Assembly (NCBI RefSeq): GCF_036971445.1
Contig: NC_091474.1
Location: 137,020,001 to 137,084,000, forward strand
From: Narcine bancroftii
Lineage: Eukaryota
Length of the DNA stretch: 64,000 bases
Direction of reading: 5' to 3'
Part shown: positions 1 through 64,000 of the stretch, in pieces
How the letters are laid out: the number at the start of each line of letters is the position of its first letter
Position numbering within the stretch: the stretch's first letter is position 1
Program-made: the position numbers and the translations under genes
Notes under the pieces: generated by a model
The model's database searches: none
Told to the model about the DNA's origin: nothing
The model's input: the letters and a program-made list of their open reading frames with translations, nothing else

Positions 1-39
1 TCTCCATATCAATGTATCTAAGTATCTTGCATTTACTGC

Positions 40-305
40 ACAGAGTCATGGAGCTATATAGCTCAATTCCTGCATACCAGTCAAGTTTCCTGCCTGAGCT
101 CATCTCATTTACCTTTGCTATTCATGTATTTGTCTGACTGTTTTATAAAAGTTTTAATTTTACCCATCTCTACTGCTTCATCTGACAGCTCATTCCACCT
201 ATGAAATATTTGAAATTCACCCCCTTTAAATCTTTCGCCTTTCATCTTTAATTTATGCCCTCTATGTTTAGACTCTCCTTTCCTGAGGAAAAGATTCCCA
301 CCATT
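40..305 (-). mobile_element. CR1-type LINE 3' end fragment (old)
   Basis: Reverse strand reads agagggcataaattaaagatgaaaggcgaaagatttaaagg..., the typical CR1 ORF2 C-terminal RGHxLKxxGxRFK segment, followed by a 3' tail; degenerate. Confidence 0.65.
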
Positions 306-324
306 CCTCTTAACTTAAATTTTA

Positions 325-600
325 AATTTTCATTTTATATTTAGACATATAGACAGACTTACAGCATGGGAACAGGTCCTTTCAACTTACAAGCCCGAGC
401 TGCCCAATTACACCCAATTAACCTACATTGCCCGGTACACATTTTGAACACTGAAAGGAATCTGTAGCACCCAGAGAAAGCCAATGAATACAAGGGGAGA
501 ATGTACAAGCTCCTTACAGACAGCGCAGGATTTGAATCCTGGTCCCTTTCGCTGGCGCTGTAACGATGTTACGCTAACCACTATGCTAACCAAGCTGCCC
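325..600 (-). mobile_element. tRNA-derived SINE, HE1/V-SINE-like
   Basis: Minus strand: A-box-like tggttagcatagtgg, B-box-like ggattcaaatcc, core ctgtctgtaaggagcttgtacattctcccc, CR1-like tail; three more copies in the window. Confidence 0.8.
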
Positions 601-1395
601 TATGCCTATTATGGTTTTTTTGATCCCTCAATTGGTTTGTACCTCAGCCTCCAGGGTAAAAATGCCAGCCCTCCAGTCCAAAAAGTTAAGAAGGGATATC
701 CTCCAAGTTATCCAAGAGGTATAAACTTACTGTAACTGAGCCAGAGCATTTGACTATTTTAACAATTGGTCTAACGACCTCACAATGTATTTCTCCCATT
801 AAATAACCATTTAGAATTTGTGCATCAAATTGATAATAAGTGCTCCCTGCTTAAAGGGGCACAAATGAAAACTCTAAATGAAAAATAGAGAAACAAATAT
901 AACATTGTCAAATTATTCCATCATTTAAATAACTGAAAATGTTCTTCCTTTCTGAACTCCGCACATTAATTCATCAGGCACGATGGCAGTGATTCAGAGA
1001 AAAGCGGCCAGAATTAACCATCTAAGTGTCTTACACAGACTGCATTGGAAAATGAAATAAGCCAAGATTGAGACTGAAGGTAAATGTAGGATTGTTTTAT
1101 ACAGAGTAAGAGCCTTTCAGGTAATTCTAGTGTTAAAATTACAAATTTTGTGGGGTTCTTGGCATTACATATTTTAAAATTATTTTATTTGATATTATTA
1201 TAGTTACCTACATTTATTAACTTAAGTCTAAATTTCTTTAAAATATTTTTGAATAATTTGATTAGTTTGAAATAACAATTAAAAATGGAAACACTCAACA
1301 GGTCAGGCATCATATTTGAAGAGAGATTCAAAATTAATGTTTCAGATTGATGGTGACATATGGGAGAGGGAAATTGCTGGATCTGGAGCAAAAAT

Positions 1396-1520
1396 CAATC
1401 TGTTGAAGGGTCGAGCAGCACCAATGGGAGAAAAATAACTGTCGATGTTTCGGGTCAAACCCTCCATCAAATTATCCCACCAATGTTGCTCAATCTTTTC
1501 AGCTCCTCCAGCAGATTGTT
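1396..1520. repeat. Penelope-type terminal-repeat fragments in inverted arrangement
   Basis: aatctgttgaagggtcgagcagcaccaatggga ... tcccaccaatgttgctc...ccagcagatt imperfect inverted pair; similar sequence at 17590-17675 and 28476-28556. Confidence 0.5.
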
Positions 1521-1899
1521 CTGTGCTGATGACCTTTTAAGTTTGATTAAAAAAATGTTTGACCTGAAATATTAATATTTTTTCTCTCCTAAGTTATTGA
1601 CTGACATGATAATTTTCAGAATTGAATTGCTTACGTACTGAGATTCAGTGCAAAACTTTGATTTTCTTTTTTAAAAATCTTTTATTTCTTGCACTACGAG
1701 TCATATCAATAGCCACATCCACAAATGATCATCATCAACAGTGATATTTCCTCTTCCCCCTTTTATCCCTCTCCCCACCCCCTTCAAAAACCAGTAAATA
1801 ATAAAACACATAAAACAGAGAAATAACAAAAAAACAAAAAAGTCGTATCATCGACTTTCACATATTTAAATCTTACTGTCCTCATAATTATATCGTTTT

Positions 1900-4800
1900 A
1901 AGAGATGGAGGTTTGTGGTCAGTATTCTCCGACATATTTTATGTATGGTTCCCAAATTTGTTCGAATAATGTACACTTGTCTTTCAGATTGTATATAATT
2001 TTTTTCTAATGGAATACACTTGTTTATTTCTGTATACCACTGTTTCCATTTTCTAGGTTGTCATAATACATTTTTTTGCAACTGCTAATGCTATCATCAT
2101 AAATCTTATTTGAGCTCTGTCTAATTTTAATCCTAATATTTTTGTCTCATATTATTTAACAGAATTTTTAAAAATCTTTTGGTATATTATTTTTTGTGAT
2201 TTTGTTTAACATTAGGTTTAGATCTTCCCAGAAAGTTTTTACTTTTTAACATGTCCAAATTACATGTAATGTTGTTCCAGTCTCTTGTTTACAGCAAAAA
2301 TATCTATCCGATGCTGTTGGGTACCACTCTTTTAATTTCTGAGGAGTGATATATAATCAATGTAGCCAGTTATATTGTATCCTATGTAATCTACTATTTA
2401 TCGTGTTCCTCATTGTTCCTAAACATAACTTCTCCCATGTTTCATTCTTTATCTCTATGTTTAAATGTTTTTCCCAACTTTGTTTCAGTTTATACTTTGT
2501 TTCATCCTCTTCCTTATATTGCAATTTGATGTACATATTGGTAATAAATTTTTTAATTTTCATTGTGTCTGTGATTAGATATTCATAGTTTCTACTTTCT
2601 GGTTGTCTCAAGCTAGTTCCCAGTTTACCTTTTAAATAAGTTTTCAATTGGTAATATGTAAACATTGTACCATGTGTTATTCCACATTTATGTTTTAATT
2701 GCTCAAATGTTAATAAATTATTTCCCAAAAAGCAATTTTCTATTTTCTTGATTCCTTTTCTATCCCATTCCTTGAAAAATAAATTATCTATTGTAAAGGG
2801 GATTAATGGGTTTTGTGTCAATAACATTTTTGGTATTTGATAATTTATCTTTTTCTTCTTCCAGGTGTATTCTTTTTCCATAATTTAAGTATGCGATGTA
2901 GTACTGGTGAATTGTTGTATTCCACCAATTTTTCATCCCATTTATAAAGTATGTGCTCCAGGATATTTTCTCCCAATTTGTCTAATTCTATCTTAGTCCA
3001 GACTGGTTTTCCTCCTCTCTGATAAAAATCTGTTAAGTACCTTAACTGCACTGCCCTGTAGTAATTTTTGAAGTTTGGTAGCTGTAAGCCCTCCTTCTTT
3101 GTCACTCCATGTTATTTTTTCTAGTGCTATCTTGATTTCTTACCTTTCCATAAAAATTTCTTTACTATTTTCTTCAGTTTTGCAAAATATTTTTCTGTCA
3201 GGGGAATTCGTAACATTTGGAATAGATATTGCACTCATGGGAACACATTAATCTTAATACAGTTTACTCTTCCTATTAAAGTTAACAGTCCTTCTTTCCA
3301 ATTCTCTAAATCTTCCTGTATTTTTTAAATTAATGGTTCATAGTTTAATTTGTATAAATGTTTTAGGTTGTTATTAATTTTGATACCAAGGTATTGTATT
3401 GCCTGTGATTGCCATTTTAAATGGGTTTGTTTTTTTAAATTCTGAATAATCCACTTTGTTCATTGGCATCACTTCATTTTTATTGGTGTTAATCTTGTAC
3501 CCTGATATCTCTCCATACTCTTCCAGTTTCGTATATAGTTTTTTTTATTGACTGATCTGGTTCAGTTAAATATACTATGATGTTGTTTGCAAATAGGCTG
3601 ATTTTATATTCTTTGTCTTTTATTTTTATTCCATTTATCAGTTTCCTTCCTTATCAATTCCGCCAGTGGTTCAATAACCAAAGCGAATAGTGAAAGGGAT
3701 AATGGGCATCCCTGTCTTGTTGACTTGCTTAATTTTAAGTGATCTGATACATATCCATTTATTACTACCTTTGCTAATGCTCTAATCCAGTTAATAAATT
3801 TTTCCGGTTGTTTAAATTTCTGTAACACTTTAAACAAATAATTCCACTCTACCCTGTCGAAGGCTTTCTCTGTGTCTAATGTAACAGCTACCATTGGCCT
3901 TTTATTTAATTGTGCTGCATGAATTAAATTGACAAGTTTGCAAACATTATCAGCTGCCCGTCTTTTTTTAACAAATTCAGTTTGGTCTTGCCTTACTAGT
4001 TTCGGTACACAGTCATTCAGCCTGTTTGCTAGTAATTTTGCTATTAATTTATAATCTGTATTCAATAATGATATTGGTCTGTATGATGTTGGCAATAGTG
4101 GGTCTTTTCCCTCTTTCAAAATTACTGTGATTATTGCTGTTTTACATGATACTGGTAAGTTTTGTGTATTTTCCACCTGATTCATTACTTCTAGGAGGGG
4201 AGGGATTAATAGATTCCTAAAAACTTTATAACACTCTATAGGGAATCCAACTTCACCTGGTGTTTATTGTTTGTTAGTTTCCCATTCAGAGCCAGCTCTT
4301 CAGCGCTTGACGTCCTGTTTTGCGGAAACTGCCAAAATGTTTGGCCTGGAAGTCAGCCTGAAGAAAACTGAGGTCCTCCATCAGCCAGCTCCCCACCATG
4401 ACTACCAGCCCCCCCACATCTCCATCGGGCACACACAACTCAAAATAGTCAACCAGTTTACCTATCTCAGCTGCACCATTTCATCTGATGCAAGGATCGA
4501 CAGCGAGATAGACAACAGACTCGCCAAGGCAAATAGCGCCTTTGGAAGAGTACACAAAAGAGTCTGGAAAAACAACTAACTGAAAAACCTCACAAAGATT
4601 AGCGTATACAGAGCCGTTGTCATACCCACACTCCTGTTCGGCTCCGAATCATGGGTCCTCTACTGGCATCACCTATGGCTCCTAGAACGCTTCCACCAGC
4701 GTTGTCTCCGCTCCATCCTCAACATTCATTGGAGCGACTTCATCCCTAACATCGAAGTACTCGAGATGGCAGAGGCCGACAGCATCAAATCCATGCTGCT

Positions 4801-6598
4801 GAAGATCAAACTGCGCTGGGTAGGTCACGTCTCCAGAATGGAGGACCATCGCCTTCCCAAGATCGTGTTATATGGCAAGTTCTCCACTGGCCACCGTGAC
4901 AGAGGTACACCAAAGAAGAGGTACAAGGACTGCCTAAAGAAATCTCTTGGTGCCTGCCACATTGACCACCGCCAGTGGGCTGATATAGCCTCAAACCGTG
5001 CATCTTGGCGCCTCACAGTTCGGCGGGCAGCAACCTCCTTTGAAGAAGACCGCAGAGCCCACCTCACTGACAAAAGACAAAGGAGGAAAAACCCAACACC
5101 CAACCCCAACCAACCAATTTTCCCCTGCTACCGCTGTAACCGTGTCTGCCTATATGCATCGGACTTGTCAGCCACAAACGAGCCTGCAGCTGACGTGGAC
5201 ATTTACCCCTCCATAAATCTTTGTCTGTGAAGCCAAGCCAAAGTTTCATTAATATATCCTATACTTCTTCAGTCTTAAAAGGTTCTGTCAGTTTATTTTG
5301 TTCTTCTATTTGTGGATGTGGTAGTTCAATATTAGATAAAAATTCATCAGTTTTGTAACTTTTTTCCTATATTTTCAGTTTGGTATAATTGTTTAGAATT
5401 TTTTTAAATTTTCATTAATCTCCAATGAATTATATGTGATCTGCTTTTCATCTTTTCTTGTCGCTAGAATGGTTCTTTTAGCTTGTTTTGTTTTAAGTTC
5501 CCTGGCCAATATTTTGTGTGTTTTCTCTCCCAGTTCATTATATTTTTCTCTACTTTATATGTTTGTAGTGTTTCATATTTTAATTTTTTCTTTGCCAGTT
5601 CTATTTTTTTCTCTGTATCTTCTCTTTTCGCTAATTCCTTTTCTATAATTGTTATCTTTTCTTTTCCCAACTGTTCTACTGCCCAATTATACTTCTTTTT
5701 AATTTTAGTCATATAGCTATTTGTCCTCTAATAAAGGCCTTCATTGTATCCCATAAAATTAATTTATTTTTTACCGATTCCATATTTATCTCAAAATATA
5801 TTTTAATTTGCTGTTCAATATATTCTTTGAAATCTTGTCTTTTTAACAATGTAGGGTTTAGTCTCCATCTCTATGTCTTTGGTGGGATATCCTCTAATTC
5901 AATTGTTAATAACAATGGAGAGTGATCAGATAATAATCTTGCTTTAAATTCTGTTTTTTAAACTCTCCCTTGGATCTGTGCCGATAACAAAAACATGTTG
6001 AGTAGGTCTTATGTCTATTTGAGTAGTATGAATATTCTCTCTCTTTTGTGTGTTGCTTCCTTCATATATCAATTAGTTTCATATCCTGCATTGCTTTCAG
6101 TGTAAATTTAATTACCTTATTCTCATTGTTAATTGTCTTCCCAGTTTTGTCTATCATTGGGTCAAGGTTGAAGTTGAAATCCCCTCTTAGCAACATATAT
6201 CCCTGTGTATCTGCTATCTTTAGGAAGATGTTATGCATAAATTCCTGACATTCTTTGTTAGGTGGATAGCTGTTTAGTAAATTCCAAAATTCTGAATAAA
6301 TCTGGCACTTTGTCATTACATATCTGCCTGCTGGATCTGTTATTATTTCCTTTATATTGATTGATAAATTTTTGTTGACTAATATAACTACTTCCCTGGA
6401 TTTTGAATTGTATGATCATGCCACTACATGACCTACCCATTCTCTCTTCAATTTACTATGTTCTATCTCGGTTAAGTTTGTTTCTTGCACAAAAGCAATG
6501 TTGATTTTCTCTTTTTTTAGTAATGTCAATAACCTCTTCCTTTTAATTTAGTTGTGTAATCCATTAATGTTTATGGTCATGAAATTTAATGTACCCAT
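1900..6598 (-). pseudogene. L1 ORF2 (APE endonuclease - RT - C-terminal domain), frameshifted, with stops
   Basis: Start MGTLNFMTININGLH at 6598; GDFN endonuclease motif (6062-6316); RT motifs YRPISLLNTDYK, LDTEKAFDRVEW, TRQGCPLS (3604-4185); GLQLPNFKNYY; end coordinate approximate. Confidence 0.88.
4282..5243 (+). mobile_element. RTE-clade (BovB-like) LINE, 5'-truncated, inserted antisense in L1 ORF2
   Basis: FGLEVSLKKTEVL, LRWVGHVSRMEDHRLPK, C-terminal CxxC; tail agccaagccaaag; 6-bp TSD agtttc at 4276-4281 and 5242-5247. Confidence 0.92.
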
Positions 6599-7059
6599 CT
6601 TGTACCTCCTTTTTCAATTCTCTCTCATCTCCTCAACTCTTCGATCTCTTTTTTTCCAATATTTAAAAAAAAATATTTTTGCACATCTCAATTCATGACG
6701 ACACAATTAAAAAACAAATTATCCAAGAAATTCCAACTAAAATTAACACATAAAATATTCCTACCTAAAATAATGATAATTCCCCCCTGTATTGGGTTGT
6801 ATTTGACTCCTTGACAGACGACCACAACTCCCTTATCTATTTGGGTTGTGGTAATAACCGCAAGCGTCAACAGATTTTGCAGTAGCAGTTCTTTTTTCCT
6901 TCCCCAGCCTCCCCCCGGAGAAACACTGTAAAATGTAACAAAGCTCTTTTTACCCCCCTTTTTTCATATCTTTTTTCTCCTTATCTCTTTCAAAGTTAAT
7001 CTTTATATTTACATTATCTTTACAACTTATTTCTATTTTTTTTTAGTACTTCTTGTTTT

Positions 7060-8145
7060 GTTATCTGTTCGGTAACCCTGTTGGGCATCTTTCAGATCTG
7101 AGAACAGTCTATTTCTTTCCCCAGGAATGAATATTTTTAATACTGCTGGATGTCATAGTGTAAAATTATAGCCTTTCTTCCACAATGCCTGTTTTGTCAA
7201 GTTAAACTCTTCCCGTTTCTTTAAGAACTCGAAGCTGATGTCGAGATAGAAAAATATTTTTTGTCCTTTATATTCCAGTGGTTGTTTATTTTCTTTTACT
7301 TTATCCTTTGCCCGCTCTAATATTTTTTTCTCTCGTTGTGTGTCTTAGTAACTTTATTATTATGGAACGTGGTTTTTGGTTTGAATAAGGTGCCAATGTT
7401 CTATGTGCTCTTTCATTTTCTATTTCGTCTTGTAGTTCTTCTGCTTCCAAAACTTGTGGGATCCATCTTTTTATGAGCCCCTTTATGTCTAACCCTTGTA
7501 TGTCTTCTTGTATGCCTACTATCTTTATATTGTTTTGTTTGCTATAATTCTCTAACACATCAATTTTTTAAATTAACAGACCTTGTAAGTCTTTAATTTC
7601 TTTGTCTTTATCTTTCAGCCTTTCTTTTGGTTCATTCATTTCTAATTCCACAGCTGTCTGACTTTCTTCTATCTTCTGCTTTTTCCATTTTTATTTTTAT
7701 TGCGTTAAATTCTGTTGTTAAAATCTTCATTTGTTCATCAAAATATTCTCTATTAACTGTTTATCTTTTTTACCTTCTTTTCTGTGTAAATCTTTATCTT
7801 CTTTTTCTTCTCTCTCTAACTCTTTCTCTTGTCTTTTGTTCACCTCTTCTTGCCGCAATGTCATCTACCCGACTTATTCTGTCAATTAATTTTTGTCCCG
7901 TTGCTGGCCCCCCCCCCCCCCCCCCCATCAGTGTCTTTTTTGTTATGCGCATGCATGGTTGCGTTTCTTTTTGTGGCTCAGTAAACCATTTTTGTAGTTC
8001 AATCCGAGGAGGGCTGTTGCCTAACTGGACATCTAATGGCTTCGGGGATTGGACATTCTTTTTTAAGGTAAGGCCTACCTCTTTCTGCTGTTTTCCTGTC
8101 TTCTTCTTTATCTGTCTCTCTGGTCTTTTCCTTTTTTGGTGCCAT
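7060..8145 (-). pseudogene. L1 ORF1p (coiled coil plus RRM-type domain), disrupted
   Basis: MAPKKEK start at 8145; LENYSKQNNIKIVGI...EIENERAHRTLAP...PRSII (7301-7558) is typical of L1 ORF1; end approximate. Confidence 0.8.
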
Positions 8146-8299
8146 CTCTTGGGTTTTCTTGGTTTCTTTATCTTTCAGTACTTCTATGTTTTTTTCCGCC
8201 CAGCTTTTTTTTCTTCTTTTTTTCTTTTCTCTGCAGAGCGCTAATATTCTCCAGCCACTACTCCATCGACATGATGTCACCATCCAAAACTTTGATTTA

Positions 8300-8790
8300 A
8301 TGCTATCCAGATAAGTCATCCTATTCTTGAGTACAAAAAGAAGTGCAAAATAAAACATAATTTCAGTTAAAAAAGTGCAAGGCAGCTTTCATTAATAAAC
8401 AGTTTATTCAATAGTCTGATTACAGTGGGGAAGAAGCTGACTTTGAATCTGGTAGCATGTTTTCAAATGCATGTATCTTGTGCTAAACAAGACGATGGAA
8501 AAGAGAGTACAACTGGGTTAGGATGGGTCTTTTAATGTTGGCTGTTTCCCCAAGACAGCAGGAAGTATAAACAGAGCTGATAGAGAGAATGTTGATTGGC
8601 ATCATGGCCTGAGCTGCATTCACAACTGCAATTTCTTGCAGTTTTTGGCAGAACTGTTCCCATATCAAACTGGGTTGTATCAGTATAGGACACCTTCTAT
8701 GATGTATCTATAAAAATTGGTAAGGACATTGAAGGCATACTGAATTTTTTTAGGCTTCTGAGGAAGGAGAGGCATTGCTGCTGAGTGTTT
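8300..8790 (-). mobile_element. Rex1/Babar-like LINE 3' fragment (target of the L1 insertion)
   Basis: Minus-strand remnants YTSCCLGETANIK...RFKVSFFPTVIRLLN; the 3' tail appears to continue across the L1 TSD to about 1620. Confidence 0.6.
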
Positions 8791-8913
8791 CTGGCATTTT
8801 CAGACTTCCAGCATCTTTTTTTATGATTTTCATAGTCTATTTTAAGTTTGAATTGTGAATCATTTAAAAGCAAAGACCAAGAGATTCCTCAGATCCTGTA
8901 GTAGCATTTGTGA

Positions 8914-9248
8914 CAGGGTTGGCATCAGAACAAGTCTAACTGGGGGGCATTAGGGTAACTGAGGAGGGCTCAATCTGACATTCAAAAACTCGCTCAGCTG
9001 GGGGAGTAGTGGTGCCTACCTACCATGAACCTCCTCTGTGTGCCGCCGCCATCACACTTCCTCCTCCCTCTGACATAATAGACAAATGAATGTTTATATC
9101 GCATGGAGACGAGTGACGCTAGTGCTATGAGTGGGGGAGTGTCACAATACCTCATTTGATGGAACAATGGCCACGAGCAAGTGGGAGGTCACAATGCCTC
9201 ATTTGGGGGGGTGATGCCTGCGATTGCCTCTCCTTTGCACTGGCCCTG
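8914..9248. mobile_element. Non-autonomous hAT-type DNA transposon (MITE)
   Basis: Imperfect TIRs cagggttggcat / gcactggccctg; 8-bp TSD atttgtga (8906-8913) vs atttttga (9249-9256), one mismatch. Confidence 0.65.
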
Positions 9249-9612
9249 ATTTTTGAGTGCTCTTTTCCCATTATACAAGCAAGTTAGATGGAGTTAGAAG
9301 AGGATAGAAACTTTGGGGTGAGTAGTGCGACAGAAAGCACTCAAGACCAGAGAGAGTACAACACACTTTTATTCATTAAGAATGGCACACATGGTCTGTG
9401 GACTGAACTGGGGTTTCGTCAGGGGTGCAGGGTTTATATCGGGATGATATGGGGGTGGAGTCAGGGGAGGAGCCAGTTCTTGGAGTATCGCACCTGCAGT
9501 GAATTCCCAGTTCACTACATTCATCCCTTTTGAATGAAACCTGTGGGTGAAAACAGAGAACATCGGATAGTCAAAAAAAATTACAATATTGACAGGTTCA
9601 ACCTGTCAGGAG

Positions 9613-9787
9613 GTCTGGAAATGTGGGCAGAGAGCCACAGTGTTGGCTGGCCCTGGGCTTCCTGACCCTCCTGTGTTTACGGGGCCTTAGGGCACAGGTG
9701 ATCCAGCTCTGATTGAGGGGTGGCTGGAGCCACTTCTTGCGTCAGCTCACCTGTGTCCCTGAATAGGTCTGAGTCCTGGCCCCCTTG
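9613..9787. repeat. 175-bp direct duplication of element A sequence (copy 1; copy 2 at 12797-12971) flanking element B
   Basis: The two copies align without gaps, about 14 substitutions counted by eye. Confidence 0.9.
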
Positions 9788-9790
9788 GAA

Positions 9791-12700
9791 TGTGATAGTA
9801 CAGATTCTATCACCAATGTGTATATGTACATATGTACAGATGGTAGTGTAGGATGACTGCGATTGGCTGAGAGTGTAGCCACACCTACTGGCAGGTCTTA
9901 AAAGGAATGCTCCTCGCCAGACCAGGTCATTCTGGACTGGTCGACCTACTTGTGATATGCTCCAGTCTTTTAGTTAATAAAAGTCTTGGTTTGGATCAAC
10001 AAGTCTCTTGTTCTTTCGATGCGCATTCCCTTCAAAAAGAAATTTTGAAGGGATGGAGCATATGCTACGGCTGGAATGCCTCGACATCGACCCACAGTCA
10101 GCTATAGCCTCAAATGACTTTAAGCACTGGGTGAGGTGCTTCAAAACATACTTACAGCTCTCTGATCCTGCCGTGATAGAGGACAGCCATCAACTACTAA
10201 TATTGATGATTATGGTGTCCCCGAGAGTCTAGCAGAATGCCCAGGATGCGACTACTTACGCCGCAGCCATGAAGGTGCTGAAAGGGCTCTATGAGCGACC
10301 AATGAACAGGGTCTATGCTCGGTACACACTCGCTACAAGGAGGCAACAGCCCAGTGAGTCCTGTAAAGCTTATATTCAGACAGTAAGGGCAATGGACAGG
10401 GACTGTGCCTGCACAGACAGAACTGCTGCGGAGACCACAGACGATCTCATTCGGGATGCCTACATGGCCGGGGTTCGATCGAATGAGGTGAGGCAGCGCC
10501 TGTTAGAGCACGGGGGAGAAAACCTAGAGGATGTGATCCAGATTGCAGAGACGATGGAGGCTGCGGTCTTAAGTATGGACATGTACTCTCGGGGCTGGAC
10601 CCCACACTCTGATGTGAGTAGGATCCCTCCCTCTACCCAACTACTGTTGCTACGCTGCCCGATGCAACCCCAAAGTGTTATTTCTGCGGGAGGAACAAGC
10701 ACAGCAGGTCCCAGTGCCCGGCGAGAAAAACTAGGTGCCAGAAGTGCCTTAAAAACTGGTATTGCTGCAGTCTGTCATTTCAAAATGGCCGCCGTCAAAC
10801 ACAGTGCCTCATGTGAAGCCAAATCGCCACTCTCCATTTCAAACACTTCTTCCTCAGAGCTCTCATCCAATGAGAGTGAGGACTCCACCACACGGCAGCG
10901 CCTGACGTCACGGGGCAGACGCCAAGGGCGCAAGGTACAACCCACCCTCGCCGCAATGACATTCACCCTAATGTCCGACCAGGCCCCAGCCCCGACCTCA
11001 ACTTCCGCCGCTGCTGCCACCCACCAGGGACCCGTCAATGCCGACCAGAGACCCGCCGCTGCTGACCAGGGACCCACAGCCGCCGCCGACCAGGGACCCA
11101 CCGCCACCGCCACTGACCAGGGACATGTCGCTGCCAACTGGGGAACTGCCACTGCCGACCGGGGACCTGCCACTGCCTCCAGGGTCCTGAGAGCCGAAAC
11201 TCCTCTGTCGAGAAGGAGGCCCAGGCCATAGTCGAGGCAGTACGTCGTTGGAGACGCTACCTCACTGGCAGGCGCTTTATGCTGCTGACTGACCAACGTG
11301 CTGTCAACTTCATGTTTAGCAATTCCCAGCGAGATAAGATCAAGAATGACAAAATCGCCAGGTGGAGAATCGAGCTCTCCACCTTGAATTATGACATACG
11401 ATATCGGCCAGGTCAACTCAATAATCAGCCAGATGCACTCTCCAGGGGGACTTGCGCCACATGCAACTGGACAGGTTACAGAAACTCCATGAGGAGCTCT
11501 GTCATCCAGGGGTCACTAGGTTCGCGCACTTTGTCAAATCTCGCAACCTGCCCTACACGGTTGAGGAGATTCGCTTAATGACCCGGGCCTGCCCAGTGTG
11601 CGCTGAGTGCAAGCCCCACTTCTTCCATCCGGAGAACACCCATGTCATCAAAGCCACCGGCCCCTTTGAGCATCTCAGCGTAGACTTCAAGGGGCCCTTA
11701 CTGTCGACCAACTGTAACACCTACATCCTTATGGCCATCGACAAGTACTCCTGCTTCCCTTTCGCTGTGCCTTGCTCGGTCATTACTTCCTCCTCAGTCA
11801 TAGAGGCCCTGCACAGCATCTTCGCCATCTTCGGGTACCCCAGTTACATTCACAGTGACAGGGGGTCCTCGTTTATGAGCGCGGAGCTGCGGCAGTACCT
11901 TCTGGAGCATGGTATTGCTTCAAGTAGGACCACCAGCTATAAACCATGTGGTAATGGGCAAGTCGAAAGAGACAATGCCACCATCTGGAAAGCAGTTACG
12001 CTTGCCTCCGGTCCAAAGGTCTCCCCACCTCTTGCTGGCAGGATGTGCTCACTAGTGCCCTACACTCCATCCGCTCCATCCTATGCACCGCGACCAATGC
12101 CACCCCCATTGAAAGGATGTTCTCTTTCCCGAGGAAATCTGAGTCAGGTACGACCATACTGGCATGGCTCACGGTTCCCGTTCCAGTCCTTTTACGACGT
12201 CACGTCCGGTACTCTAAGAATGACCCCTTGGTTGATTGAGTGACTCTGCTCCATGCGAACCCGCATTATGCCTACGTTGAGTACCTAGACGGACGGGAGG
12301 ACACAGTCTCAGTAAGGGACCTAGCCCAAGCTGGATCAGATGCAGCAGTGCCTTTAACCCCACCTCCCCCTATTCCTTCTCTCCCAGGTTATGTGCTTGA
12401 ACAGAGGGACCAGCAACACCCTATCAGCTCAGGCCAGACTGTCGACAACGGCATTGGGAATTGAGCGAAGCAGTGGCCGCACCCTACAGGCCTGCCAGCG
12501 ACACAACTCCGGCGACCCCAATCCCGGCGCCAGATGGTCAGACCCCCTGACCGGTACAGCCCCTAACCTCCATTCACACTGGGGTCGGTTCTCAAAGAAG
12601 GGGTGAATGTGATAGTACAGATTCTATCACCAATATGTACAGATGGTAGTGTAGGATGACTGTGATTGGCTGAGAGTGTAGCCACACCTACTGGCAGGTC

Positions 12701-12796
12701 TTAAAGGATTGCTCCTAGCCAGACCAGGTCATTCTGGACTGGTCGACCTACTTGGTTTGGATCAACAAGTCTTTGGTTCTTTTGACGTGCATTACA
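9791..12796 (+). mobile_element. Gypsy element B, internally deleted (gag + RNase H end + integrase; no protease or RT), nested antisense in A
   Basis: LTRs 9791-about 10027 and 12608-12796 (TG...CA); PPT aaagaaggggtgaa 12594-12607; gag MEHMLRLECLDIDP from 10053 joined at about 11200 to EKEAQAIVEAV; integrase HPGVTR...CPVC, VDFKGP, HSDRG, GNGQVER. Confidence 0.9.
11020..11180 (+). repeat. Degenerate 24-27 bp tandem repeat in the gag C-terminal region (ADQGPxAA)
   Basis: About six units of gccgaccagggacccaccgcc-like sequence, visible in ORF 10269-11231. Confidence 0.75.
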
Positions 12797-15700
12797 GTCT
12801 GAAAATGTGGGCAGAGAGCCACAGTGTCGGCTGGCCCTGGGCTGCCTGACCCTCCTGTGTTTATGAGGCCTTGGGGCATGGGTGATCCAGCTCTGATTGA
12901 GGGGTGGCTGGAGCCACTTCCTGCGACAGCTCACCTGAGTCCCTGAGTAGGTTGGAGTCCTGGCCCCCTTGAGGTGGTGGACTCTCAGTTCCATCGGGTG
13001 CCAGGTCCCTAAACGAGACAGTGTCCTCCCTGCCATCTAGGTATGCCTCAAATGTGTAAATGAGGATGGCATGGAGTAGGTGTACCTTCTCGACCAAGGG
13101 GTCGGATTTGCTCCTCTTTACGTGCTTTCGGAGCAGCACTGATCCTGGTGCTGTAAGCCAAGCTGGGAGGGTTGTCTCTGACATTGACTTTCTAAAGAAA
13201 ACATCAGCTTGTGAGGAGTCACATTAGTTGCAGTGCAAAGTAGTAACCTAATGGAGTTGTGCGCCATGGGTAGGACATCCTGCCAGTGTGAGACTGGAAG
13301 TCCTTTGGACTGGAGGGCTTTTACGGCCTTCCAAACCATAGCATTCTCCTTCTCAACCTGTCCGTTCCCCCGGGGGTTATAGCGAGTCGTCCTACTGGAT
13401 GCAATGCCTTTCACCAGCAGAAACTGGTGCAGCTCTTTGCTCATAAATGATTTGCTCCAGTCGCTATGGATATAACCAGAATACCCAAACAGGGCGAAAA
13501 TAGTCTAGGGCCCTAGTGACGGATGGCGTGGATGTGTCTGGGCAGGGAATAGCGAACAGGAAACAACAGTACTCATCAATGACAGTGAGAATGTACATAT
13601 TCCCATTTGAAGAGGGGAGGGGTTCCACTGAGCCAAAGGGCTTGGATGCCTTTATCAGGTGTGTCTTTTTGGGACAGTAGAAGTGTGGCTTGCACTCTGC
13701 ACAGACCTGGCATGACCTGTCATTTCCCTGACATCCTCAATTGAGTAGGGTAAATTGCGTGCCTTGACAAAATGAGCCATGTGAGTGATGCCTGGATGGT
13801 GGAGTTCATTGTACAGTGACCGCAACAGGACGACATGTGCAGAGGCACAGCTTCCTCTGGACAGGGCATCTGGAGGCTCATTGAGAGTACCAGGTTGGTA
13901 GACTATGTTGTTGTAGGTGGAAAGTTCGATCCTCCACCTAGCAATTTTGTCATTTTTAATTTTGCCTCATTTTATGTTGTTGAACATTAAAGCCACCGAT
14001 CGCTGGTCCGTGAGGAGGGTGAATTTCCTAACCACCTGGTAGTGCTTCCAGTGCCTGATAGCCTCTACAATGGCTTGTGCCTCTTACTGCACTGATAGCT
14101 TCCGAAGCTCTTGGAAAAAAATGCAACCTGCCTACCGACCTGATTAAGGGTTGCAGCCAGAGCTACGTCTGAAGCATTGCTTTCCACCTGGAAAGGTACA
14201 TTTTCGTCCACCCCATGCATGGTGGCCTTTACAATGTGTCTTCTGACACAGTTGAAAGCTGTTTGAGCTTCGGCTGTCAATGGAAAATAAGTGATTTTTA
14301 AGAGGGAACGGAACTTGACCTCATATTGAAGGACCCATTGGGCGTAATATAAAATAAAGTCCAGGCACCTCGGGATCAGGAGTTCCAACAGGGGATGCAA
14401 CCTGTTGGGGTCAGGGCCCAATGATGCCATTCTCCACCACGTAGCCCAAGATGGCTAGACATCTAGTCCCGAATACACATTTACTGGTGTTGTAAGTGAG
14501 GTTCCCGGCTTTAGCTGACTGGTGAAAGTTCTGGAGGTTGGCGTCATGGTCCTCCAGAGTGTGGCCACAAATGGTAACATTGTTGAAGTATGGGAAGGTG
14601 GCCTTCAACTTAAATTCGTCTAACATTCGGTGCATCTGTCTCTGAAAGATTGAGACTCCATTCACGATACCAAATGGAACCCTCCGGAACTGACAGAGTC
14701 TCCCGTTAGCCTCAGAAGTGGTGTTGGGATGGTTCTCAGAATGAATTGGCAACTGGTGGTAAGCAGCTTTAAGGTTGATGGTTGAATAGACCTTGTACTG
14801 CACAATTTCATTCACTATGTCTGAAATGTGAGGGAGGGGATATGTGTCCAGAAGTGTGAAGCGATTAATAGTTTGGCTATAGTCAATTACTAACCTAGAC
14901 TTTTCTTCCCCTTTTACAACAACCACCTGTGCTCTCCATAGGCTGGTACTGTGCTCGATAATGATCTCATCAAGCAGTCGTTATGTCTCAGCCTTGATGA
15001 ATGCCCGGTCCTCTGCACTGTAGCACCTGCTTTTTGTAGCAATTGGTCTTCAATAGATGCTCAGATTGGGGAACAGAGGAGGTGGATCTATATTCAGTGT
15101 TGTCAGACAGCAAATGACATCAGAATTTTGAGACCTTCTGTTCCAATCCATAATGGGAGGAAGAGGACCAGAATACTTCAGGGCCACTTTGTTAAAGTGA
15201 CAAGGAGTCAAGACCCAGCAAAACTAAAGCACATAAATTCTTAAGTACATACAGTTTGAACTTACAGAAGTCCCCCTCCTGTAAAGATAAATGAACCATA
15301 CAATGTTCTTGAATATTTAGACTGCATATGATATGCTAAATAAATACTCTAATTAGTGGGATACACTTTGAGATTGAGATTTTGAACTGTCTCTGTGTCT
15401 ATGAAGCTCTCAATTGAGCCAGAGTCAATTAAGCATTTCAATTTATGCCTGTTTACCCACACCTTTGTTGTGGAATTGTTCAGTTGGTATGGTATCTCAT
15501 GGTTCAACACTATCGCTGCCAAGATTCCGGAGATGCCATCATTCCCCTCATTGGAGTCACTCTCCCCGTTCGGATCCTCATGCAGGCAAGATGGTGGGGG
15601 CCACAAGTTTCAGCAAGATAGCAGCCCTCCTCCTCCTCCTTCCACCCATTGTAAATGGTGCAGAATTTGAATGCAAGCAAGATGGTGGTGACCACGTGGT

Positions 15701-18249
15701 GCAGTAAGATGGCTGCGCTCCCTCCTCATTGGATGAAGGTGGTGCCAGTTTCAAAATGTGGCAGGATGGCTTCCAAGTTTTCCAGCTTTGCTTCTCTCGC
15801 TGCGTGGCCCTGCAGCAAGGCCATGGTGTACAACACTAGCACTGGGAGGCCGGGGGTTTGGGTTTTGGGCTCGCCTCAGTTGGCCCATTAGGGGTCGCTC
15901 ACACTTTGAACCTCTCAGCACTTCCCCTCACCCTGTAGACTTTCACCCAATACCCCTTTCCACAACCGGAGCAGTTGGAGTCTTTAGCAGGACATCGAGT
16001 TCTTGGGTGCTGTTGCCGACCGCAGAAGAAGCATTCCTTAGTGCCCAAGGCTGCCATCGTTAAAGCCGATGCAACATGTGGCACCATTCTGGGACTTAGG
16101 TCCTCATGAAGGGTGCTGCTGCCTTCTAAATTGTCAGCCCCAAGTTGGGCCATCTCTAGTGACTTGGCCAGTAGTACATTCTCAGGAAGTGCCGCGCTGC
16201 CTTTCTCCAGCAACTGTTGCTGAATGTATTTGGACCACTCTCCAGTGACCAGAGCATCCTGGATCTGCTCATCCTCCTGTTCTCTGTCCATGCTGTCCTC
16301 ATATCTGCAGTTCCTCACAAGTGCCCGTAGGCTGAGGACATAGTCCTCCAATGGACTTAACTGGCCGCTGCTTCCATTGTGAGAGTTGATGCCGCGCTAA
16401 GACAATGTTTTGGGGCCTCGTGTAGTGGGCCTTCAGCTTCTCAACAGCCACTGCATAAGTCGTACAGTCCCTGATGATCGGGAATCCTTTAGGTCCAACC
16501 CAAGAGAGGAGCGCTGACCTCTTGAGCTCATCCATTGAGTAGACCTCTTACGTGGCTGTCAGGTACATTTGGAAGCACCCCAGCCAATATGTGAACTCTT
16601 CCAGGGCCTCCAGGGACAGAAGTTCGATGAGGAGCATTGCAGACTTTAACAGTGCTTCCATCCCATTCTTTATTGAACAAAATTGTTGCGTGACAGAGCG
16701 CACTCAAGACCAAAGAGAGTACAACACGCTTTTATTCAATAAGAATGGCACACATAGTCTGTGAACTGAACTGGGGTTTTGGAGAGGTCCAGGGTTTAAA
16801 TCAGGATATGCCGGGGTGGGGGGGGGGGGGGCGGGGGGGGGGGCGGGTAGAGTCTGGGGAGGAGCCAGTCCTTAGAGCATCGCACGAGTAGTGAATTCCC
16901 AGTTCACTACAGGGTGGTATTGGAAGGCAGGATAGACTTAATATTTTAAGGAACCAAAATATAAGAGAAATGGTAAAACACCTGCAGTGAACAGTAGAGT
17001 AGCTACAAAGTCTTGAATGGCCACTTCCTGCTTCTACTTATAAGTAAGGTTGTGTGGCTTGTAAAGCAGGGGTCACGTTTGTTCTTTGCTGGGCCCTCAT
17101 TTCTGTGAGGGGGCTGGACAAAATGGTGACAAAGTTAAAGAATTTCATGGATGTTACATTCTAAATGTAGTATTACATGACAATAATGGAACCTTTACCT
17201 TGACCTTTAGTGTTAGTCATTTGAGTTCTCAGGGATCATCTTATGGTTTTGGAAATTCATCCTAAATTTCTGAGGATTTCATAGTCATAAGCATCAAGCC
17301 ACGCAAAACAGGCATTTTGGCCCTCACATCCATGCTAACCACCTTTAGCAATTCAGTGCATGTCAGTGATGTAACGGGATTGGGTGAGGAATAGAAGAAT
17401 TATTAGGAGGTGAATGAGCCTGAAGGAGAATAGGGGAAGCATCTGAAGATAGTTTCCGGAACTAGTTGTGTTTTGTTACCTGCTTGGGAAGGTTACATGT
17501 AACTTGTGGAAGGTCTTTCATCTACGGTGAAAAAATGTCTATGCATGCATTTTGTGGTAATTCACAGATGTAATATCCAGCCAAAAATCTATTTGTTGGA
17601 GGAAATCAGCGGGTCAAGCAGCATCAATGGGAGAAAAATGGATGATGTTTCATATTGAAACCTTCATCAAGACAAGACTGCTGAAGACCACTATACATAT
17701 CCAAGTATGAGTGCTTTAGATCCAAGGAAAATCAAAGGATAATTAGACTGAGGTCCAGACCATGATTCCCTGGCTTTTAATGGCTTTTTTTTTCATAGAA
17801 ATTCTATTGCAGTGTGCACTGAACTGTATGATTGGATTTCCCAGACAGTGTATATTGTTTAGCTGACACTGTCTCAAGTTTCTTCTGCTGTTAGCTTTTT
17901 CTTCTGTTTGGGTAAATTACCTTCAACCTCACTAAACATTTAATCAATATATTTTCATCCAATATCTAAGCAAATTGTTATTTTGACCAGATTGTATTCT
18001 TTTTAATAGATGGTTTATGATAAGTTGTTCTACAGATGTATATAACTCTTTAAGACTTTTTTTCTTCCTGTTCTGGAACTGTGTTTTAAACTGAACTGTG
18101 AAATTGTAAATATTCCATTATTAAAATAAAATGGTATTCTTCATTTTCACTACCACCGAGGAATTCAATCCAAACACTAGGATCTGGTTGTCAGAATCAA
18201 ATGAGTCTTATCCCATTTTCTTGACTAAGTTGAATCATTTGTTTTTATT

Positions 18250-18520
18250 AGAATAAAGGAGGCTGAGTAGAAACATGATAAAAGTAAAGTAAATGATTAA
18301 GGGCATAAATAGGATAAATATTAGGAACCATTGCTCCATAGCAAAGGTATCTAAAGCTAGAGGGCATAGATTTAAGACAAGGCAAAGAGCTTTAGAAGAG
18401 ATTTGAGGAAGAATATTTTAACCGCGGTTAATTGGAATGTGGAACATATTGACTGAGGGAATGTGGAGACAGATTCTTACAATATTTAAAATGGATCCAG
18501 ACAAACACTTGAATTATTAA
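18250..18520 (+). mobile_element. CR1 3' fragment
   Basis: aggaggctgag...ctagagggcatagatttaag...tggaac; CR1 ORF2 C-terminal signature. Confidence 0.6.
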
Positions 18521-18606
18521 AACATTGCCAGCACTCACTTTGAAAGGAAAAATGATGAAGCACCTTATAAGCTCCAACAGCCTCAGCAATCCTGTGCTAC
18601 CAGTCA

Positions 18607-20013
18607 TTCTTCTCTTTGGCTTGGCTTCGCGGACGAAGATTTATGGAGGGGTAAATGTCCACGTCAGCTGCAGGCTTGTTTGTGGCAGACAAGTCCGATG
18701 CGGGACAGGCAGGCACGGTTGCAGCGGTTGCAGGGGAAAATTGGTTGGATGGGGTTGGGTGTTGGGTTTTTCCTCCTTTGTCTTTTGTCAGTGAGGTGGG
18801 CTCTGTGGTCTTCTTCAAAGGAGGTTGCTACCCACCGAACTGTGAGGCACCAAGATGAACGGTTTGAGGCGATATCAGCCCACTGGCAGTGGTTAATGTG
18901 GCAGGCACCAAGAGATTTCTTTAGGCAGTCCTTGTACCTCTTCTTTGGTGCACCTCTGTCACAGTGGCCAGTGGAGAGCTTGCCATATAACACAATCTTG
19001 GGAAAGCGATGGTCCTCCATTCTGGAGACGTGACCTACCCAGCGCAGTTGGATCTTCAGCAGCGTGGATTTGATGCTGTCGGCCTCTACCATCTCGAGTA
19101 CTTCGATGTTAGGGATGAAGTCGCTCCAATGAATGTTGAGGATGGAGCAGAGACAACACTGGTGGAAGCGTTCTAGGAGCCGTAGGTGATGCCAGTAGAG
19201 GACCCATAATTCGGAGCCGAACAGGAGTGTGGGTATGACAACAGCTCTGTATATGCTAATCTTTGTGAGGTTTTTCAGTTGGTTGTTTTTCCAGACTCTT
19301 TTGTGTAGTCTTCTAAAGGCGCTATTTGCCCAGGGGAGTCTGTTGTCTATCTCGTTGTTGATCCTTGCATCTGATGAAATGGTGCAGCCGAGATAGGTAA
19401 ACTGGTTGACCGTTTTGAGTTTTGTGTGCCCAATGGAGATGTGGGGGGGCTGGTAGTCATGGTGGGGAGCTGGCTGATGGAGGACCTCAGTTTTCTTCAG
19501 GCTGACTTTCAGGCCAAACATTTTGGCAGTTTCCGCAAAACAGGACGTCAAGCGCTGAAGAGCTGGCTCTGAATGGGCAACTAAAGCAGCATCGTCTGCA
19601 AAGAGTAGTTCACGGAAAGTTGCTCTTGTGTCTTGGTGTGAGCTTGCAGGCGCCTCAGATTGAAGAGACTGCCATCCATGCGGTACCGGATGTAAACAGC
19701 GTCTTCATTGTTGAGTTCTTTCATGGCCTGGTTCAGCATCATGCTGAAGAAGATTGAAAAGAGGGTTGGTGCGAGAACGCAGCCTTGCTTCACGTCATTG
19801 TTAATGGAGAAGGGTTCAGAGAGCTCATTGCTGTATCTGACCCGACCTTGTTGGTTTTCGTGCAGTTGGATAACCATGTTGAGGAACTTTGGGGGGCGTC
19901 CGAGGCGCTCTAGTATTTGCCAAAGCCCTTTCCTGCTCAAGGTGTTAAAAGCTTTGGTGAGGTCAACAAAGATGATGTAGATTCCTTTGTTTTGTTCTCT
20001 GCACTTTTCTTGG
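18607..20013 (-). mobile_element. RTE-clade LINE, 5'-truncated
   Basis: QEKCREQN, FVDLTKAF, VKQGCVLAP (19581-20030) and a 295-aa C-terminal ORF (18664-19551); tail agccaagccaaagagaaga; no clear TSD. Confidence 0.92.
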
Positions 20014-20039
20014 GCTGACATAAAACACAACCTTCAAGG

Positions 20040-21410
20040 GGAAGAACCTCTGTTAAGTGTCAGGCCCAGATGATGTATTTGGCTGCATGAACTAATTGAC
20101 TGGAGTTTTTGTAGATATTTTCAACCTTCTGATGTTGTTTAATAAAGCAAATCAACTCCTGCCTCAGGAAGGTCTTCAATTCACCTAGTACCACAATAGA
20201 TCAATAGCAAATGCCATCTTGCTGATCCTCCACTGTGCATCAGACCACTTTCTCCACAGGAACACCTACGTCAGGCTAATGTTCATTGACTATAGCTCAA
20301 GTGTTCAACACCATCATAATAGTAAAACTTTGTAATTAAGCTCAGGGATTTGAGACTCTATTCCTCCCTTTGCAACTGCATCTTGAATTCCTATTGAAAG
20401 GCACCAATCTGTATGGATTGGCATCATCACCTCCTCCATGTTAACAATCAACACAGGCACCTCATGGGTATGTGCTTAGTCCCCTGCTCTTTTCCCTGTG
20501 TACCCTTTGATTGCGTTGCCGTTTTGTTCCAATGCAAGCTATAAATTCACTGATGACATCACCTTTGTCGGCTAAATAACTTGAAATGATGTTAGAATAC
20601 AGGAGTTGGCCAGAAAACAACAATCTTGCTCTCAATCTCAACAAAATCAAGGATCTTATTTTTTATTTTAGGACTGAAATGATCACACACCTGCCTATAT
20701 TGATAAGACAGGGGTGGAGAGGGTTAGTACTTTCAAGTTCCTGGGAGACCATATTTCAGAAGACCTCTTCTGGAGCCAACATATCAAAGCAACCATAGAG
20801 CCTTAACTTTATAAAAAGTTTGAGGAGATTTTCCATGCTGTTGAATACACTACCAAACTTCTTCAGGTTCACAATGAAAGTATACTGACTGGTTGTGTCA
20901 CAGCTTGGTTTAATAATACAAGTGCCCATGAATTCAGAAAGCTGCAGAAAATACCAAACATGGCAAGGCCTATCACAGACTCAAACCTTCCATCTACTGA
21001 ATAAATCATTGTGAGGCTCAGGAAGGCAGCCAACATTTAAAGGACTCGCATTGCCCTAGTCACAACTTTTTCTCACTGCTACCTTCAGGTAGATCGTACA
21101 GAAGCCTAAAGATGAGCACTTCTTTCCAACAGCTGACATGCTCTTGAACCTCCCCTTGTTAGACAAATCATGAACTACTCTGACACAACAAAAATGATTG
21201 TCTGCTCCAATGTAATGCCAGTTTTCTTTTTTGTATTATGGTAATAGATATAATTTATTTGTTTATCTTTTGTATTATCTCTTTTTAATTTAATATACAC
21301 TACTATAGTTATTTTTTCTTTATGAAATACAGTACCTGCTCGGCTGAAGCAAGTAAGAATTTAGATACGTATGTACAGTTTACAACGTATATGACAATAA
21401 CCACCAACAT
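20040..21410 (+). mobile_element. Rex1/Babar-like LINE fragment (old)
   Basis: Degenerate RT motifs: gactatagctcaagtgttcaacacc (DYSSxFNT), GAPQGCVLSP-like, KFTDDIT, NNLALNLNKIK. Confidence 0.7.
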
Positions 21411-21474
21411 TATCAAGTTCAAGTTATCTGATTGTAGACAAAACAATATTTTTCTAGATCACTGTGCATATACA

Positions 21475-24400
21475 TGTGGTGGTACACCACCAGCCTACTG
21501 CAGGGGGCGACCTCTGTACCTGCAGAAGAACACGGGAGGACAGGGCAACACCTGGCTGGCTGTCAATCAGCAAATCTGAATGGACAAGCTCCAACTGGTT
21601 GGCTGTCAATCACCCTCTGGGCTATAAGCTGCGTCCGGCCATTTCAGAGTCAGTTTCAGAGCTTGCACCAGTAGTCTCACAGCTAGTTCGGTGAAGGTTT
21701 AAGTTGAATAAAGCCTGTAGAACAGACTTTATGTTTTGTGTGTTTGCTTCTGTTCGATAGCACACCACAATTTATTCAATTTAAAATTTAACGTTGTGAT
21801 GGAGAAGTTCCTCAGTGCCGGGAGCCTCAAAATCGACCCACGCCACCTGGAAGCACAAGCACGCTTTGAGATCTGGAAGCACACGGTTGAAACGATCATA
21901 GAGGCTCACACCGATGACATCCTAGACTCCGACCGGAAAAGGCTCATTTTACTCCGATTGAACCTGGGCCCCCGGACCTTCCAGGCTCTCAAACATTGCA
22001 CCGGGTACTCAGATGCGAGGAACACCATCGAGATCAATGTACAAACCTCCCACGAATGTGGTTTTTGCAAGGTATCTCCTAAATATCCATGCCCAGCTGC
22101 CCGTGGAGACGACTGAGTCCTACCTGGGAGTCCTGCGTGAGTTTGCCCAACCTTGTCTGGCTGAACCCAGGGTAAATGAAAGGGAGGTCGCGAGACTGAT
22201 CAAGGATGCCTACAACTGGGAGCTACGTGCGAAAGCAGTCAGGCAGAAGCTGCTAGAGGACGATATCTACTCCCTAGCCAAAACAGTGGAAGTAGTCTGA
22301 ACCCTGGAGGCAGCAGCCCTGCACACCAAAGCCTTCGACTCCAGCTTCCCCAGGCCTCCACATGGTCAGCACACTCGGCTGCTGTGGCCCTAGACCAGAT
22401 TGGGGACAAAAACATCGCTGCTGCAGGCACCCAGCGCTCTTGTAAGTACTGTGGGTCCCAGTGTGGGTATGATCGTCAATCACGCCAAAACTGCGTGACC
22501 AGAAACCAGTAGTGTTCGAGATGTGGCAAGAAAGGCCACTTAACTAAAGTATGCCTCTCAAAGCCTGCCGGGAGCTCAGCGGCCCTCTACGACCTGCTCC
22601 CCTCCCGCGAATCCCCGCCACATGTGATTGCCAGGCGACGCCATTGCCCTCGCAGGTACTTCCAGCCTCTCCAGCTTCCGTGGCCCAACTTCTGGCCTCG
22701 CCATCAATGATCGCTGCGTGCACGCCATACATTCGGACCAGCTTTTGCTGAGCACGAAGTCTACAGTGACGTCACTTCCGGTTCACGGAATGATGTCACT
22801 TCCGCCACACGTCAACCTCGCCGACGGCGTGACGTCACTTACCCTGGCACAAACAACACAGCTGGGGAAAAGGTCAGCCTTACCCTGTACTCCCATGTGG
22901 CGCCGACATCTTAGGCTGGTCAATCCCAGGCACCACCGCCACCTGGGACCTCCCAGGCCTACAACAAAGTTGGTATTGATGATGATGACGACATGGTCAA
23001 CATGAGTGCTGACCAGGCCACCCTACTGATACACCCCAGACTTCTGCACACCGCAGATCCCTGCCCACCGCACCACATGCTTATGGAGAGCACCACCGGT
23101 CAACACTCACCTCTCATGATGCCTGCTGAGGATGCCACCGGCCACGACTCCCCTCCACCAACAGGGAACGATGACTCAGATGCTGAGATAGTCCTAGCAG
23201 CCACTACCCTGACCAGGGACATCCCCCATGGCCTCGGGTGCTCCATGATGGACATTAAAATCAATGGACAGGTAACAAAGTGCCTAATCGACAGTGGCAG
23301 CACTGAGAGTTTCATTCACTGAAGCTAAAAATCCACCCCACCACCTTCTCTATCGCCTTCGCCACCCAGGACTGCACTATCAATACCTCAGGTGCTGCTC
23401 GGCCGATCTGACTGTGGGGTGGGGGTAGACATACACCGGGTTTAGGCTCCTGGTCATGCCCAAACTCTGCGCCCCAGTCCTCCTGGGTTTAGACTTCCAA
23501 TGCCACCTGCAGAGCAGCACCCTTGCCTTCGGGGGGCCCCTAACCCCACTCACGCTCCACAGCGTGCCGTCCAACCAGCCCCGGCCAACCTGCAGCCTCT
23601 CCACGCTGCGCATCACCTCTTCCCCGTGCTCTTCTCACACCTCACACCAGACTGCAAGCCAATAGCCGCCAGAAGTAGGCGCTATTGCACCGCAGACAGA
23701 GACTTCATCAAGGCAGAGGTGCAGCGGCTTCTGGCGGAAGGTGTCATAGAGCCCAGTAACAGCCCATGGAGAGCCCAAGTCCTGGTGATCAAAGGGGGCA
23801 GCAAGCCAAGAATGGTCATGGATTACAGCCAGACCATCAACCGGTACACCCAGCTGGATGCCTACCCCTTACCAAGGATAGCCAACATGGTCAACGAGAT
23901 AACCCACTACCAGGTCTTCTCCATAAATGACATGAAGTCAGCCTATCACCAACTCCCCATCCACCCACGGGACAAGCCTAATACAGCCTTCGAGGCAGAT
24001 GGGTGCCTGTACCAGTTACACCGAGTTCCGTTTGGGGTCACAAATGGGGTCTCCATCTTCTAGCGGGAGATGGATCGTATGGTAGACTGGCACAAACTGA
24101 AGGCAACTTTCCCATACCTGGATAATGTCACCAACGGCAGCCACGACCAGCGGGACAATGATGAAAACCTGGAGAAATTTACCGGAAAGCTGAGGAGCTG
24201 AACCTTACTTTGGACAAAGGGAAGTCCATGTTCAGCACCACCCGCCTTGCCATCCTGGGGTGCATCATGGCACATGGTGTAATCGGCCCAGATCCAGGAC
24301 AGATGCGCCCATTAATGGAGCTGCCCCTCACCCCATGCTCAAAGCCCTCTGCAGGTGCCTTGGCTTATTATCCTACTATTCACAGTGGGTTCCCCGCTTC

Positions 24401-26431
24401 TTGGACAAGGTCTGCCCACTGGCCCAAGCCACAACTTTTCCTCTCCCACCCGAGGCGCAGACAGCCTTCACACGCATCAGGCAGGATACTGCAGATGCCA
24501 CAATGCATGCTGTGGACAAGGACTCCTCCTTTCAGGTGGAGAGTGATGTCTCCGATGTAGCCTTTGCCGCTACCTTCAACCAAGGGGGGCACCCAGTCAC
24601 CTTCTTCTCCAGGACCTTCCAAAGTTCCAAGCAAGGGCACTCAGCATTGAAAAGGAGGCCCAGGCGATTGTGGAACTAGTCCGTCATTGGCGCCACTACC
24701 TGGCCGGCAAGTGGTTCACCCTCCTCACTGACCAGCAGGCTGTGGCGTTCATGTTCAACACCACTCACAGGGGCAAGATCTAGAATGACAAGGTCTTGCG
24801 CTGGAGAGTCGAGCTGGCAAGATACAACTACAATATCCAGTATCGCCCAGGGAAGTTTAATGACTCCCCTGACGCCCTCTCCCGTACCTGCGCGTCACTC
24901 CATGACGACCAACTGCATGCACTGCACAAGTCCCTATGCCACCCAGGCGTCACCCGCTTATACCACTTCATCAAGTCCCGGAACCTCCTGTACACTGTCA
25001 GGGACATCAGGACCATGACTGAGGCGTGCTGGGTCTGTGCGGAAAAAACCTCATTTCTTCCACCTGGCCAGGCTCATGTCGTAAATGCCACACAGGCCTT
25101 CAAGCACCTCAGCATGGACTTCAAGGAGCTCCTGCCTTCCACAAATCAGAGCGTCTATTTCCTCATGGTCATAGACAAGTACTCCCACTTCCCTTTCACC
25201 ATCCCTTGCCCAGACACCTCCACGGCCACTGTCATCAGGGCATTGACACAGATCTTCACCATGTTTGGCTACTCTGCATTTATCCACAGCAACCGGGGGG
25301 ATCTAGCTTCATGAGTGAGGAACTACGCCAGCACCTGACAGCAAGGGGCATCGCAACTAGTTGCACGATTAGTTAAAACCCGAGAGGTAATGGACAAGTG
25401 GAGCATGAGAATGGGGTAGTTTGGAAGGCAGTCCTCCTGGCCCTTAAGTCAAAGGGGTGGTTCATAGAGTACTGGCAGGACACCCTCCCCAATGAGACCC
25501 CTCACGAACGCCTGTTTTCGTTCCTTAGAAATCAGCAATGGGAACATCTCTCACAGCATGGCTTGCATCTCCGGGACCAGTGCTCCTGTGTAGACATGTG
25601 CAGACACACAAGGCCAAACCCCTGGTCGAGCAGGTATTCCTCCTACATGCGAATCACAACTACGTCTATGTTAGATTCAGCAGTGGCAGGTAGGTCACCG
25701 TCTCATCCAGGGACCTGGCACCAGCTGGAGCACCCACCACAGTACAGCATCCTCCATTCCAGGACCATACCGGCCTGACATGCTTCCCTGACCCCGTACA
25801 GCTGTGGGGCACTCAAGACCCCCCTGGGCACCGACTCACTCCAACCATGGGGGATGAACCTGCCTCCCCACCCATCCAATGCATCGCACTCGACTCAGCC
25901 CCGGCCCCCCCGGCCACCCCTCTGCGCTGCACCTTGCCAGCCATTCCGGCCCCCACTTCCAGCCCCTGCTTACCCTCGCCGACCTGTGACCAGGAGCCAA
26001 CCCTGCAACGGTCACCAGAGACTCCGATGGCCACCAGACTGTCTAAATTTGTAATAATGTATATATATGTGGGGCTCTGTTAGATCATGGACTGCAAACC
26101 TCCCCCTCCCCCCCCCGGGACAATTTTAAAGGGGGTGAATGTGGTGGTACACCACCAGCCTACTGCAGGGTGTGACCTCTGTACCTGCAGAAGAACATGG
26201 GAGGACAGGGCAACACCTGGCCGGCTGTCAATCAGCCGACCTGAATGGACAAGCTCCACCCGGTTGGCTGTCAATCACCCTGCAGGATATAAGCTGGGTC
26301 CAGCTCTTTCGGAGTCAGCCAGTATTGCACCAGTATTCTCACAGCTAGTTCGGTGAAGGTTTAAGTTGAATAAATCCTGTAAAACAGATTTTATGTTTTG
26401 TGTGTTTGCTTCTGTTCAATAGCGCAACACA
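21475..26431 (+). mobile_element. Gypsy element C, full-length, decayed
   Basis: LTRs 21475-21769 and 26140-26431; TSD ataca/atata; PPT aaagggggtgaa; gag MEKFLSAGSLKIDP from 21799, CCHC-like knuckle, LIDSGS protease, RT DYSQTINRYTQLDAYPLP / YLDNV, RNase H VESDVSD, integrase HPGVTR. Confidence 0.93.
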
Positions 26432-26439
26432 ATATATAC

Positions 26440-27085
26440 ATACACTATACACAGCTCGTAATAATCCATAATAATCACATATATAATAAAGATATAACAT
26501 AAAATAAATGCATATAAATATTTTTCAATTTTTACTCTGTTATAGGGTACCATACCAGTCTGCGGGAAGAAGCCATTTCCCAGCTTGGCTGTCCTGATTT
26601 TGATGATCCTGTATCTCCATCCTGATGGTTTTAGGTCAAAGATACTATGTGATGGATGAAAAGGGGCCTCAAAAATTCTTTGAACATTATTTAAGCAATG
26701 TTTAAGGTGAATGTCGTCAGCAGAGGAAAGGGAGACCCCAGTGATTTTCTCAGCTGTTGAAGATCCTCTGTATTGATGGCTGACCTGATGCTTTGCAGCT
26801 ACAATACCACACAATGATGCAGCCAGACAGTATACTCTCATTTGTGCTCCTGTAAAATTTTGTTGAGCTGAGAACCTTGCCCTCCTCAGCCTCCTTTGGA
26901 AGTGTGGGTGCTGCTGGGTCTTTCTGACTAATGAGGAAGTATTGTGGGTCCAGGGTAGGTTGTCCATTATATGCACACCAAAGGAACTCTCTCCACAACA
27001 GAGTCATTGATGGTGGATGGTACAGTGTGATCGACTGTCATCTTCCTGATATTCACAATCATCTCCTTTATCTTATCCATGTTGA
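26440..27085 (-). mobile_element. Rex1/Babar-like LINE 3' part (element C sits in its tail)
   Basis: ORF 26416-26976: KTQQHPHFQRRLRR...AEKITG...HPSHSIF...SGWRYR...NGFFPQ. Confidence 0.7.
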
Positions 27086-27092
27086 AACACAC

Positions 27093-27310
27093 GATTAATG
27101 TAGTGGTTAACACTGTTAAAATGCTGCGACCAGGCTAGAATCTTGTGCATTTTGTAAGGAGTTTGTACATTCTTCTCATGTCTGCATGGGTTTCCTCTAA
27201 GTGCTCTGGTTTGCTCACACCATTGAAAAATGTATTAGGTCAATTGGGCAGCACGGTCTTGTGGGCCAAATGGGCCTGTTATTGTGCTGTATGTCTTAAA
27301 AATAAATAAT
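27093..27310 (+). mobile_element. HE1/V-SINE-like SINE
   Basis: tagtggttaac head, tgtaaggagtttgtacattct core, gggccaaatgggcctgttattgtgctgtatg tail. Confidence 0.75.
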
Positions 27311-27479
27311 GTAAAATTAAAACAGAAAATGCAAGAAATACAGCATCCTAAGAAATCAGGCTACATATGCAAAAAGAGAAATGGAGTTAATGTTTCAGGT
27401 TTATAATAATACTAATATCTGACACTTAATTTCATTATGGTACTAATGTTTTCCACTCATCAAGCTTGAATCCAAAAGA

Positions 27480-28115
27480 ACATCACAGACAAACGATGAC
27501 TATGGCAGGTACGCATGCTGTCACCGAGTACAAGGCAAAGTACAGCAACACAAAGTGCAACAGCACAACAATCCCTGGTGAGCTAAATATGATTCCTCTA
27601 ATTAGAAGATTAGGGAAGTTGTCTTATCCCCAAGCTCCTCAACAAATTCTGTAGATATACCATAAATAGCATCATAGAGGCTCTGCTCAAGACCAGAAGA
27701 AACTACAGGAAGTAGTGAATACAGCTCAGAAAAGAAAATTATCTCCCTTCCATGGACTCCCATCTACATCTCCTGTTACCCTGGAAAGGCAGCCAGCACA
27801 TTAAAGGATACATCACACCCAGACATACTCCCTTCTCCCATCTCCCAATAGGAAGAAGGTTGAAAAGTGTGAACACATACACCAACAGACTTAAAGGCAA
27901 ACTTCTTCCTCACAGCCATCAGACTCCTGAATGTACCCCATAACAGTGCTATCCTGATGCCCTTGGTTGGTTTTTATTGATCTTCCTTTTTTATTGTAAT
28001 TCTTTACTCTATATAGAGTGTTCTTGACGAGGATGCATGAAAGTGAGAGACAACCGTCAGTCTGTTTGCAAAATGCCTCACTGTACTAGGTATTTTGTGA
28101 CAAATAAACTTAAAC
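27480..28115 (+). mobile_element. Rex1/Babar-like LINE fragments
   Basis: Degenerate 3' ORF (FSHLPIGRRLKS...TNRLK...FFLTAIRLLN) and aataaacttaaactt tail. Confidence 0.5.
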
Positions 28116-28475
28116 TTGTCCCTACCAAAATATGAAGGATCATTCTGTAATTTTTTTTAAATATAAGTGGAATATATTTCAAAACCATGGTTTTAAGTCA
28201 TGCTTTATGAATGTGGAGAAAGCAGCACTCAATGAAATACCAACTGGTAATATTTTGAATTTGCAATGGTTCTTAATGTCAACACTAACAGTCGCCACAA
28301 GAGGGGGCACAACCCTGTTTCTTTTACATTTATTAATTTTTTTTAGAGCTTGTGAGTATGTGTGGATGTTTTTTTTTATTCCGTCATATGTTGACTATGT
28401 GATGCTAACAGTCAAAGGATATGGCACAAAATAGATCTAATGGCAGAGCACATACATGCCAAGGATCAATTGATT

Positions 28476-30060
28476 CAGGAGGAACTCAGTGGTTGAGTTG
28501 CATCAGTGAGAAATAATGAACGTCAATACTTTTGGGTCAGAACCCTTCATCAAGTCTGAATGTGTAGAGAGGAGAGAGCTGGCATGACAATGAGGACAGG
28601 GTGGAGGGGGGAGGGGCGTGTGAATCAGGGAAAGTTTGAGATATGACATTTAATTGCCAGGTGCCAGATAAAGGAAGAAAGAAGAGAAATAAAAGGATCA
28701 GTTGGAAGATGAGTCACAATGATGGAGTGGAGTGATATAAAGACTGCCAGTGCTGCAATCTGAAAGCAAGAGGAGGTGATAACAGAGGTGTAATGAAGGC
28801 TGCTGGGGAAAATCTGTTAGGGAAGGACAGATGGGACCAGATGGTCCTGAAGAAAAGTGTGGAGGGAGAATAATCTGGGGGAAATGTGGGTGAAAGACGA
28901 TGGATTCAGGGAGTCATGGGATGAGAATGGTTGTGGGTAGCTGAGTATCTAGGAGGAAGGGAGAGGAGAATCGTTATCTGAAATTGGAAAACTCAAAGTT
29001 CGTAACACTGGGCTGCAGACTGCCCAAGCACATTATGAGGTGTTGTTCTTCTTGTCTACACTGGGGACTCACTTTGGCAGTGGAGAATGGACAGGGTTGT
29101 GTGGGAAATGGAGGAGAATTTGAAATGGCAAACAACTGAGAGCTTGGGATGGCCATTGCAGACAGAGCGCAGATGGTCTACAAACATTTCTCAGGTCTGC
29201 ACTGTCTTATCAATGCAGTGAGACCACATCAAGAACATTAAATACTGAAGATGAGGGAGGAGGTTGACATGAATCTTTACCTCATGTGGAATGGCTCCTT
29301 AGGTCCCTGAAAGGTGGTGAGTTAGGAGGTGTTAAGACTGTGTGCACCTCTGCAGAAATAGAGGGAAGTACCAGGAACCATAGAGAGATGGGTAAGGAAG
29401 GATGAATGGACAAGGGAATTATTGAGGGTCTGATTCAGAAGGTGGAAAGTGTGGGGAGGGCTAGATGTGGTTGATACTGGGTTTAATTATAGTTTGTGGA
29501 AATGGTGAAGGATGATATACTGAATTTGGAGGCTGGTGGAGGAATGGTGAGGAAAAAGGGAACTCTATCCCTGTTCTGTTTGGAGAGATGGGGGCAGGGA
29601 TGGAGGGATGAGAGCAAAACTATGAGAAATGGAGAAAACATGGGAAATGGCTATTAACCACAATGAAGGGAAAGCCACATTGCTTGAAAAAGGAGGGCAT
29701 TTCAGATCTCCCCTTGAGAGCAGATGTGGTGGAAGCAGAGAAAATGACTTATGATCTAGGTAGCTGTGGGAGCTGGTGGGTTTTGTAATAAATGTTGGCA
29801 GATAGGTTGTCTTCTAAGATATATATAGAGAGAGAGAGCTCTAGAAAGGGGAAAGAAATATCATAAATAGCCCAAGTAAACCGAAGAGCAGGGCGGAGGT
29901 TGATAGCAACATTTATAAAATTGTTCTGCACAGGTGCAGGAAGTAGCAATTGATGTATCAGATGAAGAGTTGGAAATTATACCTGAGAAAAACAAAACGG
30001 TGACTATTCAACATACCCATTTGAAAGGCAGGAATAGCTGGAGTCCATACATGTGCCTAA
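28476..30060 (-). mobile_element. Penelope-like element (RT and GIY-YIG remnants plus terminal repeat)
   Basis: EEQHLIMCLGSLQPSVTNFEFSNFR (28974-29156), PALRFTW...FLELSL...IYYK (29749-29949), terminal ttgatgaagggttctgaccc motif. Confidence 0.8.
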
Positions 30061-30061
30061 G

Positions 30062-30135
30062 GCAGGGCTTCCCAAACGTTTTAGCTCATGGAACCCTTTT
30101 GGGGAGCACTTGGAAATTGCGGAACCCCAATTGTT
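30062..30135. mobile_element. hAT-Charlie-like transposon end fragment
   Basis: cagggcttcccaaac...ggaacccc terminus motif; partner end not found. Confidence 0.35.
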
Positions 30136-31309
30136 AATTACAGTTTAAAAGACCTGGTACATACACAAGCACAGTAAGAAAGAAAATAAACTCACCATTC
30201 TCCACAATGCCCGTACGCTCTCTGATGACACAATGGGGATCATCTCCACTCAGTAGTTGGTCCAGGCAGTGATGACGAGAAGACCAGTCCTCTGCTGACT
30301 TCACCTCCTCTGCCACGCTAGAATAGCCAGCCATTGATTAACAGGCAAAGTAGGTGGGAGTCTGTCCTCCCATTGACGGCACAATTGGATAATGCTTGAC
30401 TATAGGTTTTTCTCTAATTATAATGGTCACTTAAAAACAAAGCAGATTTCTATTTATTACACTAGGTGGTGCTTCATTACATTTTTCAATAATAATGTGG
30501 CAACTAATGTTTTTCAGAAGTTCTTTACACAAACCGTGTTACTAGAAAGAATAAAATTTTCATCAGTTGTTCTACTGGTACATTTTTACTGTAATTTTGA
30601 TTGGCTTGTTTTACCTGTTTTTAAAATAAAATTCATGAAGAGCTACCATAAGAAGTTATCAAGTGAATGAGTGATTTGGCTGCTAAAATCCATTCTGCCA
30701 CAGTCACTGCAAGTACAGGTTACATCAAATTATGCTGCTTTTAATATCAGACCTGCATTAGTATATACTACAATCACTGCATGAAACCTTTCCTCAAAGA
30801 CAGTGCATGATACCAAAAAAAGATACTTTTACTTAAAGCAGTGTCACTCAGATGTTCCACTGTTTATCTCTGTCTGTATGCTGTTATAATTGATGTCAGT
30901 AGACTGTTATAGTTGAGTTCCTAAGGGATCTGTGATGGGGCTTTGGCTTTTTAAAGTACAGTATATATCAATAACATGAAAAAAAAAAGCTAATTGTAAA
31001 TCTTTTACCTCTTGATTTTAATGCTAAACCATTGCACGAGAAGTGTTTACTGTCTAGATATATTCTGTGACACAGCTGCTTAATCTGCATGGGATATTGA
31101 TCTTTATAATCTTTCTCCATTTGTGCCTTTTCATCGAAGTGATAAAGTTCCATCTGAAATTCTCATTCACAAGATCTGCTATACCGATGTGAATTAATAC
31201 AGATCCCATTGAAATATTTAAGGTATTTCTCATTGCATCCACTCACATTGTCACATGACTGCCAGCTTTTACACTTTATCCTCTTTAACAAGAAGGAAAA
31301 ATGTTGTGT

Positions 31310-31690
31310 AGGCTTGGACTGTTTTCCCTGGAATGAAGGAGGCTGAGGGGTTGGGGGAGGGGTGACCTTATGGAGGTTATAAAATTACGATGGGTGCAGG
31401 TTGATAGATAGGGTGGATAGCCACAGATTTTTGCTTGGAGTTTGAGAGTCTAAATCTAAATGGCATGAGTTAAAGGTAAGAAGGGAAAATTAAAGGGGAG
31501 CTGGGGGAAAAATTTTCCACATGGAGTGAGCTGCCAGAAGAAGTCGTATAGGCAGATACAATTACAATGTTCAGAATACTGTTAGACAGGCATATGGATA
31601 GGAAAGGTTTACAGAGGGATATTGGCCAAAAACATGCAAATCGGACTTGCTTGGTCAGCAGGGACAAATTGGGCCAAAGGACCTGGAAGA
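31310..31690 (+). mobile_element. CR1 3' fragment
   Basis: aggaggctgaggg...gaccttatggaggttataaaatt...gagctgccagaagaag...gggccaaaggacctg. Confidence 0.7.
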
Positions 31691-31739
31691 CCTCATGACT
31701 AGGACTGTATAATTTCTGCTGGCTACTAGGAAGCCTGTA

Positions 31740-32250
31740 CTTTGAACAGCCAATTCTGCCCCTCTCTCTCTGTCATAGCTATATGTATCCCAAATCCTAA
31801 CAGACTAGTTGAAACCATCGTGAGTACCAGTGTAAATCTACCTACCAGGATATTGGAATTCCTCCAGGACCAGGTACAACCGGTTCCTCTTATGCAATCA
31901 CCTCTGCCCCAGTAGAAATTCCAATTCTCCAGGAATCTGAAACCCTTTCTCAGTCACACATCCATCTGCCCAATCCTTCTTTTCCTGTCCACATTATCAC
32001 GTGGTAGTGCTAGTAATCCAGAGATTGCTAACCTCGTGATCCTGCTTTTTAACCTTCTGCCTAACTCCCTATATTCACTCTGCAGGACCTCATCCCCTTT
32101 TCTACCTATGTCATTGGTACCAATGAGTATAATGATCTCTGGCTGCTCACTTTCCCCATTGAGACATTGTTGCCTGGCATCCGGGAGGCAATAAACAATC
32201 CTAGAGTCTTGTTTACAGCAACAGAATCTCTTGACAAACCCAATTGTGTA
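31740..32250 (-). mobile_element. CR1 ORF1 SGNH-esterase-like fragment
   Basis: Minus strand CLPDAR and QPEIIILIGTND, matching the CLPGA / HIGTND motifs of CR1 ORF1. Confidence 0.6.
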
Positions 32251-32649
32251 CAGCTATCCTTGACACCATCCTTCCCTCCATGAATCTATAGCCTCTTTCC
32301 ACTGGAATCCCAGTTAATTGGCTGTGCAGTGTCCTGGGATAGGAAGCCATTTGTGCTGCTTCCACTGGGCCACCTTTAATTAGGACAGTGATTGCTTTTC
32401 CACTGAACACACTCATCCCCAAGGAAATGGGTGACTTTCTGCTGTTCTTTTTCCACTGGTTTAATTGGCAAACTGGCGTCAGCTGACTCCAGGGTTATGA
32501 GTAGGGGTAGAGGCTGTCAATCCCTGGCATGAAATGACATAATTTGAAGCTGGTGTGCTGACTCTTTTCTTTCTCCACTGGACCCTGCCCCAGTTAATTC
32601 TCCATTAATTCCTGGGACAATGTGCCAGTGGAAAAGGGGCTTATGATAA

Positions 32650-33270
32650 TCAGAAACATTCAATTGGTAAGGAAGTTCTATGGCATGCTTGCCTTCATTA
32701 GGTTGGCATTGACTATAAGAGTAGATGAACAAGTTGCAGGTATATAAAACTTTGGTTAGGTTCACTTGGAGTTCTTTTTATGTAATTTTGTTTAGCCTTC
32801 ACAAGAATCATGTGGAAGCTTTGGAAAAAATATAAGGATGTTGCCAGGATTAGTGGGCATGAGTTCTAAGGAAAGGTTGGAATTGAGTTATTTTCTCTGT
32901 AGTATGGGAGTCTGAAGGGGAGACCTGATAGAAGTTTATAAAATTATGAGGACATAGGTAGGGTAGAGACTCAGAATATTTCTCCCAGGCTAAAAACATT
33001 ATATACTTGAGGACATGTATGCATGCATTGAAGTTGAGGGTTGGGGAAGATTAAAGGAAAGGTGTGTGGCAAGTATTTTTCACAGAGAGTGGTAGTTGCC
33101 TAAAATGGGGTCCAGTAGTTGTGGATGTGATTGTTTTATTTAAAAACTTTTTGATAGAAATATGAATATGCACAAAAGAGAGGGATATGTATCATGTGTA
33201 AGCAGCAGAGTTTTAGATTAATTTTTGCATCATGTTCGGCGCTGATTCTTTTATGTTCGATGTTCCTTTT
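32650..33270 (+). mobile_element. CR1 3' fragment
   Basis: YKTLVRxxLE-like, ggagacctgatagaagtttataaaattatgag, cacagagagtggtag. Confidence 0.7.
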
Positions 33271-34259
33271 ATGTAACTATCACATGTTGCCTACAACAGG
33301 GAGGCTGATAAAATTAAATGTATGTTGGCAATTATAGAATAACAAAATAAGATGTGAAATAGTCATTGCAACAATCTCTAACCCGAGGCCCAGACCATCT
33401 TCTCAATGTTCCTCCTTAGGTCCTGATTCATTGTTTTGTTACTTGAAATAGTTCAGCAGTGTAATATGATTTCTTTGAGCTGGGCAACTAAACTAAGTCA
33501 GGAAGTTCCATCAGCATGATGTGACTCTTTTGCAATCTTGTGATTTGATTTTTGTCTGAAGTTCTGTGGGGACAGAGGCAGTTTGTGCATTGGACTCAGA
33601 TCATTTATCTGCCTCCTGCCTCAGGACTAACTTCACAATCCTGTACTTCCGAATGAATTAGAAACTCACAATTGTTTCATTGTTTGCTGCACTACATCAA
33701 TATGTTTGAACTTGAGGAATTTGTTTGTTATTCATATTTTAATCATATCTTTGTTTGTAGTCCATTTTATATGGCCATTAACACGTGAAAATTTCAATAA
33801 GTAAATATGACTTTACTTAACTTGAGTTGCTTATCTTTACCAGGAGATGACAGTAAAAAAAAATAACAAAATGTCTGAATGTTGTTTTATATCCTTAGGC
33901 ACTAAAATGTCAAAAAAATCTATAGGTTGACAGTTGATATGTAGGGTATTGACCTTGTAAGCTCATTCTTTTTGAAAAACTAAGAAAAGAATAGAAATCC
34001 TATGTGATCTGACTTGCAGAGAGAGCCTCCAGGAGGCTGTGAAACAAAGGATGTAATACTTAGGTCTTTATAATGCTGTGAAAAAGACATGATTTAAGCC
34101 TGTCAACAGAACAAGAATGTAAGAAAGGAAGTAGTACCTTGCTATTCATCCTCTTATGCTTTCTCTACCATTCAATATAATTATGGCAGATTACTGTAAC
34201 TTTTCTGGACCATCCCCATTTCCTTTGGTGCAAGTTATATCCAAAATATTTTTATGAGA

Positions 34260-34980
34260 CTCCTAGTGTCATAAAGCACAGAAACAGGCCCTTAGGTCAA
34301 ACACTCCCATTCTGACCTGAGCTTGTCTCATTTACCTGTGTTTGTCCGATGCCACTCTGAACCTATTCTATCAATGTGTCTGCCCCAAATGTTAAGTAAA
34401 TGTAATCACATCCATTTTTACCACTCTGCAGTTATTTCCAATATACTCACCACTCTCTGGGAAAAAACATGCCTCTCATGTCCTCTTTAAATCTTTCCCA
34501 TCTCACTTAAATCTGTGTTAAGGTTTTAGACCACTATCCTGGAGCAAAGACAATGACAATCCATCTAATCCATGCCTCTCATTTTATAAACCTCTATAAG
34601 ATGACTCCTCAGCCTCCATCCGGAACAAGAAAAGCAGTTCCAGCCAATTCCACTTCACTCTATGCTTCTTATAATTTTATAAACCTATCAGGTCTCCCCT
34701 CAGCCTCTGAGGCTCCAGAGAAAACAATCCAAACTTCTTCTTATAACTTACATCCTCTAATTCAGGCACCATCCTGGTAAATCTGTACCCTTTCCAAGTC
34801 TTCACATTCTCCTGTAATGGGGTGAACAGAATTGCACAGTATTCCAAATGTGGCTGAACCAAAATTTACATATCTCCAACATGATTTCCTTACTCCTTTG
34901 CCCTGCCCAATAAAGGCAGGTATGCCACACACCTTCTTTACCATCCTATCCACTTGTGTGGTCACTTTCAGGGAGCTACA
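34260..34980 (-). mobile_element. CR1 fragments
   Basis: ORF 34677-34862: VQPHLEYC...FTRMVPELEDVSY...LRGDLI. Confidence 0.75.
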
Positions 34981-35319
34981 GACCTACAGATCCCAAGGGT
35001 CTAGAACTGATGAATTGTACTACACAACATCTCTCTGTGTAATCTAAATATTCTTTTTTACTTTCTCTTTTCTTTCTTCTTATATTTTTATGCCTATAAT
35101 TTAAAAAAAAACTTTTTTCAATTTGTTTTTTTTTTGCTTGGTGAGATAAATTGGGTGATAAGGAAGGGTTTTAGGGTGAGGTGAAAACCATCATGTATGT
35201 AATCAATTTGGTTTTTTTATATCTGTATTATTATAATAACTGTAGTTACTCATGTATGGAGTATTAAATAAAATAATTTTTAAAAATTCTCTTAAGGGTC
35301 CTGCAGGCATAGCTCCATG

Positions 35320-35730
35320 CTGTAAGGGACAATAGTTAAACAACCCCAACCCTTTTAACAGTGCATATCTTACCAACAGTTTCTCTAGCACCCTTCCACA
35401 TTTCTGGAGTGAAGCAGGTTGGTTCAAAGCTGGCAAAGAAAGAGAATAAAGAACACATGGCACCTTTATAGTGCTGGAGGTTCCAGCCCAGGTTATTAGC
35501 AGGAACTAATGGCTTGGAGCCAGGAGGGTTAATCCAATTAAAACTGCCAATGGCCCAAGGCCAAGTGCAGACAGGCTGGAGAATTCAGTCCAGGTAAATT
35601 ACATGGTTCCCAACTACAAGGTGTGTACTAATGGGTGGGGCATAACCAAACCTTGATTGGCAGCTGGTGTGTTCTCTGACTAGATAGGGGGCAGAGCTGT
35701 CAAATGACAGCCACAACCCTTCTCAATACA
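35320..35730 (-). mobile_element. Possible solo-LTR fragment
   Basis: Minus strand starts TGTATTGAG, has CCAAT- and TATA-like boxes; other end and TSD not resolved. Confidence 0.3.
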
Positions 35731-35734
35731 CCCT

Positions 35735-36730
35735 CCCATCTACCTTTTCATCCAAGACATTTGTGTACACCATAAACAACAGAAGTCCCGAGACCACTGT
35801 GGACACTGGTCATGCATTTCTCGCCTGAAATAACAGCCTACCACCACTTCCCTCTGACTTCTATGTGCAAGCCAGTTCTGAATCCAAAGTGACTCCAATC
35901 TTTCACCTTTGGCCTTGAACAGTCCTATTTTCTCCCTCATTATTTATAATTTAGAAATACAGTATGGTAACAAGCCCATCCAGTCCACAAATCCGTGCCA
36001 TCCAAATACCTCAATATGTTACAACCCCTGTAAGTTTTTTGAAAGGTGGGAGGAAACCAGAGCACCCAGAGAAATCCCAGGCAGGTCACAGGGAGAACAT
36101 ACAAACTCCTTACAGACAGTGCTTTAATAGTGTTGTGCTAATTTCTAGGCTAACCATGCCACTTTTAACCTCTTATATTTAATGCGTATAAAATGCCTTG
36201 GGATTCTCTTTAATTCAGCTTGTCAAGGACATTTCATGGCTCCTTTTGGCCTTCCTCATCCCCTGCCTGAGCTCTTTCCTGCTTGTTCTTGCAGTTCTTC
36301 TTAAATAAAGGGACATCATTACCACCCTCCAGTCTTCATGTGCCTCACCCGTGTCTAAGGAAGAAACAAAATCTCTGCAAATGTCCATTTAATTTCTTCT
36401 TTTGCTTCTCATAAGACTTCAACATGTACTTGATAAAGTCTTAGCACCAACAGTATTTCCTTTCTTCCTTTCTCCTGATGTCAATATGTTTTGTGACATC
36501 ACAGTTCTTTTCCCCATTTCCCTAGCTACCATGACCTTCTTCACAGCCATGAATCATCTGGACTCCCACAACAATGATGAGAACATACCAAAAATATTGC
36601 TACCACCTGTGTGAAGAAATTCCTTTTCATCTCTGACCTGAATGGCTGATCCCTTATTTTGTATCTGCATTGACTGGTTTTCAATATTCTGGCTGGGGAA
36701 ACATCAGCCCCACATTTATTCTGACAAACC
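35735..36730 (-). mobile_element. CR1 ORF2 fragments with a nested SINE
   Basis: WIQNWLAHRSQR...PQ (35740-35940); FRSEMKRNFFTQ (36541-36732). Confidence 0.65.
35945..36162 (-). mobile_element. HE1/V-SINE-like SINE
   Basis: Reverse of ctgtctgtaaggagtttgtatgttctccc...tgctctggtttcctcccacc core. Confidence 0.75.
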
Positions 36731-37090
36731 ACAGTGGACCCAGCACTGATCTCTACAGCACATCACTCGTCACAGGGCTTCAATTTGAATAACACCAACC
36801 CCTTTAAGAATTCATTATGTGCAACATGGTGATAGATTGTCCTGGAAAATATGTGACCAGGAAAGAAAGTCATATCTTTAACTTATATTTATACATTTAT
36901 GCACATACATACATGCACACATCTTTAAATTTATTTGCACTGGCAACTTTACTTATAGCTGCTGAGGCCCTAGCTCTGGAATTCTCCATCCACTCTCCTC
37001 TGTGGAGTCCTATGGTCATGGTACCATGTTAAGGCCATCACATCATGTTTTTGTGGACATCTCTGTGCTAATTTGTTATCTGCTATAGGC

Positions 37091-38345
37091 ACGAAAACCA
37101 ACAAGGTCGGGTCAGATACAGCAATGAGCTCTCTGAACCCTTCTCCATTAACAATGGCGTGAAGCAAGGCTGTGTTCTCGCACCAACCCTCTTTTCAATC
37201 TTCTTCAGCATGATGCTGAACCAAGCCATGAAAGACCCCAACAATGAAGACGCTGTTTACATCCGGTACCGCACGGATGGCAGTCTCTTCAATCTGAGGC
37301 GCCTGCAAGCTCACACCAAGACACAAGAGAAACTTGTCCGTGAACTACTCTTTGCAGATGATGCCGCTTTAGTTGCCCATTCAGAGCCAGCTCTTCAGCG
37401 CTTGACGTCCTGCTTTGCGGAAACTGCCAAAATGTTTGGCCTGGAAGTCAGCCTGAAGAAAACTGAGGTCCTCCATCAGCCAGCTCCCCACCATGACTAC
37501 CAGCCCCCCCACATCTCCATCGGGCACACAAAACTCAAAACGGTCAACCAGTTTACCTATCTCGGCTGCACCATTTCATCAGATGCAAGGATCGACAATG
37601 AGATAGACAACAGACTCGCCAAGGCAAATAGCGCCTTTGGAAGACTACACAAAAGAGTCTGGAAAAACAACCAACTGAAAAACCTCACAAAGATAAGCGT
37701 ATACAGAGCCGTTGTCATACCCACACTCCTGTTCGGCTCCGAATCATGGGTCCTCTACCGGCACCACCTACGGCTCCTAGAACGCTTCCACCAGCGTTGT
37801 CTCCGCTCCATCCTCAACATCCATTGGAGCGCTCACACCCCTAACGTCGAGGTACTCGAGATGGCAGAGGTCGACAGCATCGAGTCCACGCTGCTGAAGA
37901 TCCAGCTGCGCTGGATGGGTCACGTCTCCAGAATGGAGGACCATCGCCTTCCCAAGATCGTATTATATGGCGAGCTCTCCACTGGCCACCGTGACAGAGG
38001 TGCACCAAAGAAAAGGTACAAGGACTGCCTAAAGAAATCTCTTGGTGCCTGCCACATTGACCACCGCCAGTGGGCTGATAACGCCTCAAACCGTGCATCT
38101 TGGCGCCTCACAGTTTGGCGGGCAGCAGCCTCCTTTGAAGAAGACCGCAGAGCCCACCTCACTGACAAAAGGCAAAGGAGGAAAAACCCAACACCCAACC
38201 CCAACCAACCAATTTTCCCTTGCAACCGCTGCAATCGTGTCTGCCTGTCCCGCATCGGACTGGTCAGCCACAAACGAGCCTGCAGCTGACGTGGACTTTT
38301 TACCCCCTCCATAAATCTTCGTCCGCGAAGCCAAGCCAAAGAAAG
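37091..38345 (+). mobile_element. Young RTE-clade LINE, 5'-truncated, with intact reading frame
   Basis: Perfect 6-bp TSD ataggc (37085-37090, 38346-38351); tail agccaagccaaagaaag. Confidence 0.95.
37159..38289 (+). CDS. RTE reverse transcriptase C-terminal part (376 aa open, N-terminally truncated, probably not expressed)
   Basis: KQGCVLAP, LLFADD catalytic motif, FTYLG, LRWMGHVSRM, C-terminal CNRCNRVC...SHKRAC. Confidence 0.85.
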   Translation: MKQGCVLAPTLFSIFFSMMLNQAMKDPNNEDAVYIRYRTDGSLFNLRRLQAHTKTQEKLVRELLFADDAALVAHSEPALQRLTSCFAETAKMFGLEVSLKKTEVLHQPAPHHDYQPPHISIGHTKLKTVNQFTYLGCTISSDARIDNEIDNRLAKANSAFGRLHKRVWKNNQLKNLTKISVYRAVVIPTLLFGSESWVLYRHHLRLLERFHQRCLRSILNIHWSAHTPNVEVLEMAEVDSIESTLLKIQLRWMGHVSRMEDHRLPKIVLYGELSTGHRDRGAPKKRYKDCLKKSLGACHIDHRQWADNASNRASWRLTVWRAAASFEEDRRAHLTDKRQRRKNPTPNPNQPIFPCNRCNRVCLSRIGLVSHKRACS

Positions 38346-39269
38346 ATAGGCCAAGAGAATTAATAAAGAACATTAAACCATCATTCCTCCCTCTTCTTTT
38401 CTTGTTTGATTTCCTCCAGCTGTCTGTCACTACCATTGGACATCCCTTCTTGCTACCCCATGGGAGGTGTTCAAATTTCAAAGCCAGAAGAAAACCTGTT
38501 CATCTGGGCTTCCAGCTCTTCCTTCTGATCTTTGCACCTGAGGATAACTCCAGAAAGATGCGCTCTAGTGCTCTTGTGCAAGAGCAGATAAAGAAAGAGA
38601 ATCATGTGGATGGGACAAAGGAGTTTACATTTAACTGGAGAGGCTATCATTTATATCTCCCCACCATCATCGGGGAACAAATTTCTACAAGTCAAGGATT
38701 TTTTATTCCGATATAATTTAAGGTCCTCGGTATGTGCAGTAAATTTTTACCAATATGAAACTATTAAATGTAACCTAAGGGACCAATCAAGGCCAGAGTG
38801 CCTTAACATTGGCTAAAATTATTAGCTGAAGGGAAGACAAACTTTAATAATCAGGACATAAGCAAAGAACATGTATTCTTACAGTGTCTGAGAAGAAGGG
38901 ACATTTTATTTTCTGCCTTTATCAAAAATAATAACATCAGCATGTGCTGCATCTTGGACAATTGAATTCCCAACACAGTTAAAACATTTATTTCAATTTT
39001 TTCATGACAATTCATCGCTTCACAGGCTGTGGCCATTCATTTAACAACTATCATGTGGATGGGACAAAGGAATTTACATTTAACAAGATTTGTGTTCACT
39101 TGGAAAGCCAGGGACTAGTTAGAAGGAGTCAGCATGGATTTGTGCAGGGGAAATTATGTCTCACAATCTGACTGAATTTTTGCAGGCAAAATCTTTCTCA
39201 AGCAGTACATAAATAGCCCTTTTCAATGAGCTAGTGAACACACATCTACATTGAGCACACCTGCATCCA

Positions 39270-39570
39270 TAGTCATCGATGCAGTTGTCCGATTAGCTTT
39301 CAAGAGAATGAACCTGTGGTAAGTGATTAGACCAAATGGAGCCCATGGATGATTCCTCTGTGCCTGTACAGACCAACTGCAGTTGTACTCATAGACAACT
39401 TAGGCCTCTCTCTCAACAGGCTGAAGTACCCTTCTGTTTCAAGAGGCTACTGTTGTCCCAGTTCTGAAGAAAAATGTAGAGACATGTTTAAATGATTATC
39501 GGCCTGCGGCTCTGACATCTACTATCCTGAACTGCTTTGATAGGTTGTTCATGGCTCACATTAATTCCAG
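39270..39570 (+). mobile_element. Rex1/Babar-like RT fragment
   Basis: CLNDYRPAALTS..LNCFD motif (tgtttaaatgattatcggcctgcggctctgacatct). Confidence 0.6.
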
Positions 39571-39699
39571 ATTATGAACCATCACATAGGCTAACCCCCT
39601 CAACTCTGGAGTCAACCTGGTGAACCTCCTCTCCACTATCTCCAGAGCCAGTATTTCCAATCTCAAGTAAGGAGACCACAGCTAAACACAGTACTATAC

Positions 39700-40185
39700 T
39701 TTGTCAAATATATTAACAATTTGGATATGAACACAGGCGGCAAGATAGTGAGTTTGTGGATTACATTGAATTGTGGACAGTGAAGAATGTTGTCTGAGGT
39801 CACACATGGATCCAGCTCAACTGTGAATGAAGAAAGAAAGAAATAGCAGATGAAATTAAACCCAGAAAAATGTGAAATTATGCATTCTGGGAAGTTAAAT
39901 CAAGGCAGGATTCATTTATATGGGGAAAGACAGAACTCCTGGGTGAGTTGTAGAGATCCAGGAATACAAGGACATAGTTAACGGAAAGTGGCAACATAGG
40001 TAGACACAGGGAAGAAAGCTCTTGATTTTATTAGGTACGGCACAAAGTGCAAGAGTTTAGAGATTATGTCACAGCTATTAAAGACATTGGTAAGCCCACA
40101 CTTGGAATTCTGTGTGTGTTTCTTCTTTCTATACTATAGCAAGGATATAATTAAACTGGAGAGGGGACAGAGCAGATTGTAAAAG
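39700..40185 (+). mobile_element. CR1 RT fragment
   Basis: QMKLNPEKCEIMHSG and KTLVSPHLEFC-like remnants. Confidence 0.65.
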
Positions 40186-40819
40186 GTGAAAGAAGAGAAT
40201 TTTAAACAAGTGTCATTTTCTCTTTTGACAGACTTGATCAGGAACACATTTTTGGATTTGATTCAGATAGTGAATTGTGGAAAGCTTTATGGAAGGAGTG
40301 ATTTTCTGCATTCTCTTCTGATACCTTACTTCAAGGACATGAAAGCACATGAAATTTGTTAAGACCACGAAGAGAGCAAGTTGTGATCTTGTTAGGATTA
40401 AGAAATTACTATTTGGCCCAATAATCTTGAGAGCCACCCTGATTGATAGGTTAATCACTGTTTGAGAAGGAAGGATGAAAGGCTGATTTTCCTCTCTCAG
40501 ATCCTGAACAATCAATCACTAGCAGTCATTTCTCCCATAAAGGAAGATAATTATAGCTGTTGGATGTCAATCAGCTCAACCTCAGGGCATCATTTCAGGC
40601 TCCAACTTATTACACATCAATTTATACTCAAATTCCACCCTTCACAATTTGGACCCACTCTGAATTGTCTTTATTGCATTCTGAGATACAAGGTTTATGT
40701 TATGGATCAGCATATGGATGCTTTGACTTCACTCTGCCATAAAACTTGTCTCACTCTACCTCAAAGCTGTTATTGTTTGCAGTTCCACTTTATTGCAGAT
40801 TTTGGTAATGGGGAGAGAT

Positions 40820-41340
40820 TGGAATAGAATGGACTTGCTTTCCTGACCACAGAAGACCTGATGGAAATGAATAAAATTATGAGAAGCATAGAGGCACAGA
40901 TATTCAAAATCTTTCTTCCCCATGGTCAAGGTATCAAAAACAAGACACCTAATTTTAAGGTGAGAGTAGTTTAACCATATAACCATTTACGGAGCGGAAA
41001 CAGGCCATGTTGGCCTTTCAAGTCCGCACCGGTTCACAGATTTTGTGCGCCCTCTTCAGGCATTGGTTCCGGTAGATCTTCATTCAATAACGATGGGAAA
41101 AGCTATGCTCCAGAACTATGAGAAATACAATATTAATGGGGATCTTAATGGTATGCTTTTCATACAAAGAATGATTGATATCTGGAACTTGTTGCCAGAG
41201 GGGGAGGCAGATTGGTTTACAATTACTATATGTAAGAGGCAATTAGGCAGACACTGAAATAGGCAAGGCATAGAATGATAGGATCTCAATTCAGGCAAAT
41301 GGGTTAGTGTAATTAGGCAAAGATTATAGGATCTATTAAC
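40820..41340 (+). mobile_element. CR1 3' fragment with a short antisense SINE/LINE tail inserted at about 40972-41097
   Basis: FIQRMIDIWNLLPEG...ICKRQLGRH; the insert reads ggccaacatggcctgtttccgctccgtaaatggttatatggtt on minus. Confidence 0.55.
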
Positions 41341-41849
41341 TCCATAGCTGTCACATTTGGCTCTGTGACCTATATGTGCTGATCTTTTCTGACCTCAAAG
41401 ATCACAAACTATATCAACTCTTGAATTCCAATGCACTGCAGATCTTTCTCCCTGAGCTATTTTCTCTAACTCCAATCCCTCCCCCAATTCTATTCCCTGC
41501 CACATTTTCACCATCGCTTCCGATTTTCCCCTCAGATCCTGAAAAATCATTCCTCATCAGAGGTCTTAGCTTTACAATCCCCTATGTTTCAGCTTAATAA
41601 ATTCTAGGCCTTTTATTCTGCTGCCTCTGGCTCCATGCCAATTTTTTTAGTCTGGAGCCCTCACCCCAGACAGTAGATGCATTTTTTCATCTCTAGAATG
41701 CCGTATCAACCTGGATCCCTCCTTCTAATGTTTAGCCTTTTCTTAATCTATTCATTAATATATTCTGATAGAATATTGACCACCTTAATTTATCTACTCC
41801 CCTCACTCACTCTAATTTACTTCCCTCTGAATATATTGTGAACATGAAA

Positions 41850-42580
41850 ATTGTGAATTCGTTCAGGGCTGTAGGAAGGGGAGAACAAGGGTCCATACAT
41901 CTGTGTAACATTGGCAGTGGAAGGGGTTAGTATCTTCAGGTTTCTTAGTGTCCATATATTGGAGGACCTTTCCTGGAGCTAGCATTGCAAGGCAACCATG
42001 AAGAAGGCACACTAACCTCTCTACTTTCTAAGAAGACTGAGAAAATTTGGCATACTATTGAATACTCTATCGAACCTCTGTACTGTGGAAAATATACAGA
42101 CTAGTTCTAGCACAGTCTAGTCTGGACAATTGAGCATGCACTAATGTAGAAAGTGGCAAACCTAGCCAAGCTTGTTACGAATACCAACATCCTGTCCATT
42201 GAAGACATTTATCTGACATGCTATCTCAAGAATTCAGCCAACGTAATACCCAACAGTCTGGTCCCAATCTTTTCTCACTGCTTCCTTCAGGCAGAAGGTA
42301 CAGAAGCCTGAAATCCAACACTTCAAGGTTCAAGAACAGCTTTTATTGAACACTATCAGACTCTTGAGCCTCCCCATACTACCCTAAACTATTCTAGAAC
42401 CACCAAAAGATCTATCTACACACTATAGAAGCATCTCTTATTTTTCTTGCACTGACTGCAGTTTAATGTAAACTATTATAGTTGATGTGTCTTATGTACC
42501 TGTGCAGCTGTGGAAAGTAAGAATTTTAGTCTATCTGTACATTGTATTTATGAGTATGACAAAAACTCTCATCTCATCTC
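41850..42580 (+). mobile_element. Rex1/Babar-like LINE 3' fragment
   Basis: LYFLRRLRKF, LLPSGRRYRSLK, RFKNSF...IRLL remnants. Confidence 0.65.
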
Positions 42581-43684
42581 AATTCTGCTCACTGAGAAAC
42601 AAACCTAATGTTCCTAACATTCAAACCTGCCAATAAGTGGTGATAGAGAACTCATCTCTATCTTCCAGAGGCCAAGCCCCCACACAATTCCTTAAACCTC
42701 ATTCTGGACCATGAATCCATCATCAAATATCAGTCCTTTGCCGGCAACACAGACATGAACCTCTTTTCCTTGGGAGATCTTTACTCCATGCTGCAGCTCA
42801 CTTTTATCTTTTGCTCAGAAACAACAAGCAAAAGTCTGCTTTTGTTCCATCAAACTTAGTTCTATCTTCTTGAGTCCATCCTTTTCTCCTGGTCTTGTCC
42901 CTTCCCACTTAGATCAGTGACACTTTGGATGCTCTCCGTCATATCAAAATTTTCATTTTCCCTGGTCCCAACTGGTTCAGCTTTACAGTCTTTCTCTACC
43001 TCTGTCTGCATCAGGCTTAGGGCCTTTTGCTTTCTCTTTTAAAAGAGGCCTAAACAGATCTCTTCCACTAACAGACTCATTTGGCTGGCTAAACTTGTCC
43101 TCACATTAAATAACACTTCCTTCAACCCCACTCACTTTCTCTAGATCAAAGGTGTAGCTGTGTTTGTTCACATGGGCCCTTTTTTGGATGGGATAAATAG
43201 AACAGCCTTTCTTTCAGTTCCACCTGTGCCCACTTGCTCACCTCTTTATATGATACATGAATAACTGCATTAGGGCTTCTTCCTATACTTGGGCAGAACT
43301 CAAAATCATCATCACTTTGCTTCCAATTTCCACACTGCTCTCATGGTCTTTCTCTGACTCATTCCGTCCCCTTTTAAAAATATTTCTAATTACATCTCTG
43401 GAAAAAGGCTCGAAGTGAATAATCTCACAACTATCTTGATTATTCTTTCTCTTGCTCCACTTTGTGTAAGGGTGCCATTAATTTCCAAGTTTCATTCCCT
43501 CCATTGGATTTTCTCCATTGAAACAATCTGCACTGATGCCTCAGTGATACACCCTTCTTCCTGAATTCTGATTTCACCCACTATCATAGTAGAGAGAGCA
43601 CACACTTCACCTCACCTCTGCTCTCATTTTCTTCTCTTCTGGACAGAGCAAGAATAGAGTTCTAATTTTTTTTAACAGTTTTTC

Positions 43685-43932
43685 ATTTAATTTTGATATC
43701 TACCATGGTAACAAGCCCTTTTGGCCTGTGGCCCAAATACACCAATTAACCGATAAACCCCACCCCATATGTATATTTGGAGAGAGAGGGTGGGAAGAAA
43801 CCTGAACATCCAGAAGAAACACACATGTCACAGCAAGAACATACAAACTCCTTACAGACTGTGCTAGATTCAAATCCGGGTCGTTGGTGGTTTAATAGTG
43901 TTGCACTAACCATTATGCTAACCATACTGTCC
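43685..43932 (-). mobile_element. HE1/V-SINE-like SINE
   Basis: Minus strand: tggttagcataatggttagtg, cccggatttgaatc, ctgtaaggagtttgtatgttct. Confidence 0.75.
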
Positions 43933-44184
43933 TAACCAATTTTCCTAGTCCTTACTTTCCATCCTATCGGCAGCTGCATTCAAAGGATCATCTTTGACAA
44001 TCTCTGCCAGTTCCCAAAAGATTCCACCTCCAGACACATATACCTTCACTGCACTTTCAGCATTTGGAGGATATCACTTCCTTTGGGAAGTGATGGCAAG
44101 CTCTTCTGCCTGGCCAATCCCTCCCCATATTCAAACACTTTTCCATTCAACTAAAGGAGGTAGTTGTAAACCTGTCATAGATTC

Positions 44185-44985
44185 CTAGAATTTTACAGCA
44201 TGGAAACAAGTCTTTGGCCTAACTTGTCTATGTGACCAAGTTGTCTGTCTAAGTTCATGCCATTTGTTTAGCCCATTAAACCTTTCCTATCCATGTATCA
44301 AAATTACTTTTATCTGTTGTAATAGTACACACCTCTACCACTTCCTCTGGCGGATCATTCCAAATAACTACCACTGTATGTGTGAAAAAGGTTCCTGCCC
44401 CCCCCCCCCACCTGGCCCTTTTTAAATCATTCCCCTCTCACCTTCAATCTATGCCCTCTAGCTTTAGACTCCCCTATCCTGGGAAAAAGACAATAACTAT
44501 TTACCTTATATGTGCCCCTCATGATTTTATATACCTCTAAATTTCTCTTGTTCTCCATGGAGAAAAGTACTAGCTTATCCAGCCTCTCTTTTTAATTCAA
44601 GCCCATTATCCTGGTAACATTCATCTGAATTTTTTCTGCATCCTTTGCAGCCTGATTATGTACAAGAGGGCATGGCTTTAAAGTAATGGGTGAGAAATTC
44701 AAAGGAGATATTAGAGGAAGGTGTTTTACCCTGAGAGTGCGTGGAATGCACTACCTGGGTCAGTAGTGGAGGCAGGTACATTGGTGAATTTCAAGAGACT
44801 ACTAGGCAAGCAATTTAAATTAAGAGGAATTTAAAGTGGAGGATTATGTGGGAGGCAGGGTCTAAAGGTCAGCACAACATTGTAGGCTGAAGGGCCTGTA
44901 CTGTAGTATATCTTTCCTAAAGCTGGATGACAAGAACTATGCATAATACTCCAAGTATGGTCCCTCCAAGATTGTGTACAGTCAT
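44185..44985. mobile_element. CR1 3' fragments (minus copy with a plus-strand copy nested at about 44660-44910)
   Basis: tctaaagctagagggcatagattgaagg on minus; acaagaggggcatggctttaaag on plus. Confidence 0.65.
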
Positions 44986-45489
44986 TCCTTACCTACCTTC
45001 AGGTGTTGAAAGGTGTCCAGCCTCTTCTCTTGTGTGATGTGGTCTCTTCAACCCATCACTATTTACTTCTCCTGTTGCTAGTGTGAACAGAGCTGTCAAG
45101 AACCAAACTTTTCAAAATGCCTTTTAAAATTCTCCATTATTCTTACTTTATTTTCTTTTTTCAGACAGACTCTGCTTCCTCTATCAATCCCAAACACCTT
45201 CTTGCCTACCTCATTGTCAATTTAAGTTTAATAATATTATTTGCAACTACCTTGTGAGATTCTGTTGCATTGAAGGTGCTTTATAAATCGAAACTGCTGT
45301 TGGTGATCTCAATCCCTCACCTTTGATTTTCTGTACACTCTCCACAAATCCCATTTCAACCCAGAATCACTATTCCCAACTTCTAAGCTTCCTGTTTGTA
45401 TGTGGTAGTGTTTTTGCAGCTTTCACTATTTGACAGGTAACAATTCTAAAAAATAAGCAAATTTCTAGGCAGAAAGTCTACAATATTTG

Positions 45490-45947
45490 TGTGTGTGTAG
45501 CCCGTGCCGCGTTCTTGGAGGCTGCCTACATCTGCAAGGCGGACTTCACTGAGAGCGGCTATGTCGATGTCAAGTCTGAGGAGTTCATGTGCGATGAGGG
45601 CAGACCGACGTTCAGGTCGGTGGCTGTCAGCCTTGTCTAGCATGGTTCTGATGTTCCAGCATGCTAGCTTGAGTTTGTGAGCATCTTTTGAGGGGGAGGA
45701 CGTAGAGGGGGACGACGTGGACATGTCCTCGGGCCTGCGCAAAGAAGCTTTTAGGTGGAGTGCAGTGTGCGCAGTACTGGCCCCACCCTTTACGCCCATG
45801 GTTCATATGCCGTGGCCGAGCGAACTGGGATGTGGCAGCGAGGTCCTTGGGTCATAGGTTTTATATCGGAGTGGCCTTCTTCTATGCAGGTTTCTTACCC
45901 AGGCTGGAGGGGCCTGCCTCCCCTCCTAGGTCGGACCGTACCTGGTC
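45490..45947 (-). mobile_element. RTE 5' fragment (5' UTR plus APE endonuclease N-terminus), 3'-truncated, TSD-flanked
   Basis: LKLACWNIRTML...RPERRSALIAHEL...DIAALSEVR...GYT; flanks acaatatttg (45480-45489) and acaatatatg (45948-45957). Confidence 0.85.
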
Positions 45948-46217
45948 ACAATATATGTGTGGAGCACACAATAATCACATCGACATGATAGAGTGATTAA
46001 ACGGCTTTAATTATCAAAAACTTGAGCATTACTAATACACTACTTGGCCAGGTTCCTGGTACAGGAGCAAGAGGGGGAAAGTCCAAGCATGCTGGCCTTT
46101 ATTGGGAAATCCAGGGAGGAGCCAAGGGAGGACTTAGGGAAGGTCAGGGAGGTTCAGACTGGCTCGTCCATACATCTATGCAAATTCCCTTCACCACATT
46201 CACCCCTTCTTTGAGAT

Positions 46218-48561
46218 TGTGGTGGTACACTACTGGCCTACTGCAGGGGGAAACTTCTGTACCTGCAGAAGAGCATGGGGATAAGACAACACCTGGCCGG
46301 CTGTCAATCAGCTGACCTGAATAGACCAAGCCCCACCCGGTCGGGTGTCAATCACTCTCTGGGATATAAGCCTGAGCCAGCCCTTCGAAGACACTCTCGG
46401 AGTTTACAGCAGCTCTCCTCACAGCTGGATCTGTGGAAGTTCACGTTGGATGAAGTCTGTTGTACAGACTTTAGGTTTTGTGTGTTTGCTTCTATCCAAT
46501 AGTGCACCACAATTTATTCAACATAAATTCTTAAAGCTGCTATGGAAAAGCTCCTGAGCGCTGGGAGCCTCAAAATTGACCCACGCCACCCGGAAGCACA
46601 AACACGCTTTGAGATCTGGAAGCACACAGTCGAAGCGATCATCGAGGCACATGTCGATGATATCCTGGACTCCGATCGAAAGAGGCTCATCTTACTCCGA
46701 TCAAAGCTGGGTCCCCAAGCCTTCCAGGCACTCAAAGACTGCACCGGGTACTCAGAAGTGATGAACACCCTCAAGACCATGTATAAACTTCCCATGAATG
46801 TGGTCTTTGCAAGGTATGTCTTGAGTATCTGTGCCCAGCTGCCCGGAGAGATGGTCGAGTCCTACCTGGGAGCCCTGCATGAGTTGAACCGACCTTGTCT
46901 GGCTGAACCTGGGGTAAATGAAAGGGAGGTTAAGAGGCTGATCAGAGATGCCTATGTCCGAGGGCTACACGCGAGAGCAGTCAGGCAGAAGCTGCTGGAG
47001 GACAATATCTACTCCCTGGCCAAAGCAGTGGAGGTAGTCCGAACCCTGGAGGCAGCTGCCTTGCACACTGAAGTCTTCGAATCCAGGCTTCCTCAGGCCT
47101 CCACATGGTCAGCACATTCGACTGCTGTGGCCCTAGATCAGGCTGGGGATGAAAACATCGCTGCTGTGGGTGCCCAGCACCCTTGTAAGTACTGTGGGTC
47201 CCAGCGTGGGTCTGATCGTCGATCGTGCCAAAACTGCCCGGCCAAAAACCAGTACTGTTCGAGATGTGGCAAGAAAGGCCTCTTCACCAAAGTATGCCTC
47301 TCAAAGCCTGCCGGCAGCTCAGTGGTCCTCTACAACCTCCTCCCTCCCTCACGATCCCCGCCACATGTGATTGCCGGGCAATGCCATTGCCCCCACAGCC
47401 ACTTCCAGCCTCCCCAACCCCAGCGGCCCAACTGTTGGCCTCACCGGCAATGATCGCTGCATGCATGACATGTTCCCGACCTGGCCTTCGCTCTCACCAG
47501 CGCCGCCTCCAGAAGACTACAACGACACCACTTCCGGTCTATGGAATGATGTCACTTCCACCAGCCTTGATGACGTCGCCCTCACCGACAGCCAGCGGCA
47601 TGATGGCACTTCCCTCAGCGCACTTAGCACAGCCGGGGAAGAAGGCCAGCCATGCCTTGATGCCATCGTGGGCCGGACAGGCGTGGGCGCCGCAGACACC
47701 GAGGCCCTCCCAGGCCTCCAACGATAACAACATGGTCAACACAGGCACTGACTAGGCCGCCCTACCGACACACCCTATGCATCTGGATGCCACTAACCAC
47801 CGCACACTGTACCTGACAACTACGGAGAGCACCACCAGTCAACACTCACCTCTCATGATCCCTGCAGAGGATACCAACAACCACAACTCACCTCCACCTT
47901 CGGGGAACAACAACTCAGACCCCAAGATGGTCCTAGCAGTCACCACCCTGATCAGGAACATTCCCCGTGATCTCTGGCGCTCCATGATGGACATAAAAAT
48001 CAATAGGCAGGTAACAAAGTGCCTAATCGACAGTGGCAGCACCAAGAGTTTCATTCATCCAAGCACAGCCCACTCCCTAAAGTTAAAAATCCATCCCACC
48101 ACCTTCTCTATCGCCTCTGCCACCAAGGACCGGACTATCAATACCCTCGGGCGCTGCTTGGCCGATCTGACTGTAGAGGGGGGGGGAGATACATACACTG
48201 GGTTCAGGCTCCTGGTCATCCCCAAACTCTGCGCCTCAGGTCTCCTGGGTTTAGACTTCCAATGTCACCTGCAGAGCATCACCCTCGTCTTCGGGGGGCC
48301 CCTGCCTCCACTCACACTCCAAAACGCGCCGTCCAACCAGCCCTGGCCAACCTGCGGCCTCTCTGACCTGAATAGACCAAGCCCCACCCGATCGGGTGTC
48401 AATCATCCTCCGGGATATAAGTTGAGCCGGCCCTTCGAAGACACTCTCAGAGTTTATAGCAGCTCTTCTCACAGCTGGCTCTGTGGAAGTTCATGTCGAA
48501 TAAAGCCTGTTGTACAGACTTTAGGTTTTGTATGTTTGCTTCTGTCTGATAACCCACCACA
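46218..48561 (+). mobile_element. Gypsy element D (related to C), gag plus protease only, deleted into the 3' LTR
   Basis: Perfect TSD gagat (46213-46217, 48562-48566); 5' LTR 46218-46511; gag ORF 46542-47453 with CKYC / CSRCGKKG; LIDSGS; jumps into LTR sequence at about 48363. Confidence 0.92.
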
Positions 48562-50558
48562 GAGATAAAACCCAGCAGGGTGATGTGGCGACATGGAGCA
48601 CATATTGTACTTTATTACATAAATACATCATTCATTGTGTCCGTCACAGGTTCAGCCAGTCCAGTGGTCTCGTGATCCTCTGTGACTTCTGAGACATTGG
48701 GTGAGGCCCCTGTTGTTCCTGTTTCAAGCTCGCAGGACTGTGCATCTGTGTGGATGGAATTTCAGTTACAGAGCCCTTTTCTGCCTGTTGGGGTGGGCTC
48801 GTTGCTGGTGAGATCTTTGTGGGAATGACTGCTGCGGTTGCTTGACTGGTGACTGGTTCTGGGGAAGGGGGGTTCTATGGTTATCTGGGGGGAGCAGGAA
48901 TATGTCAAAACCCTGGGATGTGGGTGCTGTGTCGATTGACTGTCTGATTCTTCTGGGGTCACCTGATCAGTATTAGTGTACCTTGCCTGGGCCAGGTCTC
49001 ATACTGACATCATATCCTCCCTCCCGTCCTGGTACTGCACAAATGCGTATTGTGGGTTAGCTGTACTAGATGCACTCTTTCCACCAGGGTATCAGTCTTG
49101 TGGGGTCTAATATGTCTGCGAAGAAGTATCGGCCCCGATGTCATCAGATAGACTGGCATAGTGGTTCTGGATGCTGTTCTCCTGGGAAAAGAAGAGTCTC
49201 TCGTGCAAGGTGATATTCATAGCCATGCACAGGAGGGACCTGGTAGCATGCAGCATGTCCGGTAGTACATTTTGCTACTAGGAGACAGGCATCCTTTTTG
49301 ATATGAGGGCCAACAGGATTGCTCTCCAGATTGTACCATTCTCCCTCTTCACTTGCCCATTCCTACGGGGATTGTGGCTAGTAGTTCTGTTCGTGGCTAT
49401 CCCTGCCACCTGTAGGTACTGTTGCAGCTCCTGACTCATGAAGGAGGAACCCCTGTCACTGTATATGTAGCTGGGGTATCCAAACATAGTGAATATGGTC
49501 TGGAGTGCTTTGATTACTGTGGCTGCAGTCATGTTCGGACAAGGGATAACAAATGGGAACCGGGAGTACTCATCCACTACATTCAGGAAGTGGAGATTCC
49601 TGTTATTGGATGGGAGGGGATCCTTGAAGTCCATACTAAGATGTTCGAAAGGACGGGTTGCCTTAATCAGTTAGGCTCTATCTGGTCTGTAAAAATGTGG
49701 CTTGCATTCGGCGCAGACTGAGGAGTTACGGCACAGTTACCGAATCTCCTCAACTGAGTCAGGTAAATTTCTAGCCCTCACAAAGTGACCCCAGGGTGGC
49801 AGAGGATGTCATGCAGGAACTTCAGATGATCCACTTATGCGTTGGCACATGTTCCCCAGGACAGAGAATCGGGTGGCTCATTAAGCTTTCCAGGCTGGTA
49901 TAGGATCTCTTAATTGTATGTGGAGAATTCGATTCTCCATCGCATGATCTTATCATTTTTTATTTTACCCCACTGTTTATTGTTAAACATAAATGCGAAG
50001 GCCCTCTGGTCTGTCAGCAGGGTAAATGGTCTACCAGCCAAATAATGCCTTCAGTGGTACACAGCTTCCACTATGGCCTGGGCCTCTTTCTCAATTGCCA
50101 AGTGCCTGAGTTGCAGGCCCTGGAGTGTTCTGGAGCAAAATGCCACTGGCCTGCCTGCCTGATTCAGCGTGGCTGCTAGGGCAACATCAGAGGCATCACT
50201 TTCTGCTTGGAATGGGATGGATTCATCAATGCCATGCATCACCACCTTGGCAATCTCATCCTTGATACCCTCGAAGCTTTTACGAGCCGCTGAAGGGGGA
50301 AAGTCTGTTGACTTCACTAATGGCTGGGCCTTGTCTGCATAATTGGGGACCCATTGGCATAATAAGAAAAGAACCCAAGGCACCTTTTCAGGGCTTTCAG
50401 GTTCTGGGACAATGGTAGTTCCCTAAGGGGACACATTCTCTCAGGGTCCAGGGACACAATCTCTTCCTCCACCACGTACCCTAGTATCTCCAGCTGTGAA
50501 GTGTGCAACATGCACTTTTTCTGATTATACGTCAGGTTTAGGGTTTTTGCTGTGGTGA

Positions 50559-50798
50559 TGTGATAGTACAGATCTATCACCAATGTACATAGTGTATGTA
50601 GTTACTGTATCTAGACTGTGCTTACAGTGATTGGCTGAGAGCTAAGCCACGCCTATTGTCTGGGCCTTAAAGGGTTGTGTCCCTAGCCAGGTCGGATCAT
50701 TCCGGACTGGTCGGCCACCTGTGAAGAGCTCCTGTCTTTTGCTAATAAAAGCCTTGGTTTGGATCAACAAGTCTTTGATTCTTTCGATGAGCTCTACA
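50559..50798 (+). mobile_element. Solo LTR related to the element B LTRs
   Basis: TGTGATAGTACAGAT...CTACA with AATAAA; TSD ggtga/ggcga; inserted in the RT of E. Confidence 0.9.
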
Positions 50799-51029
50799 GG
50801 CGAGAAATTCGCTTAGATTCATATCGTGTTCCTCCATGTCATGGCCGCATATGGTGACGTTATTACAAATACCTGAGTATTACTGATACATTACTTGGCC
50901 AGATTCCAGGTTCAGGAGCAAGAGGGGGAAAGTTCAGGCACGCCAGCCTTTATTGGGAAATCCGGGGAGGAGCCAAGGGAGGAGTTAGGGAAGGTCAGGG
51001 AGGTTCGGACTGACCAGTCCCTACATCTA

Positions 51030-51425
51030 AAGCCGCTTTCAGGTGCATCCTCTGCCTTGAGGGTGGCTGCAGGAGCAGATCCCAACCAGAAGACTCACCT
51101 TTCAGGTGGCAGCCCTAAAAGGCTGCTTCAGTGTTGCCCGGTCCACCTGAAAGGGCCTATTGATATCCAGAGGCACATCGTAGCGCTTCCACATCTGATG
51201 GAGATGGGGGCGACTGGTGCCGCAATGCCACCCATCATAAATATGTGGTATAGCAATGGCTGTCTTCCCTACCCATAATCCCCCACACAAGTGGAACCGC
51301 TCTGTGTTTCCCCCACAGTTCCATCTGCGTGGGGGTTTATGGGTAGGGAAGACCGTCATTACTATGCCGCATTTTGAGCAGCAGAGAGCGGCCCCGGTGC
51401 AGGAACGGCCAGTTGGGCTGTGACA
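51030..51425. mobile_element. Palindromic MITE-like insertion in the LTR of E
   Basis: Absent from the sister LTR; about 58-bp inverted arms 51240-51297 / 51318-51375; ctttcaggtg repeats. Confidence 0.7.
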
Positions 51426-52009
51426 GCAAATGCCTTTCACCACAACATGTAAATCTCCGAAACTCTTTCCAAGTATAGTTCAAGTGAAATATCCTGTTTC
51501 ACATTGAAATTAAAATCTTTCATGTCACTTTTTCCAGAGCCAGTCTAGATGTTTTTTTGACCAAAATTGCACACAATGGAGGCAAATTTGATCTTAGGCA
51601 ATAGACAATAGAAATAAGAAATGTAAAACCTATTATTTCCAATGTATACTCATAGCTAGAATCAAAATTGCCTCAGTCTTCCAAATTCTGCTTCAGCAAT
51701 GATTTCTGCAAGATGATTCTTGTCTGGATTTATGAATCAGGCATACCTCCTCAAAGTGCAAAAAATCAGACATGTCCTGGAAAGCCTGAGTGAAGAAATG
51801 ACACTTTGATGAATGATTGCATCACTAGGGTGAGAACAGATGAGTCACATTGAATCATAGCTTCCCTCTCATGACTCATAAATAAGTTGGCAACTGGAAT
51901 TTTTCAGAGCCATCAAGCAAAAGATTCCATTCACTTCTTAGAAAATAAAATGGGTATTTTAAGCTTTCCAAAGGAGTGGCAAGGTAATTAAAACTCAAAC
52001 AAATAGCCT

Positions 52010-52740
52010 CTGCGTTCAGCACATCTTCATTTCTGCCAGCTACAACTGATTCCTATTGCCAGACCCATCTACCCCTCCCCACCCCTTTCTGTCTTCCATA
52101 AGGATCACTCCCTCCATGACACCCTTATCTGCTCATTCCTCCCCCAAACTCCTAGTGTCCCCTGGATCTCCCTCTGCAACTGCAGGAAGTACAACACTTG
52201 CTCTTACATCTCCTCTCTCACCACTATCAAGGGACTCAAACATCCCTTCCAAGAGAGGTAAAGATTCAGACACACCTCTTCCAACCTCATCAACTGCATT
52301 TGCTGCTCCTGATGTGGCCTCCTCAACATTTGTGAGACCAAGTGCAGACTCAGAGACTGTTTTGCAGAGCATCTATGCTCTGATTACAATACCTATCCCG
52401 AGTTCCTGTTTGCATGCCATTTCAACTTGGTTGCGTGCTATTTCAACTCTCCTTTTCATTCCCTTACTGACTTATCCTTAGTTTTCTCCACTACCAGAGT
52501 GAGGCCCAATGGTAACAAAAGAAACAACACCTCATATTCCACCTGTACAGTCTGCAGCCCAATGGTATGAACATTGAATTTACTAATTTCTGGTAATATG
52601 ACTCCTTGCTCTTCTTCTGAACTATTTCCATTCTTTCCCCTCCCCTTGCCCCTCCTACCCACCTATCTCATCCCTCTGCCTCTTTGGTTTCTTTCAATCC
52701 ATATTTCCTTCTATGGATTCTTCCCCTTTCTCCCTCCCAT
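52010..52740 (+). mobile_element. Penelope-like element, GIY-YIG end
   Basis: QHLIFHLYSLQPNGMNIEFTNF at about 52525-52590, preceded by C/H-rich linker remnants. Confidence 0.75.
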
Positions 52741-52779
52741 CCACATTTCCATCTGGTCTCGCATACCACTATTTACAGA

Positions 52780-53650
52780 AAATAGAACAGGTCACACAGG
52801 AATAGGCCCTTTGGCTCATTTTTCTGGGCTGAACAAGATGCTAAATTTATGCTACTGTTGTGTCTGCTTCAACAACTACTCCTGGCAGCCTGTACCAGGC
52901 CCAATTGAAATTATCCCTCGCTCTCCTTTAAACTTTGCCCTTCCCTCTCACCTTCAATGCAATGCTTCAGTATGTAACATTTTTACCCTGAAAAAAACAT
53001 TTTGACTATCCATCCTATCCCCTATCTATTCCTCTCATAAATTATAAACTTCCATCAGATCTTCTTTCAGCTTCCAATGCTCCAAATGTGAATAAATCAT
53101 AATCCCTAGTATCCTCCTCATTAGTTTCTCTACAACCTCAGTGAGGCTCACTGGCTATAATTTCTGGGATTTTCCATATTTCCCTTTTTGAACAAAGGTA
53201 CAACATTTGCAACTCCCCAGTCCTCTAGGACCTTGCCTGCTGCTGGTGAGGATGCAAAGATCTCCATCAAGGCCCCAGCAATCTTCTCTCTTGCCTCTTT
53301 CCATAACCTAGGATGCATCCCATCAAGCTCCAGCAAGTGAAGTATTTTAATGCTTCTTAAAGGACCATTTTCCTTGATCTCAGAATGTCTCCACCTAATC
53401 TTCACATTATCTTCTCTATCAACTATCCTCCACGTTCTTGATAAATACTAATGCAAAGTACTCATTTAATGCCTACATCCTCTGACTTCCCTACTTTGTC
53501 CTTGAGTGATCCAATCTTCTCCCCAGTTATTCTTTTGTTTTTAATTTAAGTATATAATGTCTTGGGTTTCTTATTAATCCTGCTTGTCAAAGGCATTTTG
53601 TGGCCTCTTTTGATACTAATCTAATATTCTGCTTGAGCTCTTTTCTGAAG
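52780..53650 (-). mobile_element. CR1 fragments
   Basis: DGMHPRLWKEA...EDWGVANVVPLFKKG...PRNY (53148-53405). Confidence 0.75.
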
Positions 53651-54569
53651 TCTTTATATTCCTCCTGAGTTGACTAATTGAGCATCTTTTTTTCTTTTTG
53701 TGGATCGGATTAATGCTTCTGAGTAATAATCCAATCAGCATAAGTACCAAGGCCAGAAATGTGGGAGATGAAGGCATTGCCTGAGGCCGAGGGACATATA
53801 ATTAAGCATACTTCCATCTGACCAGTGGGTAAGAGTATGAATGTTGCAGGGTGAAGGCTATATGTTAATGGAGCAGTCTGAAAATAACAAGGAGTCGGGT
53901 GCTGGACCTATTATAGTGGGGATGCAGGAAGAGATGCCAGAGATGAATGATGCATCATTATTTTATGAATTGCTTGATGGGGTGCAATGTTCTGGGAAGC
54001 CCCCATCTCATAGGTTCCTCAGTAAATGGTACAGAGAAGTGAGTCTACATCATTTCTTCCAGATCTTTTATGTGATTGATGATCTATGAATGACTAGCAT
54101 TTAATAGAGTCATGAAAGAAACACTTTCATTGTTTCAGTTCATCTATAAAATTAATCTTGTCAGCATATATCTGATTTTCTTTTAGATCACTAATCATTG
54201 GGAGTACAATATTAATCAGAGACTTTATTTTCAACACATGACATTAAGGACTAGAACAAGAGAAATCTGACATTACCCTAATTTAGCTTTGTGACCATTT
54301 CAGCTATTTGCAAAAAAAATTATATTGTAATTTGTTTTTGCACCTGTGTATTCTGAAGCATGAAGTAAAGCTATGTGGATACACAACATAAATGGCAGCT
54401 ATTTCTACATTTAGATATTTCTGCTGCCGAGGAAAAGATTACTAAGAAACTCGTGTTCTTTCTCACTGTGGTCTTGAAGAAATGTACCTAACCTGAACCT
54501 GGCATTGATCCATAACATTTCATGTTCTTCTTCTTAGCCAATGGTTGAGGATGATCTGCTTCTTTTCAG

Positions 54570-57342
54570 TGTTGTGGGTTCTGAGGTGTCTGATAAGACT
54601 GATGTGGAAACCACACACACACTTCCATAGATGAGCAAGATGTGCCTGATGGCAGGATGGATAGTTTATGAGGTGGTGTGAGCCTGGGAGAGGACCCTAC
54701 ACAAAAGGTGACCAGAGCAGCACGCCAGTAAGCCGCTTGGAGACAAAAGGACTCACGCCAGGCTGCGTCAGCGAGAGACAAGGGCTCCTGAAGGGCTTCG
54801 TATGATGTGTTTGGGATAGTATCAGGTTTGGTGGGTTCATAAAGAGATGAGTTTGGACACATCAAAGTTACTATCAAAGGTAACTTTATTGAACAATCAG
54901 GAAACAAACAGAGGAAGACGCTTAAGGCATATCTAGAGTATGGCAGATGGGGCAGAGATCAGGGGCGTTACTTGCAGGGCAGCGCCACTGTCCTCATCTT
55001 ACCCGCCCAATATCCAAGTCCCTAACCCAATAATCTCCAACCCAGGAGTGCATTGCTGTAGTGCCAGAACTCATTTGAGTGTCCTGGAATGCCGGTCCGG
55101 GCTGGCATCTATCGGACTGCTTTGGGTCTGGTCCGGAAAAAATGGCTATATTCACCTTCCTTATTTATAATCCCCCATGCAGCTGGAACCACTTTGTGTT
55201 TCCCTGGCGCTGGCACCTGGCAGAACAGTTCTAGCTGAGAAGGGGGATTATAGATAAGGAAGAGGAAGAAGGCCATTTTGCCCATTCATCCCACAATGAG
55301 CAGAGCTGCGGCGAGCAGTAGCGATGCCAGCCCGTAGGCACTGGATGGCAGAGATGGGGCGGAGCTCTCTGCAGTGGCTGGTTTCCCGCTGCCTCCGGTG
55401 GTGGCTTCGGCAGACAAGACGTGGGTGGGGGGTGGGATTACAATACCTCTGCACCGGACAAGCTCTGTACCTCTCTGTCCAGTCCCGAGACTGTCACAGC
55501 ATCGAAGCAATGAATGAGGGCGGGAAACATTGACCTGGTTCCACCCACCGCAGGAATATATGAACAGGAGGCGCCTGTCCTTGCGCTACTGTGCTGTGGC
55601 ATGGGCCAGCAAGTCTCCTGGCTGCAGGGACGGTCATTCAAACCACATCGACCACTGGGCTTGACACTGTCTCCGAACCAGGCGGCAGCGTCAGGAGAGA
55701 ACCAAAGCCGCCACCATCATCCTAGCGGCTTGGAGAGGTGACCAAGGTCGGTGAGAAATCGCCGGCCAGGTGGGGGCTGCGACGAAGATCCAAGCTTTGT
55801 TTCGAGGTTACCAGATCAGGAAACTATTAGGAAGCATTGGTAAGCACCCGGAGGTGGAGGAGGGAGGCAGGTATGGGGGGATCAAGGGAAACATCCACAG
55901 ATGCTGTCGGGGGATAACTTTGATAATATTCACCTGCACATGAGAGTGGTGTTGGATCTCAGAACCAAAGAGGTGACGAGCCGGAGAGCTCAGGTCAAGG
56001 GCAAGGGACCAGCAATTTGGATCAAGCACAATCAAGCACAAAGCTACAACCCTGCAAAGTGACCATTCATGTAAAGGCATCGGTGGTAGACATACGCTGA
56101 GATAGGTACCTTATAAGCACCGTCAAAGCACATTGCCAGCCAGAGATAAACGGGGAGATCGGCACTGTCCCTAGAATTTAAAAAAAGATAACAGCCTACA
56201 AATAGGCCAGGCTGGGTGGGGGGGGGGGGGGGGCAATGTCTGTGAATGCCCCCCCCCCCACCCCCACCTTGGCGCTGACCCTGTTGCCATCTTTAACCTC
56301 CCAACGGAGTACAACATTTTCCAAACAAAGTTTGACCCTCATAAATTTTATCTATGCTCTATCATCTGATTTCTGAAAAGAACCATTGCAAAATTTGCTG
56401 GATAGAAACCCTTCAAGCTGATAAATTCAAATAAAACAAGTGTGAAAGTTGTAGGGCTCGGGGGAATATTAATAAAACCTTGCTCGCTCACATTCTTTGA
56501 CAATGTTCATCATTCCTCAATCAGTCAGAACTTTTTAATAAAGAAAACAGTAAAGACTTTAATTTGCAGGGCATTTTTGTGGGTTTTTTAAACGGTGCGG
56601 GGGTGGGGGCGCCGATGTCACCAGCAGCCCAAGGGCACCACTTTACCAAGATACGCTACTGGGAAGACGTCAAACGATACTTAATTACTCTACTAAATAG
56701 ACATTCGCATTGGACAAAGGTTGGACTCTGATGCCAGTGGCCACCTATCTCCTACACACGGTACGAGACAAAAAATATAAAGTGTAAGCAGGCACATTGG
56801 GCGGCTGTTTACCCTACCACTTTTCTGCATGTGTACACACTCACAGACAGGGACTGCAGTAGACACTCCTGATCCCTGTACCTCGGGGTGCAAATCAGTG
56901 TTAAGTAATCTACAGTTACTAACATACTCTAAGACATGGACTTTAACGCACACTCCCAGTTCCCTGTACCAATGTGGGGCGGGGGGGGGGAAGGGGGCGC
57001 GGAACTGTCAAACAATAGTACAGTCCCGCTCCATGTGTAGTGCACACCTTTCCAACGACTCCTCTAACGATGTCCACAGTTAATTGATCTGGCATAGAGC
57101 AGCATTCATAGTCAGGACCAAGGAGCAGAGTGAGAGAAATGGGCATGTGTCAGTGTTTAGACTTCTGAGCTGGGCATTTGGCGACGATGACACTGAATCA
57201 TTTAAATGAGCCAACGGTAAGGTGTGCACTAATAGGTGGCTGGAGTCCAACCTTGATTGGTAGGTGATGCGACTTCCAACTAGGTTTCAGACAGGGAGGT
57301 CATGTGATCCTCTGCAATCCATATATACCAGTTTCCAGATCA
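54570..57342 (-). mobile_element. Possible ~1-kb solo LTR, split by a hAT element
   Basis: TG...CA ends with imperfect inverted termini; flanks tttcag/tgtcag; CCAAT- and TATA-like boxes near 57200-57260 and AATAAA near 54885 on minus. Confidence 0.4.
54921..56661. mobile_element. Composite non-autonomous hAT-type element
   Basis: Perfect 8-bp TSD ggaagacg (54913-54920, 56662-56669); termini cttaaggcatatctagagtatggcag / caagatacgctactg; internal palindrome and the end of another MITE at 56283. Confidence 0.7.
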
Positions 57343-57659
57343 TGTCAGAGGTTTGGAACTTGCATTCACCACTGGAACAAACAGGAGGCCACTGGTTGTA
57401 GAGATTACAGGACAGCAGGAGGGGAATCTACAAATACACTGTGTCTCTGAAGGGGACTCCCTTTTGCTTCTCTTACTCTTATCAATGAGGTGCCAGGTTA
57501 GGGGTGCCTTTTTGTGGGCCTTCATAGCAATCAAAAGTTAACACATATTGTGTATTATGTGCATAACAATGAAGGAAACATTGAAGGCCCAGCACTATCC
57601 CTATGTCATTCTGCTCACTACTGATCATCAAACTAATTTATCTGTAGGCTGACTAACCT

Positions 57660-58320
57660 CCATCTGTGTTAAGACATTATTCTAAGTCCATGCACCCTTA
57701 TGCAGAAGTCTTTTATGCAGCACTTTATTGAGCATTTCTGGAAATCCACATGCACAACATCCATCTACCTATTTCTCTCTATTCACTATGCTTGTTATGG
57801 CCTCAAAGAACTCCAGTAAATTTGTCAGACATGATCTTTCCCTTCCTGAATCCATGCTGCATCTGCTGGATGGAACCATTTCTCTCCAGATGCATTGTTA
57901 TTTCTTTCTGAATGATAGCTTTGAGTATTTTCCCATCTACATACGTTAAGCTACCTGATCTCTTTCATTCTCCATTAGTTATAAAGATACAGCATTGCCA
58001 TGAAAAGATTGGCAGATGTGGCAGGACAATGATTCATGCAAGATTGGCAAAGATCTTTCCACAGACTGGGTTTAAATGTGATGTTCATAGAACATTTTTT
58101 TTTACAGAGAGTGATAGGTTCCTGGTTTGGACTTCTAGGCATAGTCTTTGGAAGCAGTTAAAATTGCAGTGTTTAAGAGGTTTCTAGGCAGACATGAATA
58201 TGTAGGGGATTGGAGTGGATATGGATCATGTATAGGCAGAGATATTTAGTTTAATTTGGCATTGTGTTTGGCTTTGAGATCATGGGTTGAAGGGGCCTAT
58301 TCTTGTGCTGACCCATTCTT
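57660..58320. mobile_element. CR1 fragments in both orientations
   Basis: QMQHGFRKGKIMSDKF on minus; ttttttacagagagtgatagg...gaaggggcctattcttgtgctg tail on plus. Confidence 0.6.
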
Positions 58321-59734
58321 TTATATTGTGTAAAGAACATACAGATATTAATGGGGGAAGATATGGTCCCTGTGTAATACAAATGACATCTTCATAAATA
58401 TAAATAGGAGTATTAAAACAATTTGAGAATTAAGGAGCCTTTTGATGTGGTTGTATCTGATGGGTGTCAATGGGAATTTTACCAAAAGTAGCTCAGCAGA
58501 AATTGTGAGTTTTCTCTGCCTCACAACTAGAGCATGGCTGATCTCTATCTGAACACCTGCCACATGCTTAGGTTTCATAAATAGATCAGAAGAAAAATCT
58601 GCATTGTACATGCACAAATGTTGGAAAGTCATAAATAAGATTCAACACATCTTCAAAGGTTTTATAGAGCATAATTTATAGAGCATCTTCTATGTTCAAA
58701 TTGAGGCATAAAAATAAAAAAGTAACAATTAAGGACAATGCTACATTTTTCATGTCATTTTTAAACAGATTAATACTTTTCCCTGACTCACTAACCATTT
58801 AAAGACAGATACTTTTCCACATCATGCTAACCAAGGAAATCATTATCATTTCTGCTAAGTATAATCTCTTCTGTGCTGTATGTGTAAACAGTATTAAAGA
58901 TATCTTACAAACTTAATTGAAAGCTCTAAACTATGAGATAAGATCAGGCACCTGTTGGTAGAAGTTGGAAAAATGCAATTAGCACCAATCATTAAGTTGG
59001 GAGTCCTGATAATGTGCTTGTTAAACAGCAAACTGTTTAAGCAGTTCTCATGAAAGTTTCAAAAGGTGATCAAATTTAAAAATCATGCATAACCCGTATA
59101 GCTTAATTAAATCTTGCATCAAAAAATGAGCTTATCCATGAGAAATGTCCATTCTTTTTCTCTCACTGATGCTACTTGACTCATGGATTTCCTCCAGTGG
59201 GTTGCTTGTTTTTTTCCACACTCCAGCATCTCCTATATCTCCAGGTCAATTTTTTCTTGCTTCCAATCTGGTGGCTAAATAGCCTCTGTCACTGCAATTT
59301 TAATACAAGTGGCAATAAACTTGGACTTGGAAAACACTGAATAGCAGGAAAAATGTAAGGCATCTGTTCAAATAGTATCTCAGAATATAAACTAATTTTG
59401 AAGTTTGGTGATATGGGAAACATTTGTACACAAACCCACACACTGTAATGTCCTAATGATCAGGTCATCTGCTCTTGTAATGTTGGTTGATTAGAACATA
59501 TATCCCCAGGAATACTGAGGAACTTTTGGTGTAAAAGTCTTCAGATTTCTAAAGAAAGCTGGTAAATAAGGTAACAAAGAAGGGGTGGTGGCCTTCATTA
59601 GATGTAGTATGGAATGCAAAAGGCAGAGACATCTTTATAAAACATTGGTTAGGCCAATCCTGGAGCATTGTGTGCATGTCAGGTCACCATACCTCATGCA
59701 ATTTTACTGAAAAGGGTGCAGAGGAGATATACAC

Positions 59735-60625
59735 TTCTAATCACACTATTGACCCACGAATGCATCACCAGCTCCAGTTCTAACAGAGTCATCAAGTTTG
59801 CAGATGACACATAAGTAGTTGGCCTCATCAGCGACAACGATGAGTTGCAATACAGAGAAGAAGTGGAAAATCTTGTGAAATAAGATTCCTCTTGTGAGAG
59901 GAACGACCTGAGTTTCAACGTGGACAGATGAAGGAGTTGATCATGGACTTAAGTAGGATCAGAAATGAACACCCTCCACAAAAACTCTGTAGTAGAAAGA
60001 TTAATGAGTATCAAGTTCCTTGGAGTTTACTTAACTAGTGAACTATCGTGGACACTCAGGAAGGCACAACAGCCACTGCAATTCCTGAAAAGACTGAAGC
60101 GGGCAAGGTTACTGGCCACCATTATGTCAACCTTCTATAGGAACTTTATCGAGAATGTCCGAGCCAGCTTCATCACAGTGTGGTACAGTGGCTGCAGAGA
60201 AATAGATCGGAGGTTAATCCACAGGACCATAAGAATGGTAGACAGGATCACTGGAGTCTCTCTCTCCCCATTAACGTGATCTACTGGGGTTGATTTCAAG
60301 AGGGCACACAAAATCATTGAGGACCCTTTTCACCCTGTACACAGCATCTTTCATCTGCTCCCATTGGGGAAGTGATACAGGAGTATCAGAGCCAGCATCA
60401 CTAGGCTGAGGAGAATGAGAATGCTAAACAGTCAAAGGAACTACTCACACTAATCATCCAAGACTCTCATATGTACAAAATATATATTTGTTTGTATAGA
60501 TGAAATACTGCCCTGCATATGTGTTGTTTGTCTGAATGTGCGTTATGTCTGGTTGTATGTCTGCATGTTTTGCACCGAGGACTGGAGAATGCTGTTTCGT
60601 CGGGTTGTACTTGTACAATCAGAGG
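59735..60625 (+). mobile_element. Rex1/Babar-like LINE 3' part, nested in a CR1 fragment
   Basis: KFADDT, IKFLGV, KAQQPLQFLKRLKR, FITVWY (59965-60279); CR1 sequence on both sides. Confidence 0.75.
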
Positions 60626-62942
60626 AAAGACTAGATGGGCTGGGTTTGTTTTCCTTGGAGCAGAAGAAGATGCGTGGGTGCCCTAACAGGTCAAGAAAAT
60701 TATGAGGCACACAGATAGTGGATAGTGAAAAATTTACCCCTTAATGGAGTTACCTAAAATCAGAGGGCATAGGTTTTTGCTGAGGAGTAAGAGGGCAAGA
60801 GAGGATTTCTTTCATGCAGTGGGTGGTTACCTAGTAACAGTACAACACAGGATTAGGTCTTTCAGTCCACCATCTCTGCCTGGATCATAACAATCTCATT
60901 GATTCCATCTACCTGCACATAGTCTATTCTTTGACTTTTCAATGACCTGTCTAAATGCCTCCTGAACATTGCTCTTGTATCTGGCAGCACATTGCATGGA
61001 TCAACCACTACACTGAACATACTGGTACTTTTGACAATGGGAACACTACATAAAAATGTTCCATGTTTGCAGCTGGAGTCTTTCTTCAACTTTCACTTAA
61101 TCATGTGATCCAATAATAAAGTCAATCTAAGATCTGGTTATTAACCAGTCACCTTTTTGGGAAATTTTCTTATTATGACACTGCCTGTAAAATGATCCCT
61201 AATATCATATATTTCTGCTTCTCATGCTCCTTAATGTTTGCAAGAGGATGCCTTTATTAAATCCATCAGCTTCACTTTCAGTAATTCCAATTTTTCTGTG
61301 GCTTCTGCCTTTTAACAGAGTTCAATTGAAATTTCATTTTCTAGCCATGTCTCTCACTGGTAGTCTTGAACTAATCAGCTTATTTTATTTGCCAATCATT
61401 GTTTCAAAGATATCTTTAATACTTTGTTTGCACATATATCACACAAGATTATACTTAGCACAAATGATAATGATTTCCTTTGCACTCCTACCTTGGAAGC
61501 CATCATTAGCTGTGTAAGAATATGAAATAGAAGAGGACAAGATAAGTAATTATAATTATTAAAGACTCTCAGAAAAAGCTCAGACAGAGGAACAAGCACA
61601 ATGTTTGTTCTTTGAATGTGGATTTCCCTGGATCAATTTTCAGATTAGAGGTAAGATCACAGCATTCAAAAGAGCTAGAATGGTAACTATTGTAAACTGT
61701 TAGCCAACTAAGTGAACTAGAAATAAATTCTCAGGATGCATCCTAGTCTGGTTTTTGGACCCCTGTTAACACACAAGCCTTGTTTTACTGACTTATCCTG
61801 AAGGACAGCAACTGGAGTGGTGTAGCTCTTCCTTGTTTCCAACAAGACATTCAAGACTCTAGGGTACAAATGACAAAGAAGACATGCATTCAGCATCAAA
61901 AATCCTTGTGTCACATACACTTGATTAAGTGCCAGGAATGAGTACAGCTCCATTTTCTGGTTGGGATGAGAGGAGTGATACTGAAGGAGGGGCAGTGTTG
62001 AAGGAATGTGAATTTGTCCATTTTAGAAACCACCACTTTGTTTGGACTATTTTATAAGCGACCTGATGAATCATCAATAATTTTATCCATCTTTGTCTAT
62101 GAGCCAGTCTAGATCTGCAAGCTAGTTTCTCCACTGCTGGATGGCAAGCACTTTCATCTGTTCATACTCTCCATATTTCCTTGAAATACACAAGGAAGGT
62201 GTGAAATTTTCTTCATTGGTCTGGAACTGCTTGCTTGCTAGGGTTGTAGAAACAGAGCTATCAAATCAGGGGTTTCATGGTGGAATTGAATGGGCAGTGA
62301 TGGAGTAGAATTGACAGGATTGTTTCAATGTGAGCATGGACTCTTCGGTCTCACTGGAGGTAAAAAGATTTTATATTCTAATTGAAAATTCAAGATTCTT
62401 TTATTGTCATGTAATATTACCTTCTGCCTGCCATAAGGGTCGCCATTGGTGTCACTGAGTACCCTTTACAGTAAGAAAGAAAGATAAACATGAATTCCTG
62501 ACAAAATATCATGCATTTCCATTCAGAATTTGCTGATGACCATCTTATTATTATATTTTCCATTTTGTGCTTCCAATTTCCCCAACTGTAACTCTCCTAT
62601 TCCCTTAAGAAAACATCTCTATAATAACACAATCAAACCAATGAGGCAGCATGCCACTAGCCAGGCCAACCAGCCCCATTTGCTATCCACGCAGCAGGGC
62701 AGCCGGCCAAAATGGCACTGTTGGGGGTTTTCCCTTCTTCTCAGCACTGGGCTCAGAAGCCTGCGATGGGAGACCACGTGACGCCCGAGTGACGTCGGCA
62801 CCCCCCAGCGTGGTTCTCAGCCAGGTCCGGGCTGGGAGTATAAGTCCTGCCCAGCAGCCAGCAATAAACCAGTTTTCTGCTTACTAAGCTCAACCCGTCT
62901 GGTTGTGTGTTCTTTCAGTAGCAGTGTAGCTGCCGCTACAAT

Positions 62943-62955
62943 TGGTGACCCCGAC
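62943..62955 (+). promoter_or_regulatory. Primer-binding site complementary to the tRNA-Trp 3' end
   Basis: TGGTGACCCCGAC, 2 nt after the LTR end. Confidence 0.85.
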
Positions 62956-63662
62956 TGGTTCAAATGTCTTTGAACCCAACATGAGTGAACCTGGGATCTG
63001 TGCTATAGCCGTCAAGCTGCCTGACTTCTGGGTTCAGGAGCCGGAGACCTAGTTCGGCCATGCGGAAGTTCAGTATTACCTCTGCCAGATTTCGTCTGAC
63101 ACAACCAAATTCTACCATGTGGTCGCTGCCCTGGACCAGGTCACTGCCAAATGTGTGCTGCACCTCGTTCAGCATTGGCCCGCCAAAGACAAATACAGGT
63201 CCATCAAGTGAGTGCTCACTGGATCCCTCGGACTATCCAGGCGTCAGCGTGCTGCTTGGATGGTGCACCTCGACACCTTGGGGGACAGGTCCCCAGTGGA
63301 GCTGATGGATGAGATGCTCGCACTCATGGGTGATCACACCAACTGCCCACTCTTTGAGCGAATTTTCCTTGACCATCAGCCCGACGACATCCGGCCATTA
63401 CTGGCCCAAGAGAGCTTTACCGACCCGAGGAAAGTTGCTCAGAAGGCCCAAGTGCTATGGCTCAAGTGATTCCCAGAGGGCTCGGTGGTCCAGCAAGTCA
63501 TGAGGCATGGGCATGACCACACCAAGCCTGACCCTAGCACTGCGGTAGAACACCCGGCCCCTGCAGGGGCCACCAGGAGCATAACCAGGGGCACAGCATC
63601 TGCTTCTACCACCAGCACTGGGGAGCCAAGGCTCGTAAGTGTTGTCAGCCCTGCTCATTCCA

Positions 63663-63710
63663 GGGAAACAAGCAGGCCGGCCGCTGTTAATGGCTGTGGA
63701 GGCTGGCCAA
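63663..63710 (+). promoter_or_regulatory. -1 ribosomal frameshift site (G GGA AAC) with downstream stem
   Basis: gag frame ends FQGNKQAGRC*; the -1 frame continues GKQAGRPLLMAVE...FLVDTGA; ggccggcc / ggctggcc can pair. Confidence 0.8.
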
Positions 63711-64000
63711 GGACACAGCCTCCTCTACCTCCAGGACTCAGTCAGCGGCTGGCGCTTCCTCGTCGACACAGGGGCCCAGATCAGCATCATCCCAGCCACG
63801 GCCTTTGAGTCCAGGAACCGACCTCGAGGACCTCCCCTCCATGTGGCCAATGCAACAGAGATCTGGACATATGGGAACAAGACAGTCCACTTCCAGATCA
63901 GCCGGCAAAAGTTCTCATGGAGTTTCACCGTCTTGTCCCTTCCAACCGCCATCCTGGGTGCCGACTTCCTCCTCGCCCACGGCCTCCTGGTGGACATTCG

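Follow-up and report, generated by a model that had tools for sequence, protein, structure and literature searches.

To our knowledge, Tf1 is the only element for which self-priming of reverse transcription has been shown; for its chromovirus relatives, as for a few plant lineages, it has been predicted. The Tf1 primer is 11 nt long and is released by RNase H cleavage. In HIV-1, AAUAAA lies in the base-paired stem of the polyA hairpin near the 5' end of the RNA, and a tRNA serves as the primer. According to the available parts of two reports (bioRxiv 10.1101/2022.12.06.519325, PMC4600332), Tf1/sushi elements self-prime and their primer is located at the mRNA's 5' end. Self-primers are also predicted for plant Tcn1 and TAR in the available part of PMC6317226. 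Here, a lineage of Gypsy elements is described in which the bases after the 5' LTR complement a segment of the element's own LTR.

The window analyzed was a stretch of 64,000 nucleotides from Narcine bancroftii (NC_091474.1, positions 137,020,001 to 137,084,000), and all coordinates below refer to it. Element A, on the minus strand, is a decayed Ty3/Gypsy LTR retrotransposon. Its 5' LTR (16911-16684, 228 bp, TG..CA) and 3' LTR (9519-9321, ending in CT instead) were aligned with each other, a polypurine tract (9530-9520) precedes the 3' LTR, and the 5-bp target duplication CACCC (16916-16912 and 9320-9316) flanks the element. The coding region comprises gag followed by remnants of protease, RT, RNase H, and integrase in the Gypsy order, and the best solved relative was Ty3 Gag-Pol. 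It reaches approximately 12900; stops and frameshifts disrupt it, and another element, B, is nested within it. A very high-copy repeat was found at 16943-17200, directly upstream of the 5' LTR, where the contig depth far exceeded that of the element. Elsewhere in the window, three repeat copies with 94-97% identity (4274-5243, 18614-19863, and 37089-38305) showed a weak RT match and are probably a LINE.

The 5' LTR of element A ends in ..GCAACA at 16684, and it is followed by a single spacer A (16683), the leader TTTTGTTCAATAAAGAATGG (16682-16663), a G at 16662, and the gag start codon (16659..16661, with the ATG at 16661). The sequence thus agreed with the preliminary description in that 22 nt separate the LTR from the ATG and no TGG-type primer-binding site (PBS) adjoins the LTR; the leader begins with ATTT and does not carry the TGG site of tRNA-primed Mag-type Gypsy elements. 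The leader pairs with the LTR arm CCATTCTTATTGAATAAAA (16748-16730). The 19 pairs described earlier, with one G-U and one bulge, are present in element A, but they are partly accidental. Most copies of the element A family carry GAACGG, and the variants TGG and CAG are typical products of CpG decay; the G-U pair is a private change of this copy. Consequently, the conserved duplex comprises only the 13 bp adjoining the LTR, formed by the predicted PBS (16670..16682, including the G-U pair in this copy) and a 13-nt arm, the predicted self-primer (16730..16742), although the pairing reaches 16748 in element A. The arm ends in AATAAAA, with the AATAAA hexamer at 16731..16736, and a GT-rich stretch follows it. 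The 19-pair duplex of element A was present in the centroid fold as well as in the minimum-energy fold; the fold had z = -2.73, and of 200 shuffles 1 was as stable. The same arm and PBS were also present on the plus strand in element C, whose family has a different LTR (arm 21700-21712, PBS 21771-21783), and in element D (arm 46442-46454, decayed; PBS 46513-46525). The claim that the duplex can form only at the 5' LTR had to be narrowed to the period of RNA synthesis, as a second copy of the arm occurs in the 3' LTR of element A (9385-9367, hexamer 9373-9368). With the arm in both LTRs, a transcript probably contains one PBS but two arms.

The conservation of this pairing was determined with leaders sampled from source-genome copies found with A, B, and C sequences and from metagenome contigs. 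In total, 157 leader stretches gave 146 unique ones, of which 142 passed a fixed LTR-end rule; the automatic rule failed for 4 of the 146 copies and misplaced L107 and L169, which were dropped to leave 140 copies. The complement was anchored at LTR+2 in the source-genome families A, B, C, E, and F, and all 21 metagenome elements with a readable LTR and leader carried it at the same place (34 of 67 loci examined, 13 without the region). The register of CA, one spacer A, and TTT.. was common to 17 family groups from the source genome and the metagenome contigs. In 74 of 142 copies, the match anchored at LTR+2 ran for at least 11 nt without a break, compared with 0.3-1.2% for shuffled LTRs, and, with mismatches allowed, at least 11 of the 13 positions were paired in 114 of 142 copies, compared with 0.19% for shuffles. 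There were 16 different perfect 13-mers among 53 copies.

To avoid circularity, the arm was then placed using positions 1-9 only, which was achieved for 111 of 140 copies. The family mean pairing was 0.94, 0.85, 0.96, and 0.92 at positions 10-13, and 0.63, 0.54, 0.48, 0.34, and 0.22 at positions 14-18. On comparing each PBS with the LTR of its own family, a mean of 12.7 of 13 positions matched, while the value for the LTRs of other families was 9.4, and 1 of 272 cross pairs reached at least 12.5. Representatives for the folds, the covariation test, and the slid registers were chosen as well-paired copies. Among the 17 hand-picked group representatives, positions 4-9 and 11-13 showed 2-4 pair types, and the covariation permutation test, which ignores relatedness, gave p < 0.01. 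Slid registers of these representatives paired at 49-93 of 221 positions, compared with 215 of 221 in the true register. Uncompensated states were also found: both LTRs differ from the PBS in L150 (at the second base from the primer end), L338, L345, and L078, and one mismatched PBS recurs in L039, L042, and L056. Overall, the comparison of aligned copies demonstrated a 13-bp complement with a fixed register, covariation, and a sharp end at position 13. The pairing proposed from a single element was therefore borne out across the 17 family groups by the fixed register and compensatory changes, and, on this comparative evidence, the duplex is a real, lineage-wide structure.

In a separate observation, a variant arm and its matching variant PBS sat in different copies with non-matching partners (L039, L042, L056, L017, L010, and the 3' LTR of element A in the window), suggesting that PBS and arm were inherited from different templates or that primers acted in trans.

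In reverse transcription, plus-strand synthesis copies the primer into the PBS, and a PBS primed by the element's own arm is thus expected to be a faithful copy of it. Accordingly, the PBS was compared with both arms of the same element. Among 95 elements examined, 35 had no 3' LTR in the stretch, and 3 of the remaining 60 were dropped as misregistered, leaving 57 elements. At positions 1-13, the PBS and both arms were identical at 672 of 736 sites, and private differences occurred at 24 of the 736 sites in the PBS, 20 in the 5' arm, and 18 in the 3' arm. At positions 14-17, the PBS alone differed at 104 of 228 sites (46%). Therefore, at insertion, the 13-mer copied the arm as faithfully as one LTR copies the other, and this fidelity ended at position 13. 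Single-base swaps common to both LTRs and the PBS were also found within young families (L152, L067, B1/B2, and A1/A2), and that of L152 occurs inside a family of near-identical copies. Such swaps fit a primer that is copied back. However, we infer this copying rather than observe it, because some copies are uncompensated and the match could also be maintained by selection acting just on the duplex. Taken as a whole, self-priming in some form is highly probable in this lineage. Mag-type Gypsy elements of the same genome served as controls (L280-L284), and in all five the leader was TTGGC and the self-match to the LTR was 8-9 of 13. One Gmr1-type element, L286, has a leader that starts with TAATTTGGGG, no TGG adjoining the LTR, and a self-match of 10 of 13.

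The lineage itself was characterized by its RT and RNase H. Its elements are approximately 4-4.8 kb long, and the intact metagenome ones have LTRs of approximately 150-260 bp and one frame of approximately 1200 codons. The nearest named RT relatives were from rays and sharks (63-70% identity), followed by those from corals, sea anemones, a snail, a nematode, a spider, and a tunicate. Further relatives occurred in flukes and tapeworms, several were present in Biomphalaria glabrata, and no relative was found in the viral contigs searched. A quick tree was computed from the RT/RNase H of 44 rows. All 33 rows of the lineage fell on one side of a branch with an SH-aLRT of 100 and, in this tree, stood apart as a clade of their own. 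The other rows, all from the source genome, were 2 decayed chromovirus-type, 3 Mag-type, and 6 Gmr1-type elements; this set contained no Tf1/sushi reference, and the order of the groups is left open. The chromovirus-type label denotes an SH3_Tf2-1 match together with a weak Chromo match in a similar locus, and 5 loci with fewer than 150 aligned residues or no match were left out of the tree. Assignment of the lineage to Mag was dropped after the tree and the TGG-PBS controls. As for a chromodomain, Pfam Chromo matched 0 of 32 full-length relatives at E 0.01, and PF00385 was absent among the matches listed. Biomphalaria glabrata carries five Cigr-1 families according to PMC6238403 supplement 3 part 2. 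Judged by host overlap alone, the lineage is probably the Cigr-1 clade of Gypsy (Ciona; molluscs), possibly together with Saci-2 of Schistosoma.

Two further features of the lineage were recorded. The RT motif is YxDN or FxDN instead of YxDD in 75 of 120 relatives (P0001-P0120). One of these, P0089, has a Gag start equal to that of the young elements L149 and L175, whose LTRs are 99-100% identical. Judging from these sequences, the second catalytic RT aspartate seems dispensable in the lineage; the YLDN motif was not found in the searched part of the PMC6238403 and PMC8556966 supplements. Element B, which belongs to the same lineage, is nested in element A at 9791-12797 on the plus strand, with its leader at 10028-10052. 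This copy has no LTR end or PBS and instead carries an inverted copy of the bases before the ATG, giving a 10-bp hairpin; its 3' LTR has no arm, while other B copies have a normal PBS. A 175-bp stretch of the 3' internal region of element A lies on both sides of B (9613-9787 and 12797-12971, 92%), with no short target duplication.

For the mechanism, the reading that we prefer, with a probability somewhat better than even, is that the 13 bases after the 5' LTR are the binding site for the element's own poly(A)-signal segment, an internal 5' arm that is cut at the hexamer and replaces a tRNA. Transcription would start approximately 30 nt after the TATA box, placing the arm 30-50 nt inside R. 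During synthesis of the leader, the arm and the PBS would pair, and a second helix would stack on the 3' end of the arm. The 5' AAUAAA would thereby be closed to the poly(A) machinery, while the 3' copy would remain open. In the particle, the RNA would be cleaved immediately behind the A-run, with the element's own RNase H as the probable nuclease, as in Tf1; the 3' OH left by this cut would point toward the spacer A and U5. The resulting strong-stop DNA would be short (47 nt in family A and 28-66 nt across families) and would jump to the 3' end by means of the 10-25 nt that separate the cut from the poly(A) site. Plus-strand synthesis would then copy the 13 nt of the primer into a new PBS, so that the match between PBS and arm would persist as families diverge. 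For a primer inside the RNA, both a cut in the RNA and a 13-nt ruler would be required, which are not described for Tf1.

The position of the transcription start separates this internal-arm reading from the exact Tf1 mechanism, in which transcription begins at the arm or slightly ahead of it, the RNA's first 11-13 bases act as the primer, and the 5' AAUAAA is silent because it lies near the cap. The 5' part of the arm is initiator-like, with the consensus T-Y-T-W-A-G-Y across the 17 groups, an A at position 11 in 13 of 17, a G at position 10 in 16 of 17, and a pyrimidine at position 13 in all 17. Judged by this motif, a start at the initiator-like A would give an 11-nt, Tf1-like primer, and run-off at the RNA 5' end would account for the sharp 13-nt limit. 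The 5'-terminal location of Tf1-group primers, as given in the available parts of bioRxiv 10.1101/2022.12.06.519325 and PMC4600332, also speaks for such a start. However, positions 12 and 13, which precede the initiator-like A, covary with the PBS and are thus likely to be in the RNA, and the invariant pyrimidine at position 13 points the same way. Moreover, TATA-like boxes lie upstream of the arm end by 67-72 nt in family A (27 of 38 well-paired copies), 84 nt in B (20 of 25), 86-90 nt in C (12 of 19), and 78-82 nt in E (9 of 15), which is too distant for a start at the arm. The exact Tf1 mechanism is accordingly considered unlikely.

The usual spacing from a TATA box to the start is approximately 30 nt, and the boxes in these families therefore suggest that the arm lies 30-50 nt inside the RNA, on promoter-motif grounds. 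In element A, the TATA-box position is 16795..16800, approximately 70 nt upstream of the 3' end of the arm, and reads TTTAAA, where most copies have TATAAA. From the sequence and this spacing, the start region is predicted at 16767..16773 (CAGTTCA), approximately 28-33 nt after the box. No TATA was found at the matching place in the metagenome families. Contigs from four runs, whose RNA status is a guess, showed no starts or ends when aligned over 9200-17200, and a pattern search for polyadenylated LTR retrocopies of families B and E returned 0, which is uninformative. None of the three results named in the preliminary description as refuting it, among them a start downstream of the LTR arm, was encountered.

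Priming could alternatively come from the 3' copy of the arm. In this case, the 3' R would pair with the PBS, the tail would be trimmed or cut to the edge of the duplex, the template would be circularized, and the stretch upstream of the arm would serve as homology for strand transfer. The arm does occur in both LTRs, and the PBS is no worse a fit to the 3' arm (18 private differences) than to the 5' arm (20); the predicted 30-50 nt upstream of the arm would also be given a role. On the other side, the 5' arm lies 30-65 nt from the PBS, and it folds onto the PBS in 21 of 23 representatives (mean pair probability 0.66-0.99), so that it should occupy the site first; the duplex was not favored in the folds of L113 and L164. 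We know of no precedent among LTR elements for a 3'-end primer on a circularized template. Thus, priming by the 3' arm is regarded as quite improbable. The models with an internal 5' arm, a cap-proximal arm, and a 3' arm predict different strong-stop lengths and cap sites.

The relation of the arm to the poly(A) signal was evaluated next to its pairing. In animal Metaviridae LTRs, no motif is better conserved than AATAAA with a GT-rich stretch behind it, as stated in PMC3601003. Of the 17 groups, 11 have an arm that ends in AATAAA or ATTAAA and the other 6 one that ends in a one-mismatch variant, and swaps between AATAAA and ATTAAA are compensated between arm and PBS. Two of the 6 non-canonical groups have a canonical hexamer outside the duplex, 6 nt (L143) and 27 nt (L154) downstream of the arm. 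When folded with the leader, the last six arm bases were unpaired at a probability of 0.01-0.09 in 21 of 23 representatives. Without the leader, the arm end was mostly open in 14 of 23 and mostly paired (unpaired at 0.35 or less) in 8 or 9. A switch acting at the 5' end only is therefore weakened, because the arm end was paired even without the leader in 8 of 23. The earlier proposal that one structure both primes and masks the poly(A) signal thus stands in its first part, where self-priming is backed by comparison, whereas the masking is plausible and only predicted. In the families of the source genome, these folds make it likely that poly(A) masking is a side effect, and, as read from the sequences, priming is the better conserved function. 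Identity of the arm as a splice acceptor or tRNA A-box was rejected, as neither was common to all groups by eye.

The bases past the arm were also examined by folding. They usually read R-C-C-T, and positions +1 to +5 were paired at 0.5 or more in 13-15 of the 17 groups, with a mean of 0.68-0.79 compared with approximately 0.5 for shuffles. The predicted second helix beside the arm therefore exceeds shuffles only moderately, and it recalls the Tf1 pretzel. In element A, it is predicted within 16688..16729, where GCGTG (16729-16725) would pair with CACGC (16692-16688); it would begin at the first base after the arm and enclose the remaining R and U5. In family E (L061-L080), inspection by eye showed that AATAAAAGC of the LTR has a second, LTR-internal complement, GCTTTTATT, in U5. 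Through this complement, a poly(A) hairpin like that of HIV could arise at both ends and compete with the PBS.

Given these hexamers, the duplex might act solely as a regulatory fold, either concealing the 5' poly(A) signal or governing gag initiation, with something else as the primer. The canonical or one-mismatch hexamer at the arm end with its compensated swaps and the start codon lying 16-54 nt from the LTR agree with such a role. However, masking needs neither the fixed one-base distance from the LTR end, nor the sharp 13-nt limit, nor a PBS that stays as similar to the arm as the second LTR is. The duplex is also kept in L143 and L154, where the canonical hexamer sits outside it, and the element would be left without a primer site. 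A purely regulatory duplex is accordingly given little probability. In a partial screen against tRNAs (30 loci; 28 ARAGORN-called sequences, 14 anticodons, with one call being an artefact), the best Watson-Crick match of the PBS was 5 nt, and the leader match to a host tRNA raised as a concern in the preliminary description was not seen. Priming by a host tRNA, or by a fragment of one, with an LTR match that is incidental, is very improbable, for although an internal part of tRNA-Lys(TTT) matches the B and E sites over 11 nt when several G-U pairs are allowed and the screen covered 14 anticodons, the site varies with the LTR of each family (16 perfect types), begins with TTT rather than TGG, and forms at most 5 Watson-Crick pairs with any tRNA tested.

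Compared with the described systems, the lineage resembles Tf1 and Tf2 of Schizosaccharomyces pombe, Tj1, and the Tf1/sushi chromoviruses, as far as the available parts of their descriptions go, in the Ty3/Gypsy domain order, in a PBS that complements the element's own LTR, and probably in doing without a tRNA. A further duplex beside the primer, predicted here by folding, would have its counterpart in the Tf1 pretzel of those descriptions. Unlike Tf1/sushi elements, the lineage has no chromodomain, forms a separate RT clade in the quick tree, and has a duplex of 13 bp compared with the 11 nt of Tf1. Moreover, its arm ends in a poly(A) hexamer and, in the families of the source genome, is predicted inside R and not at the cap. 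The lineage thus probably works like Tf1 but, lacking a chromodomain, would not count as a Tf1/sushi member. As in the HIV-1 polyA hairpin, AAUAAA is predicted to be held in a stem near the 5' end; in HIV-1, however, both hairpin strands are in the repeat region and a tRNA primes, whereas the partner in this lineage is the PBS outside the LTR. Tcn1 (Gypsy) and TAR, Houba, and Osr-1 (Copia) differ in being plant elements of chromovirus or Copia type, and the available part of their description mentions no link to the poly(A) signal. Among the literature titles covered, none dealt with self-priming in this lineage or tied self-priming to the poly(A) signal; most subscription journals, Repbase, GyDB, and the Cigr-1 and Saci-2 descriptions were outside this scope, and a prior mention is possible.

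The full proposal is that a pan-animal, non-chromovirus Gypsy lineage primes with its own poly(A) signal, using an internal 13-nt R segment that ends in AAUAAA, with 5' polyadenylation silenced, a cut at the hexamer edge, and copy-back in each cycle, independently of Tf1. We advance this combination tentatively, at a little less than an even chance. If it is true, a single duplex would settle two difficulties of LTR elements, the need for a primer and the presence of two poly(A) signals. Should the poly(A) signal be the primer, there would be a compact explanation, open to testing, of how the 5' poly(A) signal of an LTR element is ignored. Tools requiring a tRNA PBS would misread the elements of this lineage. 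The lineage is abundant in the source genome and has relatives in cnidarians, molluscs, flatworms, nematodes, a spider, and a tunicate. If the self-priming holds, tRNA-independent priming would be common in animals and either arose more than once or is ancient.

Follow-up and report, generated by a model that had tools for sequence, protein, structure and literature searches.

A duplex between the LTR and the leader of an animal Ty3/gypsy lineage points to probable self-priming without a tRNA

How is minus-strand synthesis primed in a gypsy element whose leader opens with a sequence complementary to its own LTR? The question is raised by C1, one of several retroelement copies in a 64-kb window (the whole stretch of DNA analysed here). 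Judged by its sequence, C1 is a broken Ty3/gypsy copy belonging to a lineage that is widespread in animals and without chromodomain. Its parts, and the two other window copies considered below, are as follows.

21470 to 21474, plus strand: probable 5-bp target site duplication of C1 (ATACA; ATATA at 26432-26436, 4/5 match)
21475 to 21769, plus strand: 5′ LTR of C1, 295 nt, from TGTGGTGG to CACCACA, aligning at 89% with the 3′ LTR over 305 nt; loose contig ends on both sides, 455 at 21475 and 115 at 21769 (assembled contigs, run X1)
21623 to 21628, plus strand: TATA-like TATAAG of putative function, found in all four C-family LTRs of the window
21650 to 21655, plus strand: Inr-like TCAGTT, 29 nt past the start of the TATA-like motif, predicted +1 at 21652
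21698 to 21712, plus strand: core of the LTR arm, the proposed self-primer; its 3′ end is the last A of AATAAA, and 30 relative families have the same register
21707 to 21712, plus strand: AATAAA poly(A) hexamer, entirely within the duplex
21713 to 21727, plus strand: small hairpin adjoining the 3′ side of the arm (GCCTGT-aga-ACAGAC; five of six positions pair, the second being a C-A mismatch)
21728 to 21746, plus strand: U/GU-rich tract, 16-34 nt past AATAAA, resembling a polyadenylation downstream element
21770, plus strand: 1-nt spacer between the terminal CA of the LTR and the leader arm
21771 to 21785, plus strand: core of the leader arm, at the primer-binding-site position; it opens TTT, not TGG
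21799 to 25723, plus strand: broken gag-pol, interrupted by many stops and frameshifts, with Gag, protease, RT, RNase H and integrase arranged as in gypsy
26128 to 26139, plus strand: polypurine tract AAAGGGGGTG, then a 2-nt spacer AA before the 3′ LTR
26140 to 26431, plus strand: 3′ LTR of C1, with an arm copy (26359-26374) identical to the 5′ arm
46218 to 46541, plus strand: sister copy C2, a 5′ LTR (46218-46511, arm decayed) and leader; a 3′ LTR fragment at 48363-48561 retains the arm
16662 to 16911, minus strand: second family (B), a 5′ LTR (16911-16684) and a 22-nt leader

C1 has two TG...CA LTRs, a polypurine tract, a target duplication and the gypsy order of domains, the characters of Ty3/gypsy. 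Pfam recognises RVT_1, RT_RNaseH and rve in its gag-pol, tblastn pieces against a full-length relative agree with the gypsy order, and the RT is nearest to Ty3 among solved structures, Ty3 being also the best match of a profile of the relatives. The AA|TG junction of polypurine tract and 3′ LTR recurs in relatives, and exact 5-bp target duplications flank 9 of 11 related loci checked (three families; one after a 1-nt coordinate correction). Since the limits 21475 and 21769 were fixed independently of the duplex, the leader arm begins after exactly one spacer base (A21770). No leader follows the 3′ LTR, so that the duplex cannot form there. Rfam gave no match at E ≤ 1 over 21400-21900 and thus indicates no ribozyme family, and no tRNA genes were found in the window.

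An earlier note on this DNA had paired 22 nt of the LTR (21691-21712, GTGAAGGTTTAAGTTGAATAAA) with 22 nt of the leader (21771-21792, TTTATTCAATTTAAAATTTAAC), and recomputation returns its 18 Watson-Crick and two G-U pairs, with two mismatches. The start of the leader arm 1 nt after the LTR is borne out by the LTR end at 21769, set independently by alignment and contig ends; the gag ATG does lie at 21799, and the arm, described as downstream of ctataag, is 63-84 nt past the end of that motif. Shuffled controls, proposed in the note as a possible refutation, provided none. The best ungapped 22-nt match has 18 Watson-Crick pairs, whereas shuffled LTRs average 11.3 and do not exceed 16 (0/1000), and 0/1000 shuffled arms reach 18. 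With the hexamer held fixed, the remaining 16 positions still form 12 pairs against 5.2 expected (2/10000). The duplex energy, -17.8 kcal/mol, is reached by 2/500 and 0/500 shuffles in two controls, and 3′-flank negative controls lie at background. The fold energy of the whole region is unremarkable (z = -0.61) because the duplex signal is local. It is the extent of 22 bp that must be given up: the outer seven positions contain both mismatches and one of the G-U pairs, and same-species copies, studied via assembled contigs of four public runs, carry other letters at 21694, 21696 and 21792, so that the working duplex comprises about 15 bp, 21698-21712 with 21771-21785.

The duplex is common to LTRs that are otherwise dissimilar, as had been claimed: the C LTR aligns with the LTR of no other window family at E ≤ 1e-8, and the pairing is present in C, in the minus-strand family of the window and in 30 of 43 relative families. 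By A the note presumably meant the minus-strand element at 16911-9322, which is alone with C among the window families in having an intact leader. Almost the whole leader of B is taken up by a 19-bp duplex with the B LTR arm, the latter ending AATAAAA (-20.4 kcal/mol; 0/500 shuffles in both controls); cross-pairing between C and B yields only -9.0 and -11.0 kcal/mol. Within the C family pair 11 has changed on both sides, being A-T in C1 and T-A in C2.

The relatives were fetched by Gag similarity. Two loci whose Gag start lay off the contig (L067, L075) were dropped before clustering, leaving 78 of 80, and six of the 80 without 110 nt upstream were left out of the unanchored search and the run-length count (74 loci). 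Gag start offsets are misplaced in a few loci where the match begins inside Gag (e.g. L055, L059, L063, L070), which distorts their leader lengths. Named relatives come from a ctenophore, hydra, a nematode, molluscs, an insect, echinoderms and rays. Their median Gag identity among families is 42%, so these are not recent copies of one another; RT and integrase pieces of the window are 57-65% identical to the best relative loci. The Gag tree is too poorly resolved (5/29 branches strongly supported, the window rows being long branches) to yield a count of independent changes. A Gag word-index search for longer proteins gave no match, viral contig scans revealed no relatives, and the ESM Atlas returned generic Gag/CCHC clusters only.

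A duplex of at least 12/14 pairs at CA+1 was found in 30 of the 43 families (29 by first member), each with 0/100 shuffles as good. In four of the other 13 (L037, L045, L063, L074) the register is unchanged and the duplex shorter or decayed, and nine have no usable junction; the 13 are short, cut, deleted or decayed. Positions 1-12 comprise 356 Watson-Crick pairs, one G-U and three mismatches, pair counts and G-U rarity being inflated by selection, as the 32 families compared were picked by duplex score. In these families own arms form 11.81/12 pairs versus 7.23/12 when swapped and, outside the hexamer, 5.84/6 versus 2.81/6. Two to four pair types occur at 11 of the 12 positions; position 1 is A-T in every family, and the two G-C pairs at position 2 belong to sister families and count as one event. 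Perfect runs measure 9-18 bp, fall to background level from position 17 and reach a maximum of 18 among the 74 loci. The spacer is 1 nt in 32/32 families (A in 29, G in two, T in one) and never pairs with the base after the LTR arm. This spacing was a condition of the anchored search; without anchoring, the search gives the same register. Local folds assign the arm an ensemble pairing probability of at least 0.8 in all 32 families. The lineage is thus marked by a 12-18-bp Watson-Crick duplex, 1 nt beyond the LTR end, whose letters change from family to family and which lacks TGG.

Where an LTR ends on its 3′ side is determined by the start point of minus-strand synthesis, and the sequence adjoining that end is consequently the primer-binding site. 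In the tRNA-primed Ty3/gypsy type a TGG site stands beside the LTR. When sites matching a tRNA 3′ end were sought, TGG occurred within 5 nt after CA in none of the 32 families, and CA-N(0-3)-TGGY in 3 of 74 upstream windows, never at a recognised LTR end; on this sequence evidence the lineage is not of that type. The polarity of the duplex places the 3′ end of the arm exactly where the primer 3′-OH must lie. We consider it probable that the leader arm serves as primer-binding site and that the element supplies the primer from its own R segment, which would make this a tRNA-independent Ty3/gypsy lineage.

In the mechanism that we propose, the duplex would fold soon after synthesis of the transcript, and a cut in the RNA, which as in Tf1 would probably be the work of the element's own RT/RNase H, would separate the terminal A from the base of the hairpin that follows it. 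RT would extend the freed end over U5 to the cut, a distance of 57 nt in C1 and 23-72 nt in relatives. Strand transfer would then use the 15-30 nt left beyond the cut at the RNA 3′ end by the same hexamer, which would account for the coincidence of the primer end with the poly(A) signal. Finally, the binding site would be written anew when the primer is copied into plus strand, and the near-pure Watson-Crick match and its 18-nt limit would follow from this. Such re-writing is not universal, as the binding site of Ty3 is not preserved by copying the primer (available text of PMC5371799).

The hairpin beside the proposed cut recurs among relatives: RCCU/AGGY stands directly 3′ of the arm in 20 of 32 families versus 7.8 expected (anchored test, run later), and a generic stem-length test of the adjacent hairpin was not significant (136 versus 126.7 ± 7.1). 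The C1 counterpart is weak, with two contiguous pairs by lineage scoring. Inspection by eye led us to reject AGGT as a splice donor, the bases after it being variable and AGGC, TGGT and CGGT serving as pairing partners as well. GT-rich tracts after AATAAA, such as that of C1, are described as general in animal Metaviridae LTRs in the accessible part of PMC3601003.

Self-priming could follow Tf1 exactly, with transcription starting at or just before the arm and a short, cap-proximal primer, a variant of the preferred reading that we think unlikely. Seven of nine window LTRs, from three families, have TATA-like and Inr-like motifs spaced by 27-33 nt (TTTAAA, CTTAAA and ACACTC were added to the accepted patterns after inspection of the sequences), and these motifs place +1 about 40-60 nt before the arm end (60 nt in C1, counted from 21652). 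Going by these motifs, it is plausible that the arms of the window's families, including C1, are not cap-proximal. Among outside families the motif pair was found in only 1 of 30, and the 29 without it favour a Tf1-like start, as do duplex lengths close to Tf1-type primers and an Inr-like CTAGTT about 6 nt before the 22-nt arm of C1; C2, however, lacks this last motif. We infer an internal cut 40-60 nt from the cap.

In a second variant of the preferred reading the self-primer would derive from another copy of R (the element's own 3′ R, the R of a partner genome or a short LTR transcript), cut or trimmed to the duplex. Both LTRs do carry the arm, as do hundreds of LTR copies among the contigs, and full R homology would be retained for strand transfer. 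Such a primer would nevertheless require removal of the poly(A) tail plus 15-30 nt, and the 5′ arm, 58 nt from its partner and with a local pairing probability of 0.8-1.0, should win during transcription, which makes this origin quite improbable.

It is also very unlikely that the duplex merely hides the 5′ poly(A) signal, as proposed for the HIV-1 polyA hairpin, and that priming occurs by other means. In 23 of 32 families the end of the arm, and with it the stem, contains a canonical hexamer, the partner of the arm is present solely behind the 5′ LTR, and such masking is a necessity for retroviruses that carry the signal in R (PMC12789967, in the portion available). Masking by itself, however, leaves no primer site, the arm filling that position and TGG being absent, and needs neither the fixed 1-nt register, nor the terminal A, nor the near-absence of G-U. 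Moreover, 9 of 32 arms without AATAAA/ATTAAA pair fully, seven of them without any other canonical signal in the last 150 nt; some of these ends may be weak poly(A) signal variants. The AATAAA of the earlier note is thus no invariant; the terminal A and the register are what all 32 keep. Concealment of the 5′ signal is likely a second function of the duplex.

A helix serving translation, dimerisation or packaging near the gag start, with priming by an unknown host RNA or protein, has still less to commend it. Leaders are short (16-54 nt across the 32 families) and the stem reaches the AUG in many of them (leaders of 16-23 nt); the distance to the AUG nevertheless varies over that range while that to the LTR end is constant, and a fixed host RNA could not keep up with a site that changes along with the LTR of its own family. 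Chance AT-rich complementarity or a one-off inversion in C1, with which the ordinary whole-region fold and the partly incidental outer seven positions would agree, is refuted by the 0/1000 shuffles, the 30 families and the large excess of own over swapped pairs.

Returning to self-priming from the R segment, we offer a fuller version tentatively, as a possibility to which we give somewhat less than even credence. A pan-animal, non-chromovirus gypsy lineage would cut its RNA internally to obtain the primer, 40-60 nt from the cap, where the last A of its poly(A) signal marks the junction of the duplex with the RCCU/AGGY hairpin. One hexamer would do three jobs, defining the primer 3′ end, supplying the signal for the strand-transfer repeat and being silenced by the duplex at the 5′ end, and in every cycle up to about 18 nt of the binding site would be re-written by the primer.

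Tf1 has been shown to prime itself, and the same is predicted of the Tf1/sushi group and of a few lineages in plants (PMC10085805, PMC7175516, PMC4600332 and PMC6317226, as far as their text is available); the literature searched, some key older papers lying outside the search, contained no report of self-priming for the C lineage. If the proposal is true, either priming without a tRNA has more than one origin or its age has been underestimated; this bears on which came first, hairpin or tRNA priming, an open question posed in the accessible part of PMC3601003, and such elements would be beyond the reach of host silencing of the primer site by tRNA fragments. According to the model, the RNA should have a 3′ end at the position equivalent to 21712, and the strong-stop DNA should measure 57 nt. 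Such elements will be overlooked by annotation tools that require a tRNA site.

Among known groups, the Mag lineage and the Cigr-1 clade have in common with the C relatives a single ORF of about 1150-1250 aa, two Gag Cys-His knuckles, short LTRs and 5-bp duplications. The C-lineage Gag presumably resembles Cigr-1 and Mag-type Gag, and we take a clade name drawn from this as a lead. The literature searched held nothing on the priming mode of these two clades (Cigr-1 is mentioned there without priming data), the available text of papers citing Saci-2 has nothing on self-priming, and no text on the primer-binding site was found in a network paper on LTR elements. HIV-1 primes with a tRNA, unlike what we propose here; as to its polyA hairpin, the C lineage differs in that the partner strand lies outside the LTR, which confines the stem to the 5′ end, and in that the stem occupies the primer site.

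Tcn1 (gypsy) and the plant elements TAR, Houba and Osr-1 (copia) are predicted self-primers with the same computational signature, at least 10 nt complementary to the LTR and starting 0-5 nt after it (PMC6317226). The 15-bp core of C1, with one G-U, falls within these limits, and most relatives have 12-18 Watson-Crick pairs. Those elements belong to other lineages and hosts, and the accessible text of PMC6317226 reports for them no link to a poly(A) signal.

A close likeness is also seen with the chromoviruses of the Tf1/sushi group, including Tf1 and Tf2 of Schizosaccharomyces pombe, Tj1, Tosmo1-3 and Tcry1, which, like the C lineage, have no tRNA site, a site complementary to their own R, a helper helix beside the cut (a proposed one in C) and the gypsy domain order (available portions of PMC10085805, PMC7175516 and PMC4600332). 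The chromodomain is a Tf1/sushi trait; none appeared in Pfam scans of three full-length relatives of C, nor in the precomputed domains of the 120 RT relatives listed. In Tf1 RNase H cuts after base 11 (PMC7175516) and helper duplexes adjoin the primer (PMC10085805), as given in the text available of each. The Tf1 primer is thus the first 11 bases, whereas the C-lineage arm is predicted 40-60 nt inside the transcript and, unlike that of Tf1, ends in the poly(A) hexamer. In the Tf1/sushi group the primer lies in a three-duplex 'pretzel'; beside the C-lineage arm one hairpin, on its 3′ side, has been found so far. The hosts of the C lineage, unlike those of the Tf1/sushi systems compared, are animals of many phyla.

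C1, in the plus orientation (21475-26431), is a broken Ty3/gypsy retrotransposon. Its pieces of reverse transcriptase (RT), RNase H and integrase stand in gypsy order, AA lies between a polypurine tract and its 3′ LTR, and its target duplication matches at 4 of 5 positions. Contigs assembled from one public sequencing run part from the window exactly at 21475 (n=455) and 21769 (n=115). LTR ends are fixed by these divergence points together with the alignment to the 3′ LTR, so a single spacer base lies between the terminal CA and the leader arm, the partner of an LTR segment ending in A (the LTR arm).

Features of the window referred to in the text
21475-21769, plus strand: 5′ LTR of C1, aligning to the 3′ LTR at 89%, ends at contig divergence points
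26140-26431, plus strand: 3′ LTR of C1, 89% to the 5′ LTR
21698-21712 with 21771-21785: core of the C1 duplex, 15 bp (14 Watson-Crick and 1 G-U)
46010-51029, minus strand: element E, with a deletion that begins within its 5′ LTR and reaches into the RT
about 9791-10027 and 12608-12796, plus strand: LTRs of a nested element

An earlier note had described a 22-nt duplex here, with 18 Watson-Crick and 2 G-U pairs, and a gag ATG at 21799. Arm coordinates, pair counts and ATG are borne out, and 18/22 was never reached in 1000 LTR shuffles or 1000 arm shuffles (maximum 16). Its length is not fully sustained: the outer 7 pairs contain both mismatches and vary among same-species copies in the contigs, leaving the 15 bp core. 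With the poly(A) hexamer held fixed, the remaining positions pair 12/16 against 5.2 expected (2/10000 shuffles); the duplex energy, -17.8 kcal/mol, was attained by 2/500 and 0/500 sequences in two shuffle controls. Control sequence behind the 3′ LTR pairs at background, and the global fold of 21645-21810 lacks unusual stability (z -0.61). At the core G-U, 1050/1266 of the contig depth in that run has another letter at 21780, which pairs Watson-Crick. Within U3, the stretch 21485-21529 is covered at ten times the contig depth seen elsewhere in the LTR, and contig joints there step back about 40 nt; it is shared by a tandem unit or by a commoner related LTR family. Older, diverged LINE-like pieces flank C1 (20714-21110 and 26419-27003, the latter with an ALKBH8_N-like match).

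The window holds three informative leaders, those of C1, of its sister copy C2 (46218-48561) and of the minus-strand family B (LTR 16911-16684). Each pairs with its own LTRs at -16.9 to -20.4 kcal/mol (0-4/500 shuffles as good), and cross-family combinations are weak (-9.0 and -11.0 kcal/mol). Both bases of pair 11 differ between C1 and C2; the C2 leader still pairs with the C1 LTR at -18.2 kcal/mol, the C1 leader with the C2 3′ LTR at just -8.9. In a fourth family (LTR from 9791) the junction was destroyed by a small inverted duplication: at 10028-10052, directly before the ATG, the LTR-leader junction has given way to a short and perfect inverted repeat, CCCTTCAAAA...TTTTGAAGGG, probably a template-switch accident. 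This plus-strand element lies inside a minus-strand one of the same lineage (9322-16911), and its target region occurs twice, at 9613-9787 and at 12797-12971 (92% over 175 nt), a length that greatly exceeds the normal one for target duplications. Element E, whose deletion runs from LTR into RT, contains the truncated C2 and an A-family solo LTR (about 50559-50797, flanks GGTGA/GGCGA). A non-LTR-like repeat bearing RT is present in three copies, 94-97% identical, at 4274-5243, 18608-19863 and 37089-38346.

Relatives were gathered by a Gag-alignment scan of metagenome contigs, blind to the leader, which confirmed 184 stretches; the best 80 of 184 were used, and 78 of these loci clustered into 43 families. 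When the longest perfect stem is sought without an anchor, the 3′ arm starts at CA+1 in locus after locus. Anchored there, 30/43 families (29 by first member) show at least 12/14 pairs, each beating all 100 of its shuffles. In four of the remaining 13 the duplex keeps this register but is shorter or decayed (L037, L045, L063 and, via its 3′ LTR, L074). The other nine lack a usable junction; two of them, L028 and L055, keep arm and hairpin in their LTRs and have deleted leaders. The LTR end is set by a second LTR in L006, L010, L034, L039, L042 and two families whose 3′ LTR reaches the contig end; elsewhere it comes from the motif and is partly circular. Across 32 families (the 30 plus two from the window; median Gag identity 42%), own arms pair 11.81/12 and swapped arms 7.23/12, with 14/992 swaps reaching 11; outside the hexamer the values are 5.84/6 and 2.81/6. 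Choosing the families by their duplex inflates the own-pair value; the information lies in how low the swapped value is and how varied the pair types are. The duplex is real and conserved across a lineage.

L028 (5901-6000 and 9578-9800) has its 5′ LTR fused to the leader via a short palindrome, AGCT, found in both arms, the entire stem-loop being gone, and its 3′ LTR retains the arm and a perfect GCCT/AGGC hairpin; the junction looks like an excision between the two arms. L045 (94-261) has its leader arm doubled in tandem ahead of the gag start, each copy behind an ACA+A junction, and L004 (141-1423) combines the same 16-nt leader with an LTR (about 1.2-1.3 kb) that is five to eight times as long as those of most relatives.

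All 32 families have A-T as their innermost pair and a 1-nt spacer that in no case pairs with the base following the arm, and TGG, with which tRNA primer-binding sites start, is absent from all of them. Leaders measure 16-54 nt (median 29) and linkers from arm to LTR end 23-72 nt. Perfect pairing extends over 9-18 bp, 18 being the longest among 74 loci, and falls to background from position 17 onward; positions 1-12 comprise 356 Watson-Crick pairs, 1 G-U and 3 mismatches. The arm end overlaps a canonical AATAAA/ATTAAA in 23/32 families; other arms end in TTTAAA, GTTAAA, AGTAAA, TGTAAA, GATAAAA, TCAAAA, GATAGA or TGAAGA, all fully paired. The last two belong to sister families (L053 and L017), whose leaders carry a matching TCT and in which a canonical poly(A) signal was not found within 150 nt; they are suited to telling priming apart from poly(A) masking. 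GCC or ACC directly follows the arm in 28/32 families, and a 4-bp hairpin starts at that base in 20/32 against 7.8 ± 2.3 expected (0/1000), its pair 1 varying between G-U, A-U and G-C and its pair 4 between U-A, A-U and G-C; a looser stem-length test, run before this anchored one, was not significant (z about 1.3). TATA-like and Inr-like motifs lie 27-33 nt apart in 7/9 window LTRs, by a scan to which three patterns were added after looking at the sequences, and in only 1/30 outside families. The +1 they predict precedes the arm end by about 60 nt (C), 40 nt (B) and 50 nt (A/D).

Minus-strand synthesis starts at the LTR's 3′ end, so the adjoining sequence is the primer site. Since this site varies by family in step with its own LTR, no host tRNA could follow it, and the polarity of the leader arm places the terminal A of the LTR arm at the priming position. 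Location, co-variation and polarity together make it probable that the duplex is a self-priming structure. Masking of the 5′ poly(A) signal, which retroviruses with such a signal in R need according to excerpts of PMC12789967, is likely a by-product and not a function standing alone, as by itself it leaves no primer site and fails to account for arms without a hexamer. Self-priming would require the 3′-OH of the arm to be freed, likely by a cut at the junction of duplex and small hairpin, by analogy with Tf1, in which RNase H cuts after base 11 (excerpts of PMC7175516) and flanking duplexes are needed (excerpts of PMC10085805). Strong-stop DNA would then span the linker only, so the RNA 3′ end would have to reach past the arm, and the hexamer at the arm end may secure an overlap of 15-30 nt. 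One spacer base and one retained primer A would yield a 2-nt end matching the AA at the polypurine side. HIV-1 leaves a comparable 2-nt end with its tRNA primer. That Watson-Crick pairing stays nearly pure for up to 18 nt suggests copying of the primer into the site it binds; Ty3 is a counter-example, its primer not being copied into the binding site (excerpts of PMC5371799). The boldest reading, in which the RNA is cut internally at its poly(A) signal and the hexamer serves three purposes, is somewhat less likely than not.

The window's RT and integrase pieces are 57-65% identical to the best relative loci and therefore belong to the same lineage, perhaps a Cigr-1 or Mag-related clade; window Gag sequences form long branches in a poorly resolved tree. 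The Gag frame of C2, still open with two Cys-His knuckles, has 1577 relatives at E <= 0.001, the named ones in rays, echinoderms and Hydra; named relatives by RT belong to a ctenophore, a nematode, molluscs and an insect. The RT active site reads like YxDN/YxNN, not YxDD, in several copies (23446-24060, 14414-14980, 50860-50880) and likewise in relatives, e.g. YIDN in P0111. Full-length relatives have a single ORF of about 1150-1250 aa.

In the excerpts covered (PMC6934838, PMC3601003, PMC6317226, PMC6238403, PMC10085805, PMC2774666, PMC4600332, PMC554778, PMC2582038, PMC12789967, PMC7175516, PMC5341516, PMC5371799), self-priming is described for Tf1/sushi, Tcn1 and TAR/Houba/Osr-1 only, and hairpins of fungal GalEa are put forward as a hypothesis; the pairing may already be noted in Repbase reports or in the papers that first described the elements. 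Unlike the Tf1/sushi group, the lineage lacks a chromodomain in the 3 full-length relatives scanned and in 120 listed of 1151 RT relatives, and we keep it apart because of that feature. Its duplex would nevertheless work by the same logic as that of Tf1. The present analysis adds that the arm is tied to the poly(A) hexamer, that its terminal A and its register are invariant, that a hairpin lies next to it and that pairing is limited to 18 nt.
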